A stretch of 64,000 nucleotides of DNA, from assembly GCA_024690825.1 (NCBI GenBank), contig JAILOK010000027.1, positions 15,377-79,376 on the forward strand. Reading direction: 5' to 3'. Below, in pieces: positions 1 to 64,000 of this stretch. The position numbers and the translations under genes were made by a program. Numbering within the stretch: position 1 is the stretch's first letter; each line of letters opens with the position of its first letter. This stretch comes from Lachnospiraceae bacterium (GTDB lineage: Bacteria > Bacillota > Clostridia > Lachnospirales > Lachnospiraceae). A model generated the notes under the pieces. The model saw nothing but the letters and a program-made list of their open reading frames with translations. It was not told the DNA's origin and ran no database searches.

Positions 1-926
1 GCCTTGTTCATATTTGCCTGGATCTTGAAAACAAAGGCGGAAAACGGCCTTTCTATCGGATCGACCACGCCGGTGTCCGCAACCCTCGGAAGAGGTGATG
101 AAGTCATCTTCAGGAAGTTCGTAAGAAAGATATCCACGCCGAAATTGGTGAGCGCCGATCCGAAAAAGACCGGAGAAAGCTTTCCGTGATCTACCTTTTC
201 CTGGTCAAAGGCAACGCTTGCGCCGTCAAGCAGATCGATCTCATCTTTCAGAGTGGAAAGAGCATCTTCACCGATTTTTTCCTTAAGTCCGGCTTCGTTT
301 TCTATTGATATGAATTCTTCTTTTCCTTCTTTTGTTCCCTTGAGAGTATCCGAAAAAAGTACAACGCTTGATGAAGCCCTGTCGTAGACGCCCTTAAATT
401 CCTTGCCGGAACCTATGGGCCAGTTGACGGGACAGGTTTCTATGCCCAGTTCCTTTTCGATCTCATCCACGAGATCAAAGGTATCCCTGGCTTCCCTGTC
501 CATTTTGTTTATAAAGGTAAATATCGGAATGCCGCGTCTGCCGCAGACTTTGAAAAGCTTCCTCGTCTGGGCCTCCACGCCTTTTGAAGCGTCTATCACC
601 ATGACGGCAGAATCGGCAGCCATGAGTGTCCTGTATGTATCCTCGGAAAAGTCCTGGTGTCCGGGAGTATCCAGAATGTTTATGCAGCATCCGTTGTACT
701 CAAACTGGAGCACGGAAGAGGTGACCGATATTCCTCTCTCCTTTTCTATGTCCATCCAGTCGGAAACCGCATGTCTTGCCGTAGCCTTTCCCTTTACGGA
801 GCCGGCCAGATTGATCTGTCCTCCATATAATAAGAACTTTTCCGTTAAAGTGGTCTTTCCTGCATCAGGGTGCGATATTATTGCGAAAGTACGCCTTTTT
901 CTTATCTCATTTTCAAGAACTGCCAA
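1..926 (-). CDS. prfC: Peptide chain release factor 3, N-terminal part; runs off the left edge
   Basis: Manual translation from TTG at 926 (RBS AAGGAG upstream) gives RRTFAIISHPDAGKTTLTEKFLL, ERGISVTSS and DTPGHQDFSEDTYRTL, all RF3 GTPase motifs. Absent from the ORF track because its stop lies outside the window. Confidence 0.95.
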   Translation of the reverse strand, partial: MAVLENEIRKRRTFAIISHPDAGKTTLTEKFLLYGGQINLAGSVKGKATARHAVSDWMDIEKERGISVTSSVLQFEYNGCCINILDTPGHQDFSEDTYRTLMAADSAVMVIDASKGVEAQTRKLFKVCGRRGIPIFTFINKMDREARDTFDLVDEIEKELGIETCPVNWPIGSGKEFKGVYDRASSSVVLFSDTLKGTKEGKEEFISIENEAGLKEKIGEDALSTLKDEIDLLDGASVAFDQEKVDHGKLSPVFFGSALTNFGVDIFLTNFLKMTSSPLPRVADTGVVDPIERPFSAFVFKIQANMNK

Positions 927-1041
927 AGTCTGTATTCTCCTTGTTCCTATGATTTAGTCATGCCCGCCCGTTTAGTTGACATAACTTCGAGATACCGCTT
1001 ATTGGCTGTTTTTCCGGAAAATGAGAGTATGGCGATCTGTT

Positions 1042-2208
1042 TTACATAAGAAGATCTGCGCCCTCTATATCGGGATCCGTACCGAGGTATCTTTCAACAG
1101 TATATCCTATATCCGCGTAGGTGTCACGCACTCCCGCGTTTTTCGGATTGACATTTCTGCCGTAGATTATGAGCGGAATGTATTCCCTGGTATGATCAGT
1201 GGATTTTGTATAAGCCGGATCGCAGCCGTGGTCGGCAGTCATTATCAGGATATCATCGTCTCTCATCTTTGCCGTTATCTCAGGGAGCCTGTCATCAAAG
1301 TATTTGAGAGCCTTCGCGTAACCGTCGACATCCCTTCTGTGACCGTAGAGCATGTCATAATCCACGAGATTTGTGAATATCAGTCCTTCAAAATCCCTGT
1401 CCATATATTCGAGGGTCCTGTCTATGCCCTCCGCGTTACCGGATGTGTATACATATTCGCTCATCCCCCTGCCTGCAAAGATATCATGTATCTTGCCTAC
1501 AGCCAGCACGGTCTTTTGGTTCCTTACAAGTTCATCAAGCATGGTATCCTTTGGAGGTTCTATCGAAAAATCGTGTCTTCTGGGCGTCCTCGTATAGTTT
1601 CCGTTGCCTTTTCCGATAAACGGACGGGCTATGACTCTTCCGACGCCGTGTTTTCCGGTCAGGATCTTCCTCGCCTGCCTGCAGTATTCATAGAGTTCCT
1701 CCACGGGAACGATATCCTCATGCGCCGCTATCTGAAAAACACTGTCCGCTGAAGTATAGACTATGAGCTTTCCCGTTGAAACATGTTCGTCTCCGTATTT
1801 ATTGATGACCTCCGTGCCGGAAAACGGAAGGTTACAGAGTATATCACGTCCCACAGCTTCTCTGAAGGGCTTCAGCACCTCCTCCGGAAATCCTTCGGGA
1901 TATGTCGGAAGCGGATGAGGCGTGATAATGCCGGCTATCTCCCAGTGTCCTATGGTCGTGTCCTTTCCCTTTGAGGCTTCGGCGCATTTGCAGTACAGAG
2001 CCGCAGGAGTGTCGGTTCCCTCAAGAAAATCGACGCCGTCTATATTGAAAAGTCCCATCTTTTTCATATTCGGCATATCAAAATAAGGGCTTTTCGAACA
2101 GCTTCTCAAAGTATTTACATCGTAATCTCCGAAATCCGGCGAATCGGGCATCTGTCCCACGCCGAAACTGTCGAGAACTATAAGTATGACTCTCCTGCTC
2201 ATGTTCAT
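1042..2208 (-). CDS. deoB: Phosphopentomutase
   Basis: RRVILIVLDSFGVG, SKGKDTTIGHWE, YTSADSVFQIAAHE, NLVDYDMLYGHRRD and TADHGCDP motifs; RBS AAGGAGG. Confidence 0.95.
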   Translation of the reverse strand: MNMSRRVILIVLDSFGVGQMPDSPDFGDYDVNTLRSCSKSPYFDMPNMKKMGLFNIDGVDFLEGTDTPAALYCKCAEASKGKDTTIGHWEIAGIITPHPLPTYPEGFPEEVLKPFREAVGRDILCNLPFSGTEVINKYGDEHVSTGKLIVYTSADSVFQIAAHEDIVPVEELYEYCRQARKILTGKHGVGRVIARPFIGKGNGNYTRTPRRHDFSIEPPKDTMLDELVRNQKTVLAVGKIHDIFAGRGMSEYVYTSGNAEGIDRTLEYMDRDFEGLIFTNLVDYDMLYGHRRDVDGYAKALKYFDDRLPEITAKMRDDDILIMTADHGCDPAYTKSTDHTREYIPLIIYGRNVNPKNAGVRDTYADIGYTVERYLGTDPDIEGADLLM

Positions 2209-2228
2209 AACCTCCTTAAGATAAATTT

Positions 2229-2257
2229 AGTATATCGAACGCCTGTTCGTATGTCAA
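2229..2257 (-). promoter_or_regulatory. sigmaA promoter of deoB with an SOS (LexA/DinR) box in the spacer
   Basis: Minus strand TTGACA(2257-2252)-N17-TATACT(2234-2229). The spacer contains CGAACAGGCGTTCG (2249-2236), matching the Firmicute consensus CGAACRNRYGTTYG. Confidence 0.8.
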
Positions 2258-2267
2258 TAAAAATCTT

Positions 2268-3731
2268 TTAAAAATTCAGTTCTTTTATATACCGCTCTTC
2301 AAATCCTTTTTCGGCAGCCAGATCAACATAACGACAGTTATTTCTAATCTTTTCGATTTCCTTCATATTATCATTTAAATTGCCTTCGAGAAATCTGACC
2401 GCTCCCGCCAGACTCGTATTTCCGGGAGCCACAGTCTTTGTTACAAGCTCCGCAGGTATCATTCCTATCACGGCAGCCTTCACGGGATCTATATGGCAGC
2501 CGAATCCTCCGGCTAAATATACTTTTGATACATCTTTATAATAACGACCGGTTTTTTTAAGCAGGATATCTATGCCCGCCCTTATTGCCGCCTTTGCCAG
2601 CTGAACCTGCCTGACATCCTCTCTGGTGAAAAATATCTTCGCCGGATCGGATGTAACAAGAAAATCTTCTTCCATAAATCCATCCCGGGCAATCAATTCA
2701 TTTTCCAGAAGCTCCGCAGTCATTTCTATGACCCCTGTCCCGCAAAGCCCTGTTGGTGGTAATTTGTTGATAGTTTCAAGTGTTACTTCAAAAGTGTTAT
2801 TTAATTTAACCCCGCAAATTGCGCCACTTGTCGACGGAACCCCGTATTTTACGCAACCTCCCTCAAATACTGGGCCTGCAGCGGTCGAAGAAGTAAAAAT
2901 AACACCGCCGTCAGATACCGCAATTTCGCCGTTTGTGCCAAGATCGATAAAAATATCGGTCTCGTTTTCAACAGGTAATCCACAGGCAAAAAGACCGGAA
3001 ATGATATCACCGCCAATAAAAGCACCCGTTCCTGGCATTATGTAAACTAAAATGTTATTCAACCCCTCCAAGCCCTCAAAAATATCCCCGATAGTGGTCG
3101 TTATAGTGTCAATCACAACTGTTTCATATGGATAACGACCCAGGCCGGAAATATCATATCCCATCAGTGAATGTACTATGGTTGCGTTACCCGCGATCGA
3201 GACACCTGCTATATTATCGACTCTTGCGTCTGTAATAAGACGCGAAATGATCCCGGCCGTATCTCTCCTCAGAAGTCTCGTTAATTCCTCCGCAGCGCCC
3301 TCCTGGGCGGCCCTGATACGGGATATTATGTCAGAACCGTATATTTTCTGGGAATTTACAGCTGTTTCCGATGATATGACCTTTTGTGGACACCCGCTGT
3401 CCAACACGGTCAGAACCCCTGCCAGAGTGGTTGTGCCTATATCAATGGAAATCCCGTATTTATCAGCTTTATCACACGGATAACATTCGTTTTTTGTGCC
3501 CTTTTCAGGCCCGTTTCCGGCATCCGTCAGACCGACTATCGACATTTCGGGTCTTTTATCCACAATACGAATACTCATGCCCTTTTTATATGTTATTTTG
3601 CAAGCTTTATGTAAACTCTTTTTGCCGTTTTCGTCCGTGATCTCGACCAGACAAGTCCCGCAGGTCCCATTTCCTCCACAATCAGATGCTATTTCCACAC
3701 CGGCTGCTCTGAGATGTTCAAGAACTGTCAT
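2268..3731 (-). CDS. ASKHA-type reductive activator of corrinoid proteins (RACo/DUF4445) with N-terminal 2Fe-2S motif
   Basis: CGGNGTCGTC...C ferredoxin motif, IDIGTTT, YGSDIISRI, DLGTNGEI, TAAGPVFEG, GLCGTG, DVRQVQLAKAAIRAGI, YLAGGFG. Confidence 0.85.
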   Translation of the reverse strand: MTVLEHLRAAGVEIASDCGGNGTCGTCLVEITDENGKKSLHKACKITYKKGMSIRIVDKRPEMSIVGLTDAGNGPEKGTKNECYPCDKADKYGISIDIGTTTLAGVLTVLDSGCPQKVISSETAVNSQKIYGSDIISRIRAAQEGAAEELTRLLRRDTAGIISRLITDARVDNIAGVSIAGNATIVHSLMGYDISGLGRYPYETVVIDTITTTIGDIFEGLEGLNNILVYIMPGTGAFIGGDIISGLFACGLPVENETDIFIDLGTNGEIAVSDGGVIFTSSTAAGPVFEGGCVKYGVPSTSGAICGVKLNNTFEVTLETINKLPPTGLCGTGVIEMTAELLENELIARDGFMEEDFLVTSDPAKIFFTREDVRQVQLAKAAIRAGIDILLKKTGRYYKDVSKVYLAGGFGCHIDPVKAAVIGMIPAELVTKTVAPGNTSLAGAVRFLEGNLNDNMKEIEKIRNNCRYVDLAAEKGFEERYIKELNF

Positions 3732-3796
3732 TATTTAATTTTCTCCCTGATTTTTGTACATAACTGCAGTTATTCTTAACTACCGAAATTATTTGA

Positions 3797-3925
3797 TAAC
3801 TTTCGATTGGTAACTTTAGTTTTTATAACTTTTACTATGATTTGTTAAATAACTTAAGATAGGTAATTGTTGTTGGGTAACTTTTGATAGATAACTTAAG
3901 ATAGGTAACCTTTGTTAGGTATCTT
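3797..3925. repeat. Degenerate ~14-bp tandem repeat array
   Basis: TAAC/TAAT/TATC unit heads at 3797, 3811, 3826, 3850, 3864, 3878, 3892, 3906 and 3920. TAACTTAAGATAGGTAA is exact at 3850 and 3892. Confidence 0.75.
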
Positions 3926-4070
3926 GTGCTCTGTTTTTCATTTTACTATCATAATTAATTATGATAGTACAGATTTACATAAAATTCAAGAGATATATCT
4001 GCATGAGTCAGGCGGCGAAGCGAGGGTCGTGTTGAAGATCAGTTTGTCCGGTTTTAATGTAAAACAAGCA

Positions 4071-4110
4071 AAGAAAAAGCCCCGGAATTATCTGATAATT
4101 CCGGGGCTTT
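4071..4110 (-). terminator. Intrinsic terminator downstream of ppdK
   Basis: Perfect inverted repeat AAAGCCCCGGAATTATC / GATAATTCCGGGGCTTT (4076-4110), followed by a T tract on the minus strand. Confidence 0.85.
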
Positions 4111-4141
4111 ATACAGCCTTGTTCTTATTATACAGCTCTTA

Positions 4142-6775
4142 TTATGCCTGTATTCCCATCTCCTCCAATGCTGCCTGGGCTGCTGCAAGCCTTGCTATCG
4201 GCACCCTGAAGGGCGAGCATGATACATAGTTGAGACCTACCTTGTGGCAGAAGAATACGGATGACGGATCTCCGCCGTGCTCTCCGCAGATTCCTATACG
4301 CAGGTCAGGATTGCTCTCCCTGCCCTTCTTCGTTGCCATCTCGATAAGCTGTCCCACACCGCTCTGATCGAGCTTTGCAAACGGATCCGACTCGTAGATC
4401 TTGGCCTTGTAGTAAGCCGGCAGGAACTTGCCTGCATCATCTCTTGAAAATCCGAAGGTCATCTGTGTCAGATCGTTGGTTCCGAATGAGAAGAAATCCG
4501 CTTCCTTTGCGATCTCATCTGCAGTAAGCGCTGCTCTGGGGATCTCGATCATGGTACCGATATGATAAACGATATCTGAATTTCTTTCCTTCTTTACATG
4601 CTCGGCTGTCTTGATACAGACTTCCTTCACATATTTAAGTTCCTTTGCATCTCCGACAAGCGGGATCATGATCTCAGGCTCGATAGAGAAGCCTTCCACA
4701 TCCTCAACCTCGATGGCTGCTTCCATGACGGCCCTTGTCTGCATCTCGGCGATCTCGGGATAAGTGACTGCCAGACGGCATCCCCTGTGTCCCATCATGG
4801 GATTGACTTCATGCAGGTTATTGCAGGCTTCCTTTACTTCCTCAACCGAGATGCTCATCATATCAGCCAGTTCCTTGATATCCTTGTCATTGTTTGGAAC
4901 GAATTCATGAAGCGGCGGATCGAGGAACCTGATCGTAACCGGTCTTCCCTTAAGGGCTGTGTAGAGGCCCTTGAAATCTGCCTTCTGATAAGGGATCAGC
5001 TCGTAAAGCGCCTTCTTTCTTTCATCATATGTCTTTGAAAGGATCATGCGGCGAAGCTTCGGTATCCTGTCGGGATTGAAGAACATGTGCTCTGTACGGC
5101 ACAGACCGATGCCCTCGGCGCCGTTCCTGACTGCAGTCTCCGCATCAGCCGGAGTATCGGCATTTGTGTAAACCTTGAGTTTGCGGAGAGCGTCAGCCCA
5201 GCCCATGAGTCTCTTGAAATTACCCGATATCTCAGCTTCGCTGGTTGCGATATCGCCCTTGTAGATCTTTCCCGTGGAACCGTCAAGTGAGATGTAATCA
5301 CCCTCTTTGAAGGTCTCGCCTCCCAAAGTAAAGGTCTTGTTCTCTTCATCCATCACTATATCGCCGCAGCCGGAGATACAGCATGTACCCATGCCTCTTG
5401 CAACAACCGCGGCGTGGCTTGTCATACCGCCTCTGACCGTAAGGACACCCTCTGATGAGTGCATTCCCTCGATATCCTCAGGGCTTGTCTCAAGCCTTAC
5501 AAGGATCGTTCTCTGGCCTGCCTTGTGAGCGGCCACTGCATCAGCAGCAGTGAAATAAACGCGTCCCGATGCAGCTCCGGGAGATGCCGGAAGCGCCGAT
5601 CCGACCACCTTTGCCTTCTTGACGGCTTCGGGATCGAAATTCGGGTGAAGGAGCTGGTCGAGCGACTTGGGCTCTATCCTCATGACAGCTTCCTTTAATG
5701 ATATCTTGCCCTCGTCCACAAGGTCGCATGCGATCTGCAGAGCTGCGGCAGCTGTCCTCTTTCCGTTTCTGGTCTGCAGGAAATAGAGCTTTTCTTCCTC
5801 GATGGTAAATTCCATATCCTGCATATCGCGGTAGTGATTCTCAAGCTTTCTGGCTATTCCCATGAACTGCTTGTAAACCTCGGGCATATCCTCCGCAAGC
5901 TTTGAGATCGGCTGGGGAGTACGGACACCGGCAACGACATCCTCTCCCTGTGCATTGATGAGGTATTCACCGAAAATACCCTGTTCGCCGGTGGCGGGGT
6001 TCCTGGTGAATGCCACGCCCGTACCGGACTTGTCGCCCATATTACCGAAAACCATCGACTGCACATTTACGGCCGTACCCCAGTCGCCCGGGATATCGTT
6101 CATGCGGCGGTAGATGATCGCTCTTTCATTGTCCCATGAACGGAACACCGCGCGCACAGCCTCGATAAGCTGAACCTTGGGATCCTGAGGAAATTCCTCT
6201 CCCATCGCATCCTTGTAAATGGCTTTAAACCTCTTGATGAGTTCCTTTAAGTCATCCGCGGTCATGTCGACATCAAACTTGATGCCCTTCTTTTCCTTTA
6301 TCGCGTCTATTTCCTTCTCAAAAAGGGACTTGCTCACTTCCATGACAACATCAGAGAACATCTGGATGAATCTCCTGTAGGAGTCATAAGCAAATCTCGG
6401 ATTACCGGTCTTTTTTGCAAAGCCCTCCACCGAAATATCATTCAATCCCAGGTTAAGGATGGTATCCATCATACCCGGCATCGAAGCGCGGGCTCCGGAA
6501 CGCACGGACACAAGGAGCGGATTGTCAACATCTCCAAACTTCTTGCCCTGTTTCTCCTCGAGCCATTTGAGAGCCTCGAATATCTGCTCCTGGATCTCCA
6601 TCGGTATCTCACGGTTTCTCTCGTAATACTCCGTGCAGGCCTCGGTGGTGATGGTGAAGCCCTGGGGTATGGGCAGACCGAGGTTTGTCATCTCGGCAAG
6701 ACCGGCCCCTTTGCCGCCGAGCAGATTTCTCATGCCGGCGTTTCCTTCATGGAAGTAATAGACCCATTTCTTCAT
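4142..6775 (-). CDS. ppdK: Pyruvate, phosphate dikinase
   Basis: LLGGKGAGLAEM, PLLVSVRSGA, GGMTSHAAVVARG (phospho-His motif), GIGLCRTEHMF, FSFGTNDLTQ, GICGEHGGDP; 877 aa. Confidence 0.98.
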   Translation of the reverse strand: MKKWVYYFHEGNAGMRNLLGGKGAGLAEMTNLGLPIPQGFTITTEACTEYYERNREIPMEIQEQIFEALKWLEEKQGKKFGDVDNPLLVSVRSGARASMPGMMDTILNLGLNDISVEGFAKKTGNPRFAYDSYRRFIQMFSDVVMEVSKSLFEKEIDAIKEKKGIKFDVDMTADDLKELIKRFKAIYKDAMGEEFPQDPKVQLIEAVRAVFRSWDNERAIIYRRMNDIPGDWGTAVNVQSMVFGNMGDKSGTGVAFTRNPATGEQGIFGEYLINAQGEDVVAGVRTPQPISKLAEDMPEVYKQFMGIARKLENHYRDMQDMEFTIEEEKLYFLQTRNGKRTAAAALQIACDLVDEGKISLKEAVMRIEPKSLDQLLHPNFDPEAVKKAKVVGSALPASPGAASGRVYFTAADAVAAHKAGQRTILVRLETSPEDIEGMHSSEGVLTVRGGMTSHAAVVARGMGTCCISGCGDIVMDEENKTFTLGGETFKEGDYISLDGSTGKIYKGDIATSEAEISGNFKRLMGWADALRKLKVYTNADTPADAETAVRNGAEGIGLCRTEHMFFNPDRIPKLRRMILSKTYDERKKALYELIPYQKADFKGLYTALKGRPVTIRFLDPPLHEFVPNNDKDIKELADMMSISVEEVKEACNNLHEVNPMMGHRGCRLAVTYPEIAEMQTRAVMEAAIEVEDVEGFSIEPEIMIPLVGDAKELKYVKEVCIKTAEHVKKERNSDIVYHIGTMIEIPRAALTADEIAKEADFFSFGTNDLTQMTFGFSRDDAGKFLPAYYKAKIYESDPFAKLDQSGVGQLIEMATKKGRESNPDLRIGICGEHGGDPSSVFFCHKVGLNYVSCSPFRVPIARLAAAQAALEEMGIQA

Positions 6776-6972
6776 TCTAAGAAAATCCCCTTTCTAAGTA
6801 ATTGTGAGTATCTTTTAACATCAGTCTCCGCGCCTGCTTTCCGTGGAGCACAGTGCATAAAACTGACATCAAATCATTATACAATAAAACCGTCCGCCTT
6901 GTCTAATGAAAGCCTTTCCACTGTCTAAAAGCCGTATGATGAAAAGAGCGCATATCGTTTGACCGGATACTC

Positions 6973-8511
6973 TCAGGGCTTCATCTGCTCATCGATCCAT
7001 GCCGCCCTGGTGCTGTAAAAAGAGACGATATCATCACAGTACTCATCATAATCATCGATATCCCCGTAAATGCTCTTCTCTCCGAACTGATTGGCGTAGC
7101 CGTATAACAAGAAGTTCAAACGGCCGTCCTGCGCAAGGATCCTTCTCTGTGCTGCAAACTCATCTGTCCCCGAAAGCAGCGCCTCCCTCACTCCGCCGTT
7201 AAAATACTCATCGGCGACAGCCTTCTTAAAATCTTCATTCTTAAAAAGTTCCCTGTACCAGCCCGCATTCCGGACGCGCCAGCCTTCAGGCGTATCAAAA
7301 GACATGCCTTCCTTTTCATAGGGCGAACCGAGAGCCAGATCCATGTCCCAGACCGGCCCCATGTGCATCCTTCCGTCATTTTTCAGATAATACATATATA
7401 CGCTTCTCTGCCAGGCATCAAAATTCATCGATGCCTCTTCGATCCAGTAATATTTCGCAAGAAGACTGAGGTCACAGACATCTTTAAGCGCTGCATTTTC
7501 CGGATCTTCGATTGTATTTATGTAAACCTGCAATAAGGACAAAGCCTCTGCCATCTCTCTTTGGTCTGCATTTTCAGGATATAGCAGATCCGCCACAGGA
7601 TACTCCATTCCGTCCTCAAACCATGTCTCGGATCTGTATAATAAAGGCTGATCCTGCTCGGGCGGATCCATCTTGTAGAAATAATCGCCCTCTTTTAAGG
7701 GGATCCTGTTTTTGTCAACGGTAACCTTTGTCGTCAGCGTATACACGCCGCAGTACTTTCCGTCCACATAGAGGTTTATGTTTCTCATGCCCGGCTGGTA
7801 CGGTATTCCGGCCTCTTCGGCGATCTTATTAAAAGTAATGTTCTTTAATAGGGACACATCAAAAGCGTTTCCCACCAGATTCCAGTTTTTGTTTTTTCCC
7901 AGACCGAGCAGATCCACGGCCTTATTAAGCCGCAGCGAATAAGACTTTTTGCTGTCAGCGCCCCAGCTCGACGATCCTCTTCCCTGCAAAGATGCGTTCA
8001 GACCCGAAATATCTATTGTCCTGTCTCCCGCACATATATGCGTTATCCCCGTACATATCACGCTCTTGTCTTCCGAAGCGTTCATGGCTTCATATTCTGC
8101 CGGATCGGACGATTCAAAAAACAGGGTCGGAATGCAGTGCTCATCGAGCACGACCTGCCACGGACCAAGCATCGCGGTCTGCGTTAGATCAAAAACGCGT
8201 CTGGCAAGGAGGATCCCTCCCGCATCCCTGATATAAACCACCACCGCTTTTTTATACACTCCGGGCGGCAGCGTCAGATGAATATAACCGTCACCGAGAC
8301 TGTAGCCCTCCACATCACAGGGAATGCCGCGGTTTTCATCACCTGAAACAACAACTTCAAAATACGGAAGTTCCGCGATCATTTCATCAGTATAGCCAAG
8401 ATTCGGCCTTATAAGCCTTTCCGCGCTTATTTTTTCACACAAAAGAGCCCCTGCCATAGCAGCGGCCCCTATGATAAGTGATAATAAAAGCAAACCGGTT
8501 CTTTTCTTCAA
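6973..8511 (-). CDS. CotH-kinase-family exported protein
   Basis: N-terminal signal/anchor; QGRGSSSW, KKSYSLRL, WNLVGNAFDVSLLKN, LYVDGKYCGVY and GPVWDMDLALG are CotH-like motifs. TTG start 3 bp after the DUF4956 stop. Confidence 0.85.
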   Translation of the reverse strand: MKKRTGLLLLSLIIGAAAMAGALLCEKISAERLIRPNLGYTDEMIAELPYFEVVVSGDENRGIPCDVEGYSLGDGYIHLTLPPGVYKKAVVVYIRDAGGILLARRVFDLTQTAMLGPWQVVLDEHCIPTLFFESSDPAEYEAMNASEDKSVICTGITHICAGDRTIDISGLNASLQGRGSSSWGADSKKSYSLRLNKAVDLLGLGKNKNWNLVGNAFDVSLLKNITFNKIAEEAGIPYQPGMRNINLYVDGKYCGVYTLTTKVTVDKNRIPLKEGDYFYKMDPPEQDQPLLYRSETWFEDGMEYPVADLLYPENADQREMAEALSLLQVYINTIEDPENAALKDVCDLSLLAKYYWIEEASMNFDAWQRSVYMYYLKNDGRMHMGPVWDMDLALGSPYEKEGMSFDTPEGWRVRNAGWYRELFKNEDFKKAVADEYFNGGVREALLSGTDEFAAQRRILAQDGRLNFLLYGYANQFGEKSIYGDIDDYDEYCDDIVSFYSTRAAWIDEQMKP

Positions 8512-8514
8512 ATC

Positions 8515-9189
8515 CTAACCCCTGAATTCACCGTCATGCGCAACCAAAGACACACTGTCGACACCATTCAGTTCCCTTACCGCGCCGATCAGTCCGTCGG
8601 GATCCTTCACCCTCACCTCAAACACCGAATTTGTTCCGGACGAAGTAACATTTACGGATTTTACGCTCACTACCCGTCCGTATTGTCCGACGGCATTTCT
8701 TATCTCATCAGTTGATATCCTGCCCGTAAAACCGACAAACAGAAGCTGCCCTGTTTTTATTTCCGGGATAAACTTTAAGACCGCGACCGCGATCGTAACG
8801 CATACCGCCAGAATGACGGCGACCTTGTACAGTCCGGCTCCGCAGATGATGCCCGTTCCGATCGACCAGAAGAGAAACAGAAGATCTATCGGCTCTTTTA
8901 TTGCGGTACGGAACCTGACTATGGAAAGCGCGCCGACCATACCGAGCGAGATCACGAGGCTGCTCTGCATCGCCATGATGATCCCGGCCGTAACTATCGA
9001 CATCGCAACCATCGCTATATTGTATTCCTTTGAATAAAAGGCATTCTGTGTTACGAATCTGTATACGAAAAACAGATACAGGGCTATCAGAAATGTGATG
9101 CCGAAGGTGGTAAGTATCTGGGCGGCCGTTATATCCGCTCCCGAAAAACCGTTTAAGACGCTGTCTGTTATTATATCTTTGAAGCTCAT
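8515..9189 (-). CDS. DUF4956-family membrane protein
   Basis: SLGMVGALSIVRFRTAIKEP and LFWSIGTGIICG motifs; 4-5 TM segments plus an ACT-like C-terminus; ATGA overlap with the VTC gene. Confidence 0.88.
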   Translation of the reverse strand: MSFKDIITDSVLNGFSGADITAAQILTTFGITFLIALYLFFVYRFVTQNAFYSKEYNIAMVAMSIVTAGIIMAMQSSLVISLGMVGALSIVRFRTAIKEPIDLLFLFWSIGTGIICGAGLYKVAVILAVCVTIAVAVLKFIPEIKTGQLLFVGFTGRISTDEIRNAVGQYGRVVSVKSVNVTSSGTNSVFEVRVKDPDGLIGAVRELNGVDSVSLVAHDGEFRG

Positions 9190-9926
9190 GCGAAAACTCC
9201 TTTGATCCTTTGTAAGCCCATGGCATATTTTGAACTGCTGCTCCGTGTAAGACCCATGCCCGAAAGGACGCTGCTTATCTCACCGGGGAGGAATTCATCA
9301 TATTTGATCTCAAGCACATGCATGTTACCGTCAAGCACCGGTCTGCCGGTAAGTGCCGGATCAAACATCCTCTCAAAACTGTCGGAGGCGGTTATATTCC
9401 TGTCGATCGTTATCCTGACATTTGCGATGTCGTAAATGTAGGCGCTCCGCTCATAATCAATGATGCACGCAGGACTGTAAAGATCCGCCGTTATCCTTGC
9501 AAGGTATTTTTCCAGGACTCTCTTTTCTCTTTCGTTCCTGTATTCTCCGCTGTCTATGAGACCGCTCAAAATGCGGGACGCCCTTATTATATCACCCGAA
9601 ATAAGCCCGTAAAAAACCTCTTCCGTAATGAGAGCATTCATCTTGGAGATCGTATCCCTGTGCCTTATCTTTATCTCGGAAACGATCGTATCCCTGCCGC
9701 AGTCGTAGGTCCTGATCCTGTATTTCTCACGCGGCGACACGCCTGCGGTATTTTCCCTGCAACAGACAAAAGACGGACTGTCAAAATAGATGCTTCTGAT
9801 CCTGTAATGATCTCCCTTCTGATGCGGATCCGGCCGTAAAAGCGCCTTTATCCGGTTTCTCACATCAAGGAGCACATCGTCACCGACTATGAATTTTAAT
9901 TCCTTCCGGTACCCGTCCATAATCAC
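9186..9926 (-). CDS. VTC / polyphosphate-polymerase-domain protein (CYTH-like)
   Basis: YRKELKF, YRIRSIYFD, REKYRIRTY, YERSAY, VRITID and VLEIKY motifs. Start is GTG 9926 or ATG 9920. Confidence 0.88.
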   Translation of the reverse strand: MIMDGYRKELKFIVGDDVLLDVRNRIKALLRPDPHQKGDHYRIRSIYFDSPSFVCCRENTAGVSPREKYRIRTYDCGRDTIVSEIKIRHRDTISKMNALITEEVFYGLISGDIIRASRILSGLIDSGEYRNEREKRVLEKYLARITADLYSPACIIDYERSAYIYDIANVRITIDRNITASDSFERMFDPALTGRPVLDGNMHVLEIKYDEFLPGEISSVLSGMGLTRSSSSKYAMGLQRIKGVFA

Positions 9927-10002
9927 AGAAAATCATATCAAAATCGGATGATTTATTCAAGACAGGGCAGCCGGCCGGGCGATCGCCGGGCAAGCTGTTT
10001 TT

Positions 10003-10189
10003 CTGACGATACGGAATGATCTTCAACACGACCCACGCTCCGCCGCCTGACGAGCTAACTGCCAACTGCGACTTAAAACTTCCGGAAATTCGGCGTTGCC
10101 TCTTTCCCGGCGGTCTAAATCTTCGTAGGCAGTTATCTCTCGTTGCTGCGCTGATGGGTCGTTTTTGAATGATCATTCCGTATCGTCAG
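10003..10189. repeat. 187-bp rod-like imperfect palindrome (rod A); MITE-like element or structured RNA
   Basis: 19-bp perfect terminal IR CTGACGATACGGAATGATC extending to about 33 bp, with nested stems ACGAG/CTCGT, TAACTGCC/GGCAGTTA, TGCGA/TCGTA, CCGGAAA/TTTCCCGG and GGC/GCC. Confidence 0.7.
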
Positions 10190-10222
10190 GCCAAAATATT
10201 ACTCAGGCGGTCTCCCGGCCGC

Positions 10223-10251
10223 TTTACAAAAGGAACAAATGTTCGTAAAAT
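10223..10251 (+). promoter_or_regulatory. sigmaA promoter with SOS box for the Y-family polymerase
   Basis: TTTACA(10223-28)-N17-TAAAAT(10246-51); GAAC-AAAT-GTTC at 10233-10244 lies in the spacer. Confidence 0.85.
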
Positions 10252-10257
10252 AAAGGT

Positions 10258-11769
10258 ATGGAGAAAGAAAAGAGAACCTACATCGCGATCGACCTCAAAT
10301 CCTTCTACGCTTCAGTCGAATGCGTGGAAAGGGGACTCGATCCGCTTAATACAAACCTTGTCGTGGCGGACGAAAGCCGTACCGAAAAGACCATCTGCCT
10401 TGCGGTATCGCCATCCTTAAAGGAATGCGGGATCCCCGGCAGACCCCGGCTTTTCGAAGTGATACAAAGGGTTGATGAGGTAAACAAAAACCGCCTTCAG
10501 CGCGCAGACGGCCGAATGTTTACCGGTGACAGCTGCTTTAAGGATGAGCTTGATGCCGACCCTTCTCTTAAGCTTTCATATATCACTGCCGTGCCGAGGA
10601 TGGCCCTGTATAAAAGCTACAGCGCAAAGATCTTTTCAATATACTTAAGATATGTTTCAAGCGCCGATATCCACATCTACTCCGTGGATGAGGTGTTCAT
10701 GGACATCACCGGATATCTGGGGATATATAACATGACGCCCCACGAGCTTACGATAAAGATCATCCGCGAAGTCTTGAAAGAGACCGGCATCACTGCCACG
10801 GCCGGCATCGGAACAAACATGTATCTTTGCAAGATAGCAATGGATATAACGGCCAAGCACATGGAGCCGGATGCCGACGGCGTAAGGATAGCGGAACTTG
10901 ACGAAATAAGTTACAGACGCCTTTTGTGGGATCACAGGCCCATCACGGATTTCTGGCGCGTAGGCAGAGGATACCGTGACAGGCTGGCTTCCTGCGCTCT
11001 TTACACCATGGGCGACATAGCCAGGTGCTCACTTGAAAACGATGAGATCCTCTACCGTCTCTTCGGAGTAAACGCAGAGCTTTTGATCGATCATGCCTGG
11101 GGCTATGAGCCCTGCACGATGGAAGCGATCAAAAGCTATGTCCCTGAAAACAACTCCCTGAGTTCGGGCCAGGTCTTAAAAGAACCCTACAGCACAGAAA
11201 AGACCCGGATCGTCGTGCGTGAAATGGCAGACGCGCTGTCGCTTGATCTGATGAAAAAGAACCTTGTAACCGACCAGATCATCCTCACGCTTTCCTACGA
11301 CAAGGCAAGTCTTGATGATAAAAACGGTTCCGGTTATAAGGGCGAGATCACCAAAGACTACTACGGACGCGCTGTGCCAAAGCACGCTCACGGAACTGCG
11401 AATTTAGGTCACCACACTATGACCGGAGCCGAGATCACGGAAAACGCCATGAAGCTTTTTGACACGATAATCACGGAAGGGCTCTTTGTCAGAAGGATCA
11501 ATATCACCGCAAACCATGTCATCCCGTCCGAAAAAGCATCAAAAAGCCGGGATGAATACGAACAGCTTGATCTTTTTTCAATGATGCAGGAAAGGTCGCA
11601 GGATGCCTCATCGGACAGAAAAAGACTTGAAAAAGAAAAAGCGCTGCAGCAGGCAGTGCTTGAGATAAAAAACCGTTACGGCGGAAATGCCGTATTAAAA
11701 GGAACCAGCTTCATGGAAGGAGCTACGGGAAGGGAGCGCAATGAACAGGTCGGCGGACACAAAGCATAA
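10258..11769 (+). CDS. Y-family translesion DNA polymerase (UmuC/ImpB/UvrX-like)
   Basis: YIAIDLKSFYASVEC, ICLAVS, YSVDEVFMD, TATAGIGTNMYLCK, C-terminal IKNRYGGNAVLKG. Confidence 0.92.
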   Translation: MEKEKRTYIAIDLKSFYASVECVERGLDPLNTNLVVADESRTEKTICLAVSPSLKECGIPGRPRLFEVIQRVDEVNKNRLQRADGRMFTGDSCFKDELDADPSLKLSYITAVPRMALYKSYSAKIFSIYLRYVSSADIHIYSVDEVFMDITGYLGIYNMTPHELTIKIIREVLKETGITATAGIGTNMYLCKIAMDITAKHMEPDADGVRIAELDEISYRRLLWDHRPITDFWRVGRGYRDRLASCALYTMGDIARCSLENDEILYRLFGVNAELLIDHAWGYEPCTMEAIKSYVPENNSLSSGQVLKEPYSTEKTRIVVREMADALSLDLMKKNLVTDQIILTLSYDKASLDDKNGSGYKGEITKDYYGRAVPKHAHGTANLGHHTMTGAEITENAMKLFDTIITEGLFVRRINITANHVIPSEKASKSRDEYEQLDLFSMMQERSQDASSDRKRLEKEKALQQAVLEIKNRYGGNAVLKGTSFMEGATGRERNEQVGGHKA

Positions 11770-11938
11770 TAAAGGAAAATACGAAGATATCATAAACACG
11801 GAATATCCGTTCCCATCCGGCCGCAGCCGTATGTCCATGCACGACAGGGCTGCCCAGTTTGCGCCCTTTGCCGCCCTGACAGGCCTCGGGGAAGAACTCG
11901 AGAAGGTAGCGGAGGTGACAGAGGGACGGTCCCGGTGA
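11741..11938 (+). CDS. Short YolD-like accessory protein, possibly C-terminally truncated
   Basis: KYEDII...MSMHDRAAQFAPFAALTG is the N-terminal signature of genes that follow Firmicute UmuC homologues. Overlaps the polymerase end; its last codons and stop come from a REP-like unit. Confidence 0.7.
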   Translation: MNRSADTKHNKGKYEDIINTEYPFPSGRSRMSMHDRAAQFAPFAALTGLGEELEKVAEVTEGRSR

Positions 11939-11947
11939 CAACTTTCA
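11915..11947. repeat. REP-like repeat, locus 1
   Basis: GTGACAGAGGGACGGTCCCGGTGACAACTTTC. Confidence 0.75.
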
Positions 11948-12147
11948 TGCGACTCATTTTGATTCCTAAGCATTCCATTTTGAACTGTGCAGGTGAGATT
12001 ATCACCTACAAAGACTAAACCCGCATGCCATGAGCACATGCAAAGTGCGAATGACTTGCGGGTTTAAGTATTTGTTGGTGATAGGTTCACCGTCGCAGCA
12101 GTTCCCCGGAATGCGTGGAACAAAATGAGTCAAAGTGAAAGTTGTCA
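11936..12147. repeat. 212-bp rod-like imperfect palindrome (rod B)
   Basis: Nested stems TGACAACTTTCA/TGAAAGTTGTCA, GACTCATTTTG/CAAAATGAGTC, TTCC/GGAA, GCATTCC/GGAATGC, GAACT/AGTTC, GGTGA/TCACC, TATCACC/GGTGATA, ACAAA/TTTGT and TAAACCCGCA/TGCGGGTTTA. Confidence 0.8.
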
Positions 12148-12150
12148 ACT

Positions 12151-13023
12151 TCAGTTTCCGTACAGGATCCTTGCATACTCCGAATCCTTGTCAAGGATCA
12201 GTGTCTTGTCATTTCCGGTCATGGCTTCTAAGGAATCCAGCCCCCTTAGATAGTTATAAAAATCAGCCTTGTCCTCATTCCTGTAAGCGTCCGAAAGGAT
12301 CTTCATATATTCGGCTTCACCTTCGGCCTCAAGCTTTGCGGCCTCTTTTTCCGCATTCGCCTTTGTTATGCTTACCTGCTTGTCGGTCTCATTCATTATC
12401 TTTTTTGCTTCAGCCTGTCCCTTGGCACGATATCCGCTGGCGATATTATTTCTTTCGGATATCATTCTTTCATACACCGCAGCCTTGTTGTCATCGGGCA
12501 GATCCAGCGCCTTTATCTCGGCAAGCTCGATCACTATGCCGTACTGGCTTATATCCGAATTCGACTCATCGGTTATCCTATTTGTCAGCGTATTTCCGCG
12601 GGCTGCGATGATCTCGTCCTGGGTCATCGATGATATGATGTTCTTGGTGGCGTTAAATACCGCCGCGCCTATCCTTTCTTCCGCCCTTCCTCTTATCGCT
12701 CCGAGAGTCTGGTAGTATTTCACCGCATCATTTACCGACCAGATCACATAGTTGTCTGCGATCATGGATTTCTTATCCGATGTGATGACATCGGATACCG
12801 GTATGTCATAGAGCCTGTCCCCGCAGTAAACTGTCGTTATGTCCTCGATGAACGGAGTATGCACATGCAGTCCCGTATTCTTCTGAACCGCCTGTATCTT
12901 TCCAAGCCTTATGAGCAGCGCGGTCTCATTTGTATGAACGGTATAGCAGGATGAAACGATGATAAAAAATGCTATGATCAAAACTGCTATGCCGGCGATC
13001 TTAATAAAACTTTTGTTCTTCAT
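12151..13023 (-). CDS. hflC: FtsH protease modulator HflC (SPFH family)
   Basis: Single N-terminal TM; VITSDKKSMIADNYVIW, AVYERMISERN, AEGEAE, KADFYNYLR; directly follows hflK. Confidence 0.85.
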   Translation of the reverse strand: MKNKSFIKIAGIAVLIIAFFIIVSSCYTVHTNETALLIRLGKIQAVQKNTGLHVHTPFIEDITTVYCGDRLYDIPVSDVITSDKKSMIADNYVIWSVNDAVKYYQTLGAIRGRAEERIGAAVFNATKNIISSMTQDEIIAARGNTLTNRITDESNSDISQYGIVIELAEIKALDLPDDNKAAVYERMISERNNIASGYRAKGQAEAKKIMNETDKQVSITKANAEKEAAKLEAEGEAEYMKILSDAYRNEDKADFYNYLRGLDSLEAMTGNDKTLILDKDSEYARILYGN

Positions 13024-13035
13024 CCCGATACCCTC

Positions 13036-14109
13036 CTATTCTTCCGCATCAACCGAATAATCCGTCGCGTCCACAGATTCTTCCGGAATCTCGTCCTCTT
13101 CGTCCGTATTCCTTCCCTCATCGGTGAAGCTGTCCAAAGGCAGCATGGTCTGGGTCTGTCCGTCAGATATGACCACCTTTATGCCCGGAAGGATCTCTTC
13201 CATCTTTTCATAGAACATCCGGCGTTTCGTAACGGTCGGGTATTTCTGATATTCATTGTAGATCTCGTTAAACCTTGCAACCTGTCCCTCGGCTTCGGCT
13301 ATCCTTGCTTCCTTTGCGGCCGTTGCCTTCTGTATTATGGCATCCGCCTCCGCTTCCGCTTCCGGGATCTTTCTGTTCTTGTAGGCCTGGGCGTTATTCT
13401 TGTCCGTATCCGCTCCCTGCTTTGCGGTCTCTACCTCCTTGAAGGCCGCAACGATCTCGGCTGTCGGAGGTCTCGAATCCTGCACAGTGATATTGAGGAC
13501 CATAAGCCCGATATCGTGCTCGTTAAGTTCCTTCGTGATGGCTTCCTTGATATCGGCCTGTATCTGGCTCTTTCCGGTAGTCATGGCCTCGTCGACGGTA
13601 TAGTTTGATACCACCGTCCTGATGTTTGACTGCGCGATGTTGGCAAGTATCGTTTCGGGGCTTTCGGTATTATAGGTATAGGCAACCGGATCGGACACCC
13701 TGTACTCAAGATAAAAATCAATATTGAGCAGGTTGAAATCCGAGGTGATCATGATCCCGCTGGCCTCATCCACAGGATACTGCCCTTTTTGCGCATCCTC
13801 ATCTATCACATAGCCTATCGCGGTTCCGTGGGTCGTCATATCGACCATCCTCACGCTCTGCCACGGAGCCTTGAAATAAAAACCTGCGGTATTTACCTGG
13901 ATCACTCTGCCAAACTGAGTCAGAATCGCGTTCTCCTGCTCGTTTACCGCGTAAAAGCACCGTAGCAGCACTGATACGGCAATGATCGCTATGATCACAA
14001 AGGAGACCACTCCCCGTATCTTTTTGAAAGCTTCTCCCGGATCGGTATAGGTCCCGCCTTCATTGACTATGTCCGGTTTTTTCTTATAAAAGGTGAAATT
14101 CGGTTTCAT
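13036..14109 (-). CDS. hflK: FtsH protease modulator HflK (SPFH family)
   Basis: MITSDFNL, YRVSDP, QDSRPP, AFKEVETAK, AEGQVARF, YQKYPTVTKRRMFYE. Confidence 0.88.
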   Translation of the reverse strand: MKPNFTFYKKKPDIVNEGGTYTDPGEAFKKIRGVVSFVIIAIIAVSVLLRCFYAVNEQENAILTQFGRVIQVNTAGFYFKAPWQSVRMVDMTTHGTAIGYVIDEDAQKGQYPVDEASGIMITSDFNLLNIDFYLEYRVSDPVAYTYNTESPETILANIAQSNIRTVVSNYTVDEAMTTGKSQIQADIKEAITKELNEHDIGLMVLNITVQDSRPPTAEIVAAFKEVETAKQGADTDKNNAQAYKNRKIPEAEAEADAIIQKATAAKEARIAEAEGQVARFNEIYNEYQKYPTVTKRRMFYEKMEEILPGIKVVISDGQTQTMLPLDSFTDEGRNTDEEDEIPEESVDATDYSVDAEE

Positions 14110-14226
14110 AAGCCTTTCTTCCTCCTTATTCGAACTGATATCTCAATTTTAGACATTCAGTAATTTTAAGTATATGCGTGATTTCGGAAAATACGATACC
14201 ATATTTTTCAATTTTGACAAAATATG

Positions 14227-14330
14227 GTGACAGGGGGACGGTTCTGCTGTCATCTTTTGTGTCAGGGGTGTGTCAGGGGGACGGTTCTTCTGTCATCTTT
14301 TGTGTCAGCAGAACCGTCCCTCTGTCAACT
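14227..14330. repeat. REP-like repeat, locus 2 (three half-sites)
   Basis: GACAGGGGGACGGTTCTG..., TCAGGGGGACGGTTCTT... and inverted CAGAACCGTCCCTCTGTC, abutting the ABC gene stop. Confidence 0.85.
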
Positions 14331-16064
14331 CTATATCGCGCTCAGCTGCATGCGGTAATACTTCTCGTAGAGTCCGCCCCGTTTAATAAGTTCCTTATGC
14401 GTGCCCCGTTCCATGATGCCCTCGCTGTCAAGGACGATGATCTCGTCCGCGCCGAGGATCGTGGAAAGCCTGTGGGCTATGGTGATCGTCGTACGGCCGC
14501 AGGCAAGCCTTTCCAGACTGTCCTGTATGAATCGCTCGCTCTCATTATCAAGGGCGCTTGTTGCCTCATCAAGGATAAGCACCGGCGGATTTTTCAAAAA
14601 CACTCTTGCTATCGCGATACGCTGCTTCTGCCCGCCCGATAATCTTTCGCCTCTCTCACCGACCCCGGTATCAAGTCCTTCCGGCAGATCATTTATCAGA
14701 TCCATGAGATCGGCATCCTCCGCGGCTTTTATTATATCGTCATCAGATGCCCCGGGTCTGCCGTAAGCAATATTTTCGCGTATGGTGCCGTTAAAGAGAT
14801 ATACATCCTGCTGGACTATGCCGATGAAGGAACGAAGCGACTTCTGCGTCACATCTCTTACATCTGTCCCGTCGATCTTTACGGAACCTTCGGACACATC
14901 GTAAAACCTCGGAAGGAGCGAACACAGCGTCGTCTTGCCCCCGCCTGACGGCCCTACAATGGCAACAGACTTTCCCGCATCGATATGCAGATCGACAGCC
15001 TTAAGCACTTTTTCATCGCCTTCATATGAAAAACCCACATTCTCATAATCAATGACACCCTTAACATCCCGAAGTTCTTTCGCGCCCGGTCTGTCCACGA
15101 TCTCGGGCACGGTCTCCATCACCTCGCTGAACCGTTCAAAGCCCGCAAGGCCCTTCTGGAACAGCTCGGTAAACTCCACCAGCACATTTATGGGATTGAT
15201 GAAGATATTGATATAGAGCGCATAGATGGCAAGGTCCTCCACGGAAAGAGAACCCTTTGCTATGAGAAATCCGCCGGCTGCGATCACCGCAACATACATC
15301 ATCCCTTCAAAGAAATTGTTGCCCGTGAAAAACAGAGCCATCTGTCTGTAATTGTCTTTTCTCGAATCAAGAAAAGCCAGATTGCTCTCATCGAATTTTT
15401 CCTTTTCGATCTCTTCTCCGGTAAAGGATTTGACCACGCGGATCCCGGCAAGAGTATCCTGCAGTGTTGAGTTGATCCCTGCGATCTTTTCGCGGTTATC
15501 CGTAAATGTAGCTCTCATCCGCCGGTTCTGGCTCACCGAAAAAACGATCATGCACGCAGCCACAAAAACAAGACAGAGAGTCATGGGAACATTGATCCTC
15601 ATCAGCAGTATGAAGGACCCCGCCAGCTTGATGACGGAAATAAAGATATTCTCAGGCCCGTGGTGCGCAAGCTCCGTGATATCAAAAAGGTCGGAAACGA
15701 GCTTCGACATCATCGCGCCCGTATTATGCGTATCGTAGTAGGAGAAGGAAAACGCCTCATATCTGTCAAACAGGTCCTCGCGCATCTTTGATTCCATCCG
15801 TGCGCCCATCATATGACCCTGATAGGTGACATACCATCTGCAAAGCGACCTGATCACATACAGCGCAATAAGAACAAGCGCAATGATCCCAAGCCTTGAA
15901 AGTATCTCCTGCGAAGATTCAAGAAACAAAGTCGTCCTGAGCACCCTCAGAAACTGCGGGAACATGAGATCGATGAGCGACAGTACAGTCGCGCAGAAAA
16001 GATCAAAAAGGAACACTCCGATATGCGGTTTGTAATAAGGTATAAATTTTCTGATCAGTTTCAT
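14331..16064 (-). CDS. ABC exporter, fused permease and ATPase
   Basis: Six-TM N-half; Walker A GPSGGGKT, LSGGQKQRIAIAR, LILDEATSALD, IAHRLST. Start placed at MKLIRK (16064); the ORF track extends to 16115. Confidence 0.92.
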   Translation of the reverse strand: MKLIRKFIPYYKPHIGVFLFDLFCATVLSLIDLMFPQFLRVLRTTLFLESSQEILSRLGIIALVLIALYVIRSLCRWYVTYQGHMMGARMESKMREDLFDRYEAFSFSYYDTHNTGAMMSKLVSDLFDITELAHHGPENIFISVIKLAGSFILLMRINVPMTLCLVFVAACMIVFSVSQNRRMRATFTDNREKIAGINSTLQDTLAGIRVVKSFTGEEIEKEKFDESNLAFLDSRKDNYRQMALFFTGNNFFEGMMYVAVIAAGGFLIAKGSLSVEDLAIYALYINIFINPINVLVEFTELFQKGLAGFERFSEVMETVPEIVDRPGAKELRDVKGVIDYENVGFSYEGDEKVLKAVDLHIDAGKSVAIVGPSGGGKTTLCSLLPRFYDVSEGSVKIDGTDVRDVTQKSLRSFIGIVQQDVYLFNGTIRENIAYGRPGASDDDIIKAAEDADLMDLINDLPEGLDTGVGERGERLSGGQKQRIAIARVFLKNPPVLILDEATSALDNESERFIQDSLERLACGRTTITIAHRLSTILGADEIIVLDSEGIMERGTHKELIKRGGLYEKYYRMQLSAI

Positions 16065-16150
16065 ATGATCTGCCTGATATAGAGATTTTGGAGATTCCTG
16101 CCGGAGAATGACCATTCAGCCATTTCAGAGGTTAATTGTACGATACCGGC

Positions 16151-16720
16151 TCATATCCTTCCAAGGAAATTTTCCATAATGATCCTGCCGTTTGGCGTAA
16201 GAATCGATTCCGGGTGAAACTGCAGACCGTATATATCATACTCTGTGTGCTTTACCGCCATGATCTCACCGTCATCGGTTTTCGCAAGAACCTGCAGACT
16301 TGCGGGAATAGTATCGGGGTCTGCGGCAAGGGAATGGTATCTGGCAACTTCGAGTCTGTCCGGAAGCCCCGCAAATATCGGAGATGTATTATCGATCGAA
16401 GCCGCGCTCTTCCTGCCGTGCATCAGTTCCTTCGCATGTATTATATTCGCACCGAAGACCTCACAGATGGCCTGATGCCCCAGACATATTCCAAGCATCG
16501 GACCCTTCCCTGCAAGCTCCCTTATCACATCCTCACATACACCGGCATCCTTCGGATATCCGGGACCGGGCGACAGTATGATATGATCAAAACCGCCCTT
16601 TTCAATCTCAGAAACCGTCATTGCGTCATTTCTGATAACGCGGATATCCTCCCTGATGCTGCCCACCAGCTGGTATACATTATATGAAAATGAATCGTAA
16701 TTATCTATCAGCAGTACCAT
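16151..16720 (-). CDS. trpG: Anthranilate synthase component II (glutamine amidotransferase)
   Basis: LIDNYDSFSYN, LSPGPG, LGICLGHQ, RYHSL, GLQFHPES. Confidence 0.9.
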   Translation of the reverse strand: MVLLIDNYDSFSYNVYQLVGSIREDIRVIRNDAMTVSEIEKGGFDHIILSPGPGYPKDAGVCEDVIRELAGKGPMLGICLGHQAICEVFGANIIHAKELMHGRKSAASIDNTSPIFAGLPDRLEVARYHSLAADPDTIPASLQVLAKTDDGEIMAVKHTEYDIYGLQFHPESILTPNGRIIMENFLGRI

Positions 16721-16762
16721 GATCGTCCCTCCGGTTTTTGTAAACCATTTATATGAGCCGCT

Positions 16763-18226
16763 TCAGCAGCCAGCCTCTGCGGCATTTATTACAGCATTTC
16801 TCACTGCCAGCGATTTGTTGGCAGATTCCTCGTATTCCTTTTCCGGATCCGAGTCGGCAACTATCCCGCCACCGGCGGAAATATATACAGTGTCACCCCG
16901 CTTCACTGCCATTCTTATGGCAATACAGGTATCCATATTCCCGGACAGGTCAACATATCCCAATGCACCGCCGTAAACGCCTCTGGGGAAATTTTCAAGT
17001 TCATCTATGATCTGACATGCCCTGATCTTTGGCGCTCCGGAAAGCGTACCCGCGGGAAGAAGGGATTCTATGGCATCAAGAGCATCCTTATCTTCACGGA
17101 TATCGCCTTCGACCTGCGAGCAGATGTGCATTATCTTTGAATACCTGTGAATCATCTTATATTTTGTGACCTCGACGCTTCCGAAACGGCAGATCCTGCC
17201 CAGATCATTCCTTCCGAGATCGACAAGCATATTATGCTCCGACAGTTCCTTCTCATCGGCAAGAAGTTCCCTTTCCAGGGCTTCATCCTCCTCTTCATCT
17301 CTTCCTCTGGGACATGAGCCCGCAACGGGGAAGGTTGTCAGCCTCCCGTTTTCAAGTCTGATGAGAGTCTCGGGTGAAGTGCTCATGATCTCGTCGCCGT
17401 CTATATGCAGAAAAACCATGTAGGGCGAGGGATTCGTTGTTCGCAGCACCCTGTACGCATCTGTCAGGCTTTGATCGTATTTTGTCGTGAATCTCCTTGC
17501 TATCACCGCCTGGAAAATGTCTCCGTTATAAATATATTCCCGCGTCTTTTCTATCAGCTTGCAGTATTCCTCCTTTGTCACGCTGCATTCAAAACTGATG
17601 TCTGAAGGGTTCTGCTTTTTTGTTTCCAACGGTGTGAACTGTGATCTGATCATCTCCTCAAGTTTTGAGATATCATGGACCGCTTTTTCATAGTTTTTGT
17701 CGATATCATCCGTCCTCATGTTTACGATGATGAGGATCTTCTGTCTAAGATGGTCAAAAGCGATCACCTTATCATAAAGACACAGATCCATATCATTGTA
17801 TCCATCACTCTTTATGTTAAGGACGGGCTCTGCATAACCTATCATGGCGTACCCGAAATAACCGACGAACCCGCCGGTAAAAGGCGGCATTCCCGGAAGT
17901 TTCGGAGATGCATGCTCCTTCAGCATCTTTCTTACCACGGAAAGCGGATCCCCGGTTTCTTCTGTTTCTTTCCGGCCGTCTTTTTCGATCGTCACGGATT
18001 TATCCTTACAAAAGACCCGTACCGACGGATCATATCCAAGGAAGGAATACCGTCCCCATTTTTCTCCGCCCTCCACACTTTCAAGCAGGAAAAACCTGTC
18101 TGATATCGCCGCCATTTTCTTCAGCAGCAAAATGGGTGTTGTCACATCCGCATATATTTCCTTACTGACGGGGACGACCGGATATTCCTTTGCCAGTTCC
18201 CCGATCTTTGCTTTTTCGGGCATCAT
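16763..18226 (-). CDS. trpE: Anthranilate synthase component I
   Basis: FLLES and NPSPYM (Trp feedback sites), GDIFQAV, EHNMLVDLGRND, PAGTLSGAPKIRA, YGGALGY, AGGGIVADS. Confidence 0.9.
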   Translation of the reverse strand: MMPEKAKIGELAKEYPVVPVSKEIYADVTTPILLLKKMAAISDRFFLLESVEGGEKWGRYSFLGYDPSVRVFCKDKSVTIEKDGRKETEETGDPLSVVRKMLKEHASPKLPGMPPFTGGFVGYFGYAMIGYAEPVLNIKSDGYNDMDLCLYDKVIAFDHLRQKILIIVNMRTDDIDKNYEKAVHDISKLEEMIRSQFTPLETKKQNPSDISFECSVTKEEYCKLIEKTREYIYNGDIFQAVIARRFTTKYDQSLTDAYRVLRTTNPSPYMVFLHIDGDEIMSTSPETLIRLENGRLTTFPVAGSCPRGRDEEEDEALERELLADEKELSEHNMLVDLGRNDLGRICRFGSVEVTKYKMIHRYSKIMHICSQVEGDIREDKDALDAIESLLPAGTLSGAPKIRACQIIDELENFPRGVYGGALGYVDLSGNMDTCIAIRMAVKRGDTVYISAGGGIVADSDPEKEYEESANKSLAVRNAVINAAEAGC

Positions 18227-18304
18227 AATAAAACACTTCCTTTCGCGTCAGATCATCAACCATGATATCATAGCATCATATCCACAAAATGTAAAAATGT
18301 GCGG

Positions 18305-18403
18305 AAAGATGACAGGGGGACGGTTCTGGTGACACAAAAGGTGACAAAAGAACCGTCCCGGTGACACAAAAGTTGTCACCAGAACCGTCCCCCTGTCATC
18401 TTT
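18305..18403. repeat. REP-like repeat, locus 3
   Basis: Perfect 30-bp IR AAAGATGACAGGGGGACGGTTCTGGTGACA (18305-18334 / 18374-18403) with a third half-site inside; lies between divergent trpE and apt. Confidence 0.9.
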
Positions 18404-18449
18404 TTTATATGATATAATAAGATCAGTTTTTCCCGAAAGGAGTATTACT

Positions 18450-18974
18450 ATGAAAAAACTTGAGGAATATGTGAGGAGCATTCCTGATTTTCCGGAGAAG
18501 GGAATCATTTTCCGGGATATAACTTCCGTGCTTCAGGATGCCGACGGATTCCGTCTGGCAATAGATGAGCTGGCAAAACTGCTGGACGATCTTGATCCCG
18601 ATGTGATCGCAGGAACCGAAGCCCGTGGATTCATCCTGGGAGCGCCTTTGGCATATAATCTTCACAAGCCGTTTGTTCCGGTGCGAAAAAAGGGCAAGCT
18701 TCCCTGCGAAACGATCTGCCAGGAGTACTCTCTTGAGTACGGAACCGCGCAGATCGAGATGCATAAAGATGCGATCAAAGCGGGCCAAAAGGTTGTGCTC
18801 GTGGATGATCTGGTCGCGACCGGCGGAACCCTGGAGGCTGCGGCAAAGCTTGTGGAAAGACTCGGCGGAGAAGTCATAAGGATCATCTGCCTCATAGAAC
18901 TTGCAGGTCTTAAAGGACGCGAACTGTTAAAAGATTATGACCTCAAAACAGTCATCAGATATGAAGGAAAATGA
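18450..18974 (+). CDS. apt: Adenine phosphoribosyltransferase
   Basis: PDFPEKGIIFRDIT, EARGF, RKKGKLP, YSLEYG, VDDLVATGGT; RBS AAGGAG. Confidence 0.97.
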   Translation: MKKLEEYVRSIPDFPEKGIIFRDITSVLQDADGFRLAIDELAKLLDDLDPDVIAGTEARGFILGAPLAYNLHKPFVPVRKKGKLPCETICQEYSLEYGTAQIEMHKDAIKAGQKVVLVDDLVATGGTLEAAAKLVERLGGEVIRIICLIELAGLKGRELLKDYDLKTVIRYEGK

Positions 18975-18987
18975 AGCAGATCCCAAA

Positions 18988-19016
18988 TTGACAGTCCGTT
19001 CAATGAATAATAATAT
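18988..19016 (+). promoter_or_regulatory. sigmaA promoter for the 19049 membrane protein
   Basis: TTGACA-N17-TAATAT. Confidence 0.6.
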
Positions 19017-19048
19017 ACACATAAAAAACCAATAAGGAGCTTTGATCA

Positions 19049-21079
19049 ATGAGCGCAGGCAAAGCCTTTTCGGCAAAAAATATCAAATATATAATACTGG
19101 CCATACTCGGCATCCAGATACTTTTTATCGTCTGGCTCAATCTGTTCAGGTGTCACGACTGGATCGACCATGACGCTTCCATGCTGTACAGCCACACGAT
19201 CCAGATGTGGGAACAGAAAAGGCTTGTATTATCAAATTATCAGGAGGAAACCTTCCTTCACCTGGACACCTCCTGTATCCTTGCCGTTCCGCTCTACGGC
19301 CTGACACATGACATATTCCTGGCATACGGGATAAGCAATGTGATCTTTCTGATAATTACCCTTCTCATAATGAACGACCTGTTAAAAAGGCTTAATGTTA
19401 AGGATGAATACCGATATGCCGCCATGCTTTTATATATCATACCGTACCGGATCGGGCTGGTTCAGTATACCAACATGCTCTTCTTTGAATGCAGTTTTTA
19501 TAATATCTGCATAATCGATACCATACTTGCGATCGATCTCTTTCTTTATGAGAAGACAACGAAAAAAAAGGATCAGGCCGTCTATTATGTAATGCTTGCC
19601 GCATACGCGCTGTTCACTGTGCTCACAGCCTTTTCAAGAGGCACCTATACACTTCTTCTGGCGCTTCTTCCGGTAATACTCTGTTATGTGCTGGAAGTCA
19701 TATTGTCTCCCGACGGACTGAAGCATATCAAAAGATCAAAGGTCGTTTTGATCATCGTCACATTTGTATCCTATGCCTTAGGAATGGGATACGGAAAGAT
19801 CACGGACATGCTGCCCCGCACAACGGGATACAAGCTTGTGTACCCCAGAGACCTCTTTGAGAATTTTGTTCACGTGATCTGGGGCCACCTGAGCATTTTC
19901 CTGGGTCTGACCGGGCCCGATGTATTCACGGTGGAGGGCATTTACCAGCTCCTTCTCATCGGATATGCGCTGTTTATCATAATCATTCTCATCTTCAATC
20001 TGAAGCTTGCTTTTAAGGACGGTCCGCACGCAAACGCCCTCCGCTATCTGTCGGTCATTTATCTGTGGAACATCGTGATACTCGGCATGACCGACTGTTC
20101 AAACAGCACCTGGGGCTTCCCGGAAAGATACCTGTTTCCCGGATTCATACCGCTTCTGCTCTCACTTCCCGTTATGCTCACATACATGGAAAAGATCGAA
20201 CGGCAGCTGCTTCGCGGGTGCGCATATTTTGTAGTGTCCGCGCTTGTATTCCTCACCGCCGTCTCATGCGATATCAGTACAGTCGTGAATATTGAACAGA
20301 ACCTCAAGGATGTTCAGGGAATAAAAGAGGTCCTTGCTTATGCAAAGACCAATCAGATAAATACGGTGTTCTTTGTCAACGACGACAATGCGGCCCTGAT
20401 CTCACGAAGCCTGGAACCCTCCCTTCATGTGGCGCCCGTGGATAAGCGCAATGACGGAAGCATCTACATACATACCAGGGAAGACTACAGATCCGCGCAC
20501 GACAGGGGAAGCTACACTGACGAGAATGTCCTTGCGATGACCTGGAACGAGCAGCCGGAAGATGTCTTCAGCGAATATCAGCTGAGTTCCTATCAGTATG
20601 TCGGCGATGTCCAGGATTATCACCTCTACCGCGCCGGTTCAAATAAGTTTGACGATATGGCGGGATTCCCCCTTGATGACCGTCATCTCTACAAAACCAC
20701 CGATTTCTGCTATACAGAAGGGTATCAGGCCTCAGGAGACATCGACCTTTACGGTTATCTCGAGACTACGGGCGGCGACAATTTCGTGCTGATCAGCCCG
20801 GTCTTTGACGCGCCGTACAAAGCCTGCGATGTCACGCTCACATATGAGATGGGACACAAGGTGGCAGACGGTGACCGGCAGACAGCCGGCGATGACCGCG
20901 CAGTCGGAAAACTGATGCTGCTTGATTCTTCCTATCAGGAGATAAGCTCCGCTGAAATAAAAAGCAGTGAGACGAGTGTATCGCTCACCGCTGATCCTTC
21001 GCAGTCATGCTGTGTAGCTGTATGGCTTAATAAGGACGAGAAGATCACTTTATCGCGGATAGATTTTGAGATAAAGTAA
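19049..21079 (+). CDS. Polytopic membrane protein with extracellular C-terminal domain; probable GT-C-fold glycosyltransferase
   Basis: About 12 hydrophobic segments, acidic DHDA motif in the first external loop, late loop ERYLFP; adjacent to GT2 and YdjC genes. Function is inferred. Confidence 0.55.
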   Translation: MSAGKAFSAKNIKYIILAILGIQILFIVWLNLFRCHDWIDHDASMLYSHTIQMWEQKRLVLSNYQEETFLHLDTSCILAVPLYGLTHDIFLAYGISNVIFLIITLLIMNDLLKRLNVKDEYRYAAMLLYIIPYRIGLVQYTNMLFFECSFYNICIIDTILAIDLFLYEKTTKKKDQAVYYVMLAAYALFTVLTAFSRGTYTLLLALLPVILCYVLEVILSPDGLKHIKRSKVVLIIVTFVSYALGMGYGKITDMLPRTTGYKLVYPRDLFENFVHVIWGHLSIFLGLTGPDVFTVEGIYQLLLIGYALFIIIILIFNLKLAFKDGPHANALRYLSVIYLWNIVILGMTDCSNSTWGFPERYLFPGFIPLLLSLPVMLTYMEKIERQLLRGCAYFVVSALVFLTAVSCDISTVVNIEQNLKDVQGIKEVLAYAKTNQINTVFFVNDDNAALISRSLEPSLHVAPVDKRNDGSIYIHTREDYRSAHDRGSYTDENVLAMTWNEQPEDVFSEYQLSSYQYVGDVQDYHLYRAGSNKFDDMAGFPLDDRHLYKTTDFCYTEGYQASGDIDLYGYLETTGGDNFVLISPVFDAPYKACDVTLTYEMGHKVADGDRQTAGDDRAVGKLMLLDSSYQEISSAEIKSSETSVSLTADPSQSCCVAVWLNKDEKITLSRIDFEIK

Positions 21080-21968
21080 AGCGCGCGCCCTCTTTTTCAA
21101 TGTCCCTTCCGTCTGAAAGATAAAAACTCTCAGCAGCATCTTTGGGTATTTCGGGGCTGCACTCATCCTTTGTCATGCGTCCGGGATGAAAGAGTATCTC
21201 AAGTCTTCTGTTTTTTGCCTTTGCCGTATCCGTCATACGCCGGTACAGGATCCCGATCCTGTCTGCATCCATATTTCCGCTCATGACAAGACCCCACAGA
21301 TACATCGGTTCATGACCGTTTTTGCGGTCATATCTTTCTGCCGGGCGCGACATAAAACGTAGTATGCGATTCTTGATTATGTTAACCAACCTGTAGCTCT
21401 GCCACAGAGATACTTCAGAAATAAACGGGGAAAGCGGCTCCCTTGAATTTCTGATATATTCGGCCTCAAATCCGCAGTTCTGCAGAGATCTTTGCAGACT
21501 TTCCCACACGACCGGTATCATGTGCGTATGCTGATGGCTGTCAACCCTGATCTTCTCCTGTTCACACTTCACGCCGGATTTTTTTGCAATATCAATGCAC
21601 GCTTTTATTCCATCCCACCCCTTTTTAAGCTGGGCACTTATCTCCTTTTCAAGCAGTTTGGATACCCGCTTTTTTCTTCCCGGGAGAAATGAAGCCAAAA
21701 AAAGATCCTTCCATGAGGCATTTATCATCCTGCCCGGATCGGACAGATAATAGCCTTCAACGAGATTTAAGTGAACAGACATTTTCGGGAGAAAAGGAAG
21801 GGCCGGGATCTTTTTCTTAAGCATATCCATACACTGTTCATAACAGGTATTGTTCGTGATGATGCTGATGCTGTCAAAGACACCATCCTGCAAAAATTCC
21901 AGCATTTCCTTTGAAGTGTTTACGCTCAGACCGTAATCATCGGCATGGATATCGATCATGTCATTCAT
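21045..21968 (-). CDS. YdjC/ChbG/HpnK-family carbohydrate deacetylase
   Basis: IHADDYGLS, VHLNLVEG, VDSHQHTH, EILFHPG. Start at MNDMID (21968) overlaps the GT2 stop. Confidence 0.85.
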   Translation of the reverse strand: MNDMIDIHADDYGLSVNTSKEMLEFLQDGVFDSISIITNNTCYEQCMDMLKKKIPALPFLPKMSVHLNLVEGYYLSDPGRMINASWKDLFLASFLPGRKKRVSKLLEKEISAQLKKGWDGIKACIDIAKKSGVKCEQEKIRVDSHQHTHMIPVVWESLQRSLQNCGFEAEYIRNSREPLSPFISEVSLWQSYRLVNIIKNRILRFMSRPAERYDRKNGHEPMYLWGLVMSGNMDADRIGILYRRMTDTAKAKNRRLEILFHPGRMTKDECSPEIPKDAAESFYLSDGRDIEKEGARFTLSQNLSAIK

Positions 21969-22983
21969 CTCCGTCCGATGTCTTCTCACCCTGCTTTCCG
22001 GCAGGATCCTGCCAGACGACGGAATCGATTATATAGGGCGGACGGTGCTTTGTCTCCATGTAGATCTTTGCGATATACTCACCTATTACCCCTAATGAAA
22101 GAAGGGTTGCCCCGGTTGATATGAGCAATACGATAAGCAGCGTCGTGTAGCCCGGGATATTACGCCCGTTGATCCAGTCAACGAGACACACTATGCTCAT
22201 GATGATGCCGAAAATGACCACAAAAAATCCGAGCAGTCCGATGAGATGCAAAGGCCTCGTGCTGAAGGATGTTATCCCGTCCATCGCAAGCCTCATCATT
22301 TTTTTGAAGGTGTACTTCGATGTTCCGGCTTCTCTTTCCTTCACATCAAAATACACGATGCCCGATCTGAATCCCATGTTCGGAATAAGACCCCGAAGGA
22401 AAAGATTGACCTCCCTGTATTCGGACAATGCGTCCAGCACCTTGGAGGATACCAGTCTGTAATCCGCGTGATTCGGGATGATATCGGCACCGAGAAGCTT
22501 CATCAGATTATAATAAGATGAAGCCGTAAACTTTTTCGCAAGGCCGTCGGAATGACGGTCATTTCTGACCCCGTAGACAACCTCACAGCCTTCGGTGTAC
22601 TTTTCTATGAAAAGGTCAATGGCCTCTATATCCTGCTGAAGATCCGCATCTATGGTAACAACTATGTCCGCCGTACCCTTTGCCGTCATCATTCCCGCAA
22701 GTATCGCGTTCTGATGCCCTCTGTTTGCCGCAAAATTTACGACAGAAAATACGGGATCCCTTTCGCAGAGTCCATGTATGATCCTCAGTGTATTGTCGGT
22801 ACTTCCGTCATTGACAAAAAGGATACGGCTGCCTTTTGATACCGTCTGCTTTTCAGCAAGCGACTTCACCTTATCCGAAAGCACCTTTGCGCTCTTTTCA
22901 ATGACCGCTTCCTCGTTAAACACAGGTACTACAAGAACCAGAAGCGGAGCGGCTGCTGATTTGTCAGTTGTCTTATATTCCAT
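21961..22983 (-). CDS. GT2 polyprenol-phosphate glycosyltransferase (GtrB/ArnC-like)
   Basis: VVPVFNEE, FVNDGSTD, NRGHQNAILAG, TIDADLQQD, ADYRLVS, REAGTSKY; two C-terminal TMs. Confidence 0.92.
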   Translation of the reverse strand: MEYKTTDKSAAAPLLVLVVPVFNEEAVIEKSAKVLSDKVKSLAEKQTVSKGSRILFVNDGSTDNTLRIIHGLCERDPVFSVVNFAANRGHQNAILAGMMTAKGTADIVVTIDADLQQDIEAIDLFIEKYTEGCEVVYGVRNDRHSDGLAKKFTASSYYNLMKLLGADIIPNHADYRLVSSKVLDALSEYREVNLFLRGLIPNMGFRSGIVYFDVKEREAGTSKYTFKKMMRLAMDGITSFSTRPLHLIGLLGFFVVIFGIIMSIVCLVDWINGRNIPGYTTLLIVLLISTGATLLSLGVIGEYIAKIYMETKHRPPYIIDSVVWQDPAGKQGEKTSDGDE

Positions 22984-23057
22984 AAAAATCCTGTCTATAA
23001 CGTCTTTTTATTGATCTCTTTTATTGTATATCCACGAAATACCTTTTTCAAGAAATT

Positions 23058-23975
23058 CTATCTTTCCATTTCCCTGATCTTCTGATAGAACTTTTCGTTT
23101 ACCGGAACCGGAACATTATAGATTTTCGACAGGCGTATCATCTCTCCCGCAAACATTTCCACTTCAGTTTTTCTTTTTGCTACGGCATCCTGTCTCATGG
23201 ATGGATAGCCGTCCGGGTCCAGACTCTTAAGGATCTCCATATCCGCATTAAGATCATCTTCCGTGAGATTTACTCCGGCTTTTCTGGCCACAGCCGTGAC
23301 CTCTCTCATGGCACCCATAAGATCTTTGAAAGCTGTCTCACCTCCTAACACCTGACTGTAGCTTGCTTCATAAACCATGCACGCCTGGTTGATCCCTACA
23401 TTTATCATAAATTTATTCCACATGGCATGTACTATGTCATCACACACTTCAAACGGAAGACTTACCTTTTCAAAAAAATCCTCAAGAAGCGCCAGGCCTT
23501 CTTTCTGATCATCATATCTGGCGCCTATCTGGAGCTTTCCCGTTTTAGTATATTTAAGGCTGCTGCCGTCTCTCATGGCATCCATACCGATGGGTACGCA
23601 GTCGATGATCCTTCTCCTGTCAAAGGTCTCCGAAATGATCTCTTCACTGTTGATGCCGTTTAACAGGGAAACGATAACAGTATCTTCACAGACAACACAT
23701 TGAGAAAGCTTTATCGCGTCACGAAGAGAATCATACTTGGTCGCTATCATCAGAAGATCGGCCTTCTTTCCCTCGCACTCTTCAGGTACCCTTACCGGAA
23801 AATGCACTTCCCTCCCGTTTATCCTGTAGACATCATTCTCATGCCTCTTTCTTCTGTCTTCATCCATCAGAAAGAAGTTTTCCCCATCCTTATTGTTTTC
23901 ATTGATCATCTGTCCGAAAAGGAGTCCCAAAGCTCCCATTCCCACGATGCATACGTTTTTTATTTCTCTTTTCAT
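23058..23975 (-). CDS. panE: 2-dehydropantoate 2-reductase (ketopantoate reductase family)
   Basis: VGMGALG Rossmann motif, LLNGI, WNKFMINVGIN, PSMRQD, TEVEMFAG. Confidence 0.8.
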   Translation of the reverse strand: MKREIKNVCIVGMGALGLLFGQMINENNKDGENFFLMDEDRRKRHENDVYRINGREVHFPVRVPEECEGKKADLLMIATKYDSLRDAIKLSQCVVCEDTVIVSLLNGINSEEIISETFDRRRIIDCVPIGMDAMRDGSSLKYTKTGKLQIGARYDDQKEGLALLEDFFEKVSLPFEVCDDIVHAMWNKFMINVGINQACMVYEASYSQVLGGETAFKDLMGAMREVTAVARKAGVNLTEDDLNADMEILKSLDPDGYPSMRQDAVAKRKTEVEMFAGEMIRLSKIYNVPVPVNEKFYQKIREMER

Positions 23976-23976
23976 A

Positions 23977-25374
23977 TCAATAAAACCTGATCTTCTTCAC
24001 CATATCAACGAACTCACGGTTGCTGCGTGTTCGCGAGAAGAGGTCTATGAGCTTGTCGACTGCTTCCTCGGGCTTCATCGCATTTAAGGTCTTTCTGATG
24101 GTATCTATCGCCTCCATCTCCTCTTTGTTGAGAAGCAGATCCTCGCGTCTTGTCGAGGACTTTGCAAGGTCGATGGCAGGGAACACCCTCTTTTCCTGAA
24201 GTTTTCGGTTCAGCACCATTTCCATGTTGCCGGTTCCCTTAAACTCCTCGTAAACGACATCATCCATCTTGCTTCCCGTGTCTACCAGCGCAGTAGCAAG
24301 GATGGTAAGGCTGCCGCCCTCTCTCATGTTTCTTGCTGCGCCGAAGAACCGCTTGGGCATGTGAAGAGCCGCGGGATCAAGACCGCCGGAAAGAGTACGG
24401 CCTGACGGCGGAACGGTAAGGTTATATGCCCTTGCAAGTCTTGTGATGGAATCAAGGAGTATCATGACATCCTGCTTGTGTTCCACAAGCCTGCGGGCAC
24501 GCTCTATTACCATTTCGGAAACTCTCTTGTGATGCTCCGGAAGCTCGTCAAAGGTGGAATAAATGACTTCCACATTTTCGCCTTTTATTGATTCCTTTAT
24601 ATCCGTTACTTCCTCGGGACGTTCGTCGATAAGAAGGATTATCAGATGTATTTCGGGATTGGCTTTCGTTACGGATTTCGCAACTGCTTTAAGAAGTGTC
24701 GTTTTACCGGCTTTCGGAGGTGATACGATCATTCCTCTCTGACCCTTGCCGACGGGAGATATCAGATCCATGATCCTCATCGCGATGTTATTATTTCCCG
24801 ATTCCAGATGGATCCTTTCGTTCGGGAAGATCGGAGTCATGTCCTCAAAATTATATCTCTTAACTGCTTCCGAAACAGGGAAACCGTTTACGGTCTTCAC
24901 AAAAAGAAGCGCCGAGAATTTCTCGTTTCCTGTCTTGACCCTTGTGTTTCCGCTTATGATATCACCGGTCCGAAGTCCAAATCTCCTGATCTGGCTTGGA
25001 GCAACATAGACATCATTTTCTCCCGGGAGGTAATTTTCACATCGTATGAAACCGTAGCCGTCTGCCATGACTTCCAGAATACCGTTGGCTGCCACTCCGG
25101 AATCAAGTCCGTCCTTGTCGACAAACTCATCTTTTGCCTGCTCTTCTCCTCCGTCGGAAGACTTTGTTTCAGCCTCGGCGTTTTTATTATCCGAATCTGC
25201 CGCGCCGGAGCGGGCATCGTTTTTTTCGGCTATCTCAACCTGTGTATTCTCCGCAGCGGCACACAGCGCATCTATGAGTTCAGACTTTTTCATAGTGGAC
25301 GCGCCCTTAATGTTCTGTGCCTTTGCCAGACTTTTCAGCTGGGCAAGGGGCAGGGTTTCAAGTTTTTCTCTCAT
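23977..25374 (-). CDS. rho: Transcription termination factor Rho
   Basis: Rho N domain, [58 protein letters not shown]. Confidence 0.97.
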
Positions 25375-25504
25375 TAAAATTCCTCCATGGTACTGTATAT
25401 GTATGCTTTCAATTTACTCAATGTTCATAATCTGGGATTTAAAAAATGAAAAATCTCTTCGAACAAAAACGATCGTATAAAGACTAAATGATCAAATCTG
25501 TTAC

Positions 25505-25533
25505 ATGATACTACAAAAAAGAATAAGTTGCAA
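25505..25533 (-). promoter_or_regulatory. Candidate sigmaA promoter of rho
   Basis: TTGCAA(25533-28)-N17-TATCAT(25510-05). Confidence 0.55.
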
Positions 25534-25600
25534 TTATCTGAAAAAGAAAAATCACTTCTTTTTCCGCCCCGCAAGCACAGCGAAAAAATAAATTTATGAT

Positions 25601-25706
25601 ACATTCACGCAGTATGATTGTGCATATGCGATGAAACCGAAAGAGGCAATGCGGGCATTGCCGATTGAGGTTGAAGAAACATATGTGCAATCAGACAAGC
25701 GAATGT
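25601..25706 (+). ncRNA. Candidate structured small RNA (unassigned)
   Basis: ACATTC/GAATGT; a 14-bp stem 25615-28/25680-93 with two G-U pairs valid only on the plus strand; AACC/GGTT; apical GGCAATGC-GG-GCATTGCC. Confidence 0.35.
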
Positions 25707-25711
25707 GTCAG

Positions 25712-26809
25712 TTAATTTTTTTGATGTGCAAGTACAGACAGAAATCTGTTGATCAGCAGTATCATCACAGAAACATATATCAGGAAACATACGACGATGA
25801 CGACATAACTGACATAACCGCGGGCTCTGGTGACAAACTTGTTTACAAACATTGCGGCGTACAAAGATGCGATCCAGACAGCGGGGTTATTGTGAACAGC
25901 CATGAAAAGAAGCGAATTCCTGCCCCAGAACCGCGTGACCGGAAACGCCTTACCGCTCTTTGAAAGCGACATCACCATCCTGCACATCAGGATAATAAAA
26001 CCGGATCCCGCCACGGCGCCGATGTAATACAGCAGATAATTGTTAAGAACAAGCGAACGCAGATCCGTCGGCGAATTGAACCTGACCACCGCAATATTGA
26101 CCGCAAAAAAGATTACAGCGGTAAGAAGATGACAGGGGGACGGTTCTGCTGACAACTTTTTGGAAAAAAGATGACAGCAGAACCGTCCCCCTGTCATCTC
26201 AAAAAGATATCCGATCGAAATAAATGAGCAGGCGATGACCGGACGCAGAAGCATCACGATGATCTCGTTAAGACGCACATATACTGCCGGATTTTCCGGA
26301 ATGTATCCGCGGATCTCATTTACCCCCAGAGCCGCCATGGTCATGATGAGAACCGCGATCCACCTTTTCTTTCCGTCAAACTTTTTCATGATGAGAGCAA
26401 AGATCATCTCGGCAATAAACAGTGCAGGGAGAAACCACAGTACATTGATGCCGTAGAGACTTACGGCGTACCACAGCTGCACGAACATATCGGTTATGTT
26501 CATCGAATGACTGATAAAGACTCCGTAGAGGATGATCAGAAAATAGATCACGGTAAAAAGATAATAAGGGACCATGATCGTAGAGAATCTCTTTTTGAAA
26601 AAGTCCTTCATAGGGGGTATCTCGCCCTTCGCCGCAAAGAGCATTCCCGATATGATGAAAAACATCGGCATGTGAAAAGAAAAGATCCATTTACAGAACC
26701 CCTGAATATGGGGAGAAAGCGCAAAGATCGTATCATTTTGAAGGTGCCCGCATAATACGAGCACCATTCCTATACCTTTTGCAAGATCAATATAAGCTAC
26801 ACGTTTCAT
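25712..26809 (-). CDS. Acyltransferase-3 (OafA-like) membrane O-acyltransferase containing an in-frame REP-like element
   Basis: YIDLAKGIGMVLVLCGH, IFSFHMPMFFIISG, VLWFLPALF, WGRNSLLFMAVH. Confidence 0.88.
   Translation of the reverse strand: MKRVAYIDLAKGIGMVLVLCGHLQNDTIFALSPHIQGFCKWIFSFHMPMFFIISGMLFAAKGEIPPMKDFFKKRFSTIMVPYYLFTVIYFLIILYGVFISHSMNITDMFVQLWYAVSLYGINVLWFLPALFIAEMIFALIMKKFDGKKRWIAVLIMTMAALGVNEIRGYIPENPAVYVRLNEIIVMLLRPVIACSFISIGYLFEMTGGRFCCHLFSKKLSAEPSPCHLLTAVIFFAVNIAVVRFNSPTDLRSLVLNNYLLYYIGAVAGSGFIILMCRMVMSLSKSGKAFPVTRFWGRNSLLFMAVHNNPAVWIASLYAAMFVNKFVTRARGYVSYVVIVVCFLIYVSVMILLINRFLSVLAHQKN
26127..26199. repeat. REP-like repeat, locus 4, inside a coding sequence
   Basis: Perfect 25-bp IR AGATGACAGGGGGACGGTTCTGCTG / CAGCAGAACCGTCCCCCTGTCATCT; translated as MTGGRFCCHLFSKKLSAEPSPCHL. 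Confidence 0.9.
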
Positions 26810-26814
26810 AAATA

Positions 26815-29800
26815 CTACTCAGCCTGAGCCACATCAAACTTTCTTTTTATCTTACCGGTAAACCGTGTTCCGGTTCCGACGATCGTAACTGTTCCCTTCT
26901 TCGGACCTACCTGCTTGAAGGTTCCCCACACCACATAGTAGTCGCCTGCTTCATTGCCGGATACATCCTTCGGCTTCAGGACCTCCTTCGTCTCTTTGTC
27001 AGCCCTTGTCCATACCACCTTTATCATGCTGTCATCATACTGCCCGTCAGGTCTGTAGGGCACGGGCTGTTCAATGCCGTCTTCCTCATTGACAAACACC
27101 TCGACCGGCGTTTTGTCCTTATTATACTCCTGTACGCCTATGGTATATGTCAGATCATATCTGCCGTAATATTTTCCGGTGCCTTCAACCCTGATCCTGT
27201 ACCTGCCGGCCCTGTTGTTTGAGAGCGCGGAGCCGTCGATCCTGTAGCCCTCTTCCGCAAGCGTCGAAAGATCATCTATCGTTGTTTCATTCTGATAGAT
27301 ATAAAGCCTGATGCCTTCCGTGCCTTTATTTTCGATCCGGTTTGAAAGCTTAAGCGTCAGATCGGTGTATTCATCCCCGCTTGAGAAATTGAAACTCTTT
27401 TTCTTCAGCGTGATGTCATCACACTTAAGCTTCGTGCCGCCGTAGGTCACCTTTACATATGCAGGCTCGAACACATAGTATTTCATCTTCAGACTTTCAT
27501 CCGAAAACTGCACTTTCAGATAATAAATACCAGAGTTCAGCGCTTCCGGGGTAAGCTCGCTCTTCGCATATACTTTCGCGGTGCATTCGTCCTTCCCGTC
27601 TACGAGATCAACGCTGATCGAACCACCGCTGCCGTCCTTATCCACATCCTGATAGGTGTATTTCTTCTCCGAAGTCTTTGCATAGAACTTATCCGGATCA
27701 AGGAATGCGGCGATCCCGGCTTCCTCTTCCGACATGGGATAAACGACCTTTTTATAGGTTCCTCCGACAGTCATCTTTTTCGAGGTCTTCGGAATTCCAT
27801 AGAAGAATATGCCTTCGCTTTCTCCTTCTCCCTCGTATTTGAAAGGATCCTGGGTCCTGCCGCTGATATTGGGATTGCTGCCGTTTGATGTCAGCACGAC
27901 CGTATACCTGCTGAAGGAATCCGTGGTCTTAAACTTCTTTGCCGTTACATCCTTTCCGTCCTCGTCATAGATCGATATATCATAGGCGGATGAAGGTATG
28001 GTCTTTCCGGCATTCACGCCGCTTAAATAGCTTGCCTTAACCTTGGGCTTTAAGACCTTTCCGTTATATTTGATATACTGCGTTGTCACGGCAACATCCG
28101 CCGCGTAGGCAAGGTCTGCGGGAAGTATCACAAAGTATACCTTGATCTTCATTTCGGAATAAATACCCTTGCCGGTAACGATGACGGTCGGTCTGTTTTC
28201 ACTGTCCATGTTGCCTGCGTTCTTATTATTTTTGTAGGTAAGGGTATAATCGGTACCGAAGGAAAGCCTGTTGCCGCCGTCCTCAACGCGGATGTCTAGG
28301 GTGGGACTGTAGCCGCTCTTGGGGAGTCCCTTTGAGTAATACCTGGTGTCGTCCTTTGCCACATATTTGTTGCCGTTATAGACAACGGGCATTAAAGCCT
28401 TCACTGTAAGGCTGGCATTGTTATCGCTTGCGCTGACTTCCTCTGTAAATATCTCAAACAGCGTATATTTTGCTCCGTCTTTTTTGATCTTTTCCACAAA
28501 AGTTTGTCTGTCAAAGGTAAATTTTGTTCCCTTTTCATCCCTTGTGGGCTCGCTGTAGATACCGATATCGGCAGCGTTCATCATTTCTTCTTTATAGCAC
28601 TGTTCAAGCTGGTCATACACGACCTGTTTGACACACCAGACCGCGCCCTTTGTTGACTGCTTGTTCGAGAAGCTGTATATGGTAAGGGGAGTCGTATCCT
28701 CCGCCCTTCTTATCTTCGTCGGAGCGATCTCCTTTTCCATTGAAGGATCCCTGAATTCAAGGATGAGCGAGGGTTCCACATTGTAGGTGACCCAGGGCTT
28801 CTCCATGAGTTCATAGTTGCTTTCCTTATCATCATTGGGATCTGACTTAAGTTTTCCCAGATCCTTAAGCTGCGCTTTGTAGCCGGAATATTTTCTTGCA
28901 TTGGATATGCCGGTAAGGTCAATGACGGAGGATGAGGAATCAAACCAGTCCTGGATCGGAACATTTTCTCCCGACACAACCGTCACTTTGCTCATCTTTC
29001 CGCTCTCATCTGCCCTGTATACGCTTATAAGCCCGTAATATCTTTCCGTCAGTTCATCTCCGACAAGTGAACTTACGGCCTTGGATGCGGTAACATATAC
29101 AGGCATGCGCAGAATGGCAAAATCCGTCGAAGCGTTCTTTTCAAGGCAGTCAACGCTTACCGAAATCTCAGTTCCCGCGCTCATCTTTGAGCAGTCAAAC
29201 GAATCTGACGGAGTGTTTGCGCCGTTCCAGTAGAAAAGTGCGCCGGAAGACTTTGTCAGTTCCTTCTTTGTGCTTCCGTGTATGAAATACAATGTGAAAT
29301 AATCATAAACATTGTCTATCTTATCCGAATAAAAGACATCCTTTTTCTGTACCAAAGACAGGCTGTCCTTTTCCTTTATCTCCTCCACGGTATACCTAAG
29401 GAGCTGGGTTATTGATACGACTGAAGCATTCAGGATCCTGTAACGCCCTGTTTTATCCACTCCGTTCACGCTGATGTTAAATCCTGTATCCGTCTTTGCA
29501 GCTATATAATAAGTACCTGCATCGTTACAGGACAGATTGACATCAACGGGCTTCTCATTCTGTCCCGCGTCATTAGTGCTCACATAGGCAGTTCCGGTCA
29601 CGACGGCATCGGTGATCTCGTTTCCGTTCTTATCAAAAAGCGCGGTCGTCAATCCGGCCTGCTTTAAGCTCTGTCCCTTCAATACCATTCCAAGGGCAAG
29701 CGCAGGGCGTATATAGGCATCCTCCTGCTCATGGATCTCATAATATGTGCCGTTTTTTTCCGCATAATAACCGTCTTTAATGCAGTTCATATCCGGTTTT

Positions 29801-31350
29801 GTATTAAAAGATCCTCCGGTAATGTTGACATTATCCTTTATGACACCGGTATCATAGGCTGCGCTTACCGCCATTGCCTGTCCGTTTTTATTATTGGGAA
29901 CCGAGGTGAACTTTCCTCCGCTGATGTCGACCTTCATATGGGTCCTCTGCAGCGCAGGATCCGTACTTCTGTGATTCACATATAACCCAAACAGGCCGGA
30001 AAAGGTTCCTCCCTTTATGGTCAGGCTGCTGTGCTCCGTTTCATATGATGTGTGCTGGGTATAGGGAGAGTAACCGATGCCGCATCCGACAGTCGTGGAA
30101 CCGTTTGCGATATAGCTCAGATTCAGATTGTCTATAAAGGTGTTGTCCGATATGCATGACACCACTGCGTTCTCGATCACTGTGATACCGTTGCTGACCT
30201 CGATACCCGTAGATCCGGTAAAGTTACCGCCGTTTATCGTAAGATTTCCGAAACCCGCATGATAGATCGCAGTTCCTTCATTATCCAAGGCCTTGAAGGT
30301 TCCGCCGTTTATGGTAAATTTTGTTCCGAAAGACCAGGGCTCGCCGTAGTTCTGGAAACATGTACTCCTTGTAGTTATATTTACGGTGTCATCTTCGACT
30401 ATTACCTCGGCTCCGTTTCCTATGGCATACATTCCCATGTAACCGTCGGTTATCTTAAGTCCCGATCTGATTACAGCCTTTGAATTGTAAGGCTCCTTGA
30501 CATCAAATTTTTTTCCGGAAGGGACAGCTGCGACATTTCCGACGACCATTATGGCCTTGCCGCACGCCTCAAGGGCAGATTTATGCTCATCGCAGTCGAT
30601 ATAGGCCGCTATCGAGATCTTTTCCGCGGTAAGCTCAGCCTTGTCCCAGACTGCTACGACAGAATCCGAGGCTTCCGTATTGTTTACGATCGAACCGGGG
30701 GTTTCCGATGAATCGGTGAGGGTAAGCTTCGTCCCCTCTCCGTGAGCAGAGATCAGAAACTCGTTTTCCATATTTTTGGATCCGCCCATATTGATGGCCG
30801 TATTAAGGGCTGTAATTGCCTCTCCCGTACCGCCTATGCCATGACCGTTAAGATCTATCATGATATTTTTCCCGCCGTCTATGTCCACAGCCGTGCCGGT
30901 AAGGGTTATATCTCCCGTCAGAGTGATCTTTGCAGCCGCAGATGCGGGAGCTGCTGCAACAGCGCTCATAAGGGCAGCTGCCGAAGATACCGTAACCTCG
31001 GCTCCTGCTGCTTCTTCCGGTGCAGTTTCTCCCTCTTCTTCAACAGGAAGCGTCTCGTCTTCCGAAACACTCTCGCCGGGTTCATTATCCGATGCAGAGG
31101 ATTCGGGCTGTTTTTCTTCCGGGATCACGGGAGCAGTCTCGTCTCCGGAAGGAGTTGTCTCATCTTCCGGTCTTGTTTCATCCGGCGCCTCAGTGCTCGG
31201 CTCGGATACGGCAGGCATCTCTATACCCGCTCCCGCTCCCGGCATCACCGGCGTATCTTTTACCTCATCCGCATAAACGCTGCAGGTCATTGACATGACC
31301 ATTGCAATGATGAGCAGTATCGACAGCTGTTTCCTGAACCTTTTCCTCAT
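26815..31350 (-). CDS. 1511-aa secreted/surface protein: signal peptide, acidic P/E-rich linker, beta-helix-like region, Ig-like repeats
   Basis: MRKRFRKQLSILLIIAMVMSMTCSVYADE signal; repeated xITGGxF strands; repeats such as DYTLTYKNNKNAG...VTGKGIY, VEGTGKYYG and TIVGTGTRFTG. Confidence 0.8.
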   Translation of the reverse strand: MRKRFRKQLSILLIIAMVMSMTCSVYADEVKDTPVMPGAGAGIEMPAVSEPSTEAPDETRPEDETTPSGDETAPVIPEEKQPESSASDNEPGESVSEDETLPVEEEGETAPEEAAGAEVTVSSAAALMSAVAAAPASAAAKITLTGDITLTGTAVDIDGGKNIMIDLNGHGIGGTGEAITALNTAINMGGSKNMENEFLISAHGEGTKLTLTDSSETPGSIVNNTEASDSVVAVWDKAELTAEKISIAAYIDCDEHKSALEACGKAIMVVGNVAAVPSGKKFDVKEPYNSKAVIRSGLKITDGYMGMYAIGNGAEVIVEDDTVNITTRSTCFQNYGEPWSFGTKFTINGGTFKALDNEGTAIYHAGFGNLTINGGNFTGSTGIEVSNGITVIENAVVSCISDNTFIDNLNLSYIANGSTTVGCGIGYSPYTQHTSYETEHSSLTIKGGTFSGLFGLYVNHRSTDPALQRTHMKVDISGGKFTSVPNNKNGQAMAVSAAYDTGVIKDNVNITGGSFNTKPDMNCIKDGYYAEKNGTYYEIHEQEDAYIRPALALGMVLKGQSLKQAGLTTALFDKNGNEITDAVVTGTAYVSTNDAGQNEKPVDVNLSCNDAGTYYIAAKTDTGFNISVNGVDKTGRYRILNASVVSITQLLRYTVEEIKEKDSLSLVQKKDVFYSDKIDNVYDYFTLYFIHGSTKKELTKSSGALFYWNGANTPSDSFDCSKMSAGTEISVSVDCLEKNASTDFAILRMPVYVTASKAVSSLVGDELTERYYGLISVYRADESGKMSKVTVVSGENVPIQDWFDSSSSVIDLTGISNARKYSGYKAQLKDLGKLKSDPNDDKESNYELMEKPWVTYNVEPSLILEFRDPSMEKEIAPTKIRRAEDTTPLTIYSFSNKQSTKGAVWCVKQVVYDQLEQCYKEEMMNAADIGIYSEPTRDEKGTKFTFDRQTFVEKIKKDGAKYTLFEIFTEEVSASDNNASLTVKALMPVVYNGNKYVAKDDTRYYSKGLPKSGYSPTLDIRVEDGGNRLSFGTDYTLTYKNNKNAGNMDSENRPTVIVTGKGIYSEMKIKVYFVILPADLAYAADVAVTTQYIKYNGKVLKPKVKASYLSGVNAGKTIPSSAYDISIYDEDGKDVTAKKFKTTDSFSRYTVVLTSNGSNPNISGRTQDPFKYEGEGESEGIFFYGIPKTSKKMTVGGTYKKVVYPMSEEEAGIAAFLDPDKFYAKTSEKKYTYQDVDKDGSGGSISVDLVDGKDECTAKVYAKSELTPEALNSGIYYLKVQFSDESLKMKYYVFEPAYVKVTYGGTKLKCDDITLKKKSFNFSSGDEYTDLTLKLSNRIENKGTEGIRLYIYQNETTIDDLSTLAEEGYRIDGSALSNNRAGRYRIRVEGTGKYYGRYDLTYTIGVQEYNKDKTPVEVFVNEEDGIEQPVPYRPDGQYDDSMIKVVWTRADKETKEVLKPKDVSGNEAGDYYVVWGTFKQVGPKKGTVTIVGTGTRFTGKIKRKFDVAQAE

Positions 31351-31438
31351 AACTTAAACTCTCCTTGTAAAAAAACCGTACCCCTTATCGGTGATTTATG
31401 TATACAATCATTCGCAGAAAAGTGCTTTAAAAACAGGT

Positions 31439-31497
31439 AAAGGCGGGGCGAAAACACCCCACCTTTGATACTACTCCAGGTAAACTCTTTATGTCAA
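31439..31497 (-). promoter_or_regulatory. Promoter and leader hairpin of the large surface protein gene
   Basis: TTGACA(31497-92)-N18-TAGTAT(31473-68), immediately followed by AAAGGTGGGG/CCCCGCCTTT (31466-31439) and ACCTGTTTTT. Confidence 0.55.
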
Positions 31498-31525
31498 CAA
31501 GAAATTTTATGTAATCCTATGTTGA

Positions 31526-34174
31526 TCACTGCATATCTGTTCCCAGCTGCAGGCATTCCCAGTTTGCGGGATCAAAGATATTGTCATGCACGGAAAGCCA
31601 CGATATCATCTCATCGTCATAGACCGTATCTTTTTCGGTATCCACCTCAATCTTCGTTCTGACGATAACAAGCGGTCCCTCGCTCTTTCTGTCGTTATTG
31701 ACGGGATTTCCCGTAAAGGGATTGACCGGATCTTTTATTACATCCTTCATGGCTATAGTCGGCACATCGGCGTTGCACATAAATGTGTCATCCGTGACGA
31801 CTCCCTCGTGATCCGAATCGAAATCCTTTACCAGAAGCACGGGGTTGACGGCCTCGACATCGATCGGTATATCTTCAAAATACATATAAGGGAACTGACC
31901 CATTCCGAAACCGTGGTCGGCCGTGATGATTATTCTGGTATTATCGTAAACGCCCAAATCTCTTAAGGTATCCAGCCAGTCACCAAGCTTCATCATGGCG
32001 GCCATGTCCGCGTCATAGTGCTCCTCCTGGATCGTATGGGTTATCTTCATCGTCTTCCCGTCTGGAAGCGTGCGCTTTTCGGGAGTTTCCGCAAGCCTTA
32101 CCGTCGAATCGGGCTCATAATCCGGAGGATTGAGCGAAGTGTTTTCGTGCGCCGCATCATTTTCGATCATAATAAGCTCGCCCTTGCTGTCATCCGAAAC
32201 CTCAGTAAGCTCGGGCATCAGGCGCAGGAATGACAGACAGGTGATGAAACGGTACTTCAGGCCGTTATTTGTGATCGAAAGATAATTGCCCTCATCATAA
32301 AGTGTCTCCTGCGTGAAAAGAGGCATAGAACGGAAGAGGCTGTAGAAAAAGAAGTTCCTCTTCTGCTGCTCGAGTTCTATGCATGCCCTCTCCTTTTCGG
32401 TGAGATAATCATTGTATTCACCGTTTGATGTGCGGTAGGCATCGCAGTCGGGGACATTGTCAAATATGCGCGATCCGTTTATGAAGGAATTTTCAAGGTC
32501 CGCAAGCGGCAGGTCGCATACCGTGGAATGATACCCTTCTTTTCCAAATAATAAAGGCATGAGCTTTAAGGCTTCGTTCTGCTTGTCCTTTAAGAGCACA
32601 TCATCTCTTTTATTGGATTCGGCCAGCGCATACTCATATCCGCCAAATAGCGCGGCAGACGCATTTATTGTTTCCGTCCCCGTGGAGACCGTATTGGGAT
32701 AAAATGTAAATCCCTCAAACTTCTTTTCAAGCTCCGGTTTTTCCTGGAAAAGATACGGAATATAAGCCCCTATGGACCGGTCAAGCATGATGACCACCAC
32801 ATTTTTTCCCTTTGAGGAAAACTTAAGGATCTTATTATTTATATCCGCAGGCTCGACTCCGGCCGCCTTGCCGTTTTTGGCGTTTGCAAAGATATGCGAG
32901 GACCTGACGGTCTTTTCGATCGAGACCGCATTATATACGGAAAAGATCATCTCGCAGACGATCAGGATGCCCAGAAGGCTGAATACATATTTCTTTCCCT
33001 TTTTGAAAAAGGCCGTCAGTACAACAGCCGTGGTAGCGATGAACAGTACATTGAAGATCCTGTTCACATATCCGTAGGAAGGATATCTGTCGTAGATGAG
33101 CGTATAGGAAATGATCCCGAACTGCCCGGAAAAAAACATGTGGTTGATGATGAACACAACCGAGCAGCACAGAGCCGCAAGGCTTATAAACTTCCTCAAA
33201 CGGGGCCCCGAAAGGAAGAAAATGACCGCGCCCCACAAAATAAAGACGCCCGATGCTATGGCAAAGGAAAGAAGCGCATATCTTACCGGATCCGGATAGA
33301 TCAGGTTTTCCGCAAAATCAAGGGGCGAAGCATCAATGACCGACAGCGGTATGGCAAGACCCGTAAAAAGCGAAAGCAGCACCGCCGAGAGTGCCCAGAG
33401 CTTTGTGACATCGCTGTCCTTTTTGGGGGAGCCGGAAACGCTTCTTTGAACGGCTTCAGCCTCAGACGGCAGATCATCTCCCGCCTCCTTCGTCTGTTTC
33501 TTTTTGTTGATCATATCCATGACAATGTTCTTTCCGAGGGAAAAAACATTATTGAGCGTCCAGTAAAATACAAGTCCCGCAGGCGATCTGTATAGCAGCA
33601 CCAGAAATACCAGGGCAAAAGCCACGGTCTGGATCTTTTCCTTCTTTGTTCCGCCTTTCGTATAGATGGCCGCGGAAGTCAGATTGATCGCCGTCATAAG
33701 GATGGGAAGCAGGTTAATGTGCAGGCCTCCTATGGGGATCAGTCCGTCGGGACTTCCCAGATCCTGTATCATCAGGAAGGATGCGCCCTTTAACAGCGTG
33801 AGATTTGAAAGAAAATCATAGGCCGCGATAAAGAAAGGAACCTGCAGAAGCAGGGAAAGTGAGCTCTTTAACACATACCAGGGCTGGTAATCATTCTGCC
33901 TGTAGTATTCGGACAGGATCATGAACCGCTCATCGCCCTTAAAGGTGCGCCGTATCTCCTTAACCCAGTGCTCCATGTCCTTCTGCTTTTTGCGCTCCTC
34001 TGCCTGCATCGCATCGGACCGAAGATACATCGGCAGAACCAGGATATTCATCACAAGACTTACCGAGAGAATGGATATCCCGGGGTTCGTGAAAAGATGA
34101 TAGCTGACCCTGAAGATGATCTCAAAGAGAAACCATATCGGTTTTATTGCAAGATAATATAAGAATTCGCCCAT
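31526..34174 (-). CDS. Fusion: YidC/Oxa1-like domain, additional TM bundle, alkaline-phosphatase/sulfatase-superfamily domain
   Basis: About aa 1-220 YidC-like (ILVLP, LLLQVPFF, LPILM, PAGLVFYWTLNNVFS). C-terminal NVVVIMLDR, YPNTVSTGTET, NTRIIITADHG and NADVP are LtaS/EptA/sulfatase-like. Confidence 0.85.
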   Translation of the reverse strand: MGEFLYYLAIKPIWFLFEIIFRVSYHLFTNPGISILSVSLVMNILVLPMYLRSDAMQAEERKKQKDMEHWVKEIRRTFKGDERFMILSEYYRQNDYQPWYVLKSSLSLLLQVPFFIAAYDFLSNLTLLKGASFLMIQDLGSPDGLIPIGGLHINLLPILMTAINLTSAAIYTKGGTKKEKIQTVAFALVFLVLLYRSPAGLVFYWTLNNVFSLGKNIVMDMINKKKQTKEAGDDLPSEAEAVQRSVSGSPKKDSDVTKLWALSAVLLSLFTGLAIPLSVIDASPLDFAENLIYPDPVRYALLSFAIASGVFILWGAVIFFLSGPRLRKFISLAALCCSVVFIINHMFFSGQFGIISYTLIYDRYPSYGYVNRIFNVLFIATTAVVLTAFFKKGKKYVFSLLGILIVCEMIFSVYNAVSIEKTVRSSHIFANAKNGKAAGVEPADINNKILKFSSKGKNVVVIMLDRSIGAYIPYLFQEKPELEKKFEGFTFYPNTVSTGTETINASAALFGGYEYALAESNKRDDVLLKDKQNEALKLMPLLFGKEGYHSTVCDLPLADLENSFINGSRIFDNVPDCDAYRTSNGEYNDYLTEKERACIELEQQKRNFFFYSLFRSMPLFTQETLYDEGNYLSITNNGLKYRFITCLSFLRLMPELTEVSDDSKGELIMIENDAAHENTSLNPPDYEPDSTVRLAETPEKRTLPDGKTMKITHTIQEEHYDADMAAMMKLGDWLDTLRDLGVYDNTRIIITADHGFGMGQFPYMYFEDIPIDVEAVNPVLLVKDFDSDHEGVVTDDTFMCNADVPTIAMKDVIKDPVNPFTGNPVNNDRKSEGPLVIVRTKIEVDTEKDTVYDDEMISWLSVHDNIFDPANWECLQLGTDMQ

Positions 34175-34189
34175 TGATGACCGTCCTTA

Positions 34190-35701
34190 TTAGTTAACAT
34201 AAAATAATACAAATTCTTTCAGGACCGTCACGCCCCATCCCTGATTTGTGAATGCGTCTACAAGGTCGGGACGCTCGTATTGGTCTACGGCATATATGTG
34301 ATCGGGAGAATAATCGATATCTCCTTCGGGATTTACTTCGACATTGTTAAAGGAAAAGCTGCTCGCATCTGAAAACTGCCTGTAATCGGCAGGGGATGCC
34401 GCGCCGTAAAGCGCAATCAAAAGATTTCTGCCTTCAAATTCCCCGGTATAGACAGTGACCGTTTTTTCCGGATACATCTTCAATGCGGCCTTGACCGCCT
34501 CTCCCGCGCTCTTGTCGACTATATTTCCGTTTTCGTGGTCGCTGCTGTGATTAAGCTCGGAGTTGTAATTTACCAGATAGTAATGCGTAAGGATGCAAAA
34601 TCCCACGATATATACCAGCACGATGACGGGCAGAGTGCCTTTGACATTATCTCCTATGTAAATGATCCCCTCCATGATGAGCATGGCAAGGGCAAAAAAG
34701 AGACCGCAGGCAGTGCTTAAACCTGCCTTTTTTATGATAAGGCATACCGGAAGGCCCGCGATGACAAAGCACCAGGCCAATACCGAAGCATCAAAGGTTT
34801 TTGTTTTAACAGAGGTCAGGACTTTTTTGAAGGAAACGATGACTCCGGTAACAAGAAGCGGAAGCGAGAACACATACATCGTCCCAAAGTCCGGTATGAC
34901 ATTGAAATCATGTCCGTCATCCCAGAACATCTTCTTAAATCTGGTAAGGTTTTTAAGGATGCCCGCCGGATTCACATCAAGCTTAAGTCCGGATATCACG
35001 ATCAATACGGCGCATATAAGTACGGGTACGCATAATAAAACCGCATCTCGTATCCTGATCTTTTTTACAAAAAAGAGATACGCGCAGACGATCAGCGCAA
35101 ACAAAGGAATAATTATGCAGCCGGGCCTCCAGGTAAGGACTGCCGCCGAAAACAGGATCCCAGATAATAAGAACAGCAGGGCCTTCGACTTTTTTATTGC
35201 CGCAAGCAGAAAGAAAAATGCCGCGGGGAGGATCGAAAGCACCAGGAAATTCTCAAGGAAATTTCTCTGGCTTATGAAAAATATCGGAAGCGACAGAACA
35301 AGTCCCGCCGCAACAAATCCGTCCTTCTTTTTTCCCGTCCACTGCCAGACGAAAAGATAGGAAAAGATCATCGCAAAAAATCCGCCTGCCGCGGAAATGA
35401 GCCTGAAAAGCTTCATCGAAAACAAAGCCGGACGAAGCTTCATCAGAAGCGCCCCGGCCCATATGAAAAGAGGGCTGTGTCCGTCACCGAATCCGCCGAA
35501 AAAAAGAGAAGGCGCAGCCCCTGTGCTGTCAGTCCCGAACCTTGCGATGCAAAGCGATTCATAAGCCTGTTCCAGTTCTTTCGTATGGAGATAATAAGGG
35601 ATCTCTCCTGCCATAAATACCCTGCTGAATAAATAACCGGCCAGGAGTATGAGAAGAAATACCGGATTATATTTTTCGAAGATCTCTCCCGCTTTTTTCA
35701 T
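34190..35701 (-). CDS. GT39/ArnT-like (GT-C) membrane glycosyltransferase
   Basis: First-loop PYYLHTKELEQAYES (degenerate DE motif), GHSPLFIW, about 12 TM segments. Start MKKAGE at 35701 after AAAGGTGG. Confidence 0.65.
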   Translation of the reverse strand: MKKAGEIFEKYNPVFLLILLAGYLFSRVFMAGEIPYYLHTKELEQAYESLCIARFGTDSTGAAPSLFFGGFGDGHSPLFIWAGALLMKLRPALFSMKLFRLISAAGGFFAMIFSYLFVWQWTGKKKDGFVAAGLVLSLPIFFISQRNFLENFLVLSILPAAFFFLLAAIKKSKALLFLLSGILFSAAVLTWRPGCIIIPLFALIVCAYLFFVKKIRIRDAVLLCVPVLICAVLIVISGLKLDVNPAGILKNLTRFKKMFWDDGHDFNVIPDFGTMYVFSLPLLVTGVIVSFKKVLTSVKTKTFDASVLAWCFVIAGLPVCLIIKKAGLSTACGLFFALAMLIMEGIIYIGDNVKGTLPVIVLVYIVGFCILTHYYLVNYNSELNHSSDHENGNIVDKSAGEAVKAALKMYPEKTVTVYTGEFEGRNLLIALYGAASPADYRQFSDASSFSFNNVEVNPEGDIDYSPDHIYAVDQYERPDLVDAFTNQGWGVTVLKEFVLFYVN

Positions 35702-35732
35702 ATTATGTAAACCACCTTTGCATGGATTAATT

Positions 35733-36857
35733 TTATGTAAACTGTTCAAGGTGTCTCATGAAGTTTTCTTTGTTTTCCAGCGCTGTCGTAGTGGGACGCC
35801 CGAGATCCGGTCTTGCTCCGACCTGACATTTAACCTCAATGAACGAAAGCTCTCCGGCATCTTTTGCACTCTTTAATTCACTGTCAAGGCTGTCCATATC
35901 GGACACACTGACCGCCCTTTTATAACCGCAGGCCTTTGCTATCGACACAAGGTCAACGGATCCCGCAACGGTCGGCATGCCTCCCACGGTCTCATGCGCT
36001 CCGTTATTTATCACTATGTGTATGAGATTTGAAGGAGCATTTGTTCCGATGACTGCCATGGCTCCCATATGCATGAGCGCCGCTCCGTCACCGTCTATGC
36101 ACCAGACCCTCACTCCGGGTTTATTAAGCGCAACACCCAAAGCGATCGATGAGCAGTGTCCCATGGAACCCACAGTCAGAAAATCCGTTCCGTGGTCCAT
36201 TCCCTTTTCGGTACGGTATTCAAAAAGCTCACGGCTTATCTTTCCCGTCGTTGAGATGACAGGATCAGAGCCTGTCACGGCTGCTATATGCTTTATGACC
36301 TCTTCGCGGTTGAGGCTGTAGTTATTATCATATTTTACCTTCCCGTCAAAGCTTAAGCCGCCCTCCCGTATAATAAAAGCGGCCTGCTTTCCCTTTGCAA
36401 GCTCTTTTCTGAAGGTTTCCATGGCTTTATTCACTTCCTCATCCGTGGTGTCCTTTCCGATGACGAAGGTCTTCACATCCATATCCTGCATGAGCTTTTC
36501 GGTGACGATGCCCTGGTAGATGTGCTGGGGCTCGTCGTGAATACCCGGTTCGCCTCTCCAGCCTATGATGAATACCACCGGTATGGCATAAACCTTGTCA
36601 TTTACCAGTGAAGCAAGAGGGTTTATTATATTTCCCTCACCGCTGTTCTGCATGTATACCACGGGAACCTTCCCTGTGGCCAGATGATATCCCGCTGCCA
36701 GTGCCAGACAGTTTCCTTCGTTTGCGGCTATGATGTGATGGTTCTTATCTATACCGTATTTATCCATCAGGAAATTGCACAGCGCTTTAAGCCTGCTGTC
36801 GGGAACTCCCGAATAAAATTCCGATCCTATGATTTCAAATAATTTTTCCGTTTTCAT
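35733..36857 (-). CDS. aepY: Phosphonopyruvate decarboxylase
   Basis: YSGVPDS, AANEGN, YMQNSGEGN, DEPQH, VGSMGH, ThDP motif IDGDGAALMHMG...NN. Confidence 0.95.
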   Translation of the reverse strand: MKTEKLFEIIGSEFYSGVPDSRLKALCNFLMDKYGIDKNHHIIAANEGNCLALAAGYHLATGKVPVVYMQNSGEGNIINPLASLVNDKVYAIPVVFIIGWRGEPGIHDEPQHIYQGIVTEKLMQDMDVKTFVIGKDTTDEEVNKAMETFRKELAKGKQAAFIIREGGLSFDGKVKYDNNYSLNREEVIKHIAAVTGSDPVISTTGKISRELFEYRTEKGMDHGTDFLTVGSMGHCSSIALGVALNKPGVRVWCIDGDGAALMHMGAMAVIGTNAPSNLIHIVINNGAHETVGGMPTVAGSVDLVSIAKACGYKRAVSVSDMDSLDSELKSAKDAGELSFIEVKCQVGARPDLGRPTTTALENKENFMRHLEQFT

Positions 36858-36901
36858 ATGTTTTTCCTTCAATATTTGTGAGCCGCTTTACTGTCACCTT
36901 T

Positions 36902-38203
36902 TTATCCCATGGCAGGCTGCGGTGTATCCTCAGAGACTGTATCATCACCGGAGCCCGCAAGTTCATCATGCTTTTTTACAAGATAGTCAACCGTAAGTTT
37001 TGCGGCTTCCCCGGGATTTGACCAGGTTTCGGCGCGGGCCTTGTCACGGCCTGCCGCAAGTGTCTCGTCGTTTACCGTCCTGTCGATCACTTCTTTGATA
37101 TTGTCGAAATCTTCTTCCTTTAACGGGATACCGATCTTGGGCAGGATCCTTAAGGTCCACATATCTTCCTCAAGCCAGGCGGCATCATAGGCCGATTTGT
37201 CAAATTCGATGTCGGCATAGATGAAGGGCCTGTCAAAGATCAGGGCATAATCAAACATGACGCCGGAGAAATCCGTGATCATGATATCGGCGCTCTTTAA
37301 CACATCAAAATTGTCATTATCCCTGTTCCAGTGAAGCTTTTCGCTTTCGGGAAATTTCGCCTGAAGTGAATCCATCATCTCCTTTTCGGATGTAAAGGAT
37401 TGCGGATGAGGGCGGATGATTATATTATATCCTGTTTTGATAAGGGCTTTTATTATCTTCTCGCCGAACCTTTTAAGGATCGCGGTATCGCCCCAGGTAG
37501 GCGCAAGGAGAACTGTCTTTGTGCCGTCTGAAGCATGATCTGACGGTGCTTCGCCTTTTACCGAATCATCATATCTTTTCTTCATGGTATCAAGGTAGGT
37601 GATGCCTGTCATGAAGGTTTCGCGCCTGTTGATGTTTCTTAAGGCCTCGATATCACGGAGCTGCTTTTCCTCATATTCTCCGGAGATCAGCACCGCATCG
37701 TAATGATCGAGTCCGAACATCCTGTAAAAGGTTGTGTCTCCGGGCTGATGAAGGATATGGACATACCAGTTCACATTCTTTGACCTTTTCCACTGAAGCA
37801 CGTCAAGACCCGGAGTCGTGGCCAGCACCACGCCCGCATTCATGATATTGAGTTTTGAAAAGGCCTTGTTGCCCTCCCCGATAAACGATGCCTTAACATG
37901 AGAATACTCCGTCTTCAGGGCAGGATCATCCTCCGACATCGTCCAGTACTCGACATCGATCCCGCGTTTTTCAAATTCATCGCAGACGGGTTTGAAAACA
38001 TTCCAGTATCTTTTGCTGTCGGAAAAGATCACATATGGGATTTTTTCTGTATCGGCTGCCTGCGCCTTGCCTCCCGATAAGACAAATTTCAACTTCAGTT
38101 TGAGCTTCTGAAAAACAAAATACCCGGCAGAAACTGCTCCTATCAGTATGGTAAAGAGCATGCTTCCCGTTCCGGGATCTATGTACAAAAGTATAGGGTT
38201 CAT
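36902..38203 (-). CDS. CDP-glycerol glycerophosphotransferase (TagB/TagF-like) family protein with N-terminal anchor
   Basis: YIDPGTGS N-terminal TM; LLAPTWG, IRPHPQ, DIMITDFSGVMFDYA. Confidence 0.85.
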   Translation of the reverse strand: MNPILLYIDPGTGSMLFTILIGAVSAGYFVFQKLKLKLKFVLSGGKAQAADTEKIPYVIFSDSKRYWNVFKPVCDEFEKRGIDVEYWTMSEDDPALKTEYSHVKASFIGEGNKAFSKLNIMNAGVVLATTPGLDVLQWKRSKNVNWYVHILHQPGDTTFYRMFGLDHYDAVLISGEYEEKQLRDIEALRNINRRETFMTGITYLDTMKKRYDDSVKGEAPSDHASDGTKTVLLAPTWGDTAILKRFGEKIIKALIKTGYNIIIRPHPQSFTSEKEMMDSLQAKFPESEKLHWNRDNDNFDVLKSADIMITDFSGVMFDYALIFDRPFIYADIEFDKSAYDAAWLEEDMWTLRILPKIGIPLKEEDFDNIKEVIDRTVNDETLAAGRDKARAETWSNPGEAAKLTVDYLVKKHDELAGSGDDTVSEDTPQPAMG

Positions 38204-38212
38204 ATGTTCTCC

Positions 38213-38950
38213 TTATTGTATTTGGTTTACATAATTTTCATCAAAGGCTGCCAGTTCTTCGACGCTGTCGATCTCGGTGATCTGGTCATTCTTTACCGGA
38301 TGTATGACGAGTTTAAGCCTGTCAAGATTTTCATTGACCACATCATCCCAGTAGACATCTTCATGTCCGGGCTTTGAATACCTGTCGTCAATGGCATCCG
38401 CAAGGATCACGGAGTCCTCTTCGGTAAAATATGAAATGCCGCACATATTATAGCAGTTATCTCCGACTTTTCCCACCCGGGTGATGAATCCTTTTTCATC
38501 AAGGTCAAATACCCAGTCATCGGAGTGACCCTCTATGAACTTTCCGAAGTAACAGGAATCATTCAGATCCGCAAGAAAGATCGACGGATCTGACACAAAA
38601 AGATCGGCCTCACAGATAAATACACGCTTTCCGCGCAGGATATCCGTGACCGCCTTTATTGACGAGATATTGTTCACTATCTCGTAGTCTTTATTTTTTA
38701 CGAGGGATAAACCCGGATATTTGGATGCAAGATAGGAAAACTGCTCTCCCAGATAACCCGTGACAACATAGATCTCATCTATCCCACGGCCTCTCAGTCC
38801 GTTTATCACGGTCTCTGCCATGGGGATGCCCTTTACCCTGATCAGGGGTTTCGGGGTATTTTCGGTCAGGGGACGCATCCTTGTCCCCATTCCCGCAGCC
38901 ATCAGGACCGCAATTTCCTTATTTTTTATCTGTTCTTCCGCAACGATCAT
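38213..38950 (-). CDS. LicC/PntC-like phosphocholine/phosphonate cytidylyltransferase
   Basis: LMAAGMGTRMRPLTENTPKPL, VVTGYL, NNISS, EADL, ITEIDSVEEL; ATGA overlap with pepM. Confidence 0.88.
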   Translation of the reverse strand: MIVAEEQIKNKEIAVLMAAGMGTRMRPLTENTPKPLIRVKGIPMAETVINGLRGRGIDEIYVVTGYLGEQFSYLASKYPGLSLVKNKDYEIVNNISSIKAVTDILRGKRVFICEADLFVSDPSIFLADLNDSCYFGKFIEGHSDDWVFDLDEKGFITRVGKVGDNCYNMCGISYFTEEDSVILADAIDDRYSKPGHEDVYWDDVVNENLDRLKLVIHPVKNDQITEIDSVEELAAFDENYVNQIQ

Positions 38951-40242
38951 AACTCGTCTATCAGTGTTATTATTTCCTTGAAGGGCATCAGATGCGAATC
39001 CGCTTCCATTGCCCTGTGATTTGTAAGTATCTCTACGGCAGTCTGCTTCATGGCCGGGAATGCCGCCCTCATCAGCTGGTTTGCGTATATAACGATATTT
39101 ACGCCGTGACGGCTCAGTTCTTCTTCCGTTACGCTGTTGAAGGAAGTGGGCACCACAACGATCGGGGTTGTCTTGTCCTTTTCCCTGAACTTATCGCAGA
39201 ATTCAAAGATCTCCGCCGGATCCTTTTTGCGGCTGTGTATCATTATCCCGTCTGCGCCTGCCTCCTTAAAGGCAAAGGCACGCGTCAGGGCATCTTCCAT
39301 GCCGCGTTCCAATATCAGGGATTCGATGCGCGCGATGATCATGAAATCATCCGTAAGCTGCGCCCTCTTTCCTGCGGCTATCTTTGCCGAGAAGTTTTCT
39401 ATGGAATCCTGGGTCTGGACGACCTCGGTACCGAAAAGAGAATTCTTTTTCAGCCCCGTCTTGTCCTCTATGATGACTGCCGAAACACCCATTCTTTCCA
39501 GGGTACGGACATTATATACAAAATGCTCCGTAAGTCCGCCTGTATCACCGTCAAGGATTATGGGCTTTGTGGTCACCTCGAGGATATCGCTGATGGTACG
39601 AAGACGCGAGGTCATATCCACAAGTTCGATGTCAGGCTTTCCCCTGTCGGTGCTGTCGCACAGGGATGAAACCCACATGCCGTCGAACTGGTCGAGCTTC
39701 CCGTCCTTTTCCACTATGGTCTTTTCGGTGATAAGGCCGGTAAGTCCGCTGTGCGCCTCCATGATCTTTACTATGGGACAGATCTCGATGAGCTGTCTTA
39801 AACGCTTCCTTCTGTATTCGGGCATGGCCAGCTTTTCCTTTAACCGCCGGTCGGCCTTGGATACATTTTCATTGTAGGTATAGCCGATCTCTACAAGCTC
39901 TCCGCCGTATTTCTTCAGAGCCTCCAGACAATTCTCCCTCAGCGCCTTCTCCGGCCCGTCCTTCCAGTTATCGCCGTGGATGACTATGTCGGGCTTCAGC
40001 GTACTTATTATGCCGTCATAAGTCATGTCATCCTGAACTACCACCTCGTCGACGCCTTCAAGCGATTTATAGAGCGCTATCCTTTCATCGATCGATATCG
40101 TGGGAAATCTGTTATAGCGTATGAGCGCACTGTCGGACAGCGCCCCGATGGTGACGCTTCCAAGCTTTGCTGCTTCCTTTATTATATTCAGATGACCTTC
40201 ATGAATGATGTCAGTCGTAAAACAGGTGTATACTTTTTTCAA
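38947..40242 (-). CDS. pepM: Phosphoenolpyruvate mutase fused to an N-terminal cytidylyltransferase-like domain
   Basis: TDIIHEGH (HxGH) N-domain; diagnostic EDKTGLKKNS (EDKxxxxxNS); ARIES, DGIMIHS, YANQLMRA. Confidence 0.96.
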   Translation of the reverse strand: MKKVYTCFTTDIIHEGHLNIIKEAAKLGSVTIGALSDSALIRYNRFPTISIDERIALYKSLEGVDEVVVQDDMTYDGIISTLKPDIVIHGDNWKDGPEKALRENCLEALKKYGGELVEIGYTYNENVSKADRRLKEKLAMPEYRRKRLRQLIEICPIVKIMEAHSGLTGLITEKTIVEKDGKLDQFDGMWVSSLCDSTDRGKPDIELVDMTSRLRTISDILEVTTKPIILDGDTGGLTEHFVYNVRTLERMGVSAVIIEDKTGLKKNSLFGTEVVQTQDSIENFSAKIAAGKRAQLTDDFMIIARIESLILERGMEDALTRAFAFKEAGADGIMIHSRKKDPAEIFEFCDKFREKDKTTPIVVVPTSFNSVTEEELSRHGVNIVIYANQLMRAAFPAMKQTAVEILTNHRAMEADSHLMPFKEIITLIDEL

Positions 40243-40267
40243 AACAAAATCTCCTATGGGTGTAAGA

Positions 40268-40330
40268 GTTGTCAGGGGGACGGTTCTGTTGTCAACTTTT
40301 GTGACAGAGGGACGGTTCTGTTGTCATCTC
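40268..40330. repeat. REP-like repeat, locus 5 (two direct half-sites)
   Basis: GTCAGGGGGACGGTTCTGTTGTCAACTTTTGTGACAGAGGGACGGTTCTGTTGTCATC between the AEP transaminase and pepM. Confidence 0.85.
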
Positions 40331-40338
40331 TTACAACT

Positions 40339-41466
40339 TTAATTATATTTCAGCGGTACACTGACGCCCGCATCTTTGAGCGCTTCCTTGAAAACCTTCC
40401 AGAAATCACGGATGTCGCCTTCATCTATTGCTCCAAGAGCGCAGAGCCTGAAGGTTCCCTGTCCCGCTATCTTTCCGGGATAGATGGTAAATCCCCTTTC
40501 ATAGCAGAAGTCATGGACCTTCTCAAAATCCCAGTTCGGATCATCCGGATAGATGAGGGCAGCAACAAGTCCCGACTGGACATCGCGGCTTAAAGCCTCC
40601 TTAAAGCCAAGTTCATCAATGCCCTCCCTTATGGCATTCATGACACGGGTATGTCTCTCCCACTTTGCCTTTTCACCCTCCTCATAATACTCGATCAAAG
40701 CCTGCTTCGCGGCATAGATCGTCTGTACCGGAGGAGTGAAGTGCATCTCGCCGGTCTTTTCAAAATATTCATACTGCATATACAGATTGCAATAATAAGA
40801 GCGTTTAGGGAAATCCTTTGACTTTTCTATGATATCGCGCCTTCCTATGATGTATGAAAGGCCCGTCATGCCCATGATACCCTTCTGCGCCGAAGCCATG
40901 CAGAAATCAATGTTCTCATCATATACATTTATAGGGATCATCGCATAGGCGCTGGTGGTGTCAGTTATAAGAAATGCGCCGTATTTATGTGCCAAGTCGC
41001 CTATCTCCTTAACCGGATTTAAAAGTCCTGTCCCGGTCTCGTGATAGGTGACATATACATATCCTATATCCTTATTTTCTTTCAGTGTTTCTTCTATTTT
41101 CTGAAGATCCGGCTTTTCATCGAGCGGCTGTTTCAATTCAATATGCGGCAGATCATAGTATCTGCACACATCGCAGGCTCTTTCGGAATAAGCTCCGTTG
41201 TTTATGATAAGAGCCTTTTTATCCCTGTCGAGCAGCGAATTCAAGGCAATATCTATGCATATCGTCCCCGAACCGCAGAACAGCACAGCCGTGTATTCCT
41301 TCGTATCCGCATGAACGATGCGTACCAGATCATCTCGCATGGGTGCCATGATACCTGCAAATTCCTTTTCCCTCGGGCAGATATCCGGAACCACCTGGGC
41401 CATCTTGACGGTATCCGTCGTAGTCGACGGACCGGGATTCAGCAGTATATTCCGTTTAATGTCCAT
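40339..41466 (-). CDS. aepZ: 2-aminoethylphosphonate transaminase (AepZ/PhnW family, PLP-dependent)
   Basis: ILLNPGP, YHETGTGLLN, TDTTSAY, SAQKG, FTPPVQ, TIYPGK. Start MDIKR at 41466 after GGAGG. Confidence 0.92.
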   Translation of the reverse strand: MDIKRNILLNPGPSTTTDTVKMAQVVPDICPREKEFAGIMAPMRDDLVRIVHADTKEYTAVLFCGSGTICIDIALNSLLDRDKKALIINNGAYSERACDVCRYYDLPHIELKQPLDEKPDLQKIEETLKENKDIGYVYVTYHETGTGLLNPVKEIGDLAHKYGAFLITDTTSAYAMIPINVYDENIDFCMASAQKGIMGMTGLSYIIGRRDIIEKSKDFPKRSYYCNLYMQYEYFEKTGEMHFTPPVQTIYAAKQALIEYYEEGEKAKWERHTRVMNAIREGIDELGFKEALSRDVQSGLVAALIYPDDPNWDFEKVHDFCYERGFTIYPGKIAGQGTFRLCALGAIDEGDIRDFWKVFKEALKDAGVSVPLKYN

Positions 41467-41522
41467 TTTTTCATATCCTCCTGCACTGCCCATAAGTTTA
41501 CATCAGATACACATGTCATGTC

Positions 41523-41597
41523 AAAAGATGACAGAGGGACGGTTCTGGTGTCAACTTTTGTGTCACCAGAACCGTCCCCCTGTCACCCCTGTCATCT
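41523..41597. repeat. REP-like repeat, locus 6
   Basis: GATGACAGAGGGACGGTTCTGGTG...CACCAGAACCGTCCCCCTGTCA hairpin directly after the htpG stop. Confidence 0.88.
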
Positions 41598-41598
41598 A

Positions 41599-43677
41599 TT
41601 ACATCTTTAAGAGTATGTCGTTGCTCCGCTGTATGAACTTCGTGAGTTCATCCGGCGAAAGCTGTTTGTTTGAAAGGAGAGCCAGATCGTAGAGCTGCTG
41701 CTCTATGAGCTTTGAGGTATCGCTTTCGGGATCCTCCATGATCTTCTGGACCAGGGGATGGCCCGCGTTCAGGATGAGCGTTTCTCCCTCTGCATCCTTG
41801 AACATATCTCCCATATCATTTCCCATGGAATACATCTTCATCATATCCTGCATCCTGCGGGATTCCTCGGAGAAGGTTATCATAGATGCAACCTTTTTGT
41901 TCTTAAGCTTGTCAAGCTTTACGACTAGCTTGTCTTTCTTGAGTGTCTTGCGCAGCTTCTTTTCAAGCTTTTCTGATTTTTCCTTAAACTCCTCTATCTC
42001 CTTCTTTGAGGTCTTTGAACGCATGGTATCCTCAACTTCGGAATCGATGCGCAGGAACCTCACTCCCTCATTCTTTGATTCGAGCTGCTGGATAAAGGGC
42101 TGGTCTATATTGTGCGTAAGCACCACAGCTGTCATCTTTGCGGATTTAAACATGTTGATGTACTGGCTCTGCTGCACGGGATCCGTCACATAGTAGACCT
42201 TCTTTTCCTTCTTTTCTTCCTCTACAGGCTCGCCGTTTTCATCGACGACCTCGCCCTCAACCTTCTCGGGAGCATCAACGCTGCCCTCTCCGGACTTGGA
42301 TTCGTCCTTGTTTTCCGTATCAACGGCTGCCGAAGCGTCCTTATTCTCCTCATCCTCATCGTCTCCCGTATCTATGGGCTTCACCTCGAGGCACTCGGGC
42401 AGTGTCGTGAACTTGTCGTAGATATCCTTGAAGAGGATATAATCATTGATCTTTTCGGCAAACTTATCGTTTCTTAAAACACCGTATTTAACGAAGGGTG
42501 AGATGTCATCCCAGTATTTCTCGTAGTTCTCCCTGTCGGTCTTGCAAAGGCCGGAGAGCTTTTCGGCGACCTTCTTTGTGATATAATCAGAGATCTTGTT
42601 CACGAAGCCGTCATTCTGCAGCGCACTCCTTGAAACATTGAGCGGCAGGTCCGGACAGTCGATGACACCCTTTAAGAGCATCAGGAATTCCGGTATAACC
42701 TCCTTGATATTGTCCGCAATAAAGACCTGATTGTTATAGAGCTTGATCACACCCTCGATGGATTCGTACTCGATGTTGATCTTCGGGAAATAAAGGATTC
42801 CCTTGAGGTTGAAGGGATAGTCCATGTTCAGATGGATCCAGAATAAGGGCTCCCTGTAATCCCTGAACACCTTGCGGTAAAACTCCTTGTACTCCTCATC
42901 TGTGCAATCCTTCGGAGTCTTTGCCCAGAGCGGATGGATATCGTTGATGGGCTTGGGCGCCTCAGGCGGGATCTCATTTCCGTCCTTGTCCTTTTTGGGC
43001 TCTTCCGGAGCCTTGTTCACATTTTTAAGATAGATCTCCGTCGGCATGAAGGAGCAGTATTTCTCCAGCACCTCGTGCACGGTGTATTCGTTGCAGTACT
43101 TGAGACAGTCGTCATTCATGTGAAGGGTGATCTTCGTTCCGACCTTTGTGCGGTCTCCGTCCTTCATCTCAAAATCAGTGCCTGCGCCCTCGCACTCCCA
43201 GTGAACGGCCGCAGCGTCCTTCTTATATGAAAGGGTATCGATCGTAACCCTGTCCGCAACCATGAATGCGGAATAAAAGCCCAGACCGAAATGCCCTATG
43301 ATCTGGTCAGCATCCGACTTGTCCTTGTATTTTTCAATAAAATCGGTAGCACCGGAAAAGGCGATCTGATTAATGTATTCGTCAACCTCGTCCATGGTCA
43401 TGCCGAGACCGTTATCGATGAAGGTGAGCGTCTTGTTCCTGTCATCACACTCCACATCGATGCGTCCTTTGAGCATCGCTCCTTCAGACCCGTCGGTCTC
43501 CTCTGCAGGAGCCTCATATTCTCCCATCATTTCCAGCTTTTTTAATTTCGTAATAGCGTCACATCCGTTGGATATCAGCTCTCTGATGAAGATATCCTGA
43601 TCGGAGTACATCCATTTTTTTATTATAGGGAAGATATTCTCACTCGATATCGAAAGCGATCCCTTTTTTTCAGCCAT
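41599..43677 (-). CDS. htpG: Hsp90 chaperone HtpG
   Basis: IFIRELISNGCDA, IDNGLGMT, IGHFGLGFYSAFMVA, KLYNNQVF, LPLNVSRSALQ. Start MAEKK at 43677. Confidence 0.96.
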   Translation of the reverse strand: MAEKKGSLSISSENIFPIIKKWMYSDQDIFIRELISNGCDAITKLKKLEMMGEYEAPAEETDGSEGAMLKGRIDVECDDRNKTLTFIDNGLGMTMDEVDEYINQIAFSGATDFIEKYKDKSDADQIIGHFGLGFYSAFMVADRVTIDTLSYKKDAAAVHWECEGAGTDFEMKDGDRTKVGTKITLHMNDDCLKYCNEYTVHEVLEKYCSFMPTEIYLKNVNKAPEEPKKDKDGNEIPPEAPKPINDIHPLWAKTPKDCTDEEYKEFYRKVFRDYREPLFWIHLNMDYPFNLKGILYFPKINIEYESIEGVIKLYNNQVFIADNIKEVIPEFLMLLKGVIDCPDLPLNVSRSALQNDGFVNKISDYITKKVAEKLSGLCKTDRENYEKYWDDISPFVKYGVLRNDKFAEKINDYILFKDIYDKFTTLPECLEVKPIDTGDDEDEENKDASAAVDTENKDESKSGEGSVDAPEKVEGEVVDENGEPVEEEKKEKKVYYVTDPVQQSQYINMFKSAKMTAVVLTHNIDQPFIQQLESKNEGVRFLRIDSEVEDTMRSKTSKKEIEEFKEKSEKLEKKLRKTLKKDKLVVKLDKLKNKKVASMITFSEESRRMQDMMKMYSMGNDMGDMFKDAEGETLILNAGHPLVQKIMEDPESDTSKLIEQQLYDLALLSNKQLSPDELTKFIQRSNDILLKM

Positions 43678-43740
43678 AATAAAAACACTTCCTTTCTTAA
43701 AACTCTGCATTTTTGCGGATCTTCATACCCGCCACTACCG

Positions 43741-43803
43741 ATTTTAAGACCGGCAAAGACAAAAGTCAATAAAAAATTAGCACTCAATAAAATTGAGTGC
43801 TAA
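43741..43803 (-). promoter_or_regulatory. htpG sigmaA promoter and CIRCE (HrcA operator)
   Basis: Perfect TTAGCACTC-N9-GAGTGCTAA at 43777-43803; TTGACT(43769-64)-N17-TAAAAT(43746-41). Confidence 0.92.
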
Positions 43804-43837
43804 TAAAAACCGTATCATCCTTTGTCTTTATAACATT

Positions 43838-46585
43838 TCAGGCCATGCTGAAAAACGACCTCATCTCCAGACATCCTTCCGGCGCCTTTCTGAGCCACAG
43901 ATGATCATAGACCGTTTCGCCGTCTGCGTTTCTTTCAAGGTAATACATCATCCTGTCGATCCTCTTTACCGTCTTCCTTTCCGATTTCGGATCCGCATCA
44001 TAGTTTTCCTCAAGGTAAAGGCTGGTGCAGACAAGATAATCGTCGTCTTCGTCATACATAAGTGTCTGTGTTTCAAGCCTGAGCCTTGTATGCGGTACTT
44101 CCTCATACCGATAATAAAACACGGGCGTATCTCCATCCTCGTCCACATGATCAAGCGGATGGTCGAAATAATAATCCTTTACATGCACCATATCGAGCCA
44201 CTCTGCTTTCTCATCCGTCGAAAACAGATCGTCAACCGCCACTTCAAAGAACAGCCGGTCTTTTGGATACTCTCTGATGATATCCCCGCTCGTATCAATT
44301 TCAAGGATCTTATCGGGATCATATGAAATATCTTTTTCTCCGCGCTCGATCTGAGCACCGATCCTCTTTATGGATTCCGGAGAATAATATGCTTCAAGCC
44401 TTCGCTTCAGCGGGAGATAATAAATGTTGCAGTTTTCATCCAGGATATCGATCATGTTATCGATCAGAAACATTTCAGTTACATTTATAATTTTTTCGGT
44501 GACCTTATTTTTTTTCTTATTTTTGTACTTATTCCTGTCCTGATTTTCGCCCTCACCTTCATCTTTAATCATATACCGCTCCCTGAAAAATGCGGCTGCC
44601 CTTGCAGGATCTTCATTCAGATAATCAACAAATTCGTCGGTTACGCCACCCCTGCACATGAAGATCTTTTCAAGACGCTCTCTTTCGGTTTCAAGAGCAT
44701 ATAAATATCTTCTTTCCGTCAATGTGAATTCATTCGCTCTCTTTCTTGTCAGCGCCTTCGGCTCATCCGTATATAACATGCCGATAGAATCAAGATAAGA
44801 TGCCATGTTCTTGACTACCTGAATATAGGATAACTGCTCCGCAAGCGACGGTACCGGCGAAAAATCCGAAAAGACACTTTCACCTGATGCCTTTATTCCA
44901 TGAGTCCCGGCATACAATTCAACAGCCAGTTCATATATATTTATCAGTCTGATGCTTGAAAGATTATCCTCCCTGAATTTTGTATCGGGCTCCATTTTGC
45001 AGCCAACTTTTAATCCCGATGAACCGTCATGCGTCAGATCGGTAAGATCCAGGATCTCTTCGATATCCTTGTAAAATTTACAGGTCAGGGCTTCTTCGGA
45101 TCCGGGTTTTATCTCCCATGTATCCGGATTTCCTTCGATAAACCTGTCTTTCTCCTGAAAATAGCTGCCTTTTTTATCGCGCATAAACTTTTTATAGGTA
45201 CCGGCAACCACCTTAAAGATCTCTCCGTTTTGAAACTCTATGGCATTTTTGTCGGTCTCAAAAAGATATACGGCCGTGATCTTTTCATCTTCAAACCCGA
45301 AAACACAGTCCATGGCATGAAGCTGCTGTTTTGACTCTTTTCCGTAAGAAGTCCTGTCCCAGCACTGAAGCTCATCACAGAGCATGAGAAGATATGCGAG
45401 CGGATGCTCCTCCATCTTTAAGGGGGTCTCTTTTTCGTCTATCTCTCTTAAGGAGAACTTAAACATGCTGTTATGAAGCACGATCGCAGTCATACTGTCC
45501 ATCCAGCCGTAAAACTGCTGTTTATCATATTCGTTCTCTGCTACCCTGCCGAGGATCGTATCCGTACCGAATATCTCTATCAGTTTTCTGAAGATCAAAA
45601 CACCGCTGAAAACGGCATGATCCATATAGTAATCAAAACTTTCCGGCTCGGCGGGCTTGGTCAGCAGTATATCCCTGATATATTTTTTGGGATAATGTCT
45701 CTGCTTCATTCTCCTGTAAATATGGCAGGCCAGCACATCCGCTGCAGTCAGCGAACCGATGTCTTTGATCTTCTCATTCTCCAGAAGGTTTTTTACCTGT
45801 TCCAGGCAGGTATTTTCATCAGCTCCTGAGGCTCCCAGGATTATCTCCAGATCAAACAGTTCATCCATCTGCTGATACGAAATATAGGGACTTTTTTTGA
45901 CCACCTCTCCACGCACGCGATCAGGCTTGTCATAGGTAAAATATGTTTTTATCTGTTCAAAGGGTATCTCGAAGGGATAGCCTATGTCATGAAACAGTGA
46001 TGTCACTCCCCAGAACTGCAGGAAATTCAGCGCCGCCTCATCATCGGCAACAGCGCTTTTCCCGTAATAAGTATTCCTGTATACCTCGCGATACTTAGCG
46101 TTATTGTTATATATTGCAAGTCCGATAATAAAAACATACACCGAGTGGGAATAGTGGTCTCGATGGCTCATAACAAGAGAGCTTGCCGAATTCTCATAGT
46201 TTGAAAGCATCTCAATCAGTTTCTTTGCTCTTCCGTAATCACTGACCGAAATGATATTTATCAGGGCATAGTAGACATCAAAGGCATCCTCGCGGCTGCC
46301 GGTCTCCATGAATCCGTGGACCGCATTATAAAGACAGAGGAGGTTTTCATTCTTAAAATATTTCTGACCCTCTTCGGATTTCGTGCTGTATATAGACTTG
46401 CAGTCATCGAGAATAAAGGTCAGAGCGCTTTTTTCAAGCTCGGAAACGCCCTCAAAAGAATCCCTGTGCATTTTATGATCATGGATCCTTCTTGTGATCC
46501 TGTCGGGAGAACATGAAAATAAAAACTCATCAAGCACATCTTTACGTATTTCTTTGTCTTTTTCATCTTTCGAGATCAATCCCAT
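43838..46585 (-). CDS. Large HD-domain protein (915 aa) with possible degenerate RyR-like segment and unknown acidic C-terminus
   Basis: HRDHYSHSVYV, SLFHDIGYP, MDHAVFSG, AIVLHN and LLMLCDELQCWDR metal-ligand motifs. Start MGLISK at 46585 after GGAGG. Confidence 0.75.
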   Translation of the reverse strand: MGLISKDEKDKEIRKDVLDEFLFSCSPDRITRRIHDHKMHRDSFEGVSELEKSALTFILDDCKSIYSTKSEEGQKYFKNENLLCLYNAVHGFMETGSREDAFDVYYALINIISVSDYGRAKKLIEMLSNYENSASSLVMSHRDHYSHSVYVFIIGLAIYNNNAKYREVYRNTYYGKSAVADDEAALNFLQFWGVTSLFHDIGYPFEIPFEQIKTYFTYDKPDRVRGEVVKKSPYISYQQMDELFDLEIILGASGADENTCLEQVKNLLENEKIKDIGSLTAADVLACHIYRRMKQRHYPKKYIRDILLTKPAEPESFDYYMDHAVFSGVLIFRKLIEIFGTDTILGRVAENEYDKQQFYGWMDSMTAIVLHNSMFKFSLREIDEKETPLKMEEHPLAYLLMLCDELQCWDRTSYGKESKQQLHAMDCVFGFEDEKITAVYLFETDKNAIEFQNGEIFKVVAGTYKKFMRDKKGSYFQEKDRFIEGNPDTWEIKPGSEEALTCKFYKDIEEILDLTDLTHDGSSGLKVGCKMEPDTKFREDNLSSIRLINIYELAVELYAGTHGIKASGESVFSDFSPVPSLAEQLSYIQVVKNMASYLDSIGMLYTDEPKALTRKRANEFTLTERRYLYALETERERLEKIFMCRGGVTDEFVDYLNEDPARAAAFFRERYMIKDEGEGENQDRNKYKNKKKNKVTEKIINVTEMFLIDNMIDILDENCNIYYLPLKRRLEAYYSPESIKRIGAQIERGEKDISYDPDKILEIDTSGDIIREYPKDRLFFEVAVDDLFSTDEKAEWLDMVHVKDYYFDHPLDHVDEDGDTPVFYYRYEEVPHTRLRLETQTLMYDEDDDYLVCTSLYLEENYDADPKSERKTVKRIDRMMYYLERNADGETVYDHLWLRKAPEGCLEMRSFFSMA

Positions 46586-46610
46586 ATTTTTGTATCCTCC
46601 GTTAAAATTT

Positions 46611-47363
46611 TTATCCCTTAAGCGGAACTTCAAAAACCTTCATGTCATCAAGTCTGATGAAAAGCGCGCCGGTCTTTATTGTACTGCTGTACCCCACGGC
46701 GCAGCCTCCGTCTATATCGATAAAGTTTCCTTTTTTGTAGATCTTCAGATCATTGTACTCATAATCTCCCAGGAAATTCTGCATGATATATCCCACCGGC
46801 ACATGACCGGTGATAAAGGTGTAATCATATTTTTTGTAAATATCGCTGCCTTTTGTCTCTCCATGCCTGTATACCGAGGTCCATACTATATTCCATACCG
46901 CAGCATATTCCAGCTCATGATATTTTTTGTTCTCATATTTTGGAACATAGTAAGAGTGAGTCAGGCAGAAATCCTTACCGCCAACATTGATGGTCTTTAT
47001 CACATACCGGTCCCGCAGCCACTCAAGAAGTGCGATCCTGTCTTTTTCCTTAAGTCCTGTATATTTTTCAAAAGTTATCCTGCCGCCGTTATAATAAAGC
47101 CAAAGATCGGTATCAGCCCCGCTGCACTTATTCTTTCCGTCCGGATCAACAGAGTTTAACATCATGAATTCATGATTACCGATGAGAAGGTCCATGTTCT
47201 CATGACTCATTACATATCGAAGTATCTCTATGCCGCCTTCTCCCCTGTCCACAGCATCTCCCAGAACATACAGCATATCCGTATCCTTAAGGCCGATCCT
47301 TTTGATGCCCTCGATAAAAGCGTCATATTGTCCGTGCAGATCCGAAACCGCATATACCGACAT
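46611..47363 (-). CDS. Calcineurin-like metallophosphoesterase (lambda-PP/PphA-like Ser/Thr phosphatase family)
   Basis: SDLHG, LGDAVDRG, GNHE, THS, TGHVP, DIDGGC. Confidence 0.9.
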   Translation of the reverse strand: MSVYAVSDLHGQYDAFIEGIKRIGLKDTDMLYVLGDAVDRGEGGIEILRYVMSHENMDLLIGNHEFMMLNSVDPDGKNKCSGADTDLWLYYNGGRITFEKYTGLKEKDRIALLEWLRDRYVIKTINVGGKDFCLTHSYYVPKYENKKYHELEYAAVWNIVWTSVYRHGETKGSDIYKKYDYTFITGHVPVGYIMQNFLGDYEYNDLKIYKKGNFIDIDGGCAVGYSSTIKTGALFIRLDDMKVFEVPLKG

Positions 47364-47382
47364 ATCATTTCCTCCCTATCAA

Positions 47383-47424
47383 GGATATAATAAAAAAAGA
47401 GACAGGTCAAAAGAAACCCGTCTC
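47383..47424 (-). promoter_or_regulatory. Promoter/operator copy 1 (upstream of the phosphatase-HD unit)
   Basis: 28/30 identical to 50725-50754; 26-bp dyad GAGACAGG-N10-CCCGTCTC (47399-47424) overlapping TTGACC-N17-TATCCT. Confidence 0.7.
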
Positions 47425-47447
47425 TTAAAACCATAAAACCTGTAAGA

Positions 47448-48605
47448 TCATTTATAAAGTTCCGCTGCCTGCTTAAGCCTTAGTTTTACTTCGGTGGCAA
47501 GATCATCGGGTTTTATTATCCTGATGTTCTGACAGTACTGGACTGCCACCAACGCCATTCCGCCGAAAGTCGTTTTGCTTATCCTGACTTTGATCCATTT
47601 TTCATCCGGACTTAACTTTTCCGGAACGGATGAAAACGCTTCCTTCATATCTTCTTCTGCTGCATCGGTCATCTGAAGATTATTTTTGTCCATGCCGAAG
47701 ATATCCACCAGAGCATTGATCATGCCGTTTTTTTCATCGGTCCTGACAAGCATCGTGACCGGGATCAGCTTTCCGCCGAACATGATCGGATGAAAGGTCC
47801 TGTATGATGAACCCGTCGCAAGCTGGTTTGTCCTGTCTTTTTTTGAATTCAGGATTTCCAGGATCTTTTCAGGCACATCCTTTCTGTCCGCTTCCTTTAT
47901 TTCCACGATCCTGTCTATCCTTAAATTCACCGGAGTATCGAATTTCTCATTAAAACATGCGCAGTAATAATACCCGTTTCCCCAGACAAGCTTTAAGGGC
48001 TTAAAAAACTTCGGATACCCGCTCCTCGGATGCAGCGCGCAGTCCGTGCCGTAGTTGCAGTAGGTAATAAGGGCGATCCCCTTTGTTTTTATTATGCGGC
48101 TTAAGATCCTTATATTGTCAAGCACCCGAGCTTCGGGCTTTTTCAGGTTTGCGTCATTCGGATCGTTTGAGAGATACTTCGTGATATCGTAGGATTCCGG
48201 ACAGACGGCCATGAGCCCTTTAACGATATCTGCGATATTCTGCGTGGTGATGTAATTATAAGCCTCGATCGAATCCCTTAAAGCCAGGATCTGCTCCTTC
48301 TTAAACGGCTGTCTGTAATAAAAGTATTTTGTCTGCGACCTGCCGGTTTCAGAGCTTCTGTAGGGCACAAACGATTCTCCCGGCAGTTTGGATTTCATGA
48401 CCATCCGAACCGGCCCGTGACTGCCCAAAATTGCCAGCTCATCGAGGTTCCGGCTGACGGTCTTTTTATCAATGCCGTCTCCCGGCAGGATTGATGCGTA
48501 TTCGGAATTTATCTTTGCGGCGACCTGGGACGAAGTAAGCGGATTCTGCTCGTCACTGTGCTTTTGCAGCGTCTGCAGGATAAAGAACATATAATCTCTG
48601 GACAT
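47448..48605 (-). CDS. WYL-domain transcriptional regulator (wHTH-WYL-WCX)
   Basis: N-terminal ILQTLQKHSDEQNPLT...KKTVSRNL; WYL core KPLKLVWGNGYYY and LRIDRI; C-terminal IRIIKPDDL. Start MSRDY at 48605. Confidence 0.88.
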   Translation of the reverse strand: MSRDYMFFILQTLQKHSDEQNPLTSSQVAAKINSEYASILPGDGIDKKTVSRNLDELAILGSHGPVRMVMKSKLPGESFVPYRSSETGRSQTKYFYYRQPFKKEQILALRDSIEAYNYITTQNIADIVKGLMAVCPESYDITKYLSNDPNDANLKKPEARVLDNIRILSRIIKTKGIALITYCNYGTDCALHPRSGYPKFFKPLKLVWGNGYYYCACFNEKFDTPVNLRIDRIVEIKEADRKDVPEKILEILNSKKDRTNQLATGSSYRTFHPIMFGGKLIPVTMLVRTDEKNGMINALVDIFGMDKNNLQMTDAAEEDMKEAFSSVPEKLSPDEKWIKVRISKTTFGGMALVAVQYCQNIRIIKPDDLATEVKLRLKQAAELYK

Positions 48606-48675
48606 ATTTTTTCTCCTCAGGCGATATGATGTCACGAATCACTTCTTTCGTCAATCGATCGCCGCCGTCTGCTTA

Positions 48676-50667
48676 TTAGATACTGCCAAACCCAAAGCCT
48701 CTGCCCGCTGCGCCCCGGCCGTTCTGCATGCAGGTGCCCCTCTTTTGTCTTGCTATCGCCTTTCTTATATCGGAGGGCGTGATCTCCTGAAACTTCCGCC
48801 TGTCGTTTGCCGTAACCTTCATATCCCTCGTCCTCTGCGCCGCAAAGACGGCAGCGTTTTCCAAAAGGCTTCTGGCTTCGCGTCCGTTACCGAAATCCCT
48901 GGACTTTGAACGTTCCATGAAGTAAGCCTTTATCTCATTGTCGGCCCTGCGTCCCAGTATGAACTGCTGGTTTGCCGCAAGCCTGTGCACTATCTCCACC
49001 ATCTCATCGGGCGTGTAGGACTTGAAGTATATGGTCGAGTTGATACGGCTCTTTAATCCGGGATTGGAGTCAATGAATCTCTTCATGAGATTATCCTTTT
49101 CCTCCACATCCACTCCGCCGTAGCCTGCAAAGAGCACCAGTTTTTCGTTTCCGCGGTTTTCGATCTCGGTTATGAGGGTCGATACCGCCTCCTGCGAAAA
49201 TATGTCCCCGCCTGCAGATGAGCCGTCGCTTATCGTCAGCGAATAGGCTTCGTCGATCATTATGATATCGTTATTCTCAAAGAGGTTTTTCACCTTAGGC
49301 GCGGTGTGTCCGACATACATGCCCTTCAGGTCGGCTCCGTTTATGCAGGTGAAACGGTTTCCGGGCAGCAGATTCTCCTCCATCATCATCTGTCCCATGT
49401 ACTTTGCAACCGTGGTCTTGGCAGTTCCGGGTGCGCCCAGAAGCACATGCACATTATGGAATTCTCCCTTGTCGAGTCCGAGGTTTTCCCTTCTCCTGTA
49501 GTACTTCATCACATCAACGACCTCCCGGACTCTCTGCTTTACTTCCTCCATTCCGCAAAGACCCTTCTCGAGTTTTTTCGCGCTTGTTTCTCCTGCCGTC
49601 TTTTTGTCCACAAGATTGGCAAACCTTTTGAGCACATCAAAATCCTTTTCCTCAAGCACATCGGATCCGCTTCCCTGCTGCCTGATATAATGAAGGATCT
49701 GTCCCATCAGTATGGATTTTGCCGGATTTCTCATGCTGTTTATGCGGCCTGTGATCTTCCGGCAGGGAAAATCCTCTGCCAGGGTAAACTGCTCCCTTTC
49801 CACCCAGTTTTCAAACTGAGTGGTACGGTAATCGAGAACCTTTTCCTTATCCCATTTTCCCCGAAGATCTATGACAGCTGCGCTTTCTTCGAGCACCATC
49901 CTGGTAAATTCGGGATTTTCAAAATTGTTTGAGCTGCCATCACTGTCTTCAAACGGAAATTCATCGATCATGTCGGGTTTGATGTCGAGTACGAAAAGGT
50001 GTCTGTTTTTCCTGAAATGCATGCCGACTTCCGAACTGAAATTCGCGTAAGGGTTTCCGCAGAAGCCCGTGAAATCACCCGGATTTTCAATGACACAGAC
50101 ACTTTCCCTTGTCGCCTTATACCACCAGGGATCCCTTCTTCTTGCATTATTCTCACCCTTCATGCCAAGTCCCGCATCATCAAATACGCTGTAGAGATTT
50201 CCGCCGGTAGTGTCATTTCTGACCTCGGCTATGGTGATTATCGGGATCCTTCTGCAGTGTTCATGCCACTCTGTCACATCGTCAAGCGCAAACTCCTCCT
50301 CTTCTTCATCCGCATATTCATTTTCAAAGACATCCTCTCCGTTCTCATCCATGATCCCTCCCCCGAAAAAAAATCCGTTCTGATCGGAGGTATCCCGGGT
50401 CTCTATATCGTTATAAATGCCGGCAAGATAGGTGAGCGCCATAAATCCCAGTTCCTCATTATCGCTTCTGATCACGACAACTCTGGAGGGCTTCTTTTCA
50501 GCCTGCTCCTTAAGAGTTTCAAAAAACAGGGCACCGTTTTTCAGATCCTCCGTAAGCCTGCTTTTTTTCATTTCTTCGGGTATCTCAAGATACCTGATCA
50601 GTTCCCTTCCCCTCCCCTCAAGGAATCCGGTGCGGACATCGGGTGAAAGCAGATTTAATTTTTTCAT
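48676..50667 (-). CDS. AAA+ ATPase of the CbbX/SpoVK/EccA type with long unknown N-terminal region
   Basis: LCGMEEVKQ, Walker A GAPGTAKT, LKGMYVGHT, Walker B IMIDEAYSL, NPGLKSRI, GNGREARSL. Confidence 0.9.
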   Translation of the reverse strand: MKKLNLLSPDVRTGFLEGRGRELIRYLEIPEEMKKSRLTEDLKNGALFFETLKEQAEKKPSRVVVIRSDNEELGFMALTYLAGIYNDIETRDTSDQNGFFFGGGIMDENGEDVFENEYADEEEEEFALDDVTEWHEHCRRIPIITIAEVRNDTTGGNLYSVFDDAGLGMKGENNARRRDPWWYKATRESVCVIENPGDFTGFCGNPYANFSSEVGMHFRKNRHLFVLDIKPDMIDEFPFEDSDGSSNNFENPEFTRMVLEESAAVIDLRGKWDKEKVLDYRTTQFENWVEREQFTLAEDFPCRKITGRINSMRNPAKSILMGQILHYIRQQGSGSDVLEEKDFDVLKRFANLVDKKTAGETSAKKLEKGLCGMEEVKQRVREVVDVMKYYRRRENLGLDKGEFHNVHVLLGAPGTAKTTVAKYMGQMMMEENLLPGNRFTCINGADLKGMYVGHTAPKVKNLFENNDIIMIDEAYSLTISDGSSAGGDIFSQEAVSTLITEIENRGNEKLVLFAGYGGVDVEEKDNLMKRFIDSNPGLKSRINSTIYFKSYTPDEMVEIVHRLAANQQFILGRRADNEIKAYFMERSKSRDFGNGREARSLLENAAVFAAQRTRDMKVTANDRRKFQEITPSDIRKAIARQKRGTCMQNGRGAAGRGFGFGSI

Positions 50668-50724
50668 ACCTTACCTCCTTTTGAAATGACGCTTAAGCGT
50701 CCCGCCTGATCCTCCTTTGTTCGG

Positions 50725-50766
50725 GGATATGATAAAAAAAGACACAGGTCAAAAATGACCTATGTC
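50725..50766 (-). promoter_or_regulatory. Promoter/operator copy 2 (upstream of the AAA-WYL unit)
   Basis: GGATATGATAAAAAAAGACACAGGTCAAAA; 26-bp dyad GACACAGGTCA-AAAA-TGACCTATGTC (50741-50766) overlapping TTGACC-N17-TATCCC. Confidence 0.7.
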
Positions 50767-50795
50767 CATTTTCCGTAAATTAAATTTGTATACAG

Positions 50796-51035
50796 CTATT
50801 TTATCTCCGGCATATACCTGTCAATCCACTCCGGATCTATACCCTGATCCATCGCCTCTTTCCGATACTTCCCTGTAACCTCATCCGGTGTAGGAACATA
50901 GACTGTAGAACATCTGACTGAATTCATGAAATCATCGTTCATATTCCGTTCGCTGATCTGCAGCTGCTCGATGTATTCCTTGTAAATCCGGCATCGGTGG
51001 TATTCCAACGCCATTTCTTCAGTAATAAGGCCCAT
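50796..51035 (-). CDS. 79-aa hypothetical protein
   Basis: RBS AAGAAGAGGT before the ATG, fills an otherwise empty gap, same strand as its neighbours; no motif recognised. Confidence 0.5.
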   Translation of the reverse strand: MGLITEEMALEYHRCRIYKEYIEQLQISERNMNDDFMNSVRCSTVYVPTPDEVTGKYRKEAMDQGIDPEWIDRYMPEIK

Positions 51036-51174
51036 AGATTTAATACCTCTTCTTTAAAATCGAATATCTTGCAATCGCCAGAATAATAGCCACCACGATA
51101 ATCACAACCGTCAATACTCCTCCACCCAGCGTTGCAAGAATGGAAAATATCTTTTTTAAGCCCTGCTGTATTTC

Positions 51175-52527
51175 CTACTTTTTGATCAGCTTCACATTCC
51201 TGATATGGACGGTTGCCGTCGAGCCCTGTTTGCCCATATTAAATTCCACCCTTCCGTTGTCGTCGGTCTTTTTGTCCATATTGACATCAAAGGTAAAGGT
51301 CTGCCAGTCGTTTGTCAGGTCTACCGGCGTATCCGGGAAATAGCGTATCCAGTCCACATCCGGAGCCGTGATCGCAGGCTTGATCGTACGCGGCTCATCT
51401 GCCTTTGCCTCAAATGAAAATTCATAGGAGCATCCCTCTTCCATCGGCATTTTTGGCTGTACCAGCTGCACCGAATATTCCTCAGTGCCTTCGTTTGTCG
51501 ATGTTATTATTATCTCATGATCGCCGATCTTTGCCTCTCCTTCACCTCCGTTAAAGAGCAGGAATTTCCAGTTTTCATCATCGGTAAGATCTTCCTTTTC
51601 CCCAAAATCGCTGTTGTAAACCAGGTTCCCGTCAGATGCGGCTTCTCGAAGTTCAAGCACCTTTTCCGGCTTTTTGACATTTTCATCATAGGAATCCTTC
51701 TGGAACATCCTGACATAGTCCACATACATGCAGGCCCTGTCATCAAATACCGTCGTCTCGTCGGGATCTCCCGGCCAGTCGCCTCCGACAGCGACATTTA
51801 AGATCACATGGAAGGGTTGGTTAAAAGGCGCGGGATACGGCTTTTCCTCTTCTCCCTCAACGGCGGAAAACCAGTCGTCTGCCGAATGATACTCTTTGCC
51901 GTCGCAGTACCAGGTGATCTTCCCCGGCTCCCATTCGACCGCGAACACATGGTATTCATCCGCAAAATCTCCGTCAGCAAGAGAATACGAACCCTGAACC
52001 TGTTTGTGCGGTTCACCGAAATGGACCGTGCCGTAGTTCACCTTCGTGCTGTCTCCGAGCACCTCCATGATGTCTATCTCTCCGCATTTCGGCCACTGTC
52101 CGTAGTATTCCTCATCCTGCGGCATCATCCAGAAGGCCGGCAGGAAACCCTTTCCTCTCGGCACCTTTAATCTTGCCTCAAAGTATCCGTATTTCAGATC
52201 GTGTTTATTCTGCGTATTCACGCGTCCCGACTTATAGACTGCGCTGCTGCCTTCACCCTCTTTCACGGGTCTTATCACAAGCTCTCCGTCCTTTACATAC
52301 GCATAATCAGGACTTGCCACATATTCCTGCAGTTCATGGTTTACCCAGCCCTTTTCATGCACCTCGTAATTCCAGTCTTTCTCATTAAGTTTTTTTCCGT
52401 CAAATTCATCCGACCATACGAGATGATAGCCTTCGGGGATCACCATGTCCGCAGGCGCCGTCTTGCCGCAGGCAGTAAGCGCTGATACCGATATCACTGT
52501 CAGGATCAATAAACCCGTTTTTTTCAT
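51175..52527 (-). CDS. GH16 beta-1,3(-1,4)-glucanase lipoprotein with C-terminal CBM4/9-like module
   Basis: Lipobox LTAC; WSDEFDG, catalytic GEIDIME, FHVILNVAVGGDWPG; CBM-like VQLVQPKMPMEEG...Y.FSF.AKA. Confidence 0.92.
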   Translation of the reverse strand: MKKTGLLILTVISVSALTACGKTAPADMVIPEGYHLVWSDEFDGKKLNEKDWNYEVHEKGWVNHELQEYVASPDYAYVKDGELVIRPVKEGEGSSAVYKSGRVNTQNKHDLKYGYFEARLKVPRGKGFLPAFWMMPQDEEYYGQWPKCGEIDIMEVLGDSTKVNYGTVHFGEPHKQVQGSYSLADGDFADEYHVFAVEWEPGKITWYCDGKEYHSADDWFSAVEGEEEKPYPAPFNQPFHVILNVAVGGDWPGDPDETTVFDDRACMYVDYVRMFQKDSYDENVKKPEKVLELREAASDGNLVYNSDFGEKEDLTDDENWKFLLFNGGEGEAKIGDHEIIITSTNEGTEEYSVQLVQPKMPMEEGCSYEFSFEAKADEPRTIKPAITAPDVDWIRYFPDTPVDLTNDWQTFTFDVNMDKKTDDNGRVEFNMGKQGSTATVHIRNVKLIKK

Positions 52528-52543
52528 TTATCGGATACCTCCT

Positions 52544-53587
52544 CTATTTTCCCATTATCTTTACCGGATAACTCGTGCCGTCAACTGTAACTTCGGTTAT
52601 GCGCTCATAGCCCGAAAAAACATCCTCTTCGACATATTCATACTTATCCGGAGTCTGGCCTGCCTCAAGATTTTCTATGATCTTTTTGACCCTGGGTCCG
52701 TGCAGCGGATTGCACTCGCCGATACAGGATATGCTGCCGTTCCTTAAGTTTTCAAGTGCCTGACGGCTCACACCGTCAAAGGACATCACGAGCACTTCCC
52801 CGCCGCGGATATTTCCGCCGGCCTTTTTCCCGGCAGCCTCCAAAGCTTCTATCGCTCCGAAGGCCTCATTGTCATTCTCGCAGTATACCACATTTATATT
52901 ATCATACTTTTCAAGCATCCTTGCCGCGGCTTCCCTGCCCTTTGCCTGGGTATATTCCCCGGGAACCGCATCCAAAAGACGCCATCCGTTTTCTATGACC
53001 GCGTCCCGCAGTCCCGTCGTTCTTCCTATCTGGGCAGATGATCCTATCGTTCCCTGGATATCCACGATATTGACATCCCCGGGATCCATATGCTGCCTTT
53101 CAAGATAGCTTTTAAGCCATGCGCATGCCTTCCTGCTTTCGAGCTTGAAATCAGATCCCACCCAGCAGGTGAAGAGACTGTCGTCATCCACGTTGACCAT
53201 TCGGTCCACGATGATCACCGGGATTCCGGCGTCCTTTGCTTCCCCGAGGACCGTATCCCATCCGTCCTCCGTGACCGGGGCCAGAACTATATAGTCGACC
53301 TCCCTCTGAATGAAGGTCCTTATCGCCGTGATCTGATTCTGCTGCTTTTGCTGGGCATCTTCAAAGATCAGTTCATAACCCTTATCCCTGGTAAAGGTTG
53401 ACCGCATCGATTCGGAATTTTCCTTCCGCCAGTCGGACTCCGCCCCGACCTGCGAAAACCCGATCACGATAAGATCCTCCTTCGCTTCGGGCACCTGTTC
53501 ATTTACGACTTTACGGGATGCACTCTGCGCACATCCCGTAATCAAAATCATACAAAAACAAATAATACTGAAAATGTTTTTATTCAT
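52544..53587 (-). CDS. Sugar ABC substrate-binding lipoprotein (RbsB/YtfQ-like), second copy
   Basis: Lipobox ITGC; IGFSQVGAESDWR, AGIPVIIVDR, YCENDNEAFGA. Start MNKNI at 53587. Confidence 0.9.
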   Translation of the reverse strand: MNKNIFSIICFCMILITGCAQSASRKVVNEQVPEAKEDLIVIGFSQVGAESDWRKENSESMRSTFTRDKGYELIFEDAQQKQQNQITAIRTFIQREVDYIVLAPVTEDGWDTVLGEAKDAGIPVIIVDRMVNVDDDSLFTCWVGSDFKLESRKACAWLKSYLERQHMDPGDVNIVDIQGTIGSSAQIGRTTGLRDAVIENGWRLLDAVPGEYTQAKGREAAARMLEKYDNINVVYCENDNEAFGAIEALEAAGKKAGGNIRGGEVLVMSFDGVSRQALENLRNGSISCIGECNPLHGPRVKKIIENLEAGQTPDKYEYVEEDVFSGYERITEVTVDGTSYPVKIMGK

Positions 53588-53663
53588 AACCTCAATTTGC
53601 AAAAAACCAACAAGAAAAACTACACCGGCTGCCATAAAATGTTGCTACGATATATATAATTAT

Positions 53664-54695
53664 TTATTTTTTCACAGATCTCTTCTTCCTTGCCATGACC
53701 ACAGACTGTATCACAAGGAAGATACAAAGCATTGCCGCGATCGTGATACCTGTCCACCATGCCTGGTCAAGACCTGCGCTCGATACGATATTCTGGATCG
53801 TGGACAGTGACAGCACTCCAAAGAAGGTTCCTATGATGTTGCCGACACCGCCCGTCAGCATCGTTCCGCCTATGATGGAGGATGCTATAGCGTTCATTTC
53901 GGCACCCTGCGCATGAGTTGCCGCTCCGGATCCTACATGAAGGAAATATACATATCCACCTATGCCTGCAAGAAGTGAACAGATCATGTGCGACATGAAC
54001 TTGGTCCTCTTCACATTAATACCGAGCATCAGCGCGCTCTGCTTGTTTCCGCCTACCGCATAGAAGCTTCTGCCAAGCTTTGTCCACTTAAGAATGCAGA
54101 ACATCAGGATCACGATGATGATCGCAATGATAACTCCTATCTCAACATATGCATTTACATATATGCCCTTCTTGTTGACAGATCCCATTCCGGGAACGAT
54201 GATCCTGGCATTCTTCAGTGCCTGGAACTTCTCATTCTGCACATTGAACGGGTTGGTATTGACTATGGTCGTCATGCCTCTTGCAAAGAACATGCCTGCA
54301 AGCGAGACGATGAACGGCTGTATGTCAAGGTAAGCGACCAGAAAGCCCTGGACCAAACCGTATGCCAGGCCGATGCCGATGGCTATGAGCATCGAAACAG
54401 CCACATTTCCGCCCTTGAAATCAAGGTAGACCGCTGCGCACATACTTACGAGTGCGGTCACGCCGCCGACCGAGATATCGATACCGCCGGTGATCATGAC
54501 AATGCTCATGCCGCAGGACAGTATAATAAGAGCTGCATTGGCATTAAGGATGTTAAAGAAGGTCTGGGGCTTTAAGAAGCCCTTGCCCTGAAAAATGATC
54601 GCGCCTATGTACATCAGAAAGAATACGACTATCGTGATGGTAAGGAGAAGCTGCGTATCAGTCATATCCTTGAATTTCTTTGTAAGATTTGACAT
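53664..54695 (-). CDS. Sugar ABC permease (YjfF-like)
   Basis: ITGGIDISVG, QPFIVSLAGMF, GRSFYAVGGN, EMNAIASSIIGGT. Confidence 0.9.
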   Translation of the reverse strand: MSNLTKKFKDMTDTQLLLTITIVVFFLMYIGAIIFQGKGFLKPQTFFNILNANAALIILSCGMSIVMITGGIDISVGGVTALVSMCAAVYLDFKGGNVAVSMLIAIGIGLAYGLVQGFLVAYLDIQPFIVSLAGMFFARGMTTIVNTNPFNVQNEKFQALKNARIIVPGMGSVNKKGIYVNAYVEIGVIIAIIIVILMFCILKWTKLGRSFYAVGGNKQSALMLGINVKRTKFMSHMICSLLAGIGGYVYFLHVGSGAATHAQGAEMNAIASSIIGGTMLTGGVGNIIGTFFGVLSLSTIQNIVSSAGLDQAWWTGITIAAMLCIFLVIQSVVMARKKRSVKK

Positions 54696-55784
54696 TTATG
54701 CTGCCTCCTTCCTCTGTATTCCAAGATTCTTTGTAAGACCTCCAAGCTTTTCCCTCACTACCGGCGCAGAGAAGACCACCAGAAGGATGACCACTACCGC
54801 CTTGTAAGCGGGAAGCGCATCGGACGGAACCTTGAACTTGAAAAGCGTGGTTGTAAGCATCTGTATAACAAAAGCACCGATGACAGATGCTGCCATGTTG
54901 AACTTGCCTCCGCTCAGGGCATTTCCGCCGAGAGCAACCGCAAGGATCGCATCCATCTCTATGTCCTTTGCGATAACCGAATAGTTGATCGAGGACAGAC
55001 GGCTTACCTTGATCAGCGCCGCAACCGCGACACAGGCACCGAGGATAACGAAGGTCAGCCATTTGATGAATACGGGATTTAATCCGTTAAGTCTTGATGA
55101 ACTTTCATTGATACCGACTGCCTGGGTATACAGACCGAGGTTTGTATATTTAAGAACAAGTGTTATTATCACAACCATCACAGCCGCGATAAAGAAAGGC
55201 GTCGGGATCGGGATTCCCGGAATGAACCCGCCGTAATAACCGAACTTGGGATCACTTATTATGGGAAGCTCGTTGTTGTTGATCCATGCCGCTATGGAAC
55301 GGCCCGCCGTATAAAGGATCAGCGTCGCCACCATCGGCTGTATCTTGAATATGGCCACCAATGCTCCGTTGAATGCTCCGAATGCCATTGCCACGAGCAT
55401 GCTTATTATGAATGCCACAAAGATCGGTGTCCTTAAGGTTTCGGGCCTGGTATTGGTACCGCAGAGCACCCGAAGGAGTGTGCTTCCTGCGATGGCTATT
55501 GCCGCGCCCACACTGATATCCTGTCCGCCGGATGCTGCGGTAACAAGCGTCATTCCTATAGCCAGTATCGCAAGCTCCGAGCCGTTATCGAGCACAGTCA
55601 TGAGATAACCCGAAAGGACGGGGTTTCCTGCGCTGTTATATCCCATGGATATCTTGAAAAATCCGGGATCGGCTATCAGATTGAAAAGCAAAAGGATAAA
55701 CATTGCCGCAAGGGGAATGAATATCTGGTTTTTATAGATCTTTGAGAGGACGATCGTTTTTTTCCTGTTTGTTGCCGGACTCAT
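54696..55784 (-). CDS. Sugar ABC permease (YtfT-like)
   Basis: GGQDISVG, QPMVATL, AVGINE, EMDAILAVALGG. Confidence 0.9.
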   Translation of the reverse strand: MSPATNRKKTIVLSKIYKNQIFIPLAAMFILLLFNLIADPGFFKISMGYNSAGNPVLSGYLMTVLDNGSELAILAIGMTLVTAASGGQDISVGAAIAIAGSTLLRVLCGTNTRPETLRTPIFVAFIISMLVAMAFGAFNGALVAIFKIQPMVATLILYTAGRSIAAWINNNELPIISDPKFGYYGGFIPGIPIPTPFFIAAVMVVIITLVLKYTNLGLYTQAVGINESSSRLNGLNPVFIKWLTFVILGACVAVAALIKVSRLSSINYSVIAKDIEMDAILAVALGGNALSGGKFNMAASVIGAFVIQMLTTTLFKFKVPSDALPAYKAVVVILLVVFSAPVVREKLGGLTKNLGIQRKEAA

Positions 55785-57295
55785 TTTTTCTCTTCACCTC
55801 CCGCTATTGTACTCATAATCTTATTCTGTGTCAGGTCGTCACCGGTAAGCTCTCCGACGACCTTTCTGTCTCTCATTACGATGAGCCTTGAGCAGGTTCT
55901 GAGCATCTCGTCCGTTTCCGATGAGATGAAGGTGATGCTCATTCCCTCGCTTGCAAGCTTTAACACGAGCTTCTGGATATCCACCTTGGTTCCGATGTCT
56001 ATTCCTCTCGTGGGCTCGTCAAGAATGAGATAATCGGGATGTGTCAGAAGCCAGCGGGCAAGTATGACCTTCTGCTGGTTTCCTCCCGACAGTGATTTGA
56101 TCGGGGTATCGGATGAAGCTGTCTTGATTGAAAGAGTCTTGATGTATTCATCCGCAAACGCATTAGCTTCGGCTTTTGAGAAGGGTCTGAAGAATCCTCT
56201 CATTACCTGGAGCGCAAGTATTATATTCTCCTTTACGGATAGATCTCCGACTATGCCGTCTATCTTCCTGTCCTCGGGGAGATAGCCGATGCCGTTCTTC
56301 ATGGCATCTATGGGCTTCTGTATCTTTATTGTCTTTCCGTTCTTTTTCATCGAGCCGGTTACAACTCTGTCCGCTCCGAAGATGGCTCTGACACATTCGC
56401 TTCGGCCCGAGCCCAGAAGTCCGGTAAATCCGTTTACTTCGCCCTTGCTGATGTGGAAATCGAAAGGCTTGATCCCTTCAGTGCTTGAAAGACCCTCTGC
56501 TTCAAAAAGAGGCTCTCCCTTTTTGTCGACCTTTGTTTCCGTCTCTTCTGTCTTTATATCAGAAAGATCGTCCAGCTCTTTTCCCAGCATCTTTGAAACG
56601 AGCTGCAGTCTGGGAAGATCCTTTATCTCGTATTCACCTACAAGTTTTCCGTCACGAAGCACCGTGATCCTGTCACATACCTCGTAAACCTGATCAAGGA
56701 AGTGGGTGACAAAGATGATGCCGACTCCTCTTTCCTTCAGTTCCCTCATCAGCTTGAAGAGCTTCTGGACTTCCTGATCATCAAGCGATGATGTGGGCTC
56801 GTCGAGTATCAGCACCTTGCAGTCCATATCTACCGCTCTTGCGATAGCTACCATCTGCTGTACCGCTATCGAACAGCTTCCGAGCTGCTGGGTTGCGCGC
56901 GCGGGTATGTCGAGGTTTTCCAGCATCTTTCTGGCACCCTCGTTCATTTTTTTCCAGTTCTGATAGATCTCATCCGAACGTCCGATGTACATATTCTCCG
57001 CCACGGACAGATTCGGACAAAGTGTTATTTCCTGATAAACGGTGCTTATTCCCATGTGCTGCGCATCCTGCGGTGAACGGATGGCCACTTCCTTATCATC
57101 CAGCCTGATGCTGCCTTCGTCTTTGGTATAAACACCTGTCAGCACCTTTATGAGCGTGGATTTTCCTGCTCCGTTCTCTCCCATCAGTGCATGGATCTCT
57201 CCCTTTCTCAGAGTGAAATCCACCTTGGAAAGCGCCTTTACTCCGGGAAACACCTTATCTATTCCCCTCATTGTAAGTAAAGTCTCTTTAGTCAT
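55781..57295 (-). CDS. Sugar ABC ATP-binding protein (two NBDs, CUT2 family)
   Basis: FPGVKAL, GENGAGKST, LILDEPT twice, LSGGNQQKV. True start MTKETL at 57295 after GGAGG; the ORF-track extension to 57526 crosses intergenic hairpins. Confidence 0.93.
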   Translation of the reverse strand: MTKETLLTMRGIDKVFPGVKALSKVDFTLRKGEIHALMGENGAGKSTLIKVLTGVYTKDEGSIRLDDKEVAIRSPQDAQHMGISTVYQEITLCPNLSVAENMYIGRSDEIYQNWKKMNEGARKMLENLDIPARATQQLGSCSIAVQQMVAIARAVDMDCKVLILDEPTSSLDDQEVQKLFKLMRELKERGVGIIFVTHFLDQVYEVCDRITVLRDGKLVGEYEIKDLPRLQLVSKMLGKELDDLSDIKTEETETKVDKKGEPLFEAEGLSSTEGIKPFDFHISKGEVNGFTGLLGSGRSECVRAIFGADRVVTGSMKKNGKTIKIQKPIDAMKNGIGYLPEDRKIDGIVGDLSVKENIILALQVMRGFFRPFSKAEANAFADEYIKTLSIKTASSDTPIKSLSGGNQQKVILARWLLTHPDYLILDEPTRGIDIGTKVDIQKLVLKLASEGMSITFISSETDEMLRTCSRLIVMRDRKVVGELTGDDLTQNKIMSTIAGGEEKK

Positions 57296-57335
57296 ATCCT
57301 GACCTCCAGTATTATCGAGATTCCTTATTCTCAAA

Positions 57336-57535
57336 AACGCGGCATAAGCATCTGCTTTTAAGTGACACTTATACCGCGTTCTTTGATTTACTAAACATGA
57401 TGTCCACGAATTGCTCCGCCGCTTCGCAGCTTTCGCAATTCTTAAAACACTCACAATCCGTGCTGTCGCACTACTTGTTCGTGTTTTACGGTTCTCAAGT
57501 TCCAAATCCTCTTTGCGCCAGCGCAATCGGATTTG
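57336..57535 (-). other. Four consecutive hairpins between the SBP and ATPase genes
   Basis: CAAATCC/GGATTTG (57503-35), TAAAACAC/GTGTTTTA (57443-88), GAATTGC/GCAATTC (57408-41), and a 13-bp stem at 57336-80 followed by a T run on the minus strand. Confidence 0.65.
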
Positions 57536-57554
57536 TCACTCTCGCACCTGGCTA

Positions 57555-58634
57555 TCAAATGCCGTAGCTGTCAACATCTTCCTGTGTGATCTTTGTTGCG
57601 TCAAATCCCTTCTCATCCATGATGATGGTCTTCTCTGCTACAGTTCCGCCGCTCTCAAGAGTCTTGATAACGTCGTTGATGTAAGATGACTGGAAAGGAT
57701 TGCACTGTCCGTCATAGTTCCAGTTTCCTGCAAGGAGCTCTTCAAGTGCCCACTTGTTGCAGTCAAAGCCCATTACGATAACGTCTTTGCCTACGCCGTG
57801 AGAGATGTTAGCCTTGTCAAGTGCTGCAACGGCACCCTTAGCCATATCGTCGTTCTCTGCATAGATTACGTTGAACTTTGTTCCTGCGTCGATAACTGAC
57901 TGAACGATCTGCTGTGCATTCTCTGCATTCCACTCAGCTGTCTGCTGTGTAACGATGTTCCAGTTGCTTTCTGCTGCAACCTTTGCATCAAGAGCGCCTG
58001 AACGGCCCTTCTGAGCTGCTGAACCCATAACACCCTGGATGTGGATTACATTGTACTCATCAAGTCCCTGATCTGCAAGCCAGTTAACAGCGGTCTCGCC
58101 TTCCTTGTCCATATCGGAAACGATTGATGCTGCATAGAGGCTGGGATCTGCGTCGATTGTACGGTCGAAAAGGATAACCTGGATTCCTGCATCCTGTGCA
58201 TCCTGAAGAACTGAATCCCATCCTGATGTATCAGCTGCTGAAAGGAGAAGATAATCAACACCGTCCTGGATGAACTTCTGAGCTGCTGTGATCTGCTCAT
58301 CGTTCTTAAGGCTGTATGCGAATGATGCTTCGTATCCGTTTGCCTCTGTGAAGGTATTCTTCAGATCCTTGTCGTTAGCTGTACGATATCCGGACTCGTT
58401 GGGGTCGTTGTTGATGATACCAACCTTGATGAGGTCTCCGCTGCTCTCTGCTGCAGGTGCCTCTGCCTCTGCTGCGGGCTCCTCTGCCTCTGCTGCAGGT
58501 GCAGGCTCTTCTGCTGCGGGCTCCTCAGCTGCTGCGGGCTCTGCTGCCGGAGCGGGTGCTGCTGCTTCGCCGCAGGCCATGAGGCCAAATGCCATTGCTG
58601 ATGCAACCAATACTGCCAAAACTTTCTTCTTCAT
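57555..58634 (-). CDS. Sugar ABC substrate-binding lipoprotein (YtfQ-like) with A/E/P-rich linker
   Basis: Lipobox LMAC; NNDPNESGYR, ILFDR, YAENDDMAKG. Confidence 0.92.
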   Translation of the reverse strand: MKKKVLAVLVASAMAFGLMACGEAAAPAPAAEPAAAEEPAAEEPAPAAEAEEPAAEAEAPAAESSGDLIKVGIINNDPNESGYRTANDKDLKNTFTEANGYEASFAYSLKNDEQITAAQKFIQDGVDYLLLSAADTSGWDSVLQDAQDAGIQVILFDRTIDADPSLYAASIVSDMDKEGETAVNWLADQGLDEYNVIHIQGVMGSAAQKGRSGALDAKVAAESNWNIVTQQTAEWNAENAQQIVQSVIDAGTKFNVIYAENDDMAKGAVAALDKANISHGVGKDVIVMGFDCNKWALEELLAGNWNYDGQCNPFQSSYINDVIKTLESGGTVAEKTIIMDEKGFDATKITQEDVDSYGI

Positions 58635-58810
58635 AAGTAATCCTCCTAAATGAAAAGAATCTGTTTTTCAAAGGACCATTCCTTTGATGATCTTATCCTA
58701 ATCCATTCAGGTCAATAATTAAATTAACAAAAAAACTTATGGGGTTCAGATTTTTATCACGATGGGGATTTGGTTTAAGATTTCTACGATAACAGTTGAT
58801 ATTTTTATGT

Positions 58811-60286
58811 TCAGGGTTCGGCAGGGAGGAGAACCGTGACAGAAGTGCCCTCACCGTGGACGGAATCTATGTGGATGCCGTATCTGTCGCCGAATTTCAG
58901 CCTGATCCTTTCATTGACATTATAGAGCCCGAATATCTCCGCTTCCATGCGGTTTCCCGAAGGTTCGGATGCAGTTTCGGTCTTTTCGCCGGAATTTATC
59001 TTATTATTTATCTGGGTAAGCCTGTCAGGCGTCATGCCTATGCCGTCATCCTTCACGCACAGACAGATACAGTTTCCTTCTATCCTTCCGCTGATCATGA
59101 TACTCCCGCCGCCTCTTTTATTCTTGATGCCGTGATAAAGCGCGTTTTCCACCAGCGGCTGGAGTGTGATCTTCGGTATCCTGAAAATGTACAGGTCTTC
59201 GGGCACCTCAACCTTATAGGTAAGGATATCCTGATATCTCACCTGCTGGATCTGGAGATAGCTTATCACATGCTTCATCTCATCGCCTATGGATACGATG
59301 TCCCGGCCCTGTCCCAGGGAAGCCCTGAAAAATTCCGAAAGGCTTCCGACCATGCCGACGACCTTTTTCTGGTCGCCCGCCTCCGCAAGCCATATGATGG
59401 TGTCAAGCGTATTATAAAGGAAATGGGGATTGATCTGCGCCTGCAGAAGCTCAAGTTCGGCAACGCGCAGGTTTTCCTGCTCCTCTCTCACCTGGGTTAT
59501 CAGCATGTTGATGCGTTCGATCATCTCATCAAGCGAACGGCTTAAGACGCCAAGCTCCGCCCCTGTATCCAGATTTGCCCTGACGGAAAGATCCCCTCCC
59601 GCCACCTTTTCGGTAACCCTCGAAAGCTTCAGAACGGGGCTTGTGATGGATCGCGAAATTGCATAGGTTATGTAAACTATGAGCGCAAGGACCAGCGCAG
59701 CTGCCACAATGGAATAAGTGAAGGCCTGCGCGTATACACCGTTTACCTCTTCCCTGACCTCCTGCATGTCCTGTATCTCATAATAAATAAACTGTATTAT
59801 CGTCTCCCTGACCAGTCCGGTGACTATCTGTACATCGTTTTCCCATATCTCTATATTCTCTTCGTATCTGTCCCCGCCTTTCAGGTTGTCTCTTATTCTG
59901 TGGGTATAGGTCTTAAGATTGTTCAGGTATTTTCTGATATCTTCAAGCCTTCCGACATTGTCGCGGTCAAGGTTTTCGTCGTTGCCGAGCGAATCGACCA
60001 CGGCCATGGCCGTAGCAAGCAAATTTTCAAGTTCGGACTCTTCATAGGTCTTGCTTTCGACTATCACAAGATATGTCTCGTAATCAAAATCCTTTTTGAA
60101 ATCCAGACTGAACTGACTCGCCCTTCCCGCTGCCTCTATGATCTTATCATACTGCTTGTTCTGCCGTACCAAAGTTATGAGGCAGAAGATCATGAATGTG
60201 ACCAGGGGAAGTATGACGATGAGATATGAATATCTGATCTTTGAGGCCAACGGCATGTCGGCCCATTTTTTTCTCATTGAACTCAT
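58811..60286 (-). CDS. YesM/LytS-type sensor histidine kinase
   Basis: Two TMs, HAMP, QAQINPHFLYNTLD, LQPLVENALYHG, DDGIGM. Confidence 0.93.
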   Translation of the reverse strand: MSSMRKKWADMPLASKIRYSYLIVILPLVTFMIFCLITLVRQNKQYDKIIEAAGRASQFSLDFKKDFDYETYLVIVESKTYEESELENLLATAMAVVDSLGNDENLDRDNVGRLEDIRKYLNNLKTYTHRIRDNLKGGDRYEENIEIWENDVQIVTGLVRETIIQFIYYEIQDMQEVREEVNGVYAQAFTYSIVAAALVLALIVYITYAISRSITSPVLKLSRVTEKVAGGDLSVRANLDTGAELGVLSRSLDEMIERINMLITQVREEQENLRVAELELLQAQINPHFLYNTLDTIIWLAEAGDQKKVVGMVGSLSEFFRASLGQGRDIVSIGDEMKHVISYLQIQQVRYQDILTYKVEVPEDLYIFRIPKITLQPLVENALYHGIKNKRGGGSIMISGRIEGNCICLCVKDDGIGMTPDRLTQINNKINSGEKTETASEPSGNRMEAEIFGLYNVNERIRLKFGDRYGIHIDSVHGEGTSVTVLLPAEP

Positions 60287-60312
60287 GCTTTACGGTACCT
60301 TTTTGGCTGAGC

Positions 60313-61941
60313 CTATGCCTGACCGTGATCCGGACCGCCCTGTCCGTTTCGATACTGGGTCGGAGTCACGCCCTGTGTTCTTTTAAACAGGTAGGAAAAA
60401 TAATGCGGATCCTTGTAACCGACCTCATAGCTTATGTCCGAACCGCGCTTTGATGTACAGCGAAGCATCTCCTTTGCCTTGTTCATGCGGTAATCCGTCA
60501 GGTATTTTATGAAGGTCATGCCGGTCTGCGCCGAAAAGACCGCGCTTAAGTGGTTGGGCGAGAAATTTACATGGCTTGCAAGCTTGTTCAGTGAAAGCTC
60601 CTCATCCGAATAGTTTTCATCGATATATTTTTTAGCCTCGTCGATCACGCTCTTATTACGGTTTCCTGCGCCCGCGTCCCTTATATCCATAGCGGTCGCG
60701 GTAAGCTTTATAAAATAATCCCTGGTGCTGTCCTTGTCCCTGATATCTCCGGCGGCCATGTCAAAAGCCTGCGTTTCGCTCCTGTCTCCCCCGATCTCTT
60801 CAACGAAGGTGCTAACGGCAAAATAGTATTCCGTGGCAAGATATTGTCTGAACATGGCGGACTTTAAAGCCCCTTCGCCGAAACCTTCGATGAATTCATC
60901 CATGAAAAATTCCACTTCATCCTTCTGTCCGGTACGAAGGAATTCGATTATCCTGTTCCGGCTTATCTTATTGGGATCCACGCTGCTCAGGGAAAATGTT
61001 TCCTCCGCATTGTGTTCCGCCGGAGCAAAGATCCTTATCCCGCTCTTTTTTGTGAAAAACCTGTGCGCATAGGCCTGCGATGCCTGTCTGAAGCACTCCG
61101 GCAGTTCGGTAAGCCTTGCCACCGGTAGTCCGATCCCGCCGTGAAGAGCCACATGCTCATATTCCGAAACAAGCTCTTCTATCCGTGATGTGACATTTTC
61201 ACGGATCTTTTCTATCTCCTCCTTTGAATCGGCCCTGAACACTATCGCCTTTCCTTCTATGCTCCTGTCAAATACAAGCGCGTTTTCACTTTCGGCGATA
61301 TCCACGGCCTTCTCATATATGGAGACAACGCTTCCCGAATATTCCGTCTGGGAATGATGCCCGGAAATGACCTGAAACAGAAGGATGTTGTACTGCCCTG
61401 CAGAGATATCGATCCCCTGCTGCCTGGCAAGCTCTATGATCCCCGAAAGGCTCATGTCACCCGTGGCCATATGCCTGAAGAGATCCCTTCTCTCTTCCAT
61501 CCTGTTTTCCGCCATCTCGGCTATGTATTTTTCCTTCAGCTTGCGTTCCTGTTTCTTCTCCTCTATCCTTTCGGCAAGCGAGTTTATCTGGGAAAGAAGA
61601 TCTTCGCTGTTTATCGGTTTCGTGAGATAATGAGCCACTCCTATCGATATGGCCTGCTTGGCGTAATCAAATTCGGCATATCCCGAAAGGATCACTATTT
61701 CCATCCACGGAAATTCCTTTTTTATCAGACGCGAAAGTTCCAGTCCGTCCATGAAAGGCATCCTTATGTCCGTGATCACGATATCGGGCTTCAGCTTTTG
61801 TATCATGGGAAGCGCCAGTTCCCCGTCACCGGCCTCGCCGACGAATTCATAGCCGTTTCCTTCCCAGTCTATCTTATTCTTGATGCCTTCCCTCACCACA
61901 TATTCATCTTCTACAAGAAATACTTTTATCTTATTTTCCAT
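60313..61941 (-). CDS. YesN-type response regulator (receiver plus AraC HTH)
   Basis: VFLVEDE, ITDIRMPFMDG, YLTKP, C-terminal SPNHLS and GYKDPHYFS. Start MENK at 61941 overlaps the upstream stop. Confidence 0.93.
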   Translation of the reverse strand: MENKIKVFLVEDEYVVREGIKNKIDWEGNGYEFVGEAGDGELALPMIQKLKPDIVITDIRMPFMDGLELSRLIKKEFPWMEIVILSGYAEFDYAKQAISIGVAHYLTKPINSEDLLSQINSLAERIEEKKQERKLKEKYIAEMAENRMEERRDLFRHMATGDMSLSGIIELARQQGIDISAGQYNILLFQVISGHHSQTEYSGSVVSIYEKAVDIAESENALVFDRSIEGKAIVFRADSKEEIEKIRENVTSRIEELVSEYEHVALHGGIGLPVARLTELPECFRQASQAYAHRFFTKKSGIRIFAPAEHNAEETFSLSSVDPNKISRNRIIEFLRTGQKDEVEFFMDEFIEGFGEGALKSAMFRQYLATEYYFAVSTFVEEIGGDRSETQAFDMAAGDIRDKDSTRDYFIKLTATAMDIRDAGAGNRNKSVIDEAKKYIDENYSDEELSLNKLASHVNFSPNHLSAVFSAQTGMTFIKYLTDYRMNKAKEMLRCTSKRGSDISYEVGYKDPHYFSYLFKRTQGVTPTQYRNGQGGPDHGQA

Positions 61942-63307
61942 AATAAAGATCATTCTGAGCGCTGAAAACATTCTCCGTGCCGGATGACTGTTCCTCTTCT
62001 TCTCTTCTCCTGCGCTCTTCTTCCTCTTCTTCTCTTCTCCTGCGTTCTTCTTCCTCTTCTTCCTCTTCTTCCCTTCTCCTTCGCTCTTCCTCTTCTTCTC
62101 TTTTCCTCTGCTCTTCTTCCTCTTCTTCTTTTCTCCTCTGCTCTTCTTCCTCTTCTTCTTTTCTCCTCTGCTCCTCTTCCTCTTCTTCTCTTCTCCTCTG
62201 CTCCTCTTCCTCTTCTTCCCTGCGTCTGCGTTCCTCTTCCTCTGCCGCCGCGGGATCTATGACCGGCTGTTCCAAAGCAGGATCAGGCACCGTGATCTCG
62301 GGCATCGCAGGCACCTCCGGCACTGCCGCAGGAGCGGTTTGGGGAGCTGCGGGGATCTTGTTTTGCTGCTTCGGCTTCACATAATGGACCTTGTATTCAC
62401 CCTCATCCGAAACCCCCGGAACCGGATGTGTCACTATATAATCAAGGATGGTCCCGTATGCATAAGCGCTGTAATGCAGTCCGTCGCCTCCGTCATACTC
62501 GGCCTTGATCGATCCCTTGTCATTTTTAAGCACCGTATTCACATCAAGATAATGAATGTGTTTGTCTTCGGCAAGCTTCATCAGGAAGGTGTTGTATTTA
62601 TCTATCCATTCATTCCTGACCTTGCCCTGATAGACACCGTAGTCATCAACAGGCCATACGGACATGATAACTATATTGCTGTTTGGTGCCCATTCGATGA
62701 TCTTGTCCACAAGATCGGTATAGGTCTCCTTGTACCTGTCCTCCGGAATGCTGTCCATGCCGTTTACACCGTAACAGACATAGACCACATCCGCTTTCTT
62801 TTCTGCCAGGTACTGCTTTACCGTATAACTTTTTCCGGAATTCTGGGTGAAGGTGGCGGTTGCGGCATCCGTATGCATCAGTCCGACCTTGGCAAGGGCA
62901 TCCTCGTCGGATATGCATTTATAATTGACCATGCCGACTGTCCTTGAATCTCCTAAGAATACGCAGTTGTTCAGATATCCGAAGCCGTTATCCTCATCAT
63001 ATTCAAGGATGCACGGAGACTCCAGCACCTTGTCCTTTTCGGCGCTTTTTATCGAGTCATTTTCAACCTTGCCGCTTAAGGCCTTTTCTTCCTCCTCCGG
63101 CTCTTCCTCTTCCTCCTCTGCCGCAGGAAAGGTTATGATCTTTACCGGCATGCCGTCAAAGGGGGATTTTTTCTTTATCCCGAGGCGGTTTACGCAGACT
63201 GTCACTATCCCGACGATGATAACGATGGCCGCAGCCACTATCGCGACCGTCACCGGGTTCATCCTGCTCTTTATGAAACTGATGATCCTAAGAAAAAAAT
63301 CTTTCAT
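61931..63307 (-). CDS. Membrane-anchored SGNH/GDSL-family hydrolase with E/R-rich C-terminal tail
   Basis: N-terminal TM; FLGDSRT (block I), CYGVN (block III), GDGLH (block V). Start MKDFF at 63307. Confidence 0.85.
   Translation of the reverse strand: MKDFFLRIISFIKSRMNPVTVAIVAAAIVIIVGIVTVCVNRLGIKKKSPFDGMPVKIITFPAAEEEEEEPEEEEKALSGKVENDSIKSAEKDKVLESPCILEYDEDNGFGYLNNCVFLGDSRTVGMVNYKCISDEDALAKVGLMHTDAATATFTQNSGKSYTVKQYLAEKKADVVYVCYGVNGMDSIPEDRYKETYTDLVDKIIEWAPNSNIVIMSVWPVDDYGVYQGKVRNEWIDKYNTFLMKLAEDKHIHYLDVNTVLKNDKGSIKAEYDGGDGLHYSAYAYGTILDYIVTHPVPGVSDEGEYKVHYVKPKQQNKIPAAPQTAPAAVPEVPAMPEITVPDPALEQPVIDPAAAEEEERRRREEEEEEQRRREEEEEEQRRKEEEEEEQRRKEEEEEEQRKREEEEERRRREEEEEEEEERRRREEEEEERRRREEEEQSSGTENVFSAQNDLYYGK
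61988..62242 (-). repeat. Low-complexity ~30-bp coding repeat encoding (R/K)3-4 E4-9 Q units
   Basis: CTCTTC-rich tract on the plus strand; about 84 consecutive residues are only E, R, K or Q. Confidence 0.9.
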
Positions 63308-63332
63308 ACGCCATCCATTATACCACACAAAA

Positions 63333-63397
63333 TGTGACAGGGGGACGGTTCCGGTGACAACTTTTGTGACAGGGGGACGGTTCTACTGTCATCTTTT
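63333..63397. repeat. REP-like repeat, locus 7 (two direct half-sites)
   Basis: GTGACAGGGGGACGGTTCCGGTGACAACTTTTGTGACAGGGGGACGGTTCTACTGTCATC. Confidence 0.85.
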
Positions 63398-63625
63398 CCG
63401 AAGCAGACAGTCAGGAAAATGACCGATTCTGCTCCCTGTTAGCAGTTTATTCGTATTTATCGGAAAAACATCGTAAAGCATTGATGATTATGGTATCATA
63501 TAAACACGGCATCGACTATAAGCCTATACATTATGCGGCGCTGCTGCCGTGTTTATTCTTTTCGCTGTTCGAATACCGGCTATCGTATTCTGGCGGTTAT
63601 GATTTGGCTTTTTGGAGGTCAGGGC

Positions 63626-64000
63626 GTGAAAAAGGCCTTAATAATATCGTCAACGTGATCATTATTTTATCCATATTGATCTTCGTTGCGCTTTATTCCG
63701 GATATGAAAGCAAGGCTGCTTACAAGAGACAGATAGAGCATTTTGAAAACATCACGGTCACAATGGAACATGTGACAGAAAACTATCTGGAAGGCGAGTA
63801 GCGTATTTGTGATGTATGGGCGAATTATATCAACAATAAAAATATGACTATAGAAGAGGCGGCGGATTATATCCGTGCATCCCATGTTCTTGCAAGTACT
63901 TCGGCGCATCTTATTTTTCTCGAAACACTCACAGGCTTTTCTACATGTCCGAAACAGGGCACATCAGATGATTATGCCGTTTCTTATGAACGGGTGGATC
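63626..64000 (+). pseudogene. Probable disrupted membrane sensor gene; runs off the right edge
   Basis: GGAGG(63614-18)-7 nt-GTG(63626) is one base out of frame with the long frame (A5 where A6 would give MKKGLNNIVNVIIILSIL). In-frame TAG at 63799-63801, after which the frame stays open to the window end. Confidence 0.6.

Follow-up and report, generated by a model that had tools for sequence, protein, structure and literature searches.

The 64,000-nt stretch of Lachnospiraceae DNA analyzed here (the window) carries a gene for a Y-family polymerase and an overlapping 65-amino-acid open reading frame (ORF), which stand between a VTC-domain gene and the gene for HflC. In each of the two spacers that flank this gene pair lies a long, rod-shaped palindrome: rod A exactly between the two divergent −35 boxes of the VTC-domain gene and the polymerase gene, and rod B between two convergent genes, downstream of the 65-amino-acid ORF (Table 1). 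The polymerase promoter-like site has a GAAC-N4-GTTC (LexA/Cheo-type) box, GAACAAATGTTC, within its spacer. We scanned all 42 long ORFs of the window and found that most belong to housekeeping and transport families (among them PPDK, Rho, TrpE/G, Hsp90 and ABC transporters), that a few have no match, and that none is a transposase, integrase, relaxase, Rep, IntI or member of a phage family. The window is ordinary chromosome. A first-pass annotation of this DNA had described the two rods as related, in inverted orientation and of one conserved-structure family, either MITE/REPIN-like elements or a structured RNA, and had suggested that they might delimit a mobile SOS-mutagenesis cassette.

Table 1. 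Positions of the rods and of neighboring features in the window
Feature	Positions	Strand	Remarks
Half-rod remnant	4007-4052	−	A-type left arm with usual flank CCGGACAAAC; stops after CCTGAC
VTC-domain gene promoter-like site (context, outside rod A)	9932-9960	−	TTGAAT-17-TATGAT with upstream TG; rod A lies 4 nt from the end of its −35 box
Rod A, full unit	9965-10216	+	252-nt imperfect palindrome, absent from sister strain L087; junction ambiguity 2 nt (GG)
Rod A, first-pass limits	10003-10189	+	Inner 187 nt; narrower than the unit missing from L087
A-type family core	10017-10175	+	Stretch common to copies elsewhere at ≥80% identity
Polymerase promoter-like site (context, outside rod A)	10223-10251	+	TTTACA-17-TAAAAT, 10/12; starts 6 nt past rod A
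Y-family polymerase gene (context)	10258-11769	+	Pfam IMS and IMS_C
65-amino-acid ORF overlapping polymerase gene (context)	11741-11938	+	No Pfam match
REP unit GTGACAGAGGGACGGTCCCGGTGACA abutting rod B	11915-11940	+	Overlaps final codons of 65-amino-acid ORF
Rod B, first-pass limits	11936-12147	−	Outermost stem belongs to a REP doublet, as its inner stem
Rod B proper	11946-12133 (about)	−	Segment within the loop of the REP doublet
B-type family core	11953-12129		

Rods A and B are diverged copies of one family

In a sliding fold, rods A and B were the two most stable 200-nt stretches of the 64-kb window. The RNA fold of 9995-10200 (plus strand, rod A) reached −93.2 kcal/mol, against −50.0 ± 3.9 kcal/mol for dinucleotide shuffles (z = −11.0; 0/200), and that of 11925-12160 (minus strand, rod B) reached −115.4 kcal/mol, against −57.8 ± 4.1 kcal/mol for shuffles (z = −14.0), so that both rods do fold end to end, as had been claimed. 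The slightly longer stretch 9969-10223 forms a single hairpin of 99 pairs (−128 kcal/mol).

Local alignment of the plus strand of rod A with the minus strand of rod B gave a score of 36, which was reached neither by dinucleotide shuffles (19.7 ± 3.1; 0/500) nor by shuffles of rod B that keep it palindromic (19.2 ± 2.9, maximum 33; 0/1000). The latter comparison, against shuffled palindromes, is a check that the first-pass annotation had itself named. Aligned plus strand to plus strand, the two rods scored only 24. The identity quoted earlier for one arm (23/34) proved exact, and the compensatory pair TAACTGCC/GGCAGTTA versus TATCACC/GGTGATA is present in the sequence.

Further copies of both types, taken from gut metagenome contigs of similar depth rather than from a closed genome, were 80 to 90% identical and stood in many flanking contexts in several samples. 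The A-type core was matched in whole or in part by 16 other contigs from runs X1, X2, X3, X6 and X7, several of the matches starting at 10017 and/or ending at 10175 and then giving way to unrelated flanks, and some copies of rod A differ in the apex only. Two B-type copies, Bv1 (run X2, covering 11953-12129) and Bv2 (run X1, covering 11956-12126), likewise lie in other contexts; they carry 20 and 29 substitutions relative to rod B, respectively, and are still rods (−86 and −115 kcal/mol). Within the window itself, the half-rod remnant at 4007-4052 matches the reverse complement of 10017-10051 at 33/35 positions. Pattern scans of other collections returned no rod of this family: the four matches to a two-arm pattern in JGI metagenomes, and the two matches in each of two scans of IMG/VR, did not fold as such.

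We built a covariance model (R2) from the minus strands of rod B, Bv1 and Bv2, leaving rod A out. It scored the plus strand of rod A at 70.3 bits (E about 3e-18) and its minus strand at 17.1 bits, and gave at most 22 bits on ordinary REP doublets. Because rod A had no part in the model that finds it, this evidence of homology is free of circularity, and it bears out both the inverted orientation and the single family proposed at first pass. In the four-sequence alignment, which has 68 pairs, both sides had changed in 30/68; 91.7% of cells were paired, compared with 30 to 40% when the partners were slid, with 7 G-U cells and 7 A-C cells. The internal loops of A and B are held at the same positions, and the two rods have 19 unpaired columns in common where 9.2 would be expected (p about 0.007). 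Rods A and B are diverged copies of one family, in opposite orientation, with compensatory evolution.

A protein encoded by rod A was considered and rejected: the frame 10016-10168 is open, but it is broken by 1-nt deletions in variant A-type copies (at 10048 and at 10072-10074). As a protein query for further copies, the open frame through rod A gave no candidates.

The polymerase operon exists without the rods

Exact-protein look-up of the window's polymerase, HflC and VTC proteins found none on record, and a sister contig (L087) was reached through a 90% protein cluster. The sister locus is about 97% identical and has the same order of VTC-domain gene, polymerase gene, 65-amino-acid ORF and HflC gene, with an identical polymerase promoter region and neither rod. 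Where the window carries the 252 nt of rod A, L087 lacks them cleanly and reads ATTCAAGACA-GG-CCGCTTTACA; where the window carries rod B, L087 has a plain REP doublet, GTGACAAC-TTTTTGTTGAAAT-GTTGTCAC. Runs X6 and X7 also are without rod B. Independent contigs from three runs (X1, X3 and X5) read through rod A and across its junctions with no difference, and rod A is not an assembly artifact. The rods are separate strain differences, each within its own intergenic spacer, and neither disrupts anything. The comparison also shifts the limits first drawn: rod A is wider than first given, and rod B proper is narrower, its outer stem (TGACAAC.../...GTTGTCA) being part of the pre-existing REP doublet.

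The idea that a mobile cassette carries the SOS polymerase operon and has the rods as its ends draws on position only: the operon has a rod on either side, and the two are inverted relative to each other. The presence of the operon in the same chromosomal place in L087, with its promoter and LexA-type box and with neither rod, means that the rods do not mark such a cassette. Furthermore, model R1 found no copy in 80 other polymerase loci (648 kb in total); the closest of the polymerase loci (L001 to L003) have the promoter and box, different neighbors and no rods. No recombinase gene lies nearby, and the other rod copies occur in unrelated contexts. Dispersal with no link to the polymerase was the outcome that the first-pass annotation had set down as counting against the cassette only. 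We regard the cassette idea as refuted by L087. The two genes of the polymerase operon are ordinary chromosomal genes whose promoter contains a LexA-type box, and the rods on both of its sides are a coincidence of two neighboring intergenic spacers.

The rods could also be thought of as functional single-stranded-DNA (ssDNA) sites of a plasmid, integrative and conjugative element (ICE) or integron, serving as a single-strand origin, an ssDNA promoter of the Frpo type or an attC site. In favor of this, each is a long hairpin, imperfect and with mismatches that are conserved, their orientation makes a difference, and conjugative elements often carry Y-family polymerase genes. Against this, the window is chromosomal, with a housekeeping context and without relaxase, Rep, integrase or IntI; BLAST of both rods against 72,556 plasmid and 50,697 phage records gave no match; and the rods have no promoter-like hexamers inside them. 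At 190 to 250 nt they are longer than attC sites (about 57 to 141 bp), and, as L087 shows, the genes between them exist without them, so that the marks of integron gene cassettes are lacking as well. A role of this kind is very unlikely.

Rod B is set within a REP doublet

REP units are frequent here: the pattern GACAGNGGGACGGTNCNG has 14 sites in the 64-kb window, versus 0.09 expected. Rod B occupies the apical loop of a REP doublet whose left unit abuts it; the inverted partner seen in L087 is missing from the window. Bv2 is bracketed by a perfect 24-nt inverted repeat in which REP sequence is found, a B-type end fragment of 31 nt is flanked by REP units in X2 and X6, and two A-type copies in X6 run directly into a REP unit. 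The ends of rod A itself lack clean REP units, and no recognizable ones flank Bv1. The termini differ among A, B, Bv1, Bv2 and the flanks of A-type copies, and the inner core is conserved. We also considered whether the rods carry the GTAG tag of RAYT-type REPs. GTAG, facing CAAC/CAAT, does not vary among A, B, Bv1 and Bv2, but other A-type copies read CTTAAGCAGG at this place, and the tag was rejected.

There was no clear target-site duplication at site A, only the ambiguous GG, whose 2 nt may represent either a duplication or microhomology. Site B had no duplication, and because the neighboring right REP unit has been lost as well, it is not a clean insertion. The strain difference at the rods may reflect either insertion in the lineage of the window or loss in the sister strains; either fits. 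X6/X7 and L087 have 10/15 differences in common and are therefore not independent witnesses of polarity by parsimony; X2 and X6/X7 have 10/15 differences in common and may be one lineage.

Among relatives reached through the HflC and PPDK clusters (L090 to L098), model R1 found no A- or B-type copy. Three of them (L094 to L096) have nested REP doublets downstream of HflC, one kind inside another, and a fourth (L098) has a different, 235-nt rod in the PPDK-RACo spacer, where the window has the half rod, which indicates that such spacers hold rods repeatedly.

These observations bear on the view that the rods are old, immobile intergenic palindromes that were lost from the sister strains by palindrome-stimulated deletion, the similar sequences being old relics or products of gene conversion. 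Long palindromes are deletion prone, the 2-nt GG would serve as the microhomology bounding a deletion at site A, and this view can claim both the polarity, which fits either way, and the different rod in the PPDK-RACo spacer of L098. It is at odds with the 80 to 90% identical copies in many flanking contexts and several samples, and with the REP doublet at site B, which is intact in L087: insertion into its loop is an easier reading than a symmetric deletion that recreated a short hairpin. We consider immobile relics distinctly unlikely.

Both strands of the rods fold alike

The two strands of the rods fold equally well, with G-U pairs numbering 2 to 4 among 68 to 88 pairs per strand. Equal folding of both strands and the rarity of G-U pairs point to a DNA palindrome rather than an RNA. 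The alternative is a structured RNA family, either small RNAs or cis-acting 3′-untranslated-region or terminator hairpins, with the structure under selection in the transcript. It could account for the strong covariation (30/68 pairs changed on both sides), for the orientation sensitivity of the covariance model and for internal loops whose positions agree between A and B (which would also suit a protein-binding structure). Rod B, moreover, occupies the place at which the two convergent transcripts would be expected to terminate, and a terminator-like apical hairpin is predicted on its minus strand (12044-12020). Yet an Rfam scan of the rods found nothing at gathering score, 6S RNA (RF00013) included, and at E values up to 10 over 9500-12700 gave two chance matches, both outside the rods (a snoRNA model in the polymerase gene and an internal ribosome entry site [IRES] model at the 3′ end of the 65-amino-acid ORF). 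Rod A, between divergent −35 boxes and with no promoter-like site inside it, would not be expected to be transcribed; G-U pairs are few and symmetric between strands; and neither rod is present at this locus in the sister strain. The RNA family offered as one of two alternatives at first pass is thus unlikely, and the MITE/REPIN-like one fits best, with copies in other contexts, presence that differs by strain and REP units at B-type ends.

Discussion

We think it probable that A and B, oppositely oriented and diverged from each other, both belong to a dispersed, non-coding family of rod-shaped palindromic interspersed repeats of about 160 to 250 bp in the chromosomes of gut or rumen Lachnospiraceae. 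The family behaves like MITEs, REPINs or ERIC elements. Its copies would spread at the DNA level through the action in trans of an enzyme whose gene lies elsewhere in the genome, with the hairpin or cruciform form being what is recognized or copied; it would be for this reason that pairing has been kept. B-type copies appear to ride in REP doublets, like a REPIN with a very long spacer, which would make a REP-associated tyrosine transposase (RAYT) the leading candidate. No transposase or RAYT gene was found in the 64-kb window, and we put the REP/RAYT route forward tentatively, as a possibility with less than an even chance.

Among known systems, REPINs are REP doublets that form hairpins and are mobilized by RAYT transposases (Bertels & Rainey 2011, PMC3116915); their spacers keep the hairpin through compensatory changes, and in the type example the REP-to-REP distance is 71 bp (PMC3116915). 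The rods, too, are non-coding, intergenic, dispersed and symmetric hairpins with singlet remnants, they keep their pairing by compensatory changes (30/68 pairs), and B-type ends often have inverted REP units (both in Bv2, the left one only in rod B). They differ in that the hairpin is 160 to 250 nt rather than 71 bp, too long for the small size of a REPIN, in that the conserved part is the inner core and not the REP ends alone, and in that rod A and Bv1 are without clean REP units. REPINs go with a cognate RAYT gene in the same genome, as a rule one with REPs on its flanks. No RAYT gene lies in the window, and the REP units here are at most putative RAYT substrates.

A second parallel lies in the ERIC or IRU elements of enterobacteria, reportedly treated by Wilson and Sharp in 2006. 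These are imperfect end-to-end palindromes of about 127 bp that are found only between genes, in transcribed spacers of Enterobacteria, in either orientation, and whose presence varies from strain to strain; internal insertions or deletions give rise to size variants, and we know of no transposase for them. The rods likewise fold end to end, lie between genes in either orientation and vary between strains, with no transposase known for them, and some copies of rod A differ in the apex only. In contrast to ERIC elements, with which they have no sequence relationship, rod A stands in a spacer that is probably not transcribed.

BIMEs are nested palindromic mosaics, and IS1397 inserts into REP loops, such elements encoding their own transposase. 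Rod B in the apical loop of a REP doublet and the nested REP doublets of L094 to L096 recall this arrangement, but the rods encode nothing. MITEs are defined by terminal inverted repeats held in common with a parent insertion sequence (IS) and by target-site duplications (PMC10969869, PMC11602168). Like the MITEs Correia/NEMIS and RUP, the rods are short (160 to 250 nt), non-coding, intergenic and multicopy (dispersed over five runs), with inverted symmetry and insertion polymorphism. Conserved terminal repeats shared with a parent IS were not found, nor was there an IS or transposase in the 64-kb window, and the termini vary between copies around a conserved inner core, the reverse of a classical MITE. 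A conserved core, variable ends and placement in a REP doublet make the rods a poor fit to the textbook MITE.

A more specific reading is that the rods are mobile DNA selected for structure and not for ends, in which an enzyme would recognize, in hairpin or cruciform DNA, a conserved asymmetric inner core with fixed loops and insertion would be aimed at apical loops such as those of REP doublets. Were this true, palindromes would nest in palindromes and copies could also ride with REP units. We hold this reading to be doubtful.

The broader account of a dispersed repeat family removes a false lead, in that there is no rod-bounded mobile SOS-mutagenesis cassette. The rods, which have no match among Rfam, plasmid or phage records, add to the repeats of uncultured Lachnospiraceae a family of long palindromes that had not been catalogued before. 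Repeats of this kind interrupt short-read assemblies and vary between close strains, and they are usable as strain markers. Finally, the rods offer a concrete case for asking about the spread of long hairpin repeats in Firmicutes, a group in which REP/RAYT systems have been little studied.

Locus and gene content

Rods A and B, two long hairpin-forming sequences, lie on either side of a Y-family polymerase gene (see the table). A promoter-like site for this gene (TTTACA-17-TAAAAT, 10223-10251) carries in its spacer a GAAC-N4-GTTC box of the LexA/Cheo type described in Firmicutes, so the locus can fairly be called an “SOS polymerase operon.” The start codon lies only 7 nt beyond the -10 box (10245-10260), as it also does at the upstream ends of L001-L003, the closest reference-genome polymerase loci, so the polymerase mRNA is probably leaderless. 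The nearest relatives of the polymerase come from rumen and gut Lachnospiraceae, and several database homologues of this IMS-family protein carry the source name “DNA methylase,” which looks like a naming error. The 65-aa ORF, which had no Pfam match, is retained in the sister-strain locus L087, and visual inspection places it in L001-L003 as well (motif ...RAAQFAPFAALTGL...). Its final codons are made by a REP unit, and it is a candidate YolD-like partner for the polymerase.

Most of the 42 long ORFs scanned in the 64-kb window match ordinary chromosomal families (among them PPDK, Rho, TrpE/G, Hsp90, ABC transporters, and two-component systems) and a few match nothing; none is a transposase, integrase, relaxase, or phage gene. 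Elsewhere in the window, a full-length Rfam match to Clostridiales-1 RNA (RF01699; 57398-57557, minus strand; 109 bits, gathering score 48) separates the binding-protein gene from the ATPase gene within a sugar ABC-transporter operon. The longest ATPase ORF overlaps this match, so the true ATPase start is probably further downstream.

Features of the polymerase locus and sites of REP-like and nested palindromes
Feature	Sequence	Positions	Strand	Remark
VTC-domain gene	window	9186-9926	-	
Rod A	window	about 9965-10216	+	
Y-family polymerase gene	window	10258-11769	+	Pfam IMS and IMS_C
65-aa ORF	window	11741-11938	+	overlaps polymerase gene
Rod B	window	about 11936-12147	-	
Two SPFH/HflC-type genes	window	12151-13023 and 13036-14109	-	
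REP-like unit sites	window	11917-11934, 14229-14326, 18311-18397, 26131-26195, 40271-40320, 41530-41584, 63336-63385		
Nested palindromes	L094	5878-6020, 3741-3885		
Nested palindrome	L095	5993-6151		
Nested palindrome	L096	45-190		

The two rods share a fold and a sequence core

The first-pass annotation had described the rods as folding end to end and as related to each other in inverted orientation, and both points held. The folds gave z scores of -11 (A) and -14 (B) against dinucleotide shuffles, and no other 200-nt stretch in the window is as stable as either rod. The reported arm identity of 23/34 was exact. Local alignment of A(+) with B(-) scored 36, compared with 19.7 +/- 3.1 for ordinary shuffles (0/500) and, in the shuffled-palindrome check that the annotation had proposed, 19.2 +/- 2.9 for hairpin-preserving shuffles of rod B (0/1000); A(+) with B(+) scored only 24. 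Furthermore, the covariance model R2, for which the only input was rod B(-) plus Bv1 and Bv2, two B-type copies reconstructed from metagenome contigs, gave rod A 70.3 bits on the plus strand and 17.1 bits on the minus strand, whereas ordinary REP doublets in the window did not exceed 22 bits, both strands alike. Together, the alignment scores and the strand difference under R2 show that rods A and B are homologous and inverted relative to each other.

Compensatory change in the shared stem, also claimed at first pass, was borne out by a consensus hairpin derived from an alignment of A(+), B(-), Bv1(-), and Bv2(-), in which 30 of the 68 pairs had changed on both sides. Paired cells made up 91.7% of this alignment, falling to 30-40% once partners were slid by 1-3 columns, and A and B had 19 unpaired positions in common where 9.2 were expected (p about 0.007).

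DNA palindrome or RNA

One alternative raised at first pass was a structured RNA family, with 6S RNA as a named check. No Rfam family matched the rods at its gathering score; with E relaxed to 10, only two chance matches appeared, neither of them on a rod and neither to 6S RNA. The rods are not 6S RNA. Rod A spans the gap between the -35 boxes of two promoter-like sites, that of the VTC gene, where the box ends at 9960, and that of the polymerase, where it begins at 10223; no promoter-like site was found inside either rod. Each copy folds equally well on both strands (-90/-101 kcal/mol for A, -111/-111 for B, -86/-89 for Bv1, and -115/-125 for Bv2), with only 2-4 G-U pairs among 68-88 pairs on either strand; the alignment cells hold 7 G-U and 7 A-C. 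Since an RNA-level structure should admit G-U on just one of the strands, we read the rods as DNA palindromes, and the RNA alternative is not supported. Rod B, which lies between convergent genes, might also act secondarily as a terminator.

A sister strain has the operon with neither rod

Among public gut metagenome contigs compared with the locus, one from run X2 skips both rods. Fetched through the 90% cluster of the polymerase as L087, it is about 97% identical to the window over the locus (59 differences in 1,729 nt), with the same gene content and order. At site A, it reads ...ATTCAAGACA-GG-CCGCTTTACA..., with 252 nt (9965-10216) absent and a 2-nt GG assignable to either side of the junction. 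At site B, L087 carries a simple REP doublet, GTGACAGAGGGACGGTCCCGGTGACAAC-TTTTTGTTGAAAT-GTTGTCACCGGGACTGTCCCTCTGTCAC; in the window, the left unit of the doublet and its stem (TGACAAC/GTTGTCA) persist, the right unit is missing, and about 188 nt (11946-12133) occupy the loop. Neither site showed a clear target duplication in this comparison.

Runs X6 and X7, from another study, likewise lack rod B. L001-L003 have no rods and different neighbors, and a search of 80 polymerase loci and L087 with R1, another covariance model of the rod family, found no copy. Thus, the operon exists here without the rods, which are two separate differences, each inside its own spacer. The proposal that the rods delimit a mobile SOS cassette is thereby refuted. 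Gain and loss of the rods are inseparable, because X2 and X6/X7 have 10/15 differences in common.

Copies of the family are dispersed

The A-type core (10017-10175) is matched, in whole or in part, by sixteen other contigs from gut metagenome runs X1, X2, X3, X6, and X7. Several of these copies begin at 10017 and/or stop at 10175, some differ only at the apex, and their flanks are unlike those of the window and unlike one another beyond a loose adjoining consensus (...GGCGG.ACAAAC, the core, then GTTCGCTCCGCC...). The B-type core (11953-12129) recurs in X2 as Bv1, with 20 substitutions and no REP flanks, and in X1 as Bv2, which has 3 indels in addition to 29 substitutions and lies between the two halves of a perfect 24-nt inverted repeat containing REP sequence. 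Both keep the rod fold, and several of their arm substitutions are mirrored (e.g., 12004 A>G with 12079 T>C and 12005 C>A with 12078 G>T). In the window itself, a half copy at 4007-4052 (minus strand) corresponds to the left arm of the A type, matching rod A at 33/35 and keeping the usual flank. The family thus described consists of 160- to 250-nt imperfect palindromes with an asymmetric conserved inner core and outer parts that vary and are always paired; its copies occupy different contexts, and their presence varies among close strains at harmless intergenic spots.

Other palindromes fill the spacers

The window has 14 copies of a REP-like unit (GACAGRGGGACGGTTCTG, within TGACAG...CTGTCA) where 0.09 are expected. 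Most form inverted doublets or small intergenic clusters, and the doublets fold into perfect 25- to 35-bp hairpins. The relative L098 retains the PPDK-RACo-metalloenzyme gene order, and its PPDK-RACo spacer holds a different 235-nt rod (5362-5597; -92.8 kcal/mol, z -8.2), unrelated to A or B by BLAST or R1, where the window has only the A-type half copy. In L094-L096, a second kind of REP (GTGGGACAGGGGACGTTTCTCTGTCCCAC) forms inverted pairs that enclose a doublet of the first kind, giving nested palindromes, one of them directly downstream of HflC, the position of rod B in the window. L078, L003, and L097 bear other long inverted-repeat elements. Thus, the accumulation of long hairpin repeats in intergenic spacers is a general habit of these genomes.

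These elements make up two more repeat families. The one in L003 (846-1104) and L097 (506-764) is 259 nt long, with ends GTGCTGTTTTTC...GAAAAACAGCAC, and is found in two different assemblies in opposite orientation; the other is a pair of hairpins of about 233 nt in L078 (898-1131 and 5813-6045), which have the 30-nt terminal inverted repeat GTGTATAACGTATTATATTTATGCATATCA in common. The window also has a direct-repeat array (TAACTTAAGATAGGTAA, with many GTTACC-like words; 3800-3920) upstream of the RACo-type gene, and L098 has a similar array of such words before the same gene (5700-5860); the array may be a set of regulator binding sites.

Spread and classification

Copies in other contexts, strain differences, and REP units at B-type ends favor the MITE/REPIN-like alternative of the first-pass annotation. 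The copies would be spread, as DNA, by an enzyme whose gene lies elsewhere, with a hairpin or cruciform required for the spreading step, and the pairing would be kept for that reason. REPIN spacers hold their hairpin through compensatory change (PMC3116915). Because REP units recur at B-type ends (the window copy, Bv2, and a 31-nt end fragment between REP units in X2 and X6) and adjoin two A-type copies in X6, our best guess is that the B type, at least, is mobilized as a REP doublet whose spacer is very long. Counting against this simple reading, rod A and Bv1 lack clean REP units, the conserved part is the inner core and not the ends, and there is neither a clear target duplication nor a transposase in the 64-kb window.

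The rods are not attC sites or single-strand origins. They work like REPINs, ERIC elements, and MITEs, but they fall outside the classical MITE definition because no shared terminal repeats were seen, and they resemble REPINs only in part, their size being wrong and REP ends not being present on every copy. We therefore file them as a new variant within the known “palindromic interspersed repeats,” in which the combination of a conserved asymmetric core and nesting in hairpin loops merits further attention.

Follow-up and report, generated by a model that had tools for sequence, protein, structure and literature searches.

REP and REPIN repeats, together with RAYT (TnpA-REP) proteins, reportedly form 'REPtrons', the accounts being those of Nunvar in 2010, Bertels and Rainey in 2011 and Ton-Hoang in 2012. 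REPs of the GTAG and CGTC superfamilies carry a tetranucleotide at one end of the stem-loop, and the CGTC families have stems of 8–9 bp that start with A-T pairs, and loops of 4–5 nt (PMC3733652). Di Nocera et al. 2013 described intragenic REP dimers encoding 20–30 amino acids in several non-rickettsial species, as well as differing REPs near the same site in recB of two Xanthomonas species; the intragenic dimers were proposed to be neutral and to lie in flexible loops (PMC3733652). The original prediction for the DNA analysed here, which took in-frame palindromes to be rare outside Rickettsia, is in this respect overstated. For Clostridia, surveys of RAYTs say only that Group 1 is also found there, with a low abundance of flanking 16-mers (PMC5581495).

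We analysed a stretch of 64 kb from a rumen Lachnospiraceae bacterium (the window), in which a repeat of this kind lies inside a gene for a membrane acyltransferase. The repeat family shares with REP/REPIN–RAYT systems its short palindromic units, present in many dispersed and mostly intergenic copies, its inverted doublets that form long hairpins, its genome-specific stem variants, and a single Y1 (HUH) transposase gene between inverted units. Also shared are the occasional in-frame genic copies of 20–30 amino acids, and the occurrence of different REPs near the same site in orthologous genes (compare recB of Xanthomonas).

The palindrome in the acyltransferase gene

The palindrome spans 73 nt (26127–26199; AGATGACAGGGGGACGGTTCTGCTG, a 23-nt spacer and CAGCAGAACCGTCCCCCTGTCATCT) and is a REP doublet of REPIN-like form, which takes up codons E204–L228 of the coding sequence of an AT3-family membrane acyltransferase (25712–26809, minus strand; 365 amino acids, 10 predicted TM helices). 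Its arms are perfect over 25 nt and 94% complementary over 35 nt, with a 3-nt centre. Its RNA form has a folding energy of −60.3 kcal/mol (z = −13.1), which none of 200 shuffles matched. No Rfam family reached gathering score for the palindrome; the E-value mode brought up nothing but generic models of long hairpins (miRNA precursors), all of them below cutoffs. The original prediction of a 73-bp doublet with perfect 25-bp arms, in frame between two TM helices, is borne out by the fold, the arms and the AF2 model (see below), and the peptide quoted in it matches codons 204–228 exactly.

Translation runs across the palindrome without a stop (…GYLFE-MTGGRFCCHLFSKKLSAEPSPCHL-LTAV…). Alone, this stop-free reading is weak evidence: on the coding strand, only one of the three frames is interrupted by a stop within the palindrome. 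In mRNA order, unit 1 (26163–26199, minus strand) consists of the stem GAGAUGACAG/CUGUCAUCUU and the loop GGGGACGGUUCUG, followed by a U-run, and encodes EMTGGRFCCHLF. The folding energy of this unit alone is −18.2 kcal/mol, and with the U6 behind it the hairpin resembles a terminator as far as sequence goes, but the loop is large (13 nt). Unit 2 (26127–26162, plus strand) is inverted relative to the gene and encodes …SAEPSPCHL. The repeat-encoded peptide holds three Cys and two His in 17 residues; judged by their codons, these residues simply result from in-frame translation of TGT-CAT in the repeat stem. Predicted peptides that cross the repeat junctions include FCCHLFSK and LSAEPSPCHLLTAV….

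The repeat family and its transposase

An arm of the in-gene palindrome has 9 matches in the window at up to 3 mismatches, against 0.00 expected, and its 16-nt core has 16, against 0.25 expected. Copies of the repeat were counted by a DNA-based census. A unit of the family has a stem of 5–10 bp that encloses a near-invariant loop, GGGGACGGTTCT. Across 246 units the consensus is aGACAgGGGGACGGTTCTgyTGTC, in which conservation of the loop is 90% or more, and T-rich tails are a general trait of these units. The family is dispersed and multi-copy, with seven loci in the 64 kb and more than 109 loci across genomes (~17 expected by chance). Six of the seven window loci are intergenic, between genes with Pfam support. 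They comprise a cluster of three units (+ + −) that adjoins the stop codon of an ABC-transporter gene (14225–14330), another cluster of three (+ − −) between divergent genes (18307–18401), two pairs (+ +) at 40267–40322 and 63332–63390, a doublet (+ −) at 41526–41588, and a degenerate single core between convergent genes (11917–11932, plus strand). The +/− pairing typical of REPINs is found at 14225–14330, 18307–18401 and 41526–41588 as well as in the gene. No transposase stands beside the other copies in the window, the neighbours being ordinary housekeeping genes, and a tblastn search confined to the window and the orthologous loci found no RAYT.

The REPtron arrangement, with units flanking a RAYT gene, was found at the family level, in other Clostridia. 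The ORF at 5095–5844 of locus L115 is bracketed by inverted units and matches Pfam Y1_Tnp (E = 2e-15) and NCBIfam REP_Tyr_transpos (80.6 bits, with a cutoff of 80). A (+) unit 62–88 nt upstream and a (−) unit 11–110 nt downstream were present at 15 of 18 loci of RAYT homologues. Six full-length RAYTs turned up among 109 loci picked solely by a repeat 18-mer, and a RAYT was also found in a rumen Lachnospiraceae MAG (L085). The hosts of the family are Clostridia (Lachnospiraceae, Oscillospiraceae and others) and some Coriobacteriia. Judged by its copies and flanking units, the repeat is a RAYT-associated REP family, widespread in gut and rumen Clostridia. The selfish, REP-type nature proposed for it earlier agrees with its multiple, mostly intergenic copies, its inverted doublets and a cognate RAYT with the same flanking units in other Clostridia.

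The family differs from described REPs in that no GTAG or CGTC tag stands at the unit end; the conserved part is the 12-nt loop, and CGTC occurs only inside that loop, on the other strand. We rejected membership of the GTAG/CGTC superfamilies, as the consensus has no conserved terminal tetranucleotide and a loop of 12–13 nt. A MITE was likewise rejected: the 10-nt direct repeats at the locus are REP stems and not duplicated target DNA, and the associated enzyme is a Y1/HUH RAYT and not a DDE transposase. In the searchable literature the core sequence returned only unrelated primer matches, and no description of this repeat was found.

With Rickettsia palindromic elements (RPEs) the repeat has in common that a palindromic selfish element lies in frame in a functional gene and contributes a surface or loop segment that the fold can accommodate. 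It differs from them in its much shorter unit (~35 nt; 73 nt for the doublet), in its free-living gut anaerobe hosts, in having a cognate transposase, and in that in-frame residence is exceptional (one of the seven window loci and ~1–2% of clusters elsewhere), whereas RPE members are often in frame in genes. Indeed, only about one or two of 85 REP clusters elsewhere lie within credible genes, and the sole convincing further in-frame copy is that of L059, in an aldolase-like gene. Most other open frames spanning the repeat were discarded as high-GC or N-terminal artefacts, and the copy in L096 (ThiE) is probably a chance 18-mer within a conserved motif.

The host enzyme and its variable loop

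The acyltransferase matches Pfam Acyl_transf_3 (PF01757, E = 5e-25) over residues 5–350, and its AF2 model has a pLDDT of 91.1 and a pTM of 0.91. The best solved fold for the model in Foldseek was human HGSNAT (8vkj, 8vlv and 8vli; probability 1.0), with TM-scores of only 0.46–0.50 (TMq) and E ~0.02. All 37 family-invariant columns of a 76-sequence alignment are kept in the window protein, including 11 of 11 located 3′ of the repeat. With AT3 O-acyltransferases such as Oac, OafA/OafB, NolL and WecH, the protein thus shares the profile match across the whole domain and the invariant residues, the conserved TM1 His among its conserved features; the predicted model adds the ~10 TM helices of multi-pass AT3/HGSNAT proteins and an HGSNAT-like fold. 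Unlike SGNH-bearing AT3 proteins, it is AT3-only. It differs from known AT3 enzymes in its repeat-derived TM6–TM7 loop, and in its conserved partner, a secreted protein of 1,511 amino acids. The gene for this partner (26815–31350, minus strand), whose product has a signal-peptide-like N-terminus and no Pfam family, lies upstream, with 5 nt between its stop codon and the start of the acyltransferase gene; the pair is syntenic across all orthologues. A terminator-like hairpin (25645–25662, minus strand) follows ~50 nt 3′ of the acyltransferase stop codon. A relative of the enzyme is annotated at source as 'fucose 4-O-acetylase-like', and JGI metagenome contigs held no closer relative above 39% identity. 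One ambiguously labelled RNA run contained only fragments.

The dN/dS of the acyltransferase is 0.13–0.15 in the N-terminal part and 0.095–0.113 in the C-terminal part, downstream of the repeat, across all pairs (dS > 1). By these estimates both halves of the gene are intact and under purifying selection. The downstream part is in frame, as had been proposed, and the gene is not a decayed one, with dN/dS of ~0.1 on both sides of the repeat and every invariant residue in place. In the AF2 model, helices 175–206 and 225–245 flank the repeat-encoded residues, which form the sole low-confidence loop of an otherwise confident model, between TM6 and TM7; confidence falls to 58 at residues 211–220. 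K/R-rich loops are read from the sequence at residues 61–76, 143–150, 207–224 and 283–296, and by the positive-inside rule only, the TM6–TM7 repeat loop is probably cytoplasmic.

Units of the same family occupy the TM6–TM7 loop in five of seven syntenic orthologues, and their number, orientation, boundaries and reading frame all vary. The window carries + −, L002 carries + − with a 42-nt spacer and perfect 29-nt arms, L003 + + + − and L004 + + −, L005 retains a collapsed palindrome, and L001 and L006 have no unit. The loop measures 57–180 nt. The codon phase of the reverse unit is 2 in the window and in L005 and 0 in L002–L004; its peptide is EPSPCH in the window and RTVPLS or RTVPCF in L002–L004, and the loops of L003 and L004 carry GRFSVS arrays. 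As the units differ in number, orientation, boundaries and frame, it is the DNA motif that persists, and not the peptide. The in-gene units match the stem variant of their own genome, and the number of direct units varies between lineages (two or three, with a 33-nt period). The orthologue phylogeny is star-like (dN 0.16–0.22), with repeat-free members interspersed. Apparent large insertions in L011, L016, L188, L196 and L197 proved to be tandem paralogous acyltransferase genes.

The alignment of orthologues upholds the shared site of the repeat and does not uphold a simple 73-bp insertion. Since 73 nt is not divisible by three, whatever was inserted cannot have coincided with the palindrome as drawn; compared with orthologues that lack the repeat, the protein is just 12–15 amino acids longer, and the actual indel is 42 nt. 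Exactly these 42 nt (14 codons; 26126–26167) are missing from a 98.7%-identical strain, giving an in-frame single-unit allele (…EMTGGRFCCHL|LTAV…) with a loop no longer than in repeat-free orthologues. In the X5 contig (298 nt, 4 mismatches), position 26125 is directly followed by 26168, and 10 nt at this junction fit either flank. The polymorphic segment is bounded by direct repeats of AAGATGACAG (left copy 26126–26135, right copy 26168–26177, both plus strand). The in-frame 42-nt indel between 10-nt direct repeats and the variation of unit number between lineages are traits shared with intragenic tandem-repeat or slippage polymorphisms of surface-related genes. The units here differ from those in being copies of a genome-wide REP family and not a locally born coding repeat, and there is no sign of on/off switching at the loop, because all alleles stay in frame.

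Variation is also seen among close strains. A 96.5%-identical strain has a different stem variant at the site. Between L004 and L008 (96.6% identical), 19 of the 39 differences fall within the 129-nt loop (14.7% against 2.0% elsewhere), a divergence about seven times that of the rest of the gene, and 11 of 43 loop residues are changed, compared with 7 of 337 elsewhere. We see no sign in these sequences of selection on the repeat peptide, because the Cys and His come from the stem, the loop is probably cytoplasmic, the frames differ and close strains are hypervariable; on these grounds, the 'Cys-rich loop' to which the original prediction attached meaning is a by-product of TGTCAT. The arms, however, are perfect (25/25 in the window, 29/29 in L002) while synonymous sites are saturated between lineages. 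This is unlike a passively decaying old insertion and calls for renewal, or for selection acting on the DNA or RNA. Covariation of the arms is uninformative as proof of a selected structure, since any doublet that derives from a single master unit will be self-complementary in any case.

Origin and possible roles of the in-gene repeat

We consider it probable that the locus is a tolerated, fast-turning-over REP nest in a permissive, probably cytoplasmic TM6–TM7 loop of an AT3 acyltransferase. A REP doublet of the RAYT-associated family is lodged in the DNA for this short loop, a site that would tolerate added or altered residues, so that the enzyme would stay functional and the repeat would simply be translated. 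The loop may be a repeat nest that predates the divergence of related species, or a recurrent target. It could be remodelled by gain and loss of units through slippage between the short direct repeats made by the stems, by tandem duplication of units, and by swap-in of each genome's own stem variant. We infer both the neutrality of the peptide and slippage and turnover as the mechanism.

It is possible, though doubtful, that the repeats of the orthologues arose from separate, recent insertions into a hot spot, either a preferred RAYT/REP target or the only permissive site, and not from one remodelled ancestral insertion. Such a history would fit the scattered boundaries (7–34 nt from the GY codons on the left, 21–39 nt to the AVN codons on the right), the differing frames, the match of each copy to its own genome's stem variant, the perfection of arms despite dS > 1.5, the change of stem variant in the 96.5%-identical strain and the star-like phylogeny with its interspersed repeat-free members. 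However, all occupied orthologues have a common layout, with the forward unit or units first and the reverse unit last; L003, L004 and L008 have the non-repeat spacer EKGVKRAG in common, so their array was vertically inherited; and L005 is explicable by collapse of an L002-like palindrome across a repeated GGAC. In addition, intragenic copies are rare (one of seven loci here, 1–2 of 85 clusters elsewhere), and at least three independent hits in one 60-nt loop would require a strong, so far hypothetical, target preference. The persistence of the DNA motif, and not the peptide, across lineages with saturated dS could also mean that the repeat is kept as a nucleic-acid element, namely an attenuator or terminator, an mRNA-stabilising 3′ hairpin or an RNase III target. 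The hairpin and U-run of unit 1 would then end some transcripts, or, for the stabiliser and RNase III forms, the 25–35 bp duplex would act, setting the ratio of the 1,511-aa protein to full-length acyltransferase. The stability of unit 1 (−18.2 kcal/mol, then U6 in the window or UUUUAUUU in L002) and of the doublet hairpins (−60 and −78 kcal/mol) agrees with this, as does the 5-nt gap between the genes, which leaves no intergenic space for a REP, given that REPs generally sit downstream of ORFs and are thought to be RNA elements (PMC3733652). We nevertheless regard it as unlikely: two syntenic orthologues lack any unit and one has a mere collapsed remnant, the natural single-unit allele has neither the long duplex nor the U-run, architectures vary, with the direct arrays of L003 and L004 forming poor hairpins, the loop is hypervariable among close strains, and T-rich tails are common to the family's units generally. 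Also improbable is an actively renewed, long-lived REP nest in which hairpin and U-run serve as an attenuator within the gene and make the surface-protein/acyltransferase operon tunable. A resident RAYT–REP system or gene conversion would then keep replacing units, perfect hairpins would be kept through species-level divergence with the protein frame preserved, and doublet and single-unit alleles would be natural expression variants.

Very little speaks for co-option of the Cys/His-rich loop (CCH…PCH) for metal binding, redox sensing or partner binding by the enzyme. Its density of Cys and His and the frame kept through the repeat in five lineages would suit such a role, but the peptide is unconserved (EPSPCH, RTVPLS/RTVPCF or GRFSVS arrays), more than a quarter of the loop residues (11 of 43) differ between the 96.6%-identical strains against 7 of 337 elsewhere, a natural allele does without 14 of the residues, the loop is of low model confidence, and its Cys and His arise automatically from TGTCAT. 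We think it just as far-fetched that misassembly created the doublet, or that the gene has recently become a pseudogene and only looks intact. The exact protein is found on one contig only, in public runs the contigs are broken at the repeat, and the sole contig that spans the site has the single-unit form. Yet the flanking sequence is collinear with that of the orthologues, and the reading frame is preserved; L004 and L008, from separately deposited assemblies (96.6% identity), agree on a gap-free in-gene array; L002 and L007 agree on the doublet, but are 100% identical and may share source data; the invariant residues are all kept, with dN/dS of ~0.1; and typical reads, or large assembly k-mers, exceed the 25–35 nt of the arms.

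Taken as a tolerated REP nest, the locus is a clear and natural, though not unprecedented, case of a REP doublet within what appears to be a functional gene for a membrane enzyme, and the site that tolerates it is mapped to a single loop. The allelic and orthologous series shows inserts growing, shrinking and shifting frame without breaking the gene. It also defines a RAYT-linked REP family, whose units place a stem around GGGGACGGTTCT; the family is abundant in Clostridia of the rumen and gut, and we found no prior description of it. The general understanding of REPs or of AT3 enzymes is unchanged. Recognising the family would clear many spurious small ORFs and 'GGRF/EPSPC/RTVPLS' peptides from annotations, and would account for contig breaks in the assemblies of these genomes.

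A palindrome read in frame in a membrane acyltransferase gene

The palindrome at 26127-26199 of the window consists of AGATGACAGGGGGACGGTTCTGCTG, 23 nt and CAGCAGAACCGTCCCCCTGTCATCT; its 25-nt arms are perfect, and extended arms of 35 nt around a 3-nt centre retain 94% complementarity. The mRNA strand folds at -60.3 kcal/mol (z = -13.1), and none of 200 shuffles folded as well. As noted originally, the repeat is read in frame inside an acyltransferase ORF (25712-26809, minus strand; 365 aa; Pfam Acyl_transf_3, E = 5e-25 over residues 5-350), where it forms codons E204-L228 in the reading ...GYLFE MTGGRFCCHLFSKKLSAEPSPCHL LTAV.... The open reading is by itself unremarkable, since two of the three frames on the acyltransferase strand are stop-free across the palindrome. 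Furthermore, the inserted block is something other than the delimited palindrome, because 73 nt do not divide into whole codons.

In an AlphaFold2 model of the protein (76 homologues; pLDDT 91.1, pTM 0.91), helices span residues 175-206 and 225-245, and the sole marked dip in confidence falls at residues 211-220 (58). By these limits the repeat encodes the last turn of transmembrane helix 6 (TM6), the first turn of TM7 and the loop that joins them. The closest solved fold is that of the AT3-type human HGSNAT (probability 1.0, TMq 0.46-0.50). Counting helices from the K/R-rich N-terminus, the positively charged loops are 61-76, 143-150, 207-224 and 283-296, which makes a cytoplasmic position of the repeat loop probable under the positive-inside rule.

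The gene does not appear to be otherwise decayed, an outcome that would have spoken against the original prediction. Of the 37 columns that are invariant in the family alignment, 11 of them downstream of the repeat, the protein retains every one, and Nei-Gojobori dN/dS against four orthologues was 0.13-0.15 over residues 1-200 and 0.095-0.113 over residues 232-360, ratios that are approximate because dS (1.2-2.3) is saturated. Judged from these comparisons, the gene is translated through the repeat site under purifying selection. The neighbouring gene, conserved beside the acyltransferase in all orthologues (26815-31350, minus strand), stops 5 nt short of the acyltransferase start. Its 1,511-aa product has an N-terminus resembling a signal peptide, belongs to no Pfam family and could be the substrate or partner of the enzyme.

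A REP family linked to RAYT genes

The repeat arm has nine matches in the window at up to 3 mismatches (0.00 expected), and its 16-nt core has 16 (0.25 expected). They belong to seven loci: a degenerate single core at 11917, clusters of stem-loop units at 14225-14330 (+ + -) and 18307-18401 (+ - -), pairs at 40267-40322 and 63332-63390 (both + +), and inverted doublets (+ -) at 41526-41588 and in the acyltransferase gene, the latter being the only one of the seven not intergenic between Pfam-supported genes. The first cluster adjoins the stop codon (14331-14333) of an ABC-transporter gene (14331-16115, minus strand), which fits a 3'-end hairpin or terminator role of intergenic copies. The copies at 40267-40322 and 41526-41588 bracket two adjacent genes (38947-41493, minus strand), one for a PEP-mutase with a fused cytidylyltransferase-like domain and one for a class-V aminotransferase, which resemble a pair for phosphonate biosynthesis of the 2-aminoethylphosphonate type. 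The window also holds a full-length Rfam Clostridiales-1 RNA (RF01699), an sRNA motif, at 57398-57557 on the minus strand (109 bits, gathering score 48, E = 8e-24).

The exact core 18-mer was found in more than 109 GTDB genome stretches, many with +/- pairs, against about 17 chance matches that we calculate for 596 Gb. Most hosts belong to the Lachnospiraceae, Oscillospiraceae and other Clostridia, and some to the Coriobacteriia. Copies, often as +/- pairs, in Coriobacteriia, Eggerthellaceae and Denitrobacterium MAGs of the Actinomycetota (loci L024, L058, L061, L103, L106 and L117) suggest that the REP-RAYT system has spread horizontally between phyla of the gut. The consensus of 246 units is aGACAgGGGGACGGTTCTgyTGTC, with a genome-variable stem of 5-10 bp and a loop, GGGGACGGTTCT, at least 90% conserved at each position; the folding energy of one unit alone is -18 to -20 kcal/mol. 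No Rfam model covers the element and the core was not found in the searchable literature; the family appears to be undescribed. On RAYTs in this host class, published surveys note only that Group 1 also occurs in Clostridia, with flanking 16-mers of low abundance (PMC5581495).

Among ORFs adjoining units in the 18-mer loci, one from an Oscillospiraceae MAG (L115, 5095-5844) encodes a Y1 transposase (Pfam Y1_Tnp, E = 2e-15; NCBIfam REP_Tyr_transpos, 80.6 bits, cutoff 80), with one (+) unit upstream and two (-) units downstream. At 15 of 18 loci with full-length homologues of this REP-associated tyrosine transposase (RAYT), from diverse Clostridia, a (+) unit precedes the start by 62-88 nt and a (-) unit follows the stop at a distance of 11-110 nt; the flanking units have one common loop and genome-specific stems. 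A RAYT gene bracketed by inverted units is the REPtron layout. The 109 loci chosen by the repeat alone contain six full-length RAYTs, one from a rumen Lachnospiraceae MAG; none was found in the window, which covers 64 kb of the source genome, or in the orthologous loci. The view of the palindrome as a selfish repeat is thus borne out by a multi-copy REP family that brackets RAYT genes in other Clostridia. In another Oscillospiraceae MAG (SIG570; L168, 1013-1447), nine same-orientation units lie directly upstream of a RAYT and four more downstream, an array far larger than any window cluster. Several separate tblastn matches to the helix-turn-helix-like C-terminal part of RAYT within one 8-kb locus (L158, 1059-5595) may represent pieces of RAYT or a family of related small genes.

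Variation of the loop among orthologues and alleles

The closest relatives of the acyltransferase (62-69% protein identity) all come from ruminant gut Lachnospiraceae and share the order ~1,500-aa protein, acyltransferase, Rho, hybrid kinase. Units of the family occupy the TM6-TM7 loop at five of seven loci (the window and the syntenic L001-L006). The loop is 102 nt in the window (+ -), 159 nt in L002 (+ - with a 42-nt spacer and perfect 29-nt arms, -78 kcal/mol), 180 nt in L003 (+ + + -, 33-nt period), 129 nt in L004 (+ + -) and 69 nt in L005, where a short collapsed palindrome is explicable by deletion across repeated GGAC in an L002-like doublet; L001 (66 nt) and L006 (57 nt) have no units. 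Between loci the repeat boundaries shift by as much as about 27 nt. All forward units keep one codon phase (GGRF or GRFSV), but the phase of the reverse unit varies, being 2 for the window and L005 (EPSPCH, GPSLCL) and 0 for L002-L004 (RTVPLS, RTVPCF). In-gene units carry their own genome's stem variant; for example, in L003 and a further locus, L009, ...GGTTCTCTGT... occurs in the gene as well as in the spacer that directly follows it. These differing boundaries, phases and stems indicate that the lineages have in common a DNA motif, not a peptide, and this motif persists despite saturated synonymous sites. More distant homologues with an apparent large insertion were rejected as tandem paralogous pairs (L010, 3654-5841; L189, 405-2586; L196/L197, 1501-3022), which mimic an insertion-bearing gene in tblastn span summaries.

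The loop has also changed recently. A 298-nt contig from a goat gut metagenome, with 4 mismatches, joins 26125 straight to 26168 and so lacks the 42 nt between two copies of AAGATGACAG; as 42 nt is 14 codons, this allele stays in frame (...EMTGGRFCCHL|LTAV...). It has one unit and a loop of 20 aa, compared with 19-22 aa in repeat-free orthologues, so the doublet's net gain is only 12-15 aa. Either one unit took the place of original loop sequence, or the loops taken as 'native' are really units that have decayed. In a further strain, with 96.5% identity over 25850-26109, the sequence runs on into a unit with a different stem. L004 and L008, which belong to separately deposited assemblies, are 96.6% identical without gaps, and 19 of their 39 differences lie inside the 129-nt loop (14.7% divergence, versus 2.0% elsewhere and 4.4% at third codon positions); the proteins differ at 11 of 43 loop residues versus 7 of 337 elsewhere. 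The loop is hypervariable.

Persistence of the repeat and its precedents

The best-supported explanation is that a REP/REPIN nest occupies a loop which is permissive and probably cytoplasmic. The repeat would be translated as a passenger and reshaped by slippage between the direct repeats to which REP stems give rise, by tandem duplication of units and by a swap to the genome's current stem variant. An assembly error behind the doublet is unlikely, even though the exact allele is on only one contig and public contigs break at the repeat. It is possible that RAYT-REP renewal or gene conversion kept the hairpins perfect over long times, and recurrent insertion at a hot spot is possible too. Selection on a nucleic-acid function is a further possibility, as unit 1 with a U-run is terminator-like in the window and L002; however, two orthologues are repeat-free, the single-unit allele has neither the long duplex nor the U-run, and unit architectures vary widely among lineages.

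The original interpretation stands only in part. It saw a selfish repeat generating new Cys-rich loop sequence, but the Cys and His are the stem's TGT-CAT read in frame, and nothing suggests that the peptide matters beyond being tolerated.

In-frame palindromic repeats are classic for Rickettsia RPEs. Their supposed rarity elsewhere is overstated, as intragenic GTAG and CGTC REPs are listed in Opitutus terrae, Thauera, Xanthomonas, Stenotrophomonas and others. Dimers or groups encoding 20-30 aa make up more than half of these copies, which were suggested to be neutral in flexible loops; in two Xanthomonas species, recB carries REPs that differ in kind but lie at nearly one position (Di Nocera et al. 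2013, PMC3733652). The acyltransferase case is the same phenomenon in a different host group, rumen Lachnospiraceae. Its family lacks the terminal tags of those REPs and has CGTC only inside the loop, on the other strand. Within the family, in-frame residence is rare: besides the window, the only convincing case among 85 clusters is L059, from the Oscillospiraceae MAG Emb289P3bin50. There a plausible doublet (QGDGSPV...TEPSPCL) lies at about aa 290-314 of a 395-codon, aldolase-like frame (5222-6406, plus strand) with a class II aldolase domain as its N-terminal part. The allelic and orthologous series makes the acyltransferase repeat an unusually informative example.

Follow-up and report, generated by a model that had tools for sequence, protein, structure and literature searches.

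A YidC-sulfatase fusion paired with a TagF-like phosphotransferase as a candidate surface-decoration module of gut Clostridia

We describe a family of membrane proteins in which a YidC-like module is fused to what the evidence supports as an outward-facing transferase of the LtaS/EptA fold with a Thr nucleophile. Our main reading, to which we assign a probability of about one half, is that the fusion would be the outward half of a two-gene surface-decoration module with swappable cargo, in which head groups would be relayed via a lipid carrier. The family comprises 981 clusters at 50% identity, mostly from gut and rumen Clostridia. Cultured carriers include Lachnospiraceae bacterium C1.1, Butyrivibrio sp. 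MB2005, Acetatifactor aquisgranensis, and Hydrogeniiclostridium mannosilyticum. The members are labeled only as "YidC" ("membrane protein insertase YidC") in the databases, and no description of the YidC-sulfatase architecture was found in the literature that we searched. Taken together, the size of the family, the pairing with a TagF-like gene, and the interchangeable cargo genes make this unstudied gut-bacterial family look like a general machine for cell-surface decoration, not one specific to phosphonates.

The copy studied here is located in the window, by which we mean the whole stretch of 64,000 nucleotides from a Lachnospiraceae bacterium that was analyzed; all coordinates below refer to its minus strand. 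The fusion is encoded by a single unbroken ORF of 882 amino acids (31526..34174, stop codon at 31526-31528). The earlier note described it as a fusion of YidC and a sulfatase-fold domain with additional TM helices, and the ORF list, Pfam, and the AF2 model all agree. Pfam identified a 60KD_IMP domain at amino acids 32-219 (PF02096, 78 bits, cutoff 35) and a Sulfatase domain at amino acids 457-760 (PF00884, 37.8 bits, cutoff 25). Hydropathy and AF2 indicated ten hydrophobic helices, consistent with a 5 + 5 layout. The AF2 model is confident (pLDDT 89.8, pTM 0.82) and predicts a defined arrangement of the modules relative to each other.

The YidC/Oxa1-like module spans amino acids 1-222 (33509..34174), as delimited by profile matches, AF2 helices, and conservation, and consists of an amphipathic N-terminal helix, TM1, a cytoplasmic C1 hairpin, and TM2-TM5. 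It is followed by a variable, K-rich cytoplasmic linker at amino acids 223-255 (33410..33508) with about 6% identity and low pLDDT, in which some relatives carry extra inserted helices. A second bundle of five membrane helices at amino acids 256-424 (32903..33409, from hydropathy and AF2) corresponds to an anchor of the LtaS/EptA/PbgA type, and the extracytoplasmic domain of the alkaline-phosphatase/sulfatase fold covers amino acids 449-882 (31529..32830, from Pfam Sulfatase and Foldseek). Based on the order of the helices and the charges of the loops, the catalytic domain is predicted to be on the extracellular side. The absence of a large periplasmic domain, to which the earlier note drew attention, holds for the fusion but is not a peculiarity of it, since Gram-positive YidC proteins normally have no such domain.

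The residues of the catalytic domain, the coordinates of which were confirmed by translation, are strongly conserved: D465, T502, H676, D753, and H754 are invariant in 117 of 117 homologs. The STGTET motif corresponds to amino acids 497-502, and the conserved residue is its final Thr, T502 (codon at 32669..32671), which in the AF2 model opens helix 502-511 after a loop, the canonical position of the nucleophile in this fold. The ADHG motif corresponds to amino acids 752-755, and D753-H754 (31913..31918) are candidate metal ligands, as supported by their invariance and the AF2 model; D465 (32780-32782) and H676 (32147-32149) complete the candidate metal-site set. The candidate ligands come after strands 746-751 and 458-464. 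Judging from conservation and AF2, the domain thus has the Thr nucleophile and the Asp/Glu, Asp, and His ligands of the LtaS/EptA/GacH/OpgB type as candidate residues, and it shares with these enzymes a multi-helix anchor followed by an extracytoplasmic sulfatase-fold domain. The domain of the alkaline-phosphatase superfamily, the candidate Thr, and the ADHG motif that were proposed from the sequence are accordingly borne out by Pfam, by the fold, and by the invariance in all 117 homologs.

Foldseek retrieved PbgA, LtaP, MCR-1, phosphonate monoester hydrolases, and LtaS, the full-length PbgA/YejM and MCR-1 structures aligning over about 700 and 649 columns, respectively, at sequence identities of about 12% to 14%. 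Searches of the PDB at E <= 0.01, with the single sequence or the family profile, returned no LtaS, GacH, or EptA chains; the matches by sequence were weak and included sulfatases and phosphonate monoester hydrolases only. Sequence alignments of T502 to the nucleophile of a solved structure yielded chance matches only, and this counts against the relay.

The presence of phosphonate monoester hydrolases and sulfatases among the top matches in both fold and sequence could be taken to mean that the extracellular domain is itself a hydrolase, such as a phosphodiesterase or a phosphonate-monoester hydrolase, and that it would trim or recycle head groups rather than install them. We consider this unlikely, as the candidate nucleophile is a Thr and not a formylglycine derived from Cys or Ser, the five-helix tether is like that of the lipid-using PbgA, LtaS, and MCR-1, and the genes are located in biosynthetic rather than catabolic operons. 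The architecture and the gene context suggest that the fusion may use a membrane lipid as the donor of the head group and a surface molecule as the acceptor.

LtaS, LtaP, and GacH are Gram-positive glycerol-phosphate transferases of the alkaline-phosphatase superfamily that attach a small phospho-alcohol to a polymer of the cell surface. The fusion resembles these enzymes in its multi-helix anchor, its extracellular metal-dependent domain with a candidate Thr nucleophile, and its fold matches to LtaP and LtaS. GacH, a multi-TM enzyme with a Thr nucleophile, uses a lipid donor to decorate a wall polysaccharide (bioRxiv 10.1101/337519). However, the LtaS-type enzymes take glycerol-phosphate from bulk phosphatidylglycerol and do not need a YidC module or a CDP-dependent partner, whereas the fusion has no match to LtaS or GacH at the sequence level in the PDB, and its cargo varies and apparently comes from a dedicated cytoplasmic CDP/CMP pathway. 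EptA and MCR-1 transfer phosphoethanolamine, a close chemical analog of 2-aminoethylphosphonate (AEP). Together with PbgA (YejM), they share with the fusion an organization of five TM helices followed by a periplasmic sulfatase-fold domain, over about 650 to 700 aligned columns. They nevertheless belong to the lipid A enzymes of Gram-negative bacteria and draw on bulk phosphatidylethanolamine, PbgA being non-catalytic, and they are neither fused to YidC nor paired with a TagF-like protein, with identities to the fusion in the 12% to 14% range given above.

The N-terminal module showed both the five-TM core and the cytoplasmic hairpin of the YidC/Oxa1/Alb3 family. The family profile matched E. 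coli YidC with an E-value of 3.7e-13 over positions 22-235, covering the entire core, and it also matched the YidC proteins of Thermotoga and B. halodurans. The structure prediction that had been suggested in the earlier note placed the AF2 helices in agreement with the YidC core, with the C1 hairpin helices at 31-77 and 81-93, between core TM1 and TM2. The NCBIfam model yidC_oxa1_cterm (TIGR03592) scored 83.5, marginally under its cutoff of 84.3, while none of the equivalogs for housekeeping YidC came near its cutoff, the best of them reaching 76.8 bits where 479 is required. The module is the best-conserved region of the protein: the query and distant members are 59% identical here, compared with 43% in the catalytic domain. 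The conservation of the C1 hairpin is unusual, as 37% of its columns reach >=90%.

The hydrophilic groove deviates from that of known insertases at one position. According to the HMMER alignments, Asn43 (codon at 34046..34048) occupies the site of the canonical groove Arg in core TM1, aligning with R366 in E. coli and with the Arg in Thermotoga. Among 117 homologs, this site contained N in 101, S in 12, Q in 3, and G in 1, and R or K in none; nor was any conserved basic residue found in the TM cores. The groove Arg that had been named as a target for mutation is thus not present. Other polar residues of the groove are retained (Q/E111, T161, N164, T206, and N208); the equivalent of Q429 is often Glu in the family, and the choice of Glu or Gln at position 111 showed no clean correlation with the type of cargo. 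Kumazaki et al. in 2014 reportedly found the groove Arg to be required for insertase activity in Gram-positive YidC. The idea of a dedicated insertase is therefore weakened by the loss of the Arg from the whole family. The module is like the YidC/Oxa1 insertases of the SpoIIIJ/YidC2 type in its five-helix core, cytoplasmic hairpin, profile matches over the whole core, and polar groove, but unlike them in that every member has Asn, Ser, Gln, or Gly where the groove Arg would be and in that the module is fused to an enzyme, occurs in multiple copies, and is linked to cargo operons.

The same observations bear on whether the fusion is simply the YidC insertase of the organism with an accessory domain, as its database name and clear Pfam match would imply. 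A housekeeping yidC gene is expected in a conserved rnpA-yidC-jag context. The fusion genes are instead found in variable surface-polymer clusters, where as many as six stand in tandem at one locus, and one strain has two loci; with the groove Arg missing and the equivalog scores far under their cutoffs, we regard this explanation as highly improbable. No second YidC was found within the 64-kb window.

The second component of the proposed module is the TagF-like CDP-alcohol phosphotransferase, which is encoded at 36902..38203 in the window and was recognized by Pfam Glyphos_transf (PF04464, 64 bits), fold, motifs, and pairing. Its best fold match was TagF (3L7I, 6.7e-13), and its PTW, RPHP, and DFSG..FD motifs align with those of TagF and Cps3D, such that the partner has both the TagF/TarF fold and the CDP-binding and catalytic motifs. 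The score to the TarF equivalog was 19.9 against a cutoff of 550, and we therefore place the partner in a distinct subfamily. A TagF-like gene was present in 59 of the 80 loci seeded with the fusion, usually less than 250 bp away and on the same strand, and conversely the fusion was located within 1 kb in 49 of 52 informative metagenome loci seeded with the TagF-like gene. About 18% of the informative loci had no adjacent TagF-like gene, which also counts against the relay. The fusion and the membrane-anchored TagF-like enzyme form a gene pair, which we call obligate despite these exceptions. We considered a single alternative partner at the loci without a TagF-like gene and rejected it, as the neighbors were mixed (GT2, ABC, CotH, DUF6625, and alanine racemase).

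The N-terminus of the partner consists of an invariant short YIDPGTGS tail, a hydrophobic helix of about 20 residues, and a stretch rich in K and R. This is the layout of an N-out single-span protein, a topology that is typical of YidC-only substrates. It is therefore conceivable that the YidC module is an assembly device that inserts or docks the N-out anchor of the TagF-like protein, and perhaps the second bundle of the fusion itself, thereby building a trans-membrane complex in which the sulfatase domain would still transfer head groups, possibly from ordinary lipids. The unusual conservation of the C1 hairpin and the gene pairing speak for such a role. However, no member has the Arg said to be needed in Gram-positive YidC, and every hallmark residue of the YidC module is kept in fusions that have no TagF-like gene next to them. 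Furthermore, we know of no other LtaS/EptA-type enzyme that needs a private insertase. We hold this to be a minority possibility, at well under even odds. The assembly role is compatible with the relay model.

In the window, the fusion is the final gene of a tight operon for AEP, with gaps of -17 to 96 nt between genes from the aminotransferase to the fusion. The operon includes genes for an AEP aminotransferase (40339..41493; TIGR03301, 438.1 vs cutoff 360.8), a CTP_transf_like-PEP mutase fusion recognized by Pfam (38947..40242; TIGR02320, 412.9 vs cutoff 319.55) with the Ppm motif EDKTGLKKNS at amino acid 259, a LicC/PntC-like nucleotidyltransferase (38213..38950; Pfam NTP_transf_3) that is presumed to be the AEP cytidylyltransferase, the TagF-like protein, a phosphonopyruvate decarboxylase (35733..36872; TIGR03297, 458.4 vs cutoff 312.5), and a PMT_2-like membrane protein of the GT-C type (34190..35749), for which the Pfam PMT_2 score is borderline (25.6 vs cutoff 26.1). 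The gene for the latter is located 15 nt upstream of the fusion; homologs were identified in loci L001, L002, and L085, and a PMT_2 protein in L020. A terminator-like hairpin with a T-run (31439..31466; 12 pairs, 7 of them G-C) follows the stop codon of the fusion and is situated in the 175-nt gap ahead of the next gene. Matches to sigma-70-like promoters were also present in the operon, from which we draw no reading.

A Pnt cluster has been defined by a Ppm with the EDKxxxxxNS motif, a Ppd, an AEP transaminase, and a PF12804 or PF01467 nucleotidyltransferase (PMC6697681). All of these are found here, the equivalogs scoring above their cutoffs, with the PF01467 domain fused to Ppm and PF12804 encoded by a separate gene. 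The placement of the fusion at the end of a phosphonate operon, as first read from the sequence, is thus confirmed by the PEP mutase, decarboxylase, and aminotransferase scores and by the hairpin after the stop codon. LicC/PntC-like enzymes of the PF12804 kind produce CMP-AEP, and the steps past CMP-AEP were unknown according to the 2019 study that established it (PMC6697681). With a real fusion and a real AEP and CMP-activation operon beside a TagF-like gene, it is plausible that the copy in the window transfers AEP to the surface.

Across the family, the fusion is not tied to phosphonates, since pepM was located nearby in only 5 of 80 loci and in 3-6 of 79 loci in two locus sets, leaving about 94% without it. 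The cassettes in the 80 loci were of the choline type in 17, the NTP-aminotransferase type in 8, the PepM type in 5, and the TagD type in 2, and the PepM and choline cassettes did not overlap in any locus. The commonest cassette around the pair is thus Lic-like, encoding choline uptake, a kinase, and a cytidylyltransferase. The cassettes (choline type, TagD, NTP-transferase-aminotransferase fusion, or AEP) make a nucleotide-activated small head group, the cargo being read as choline, glycerol, an amino-alcohol, or, in the window, AEP, and they are mutually exclusive. The co-occurrence proposed in the earlier note accordingly failed for pepM but held for the CDP-transfer gene (59/80 and 49/52), and its phosphonate-specific export step does not fit a family in which most loci are without pepM and the commonest cassette is Lic-like.

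That the fusion evolved as an exporter and transferase dedicated to AEP decoration would agree with the complete AEP and CMP-activation operon around the copy in the window and its closest relatives. The AEP-linked members are however scattered over at least 4 places in the family tree, and members with a recognizable cassette are mostly of the choline type; together with the pepM counts this makes such an origin very unlikely, and as a statement about the whole family it is largely refuted. A comparison of AEP-linked with choline-linked members for residues that might set specificity gave some suggestive columns, with W298/W867 in the choline type and R/F in the AEP type, as well as differences in the C1 hairpin, a signal that is confounded by phylogeny.

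The Lic and Pnt pathways share with these loci the import or synthesis of a head group followed by cytidylyl activation of the LicC/PntC type (PMC6697681), and Lic and Pnt cassettes are also found around the fusion. In the Lic pathway, transfer is carried out by a single cytoplasmic LicD, whereas the fusion loci contain the TagF-like and YidC-sulfatase pair instead; LicD was rare (3 of 80 loci). No flippase gene was found among the conserved neighbors of the fusion.

In the relay that we favor, the TagF-like enzyme would transfer a phospho- or phosphono-head group from CDP/CMP-X at the cytoplasmic face to the hydroxyl of a membrane carrier, which may be diacylglycerol, a glycolipid, or a polyprenol. 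The charged head group would then cross the bilayer by way of the YidC-like module, which is polar and lacks the groove Arg, and/or this module would hold the N-terminal helix of the partner, and the second helix bundle would hand the lipid with its load to the domain outside the cell. There, Thr502 would attack the phosphorus, with the metal on D465/D753/H754, to form a covalent intermediate, from which the group would be passed on to a wall polymer or a surface protein at one of its hydroxyls, by the chemistry of LtaS, GacH, and EptA. The cargo in the window would be 2-aminoethylphosphonate.

The points that we count for this relay are the presence of both domains, the invariant catalytic set, the confident model with its defined arrangement of the modules, the full-length fold matches to PbgA, LtaP, and MCR-1, the pairing with the TagF-like gene, the TagF fold, motifs, and anchor of the partner, the exclusive cassettes, the lack of a conserved flippase, and the conservation of the YidC module with its polar groove. 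Against it, the carrier lipid is hypothetical, and direct decoration of a lipid-linked glycan within the cytoplasm, in the manner of LicD, would also be open to a TagF-type enzyme. Furthermore, the flipping of bulk phospholipids is generally held to require no dedicated protein, in which case a private scramblase may be superfluous. From published work, we count in favor the decoration by GacH, the open steps after CMP-AEP, and the finding that lipids are scrambled in vitro by insertases, E. coli YidC among them (PMC11047089).

The proposed logic has parallels in GtrABC, ArnC/EF/T, and CsbB-GtcA-YfhO, and would likewise consist of cytoplasmic loading, flipping, and outward transfer. In those systems, the lipid carrier is loaded by a cytoplasmic transferase and flipped by a small membrane protein before an outward transferase decorates the finished polymer. 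They differ in handling sugars on undecaprenyl phosphate with GT-A, GtrA/SMR, and GT-C proteins, whereas the fusion system would carry a phospho- or phosphono-alcohol using TagF and sulfatase folds and a putative YidC-fold flippase fused to the transferase.

More tentatively, and at clearly less than even odds, the YidC/Oxa1 fold may have been repurposed from protein insertion to the carriage of lipid-linked head groups, being fused to the enzyme that consumes them and coupled to a TagF-like loader. If true, this would be the first example from nature of an insertase groove selected for lipid scrambling, and it would fill a missing post-CMP-AEP, LicD-independent step in the surface decoration of Gram-positive gut bacteria. 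Should the YidC module move lipid head groups, the scrambling seen with insertases in vitro would gain a physiological, selected role.

Surface phosphocholine, phosphoethanolamine-like groups, and glycerol-phosphate affect how bacteria are recognized by the immune system, how well they resist cationic peptides, and how phages adsorb to them. The fusion and its TagF-like partner are a testable candidate for the steps after CMP-AEP in Clostridia, and also a candidate for a LicD-independent route to phosphocholine in abundant gut and rumen bacteria. With about 1000 clusters labeled just "YidC", a surface-decoration system would be hidden in the databases and the counts of insertases would be inflated.

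An uninterrupted ORF of 882 amino acids on the reverse strand, at 31526-34174, matched the Pfam families 60KD_IMP, the YidC/Oxa1 core (aa 32-219, 78 bits, cutoff 35), and Sulfatase (aa 457-760, 37.8 bits, cutoff 25). The fusion protein scored far below the cutoff of every NCBIfam YidC equivalog model and narrowly under that of the generic C-terminal YidC model (83.5 versus 84.3). Hydropathy and an AlphaFold2 model based on a 117-sequence alignment (mean pLDDT 89.8, pTM 0.82) gave an amphipathic helix at the N-terminus, then five helices of the YidC type with a cytoplasmic hairpin (aa 31-222), a K-rich variable linker (aa 223-255), a second bundle of five helices (aa 256-424) and a globular alpha/beta domain (aa 449-882), which is extracellular judging from the helix order and the positive-inside pattern. 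Residues D465, T502 (the final Thr of STGTET), H676, and D753 and H754 (within ADHG) were invariant in 117/117 homologues, and in the model they occupied the strand-end and helix-start sites that are canonical for active sites of the alkaline-phosphatase superfamily. The description of the ORF in the earlier note was therefore correct.

The top Foldseek matches to the fusion were full-length PbgA/YejM, LtaP and full-length MCR-1, with phosphonate monoester hydrolases, sulfatases and LtaS ranking next, whereas no LtaS, GacH or EptA chain was detectable by sequence search. The catalytic half represents a clade of its own within the superfamily, with an architecture like that of the lipid-using transferases.

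The best 120 matches in a search of 5.8 billion proteins were all full-length relatives of about 850-990 aa with 38-76% identity, and their sources name them simply "membrane protein insertase YidC". When the YidC module alone served as query, an exhaustive HMMER search returned 981 clusters at 50% identity (E <= 1e-30); the best 150 of these were mostly 840-1010 aa long, and the shorter ones are probably from cut-off contigs. In species-representative genomes, the fusion was encoded at no fewer than 570 places, mostly in Lachnospiraceae, Oscillospiraceae, Ruminococcaceae and Acutalibacteraceae, with some in Atopobiaceae, Treponema and Erysipelotrichaceae, and the window gene was found in gut metagenome runs, several of them ruminant. 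The fusion represents a large, unnamed family. It also forms tandem arrays with as many as six copies; among the related loci from other genomes and metagenomes (L-numbers), six paralogues were located in L065 (about 7428-20242), which has no TagF-like gene nearby, and pairs in L020, L029, L057, L058 and L070. Upstream of the fusion in L005 (132-2568), a pair of neighboring ORFs, the second of which matches Pfam Sulfatase, resembles an additional copy that has been split or frameshifted.

The earlier note had proposed a phosphonate-dedicated export step, which it tied to the fusion not occurring independently of phosphonate or CDP-transfer genes. In a tblastn search with the window proteins against 80 fusion-seeded loci (±10 kb), the PEP mutase and the decarboxylase were each detected in only 5, whereas 59 encoded a close homolog of the TagF-like Glyphos_transf protein (47-81% identity), almost always within 250 bp of the fusion and on the same strand; 8 of the 21 loci lacking it were truncated on one side. 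Reciprocally, an alignment of the TagF-like partners was used as seed in an independent metagenome collection, and of the 52 loci whose flanks were usable, 49 had the fusion no more than 1 kb away, while PEP mutase was identified in 3 to 6 of 79. The two-way counts therefore show that the fusion occurs independently of the phosphonate genes, contrary to the first part of that proposal, though not independently of the CDP-transfer gene. The phosphonate-specific interpretation is only partly supported, by the operon in the window, and is weakened by the rarity of PEP mutase elsewhere. The fusion and the TagF-like gene form an obligate pair, which was the sole widely conserved element in the neighbor clustering. 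A Rce1-like membrane protein of the CAAX-protease family was encoded between the two genes in L011 (9262-10020), L013 and L030.

The partner (36902-38203, reverse strand; model pLDDT 84) had TagF 3L7I as its best match (6.7e-13) and retained the TagF motifs. It differs from TagF in its N-terminus, where an invariant YIDPGTGS tail (aa 7-14) is followed by a hydrophobic helix of roughly 20 residues and a basic stretch, which implies a putative N-out single-span membrane anchor. To our knowledge, such a motif ahead of a membrane helix has not been described for TagF or TarF. The motif was invariant in the partners of the window and of L001-L164, and specific enough to recover the family as a search pattern.

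Upstream of the fusion, on the same strand and at intergenic distances from -17 to 96 nt, the operon encodes the TagF-like protein (Pfam), a LicC/PntC-like NTP_transf_3 enzyme (Pfam), a PMT_2-like membrane protein (borderline Pfam match) and three enzymes for 2-aminoethylphosphonate (AEP) that scored above NCBIfam equivalog cutoffs: an AEP aminotransferase, a phosphonopyruvate decarboxylase and a CTP_transf_like-PEP mutase fusion (also Pfam) with the Ppm motif EDKTGLKKNS. The stop codon of the YidC-sulfatase fusion is followed by a strong hairpin that resembles a terminator. As judged from gene content, the composition of the operon matches that of the phosphonyl-tailoring clusters described by Rice et al. 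in 2019 (PMC6697681), in which Ppm is often fused to PF01467 or PF12804 domains, PF12804 PntC enzymes produce CMP-AEP, and the steps after this activation are given as unknown.

The closest relative of the window fusion, in L085, was 75% identical, with the same AEP operon synteny and an extra fusion copy upstream. In L001 and L002 (10001-12592), which are also close relatives, the fusion was inverted and flanked by the TagF-like gene and the decarboxylase, whereas it was co-directional and at the operon end in the window and L085, and the AEP cluster has therefore recently been rearranged. Directly downstream of the window fusion are genes for a 1511-aa protein (26815-31350, reverse strand) with an N-terminal hydrophobic segment and no match in Pfam or NCBIfam, and for an Acyl_transf_3 protein (25712-26809, reverse strand); in L085 the fusion is followed by the same trio, consisting of a 1474-aa ORF, Acyl_transf_3 and Rho. 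This stretch may encode a surface acceptor or be unrelated to the fusion. Two further reverse-strand ORFs of 931 aa (43838-46633) and 395 aa (47448-48635), located between HtpG and an AAA ATPase, had no Pfam match, and the former had no match in NCBIfam or, by tblastn, across 80 related loci. CotH-kinase-family genes recurred near the module in unrelated genomes (window 6973-8511, reverse strand; L081, 1319-3607 and 7857-9863; L044, 8305-9891).

Pfam annotation of recurrent neighbor clusters and precomputed contexts defined five alternative cassettes for the activated head group. Besides the AEP cassette of the window (PepM, 5 of the 80 fusion-seeded loci), these were a choline-type cassette with a LicA-like choline/ethanolamine kinase, EamA or BCCT transporters and a LicC-like transferase (17/80), an NTP_transferase-aminotransferase cassette (8/80), a B12-radical-SAM/SSF cassette (4/80), and a TagD-type cassette (2/80) with a 131-aa CTP_transf_like gene that matches TagD in size and family, beside MBOAT and YfhO in the complete genome CP175961.1. 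PepM and choline-type cassettes did not co-occur in any of the 80 loci. LicD, the usual phosphocholine transferase, was present in just 3 of them. AEP-linked members fell at 4 or more separate places in the star-like tree of the catalytic domain, which suggests that cassettes have been exchanged. The single protein of roughly 600 aa that joins NTP_transferase to a class I/II aminotransferase (L082, 4946-6745; L084, 12269-14092; L078, 14495-16303; also in 6 of 79 loci) may activate an amino-alcohol phosphate. The B12-binding radical-SAM/DUF4080 enzyme and sodium:solute symporter adjoining the module in L020, L045, L048 and L063 suggest an additional head-group cargo.

In the YidC module, HMMER alignments with the single sequence and the family profile placed Asn43 opposite the conserved groove arginine of E. 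coli YidC (R366) and Thermotoga YidC. Among 117 members this position was N in 101, S in 12, Q in 3 and G in 1, and never basic, and no conserved basic residue was seen inside the helix cores in the family alignment. At the equivalent of E. coli Q429, 51 of 90 members had Glu and 39 had Gln (Gln at aa 111 in the window fusion, 33842-33844); with the Arg lost as well, the groove becomes neutral or acidic rather than basic. The polar groove positions T161, N164, T206 and N208 were invariant or nearly so, the cytoplasmic hairpin was especially constrained, and fusions at loci without a TagF-like gene retained all hallmark groove residues. Identity to distant members was 59% in the YidC module, 43% in the catalytic domain and 29% in the second bundle; the module, as the most conserved part of the protein, is not decaying. 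The groove Arg is dispensable in E. coli YidC. Insertase function in Gram-positive YidC reportedly requires it, according to work by Kumazaki et al. and Chen et al. from 2014. The absence of this Arg and the tandem arrays make a housekeeping insertase role unlikely.

The loci thus show a predicted membrane-anchored cytoplasmic CDP-alcohol phosphotransferase obligately paired with an outward-facing Thr-nucleophile transferase that carries an Arg-less YidC module, and interchangeable cassettes for nucleotide-activated small head groups. In the relay that we propose, the TagF-like enzyme would charge a membrane carrier with the head group, the YidC module would aid the crossing of the charged head group and/or dock the partner, and Thr502 would transfer the head group to a surface acceptor by the same chemistry as in LtaS, GacH and EptA. 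No conserved flippase gene was seen among the module neighbors. A conduit role is supported by the in vitro phospholipid scrambling of E. coli YidC, Oxa1 and Get1 (PMC11047089). As a rival or complement to the conduit, the YidC module may serve for docking or insertion, since the N-terminal anchor of the partner shares its topology with classic YidC substrates. Under the proposed relay, the cargo in the window would be AEP, which has no free hydroxyl and can therefore serve only as a terminal decoration, not as a polymer unit. No description of this architecture was found in the searched literature; it is a new combination of known folds, whose mechanism we infer, and the fusion is best regarded as belonging to a large, uncharacterized, cargo-swappable surface-decoration module.
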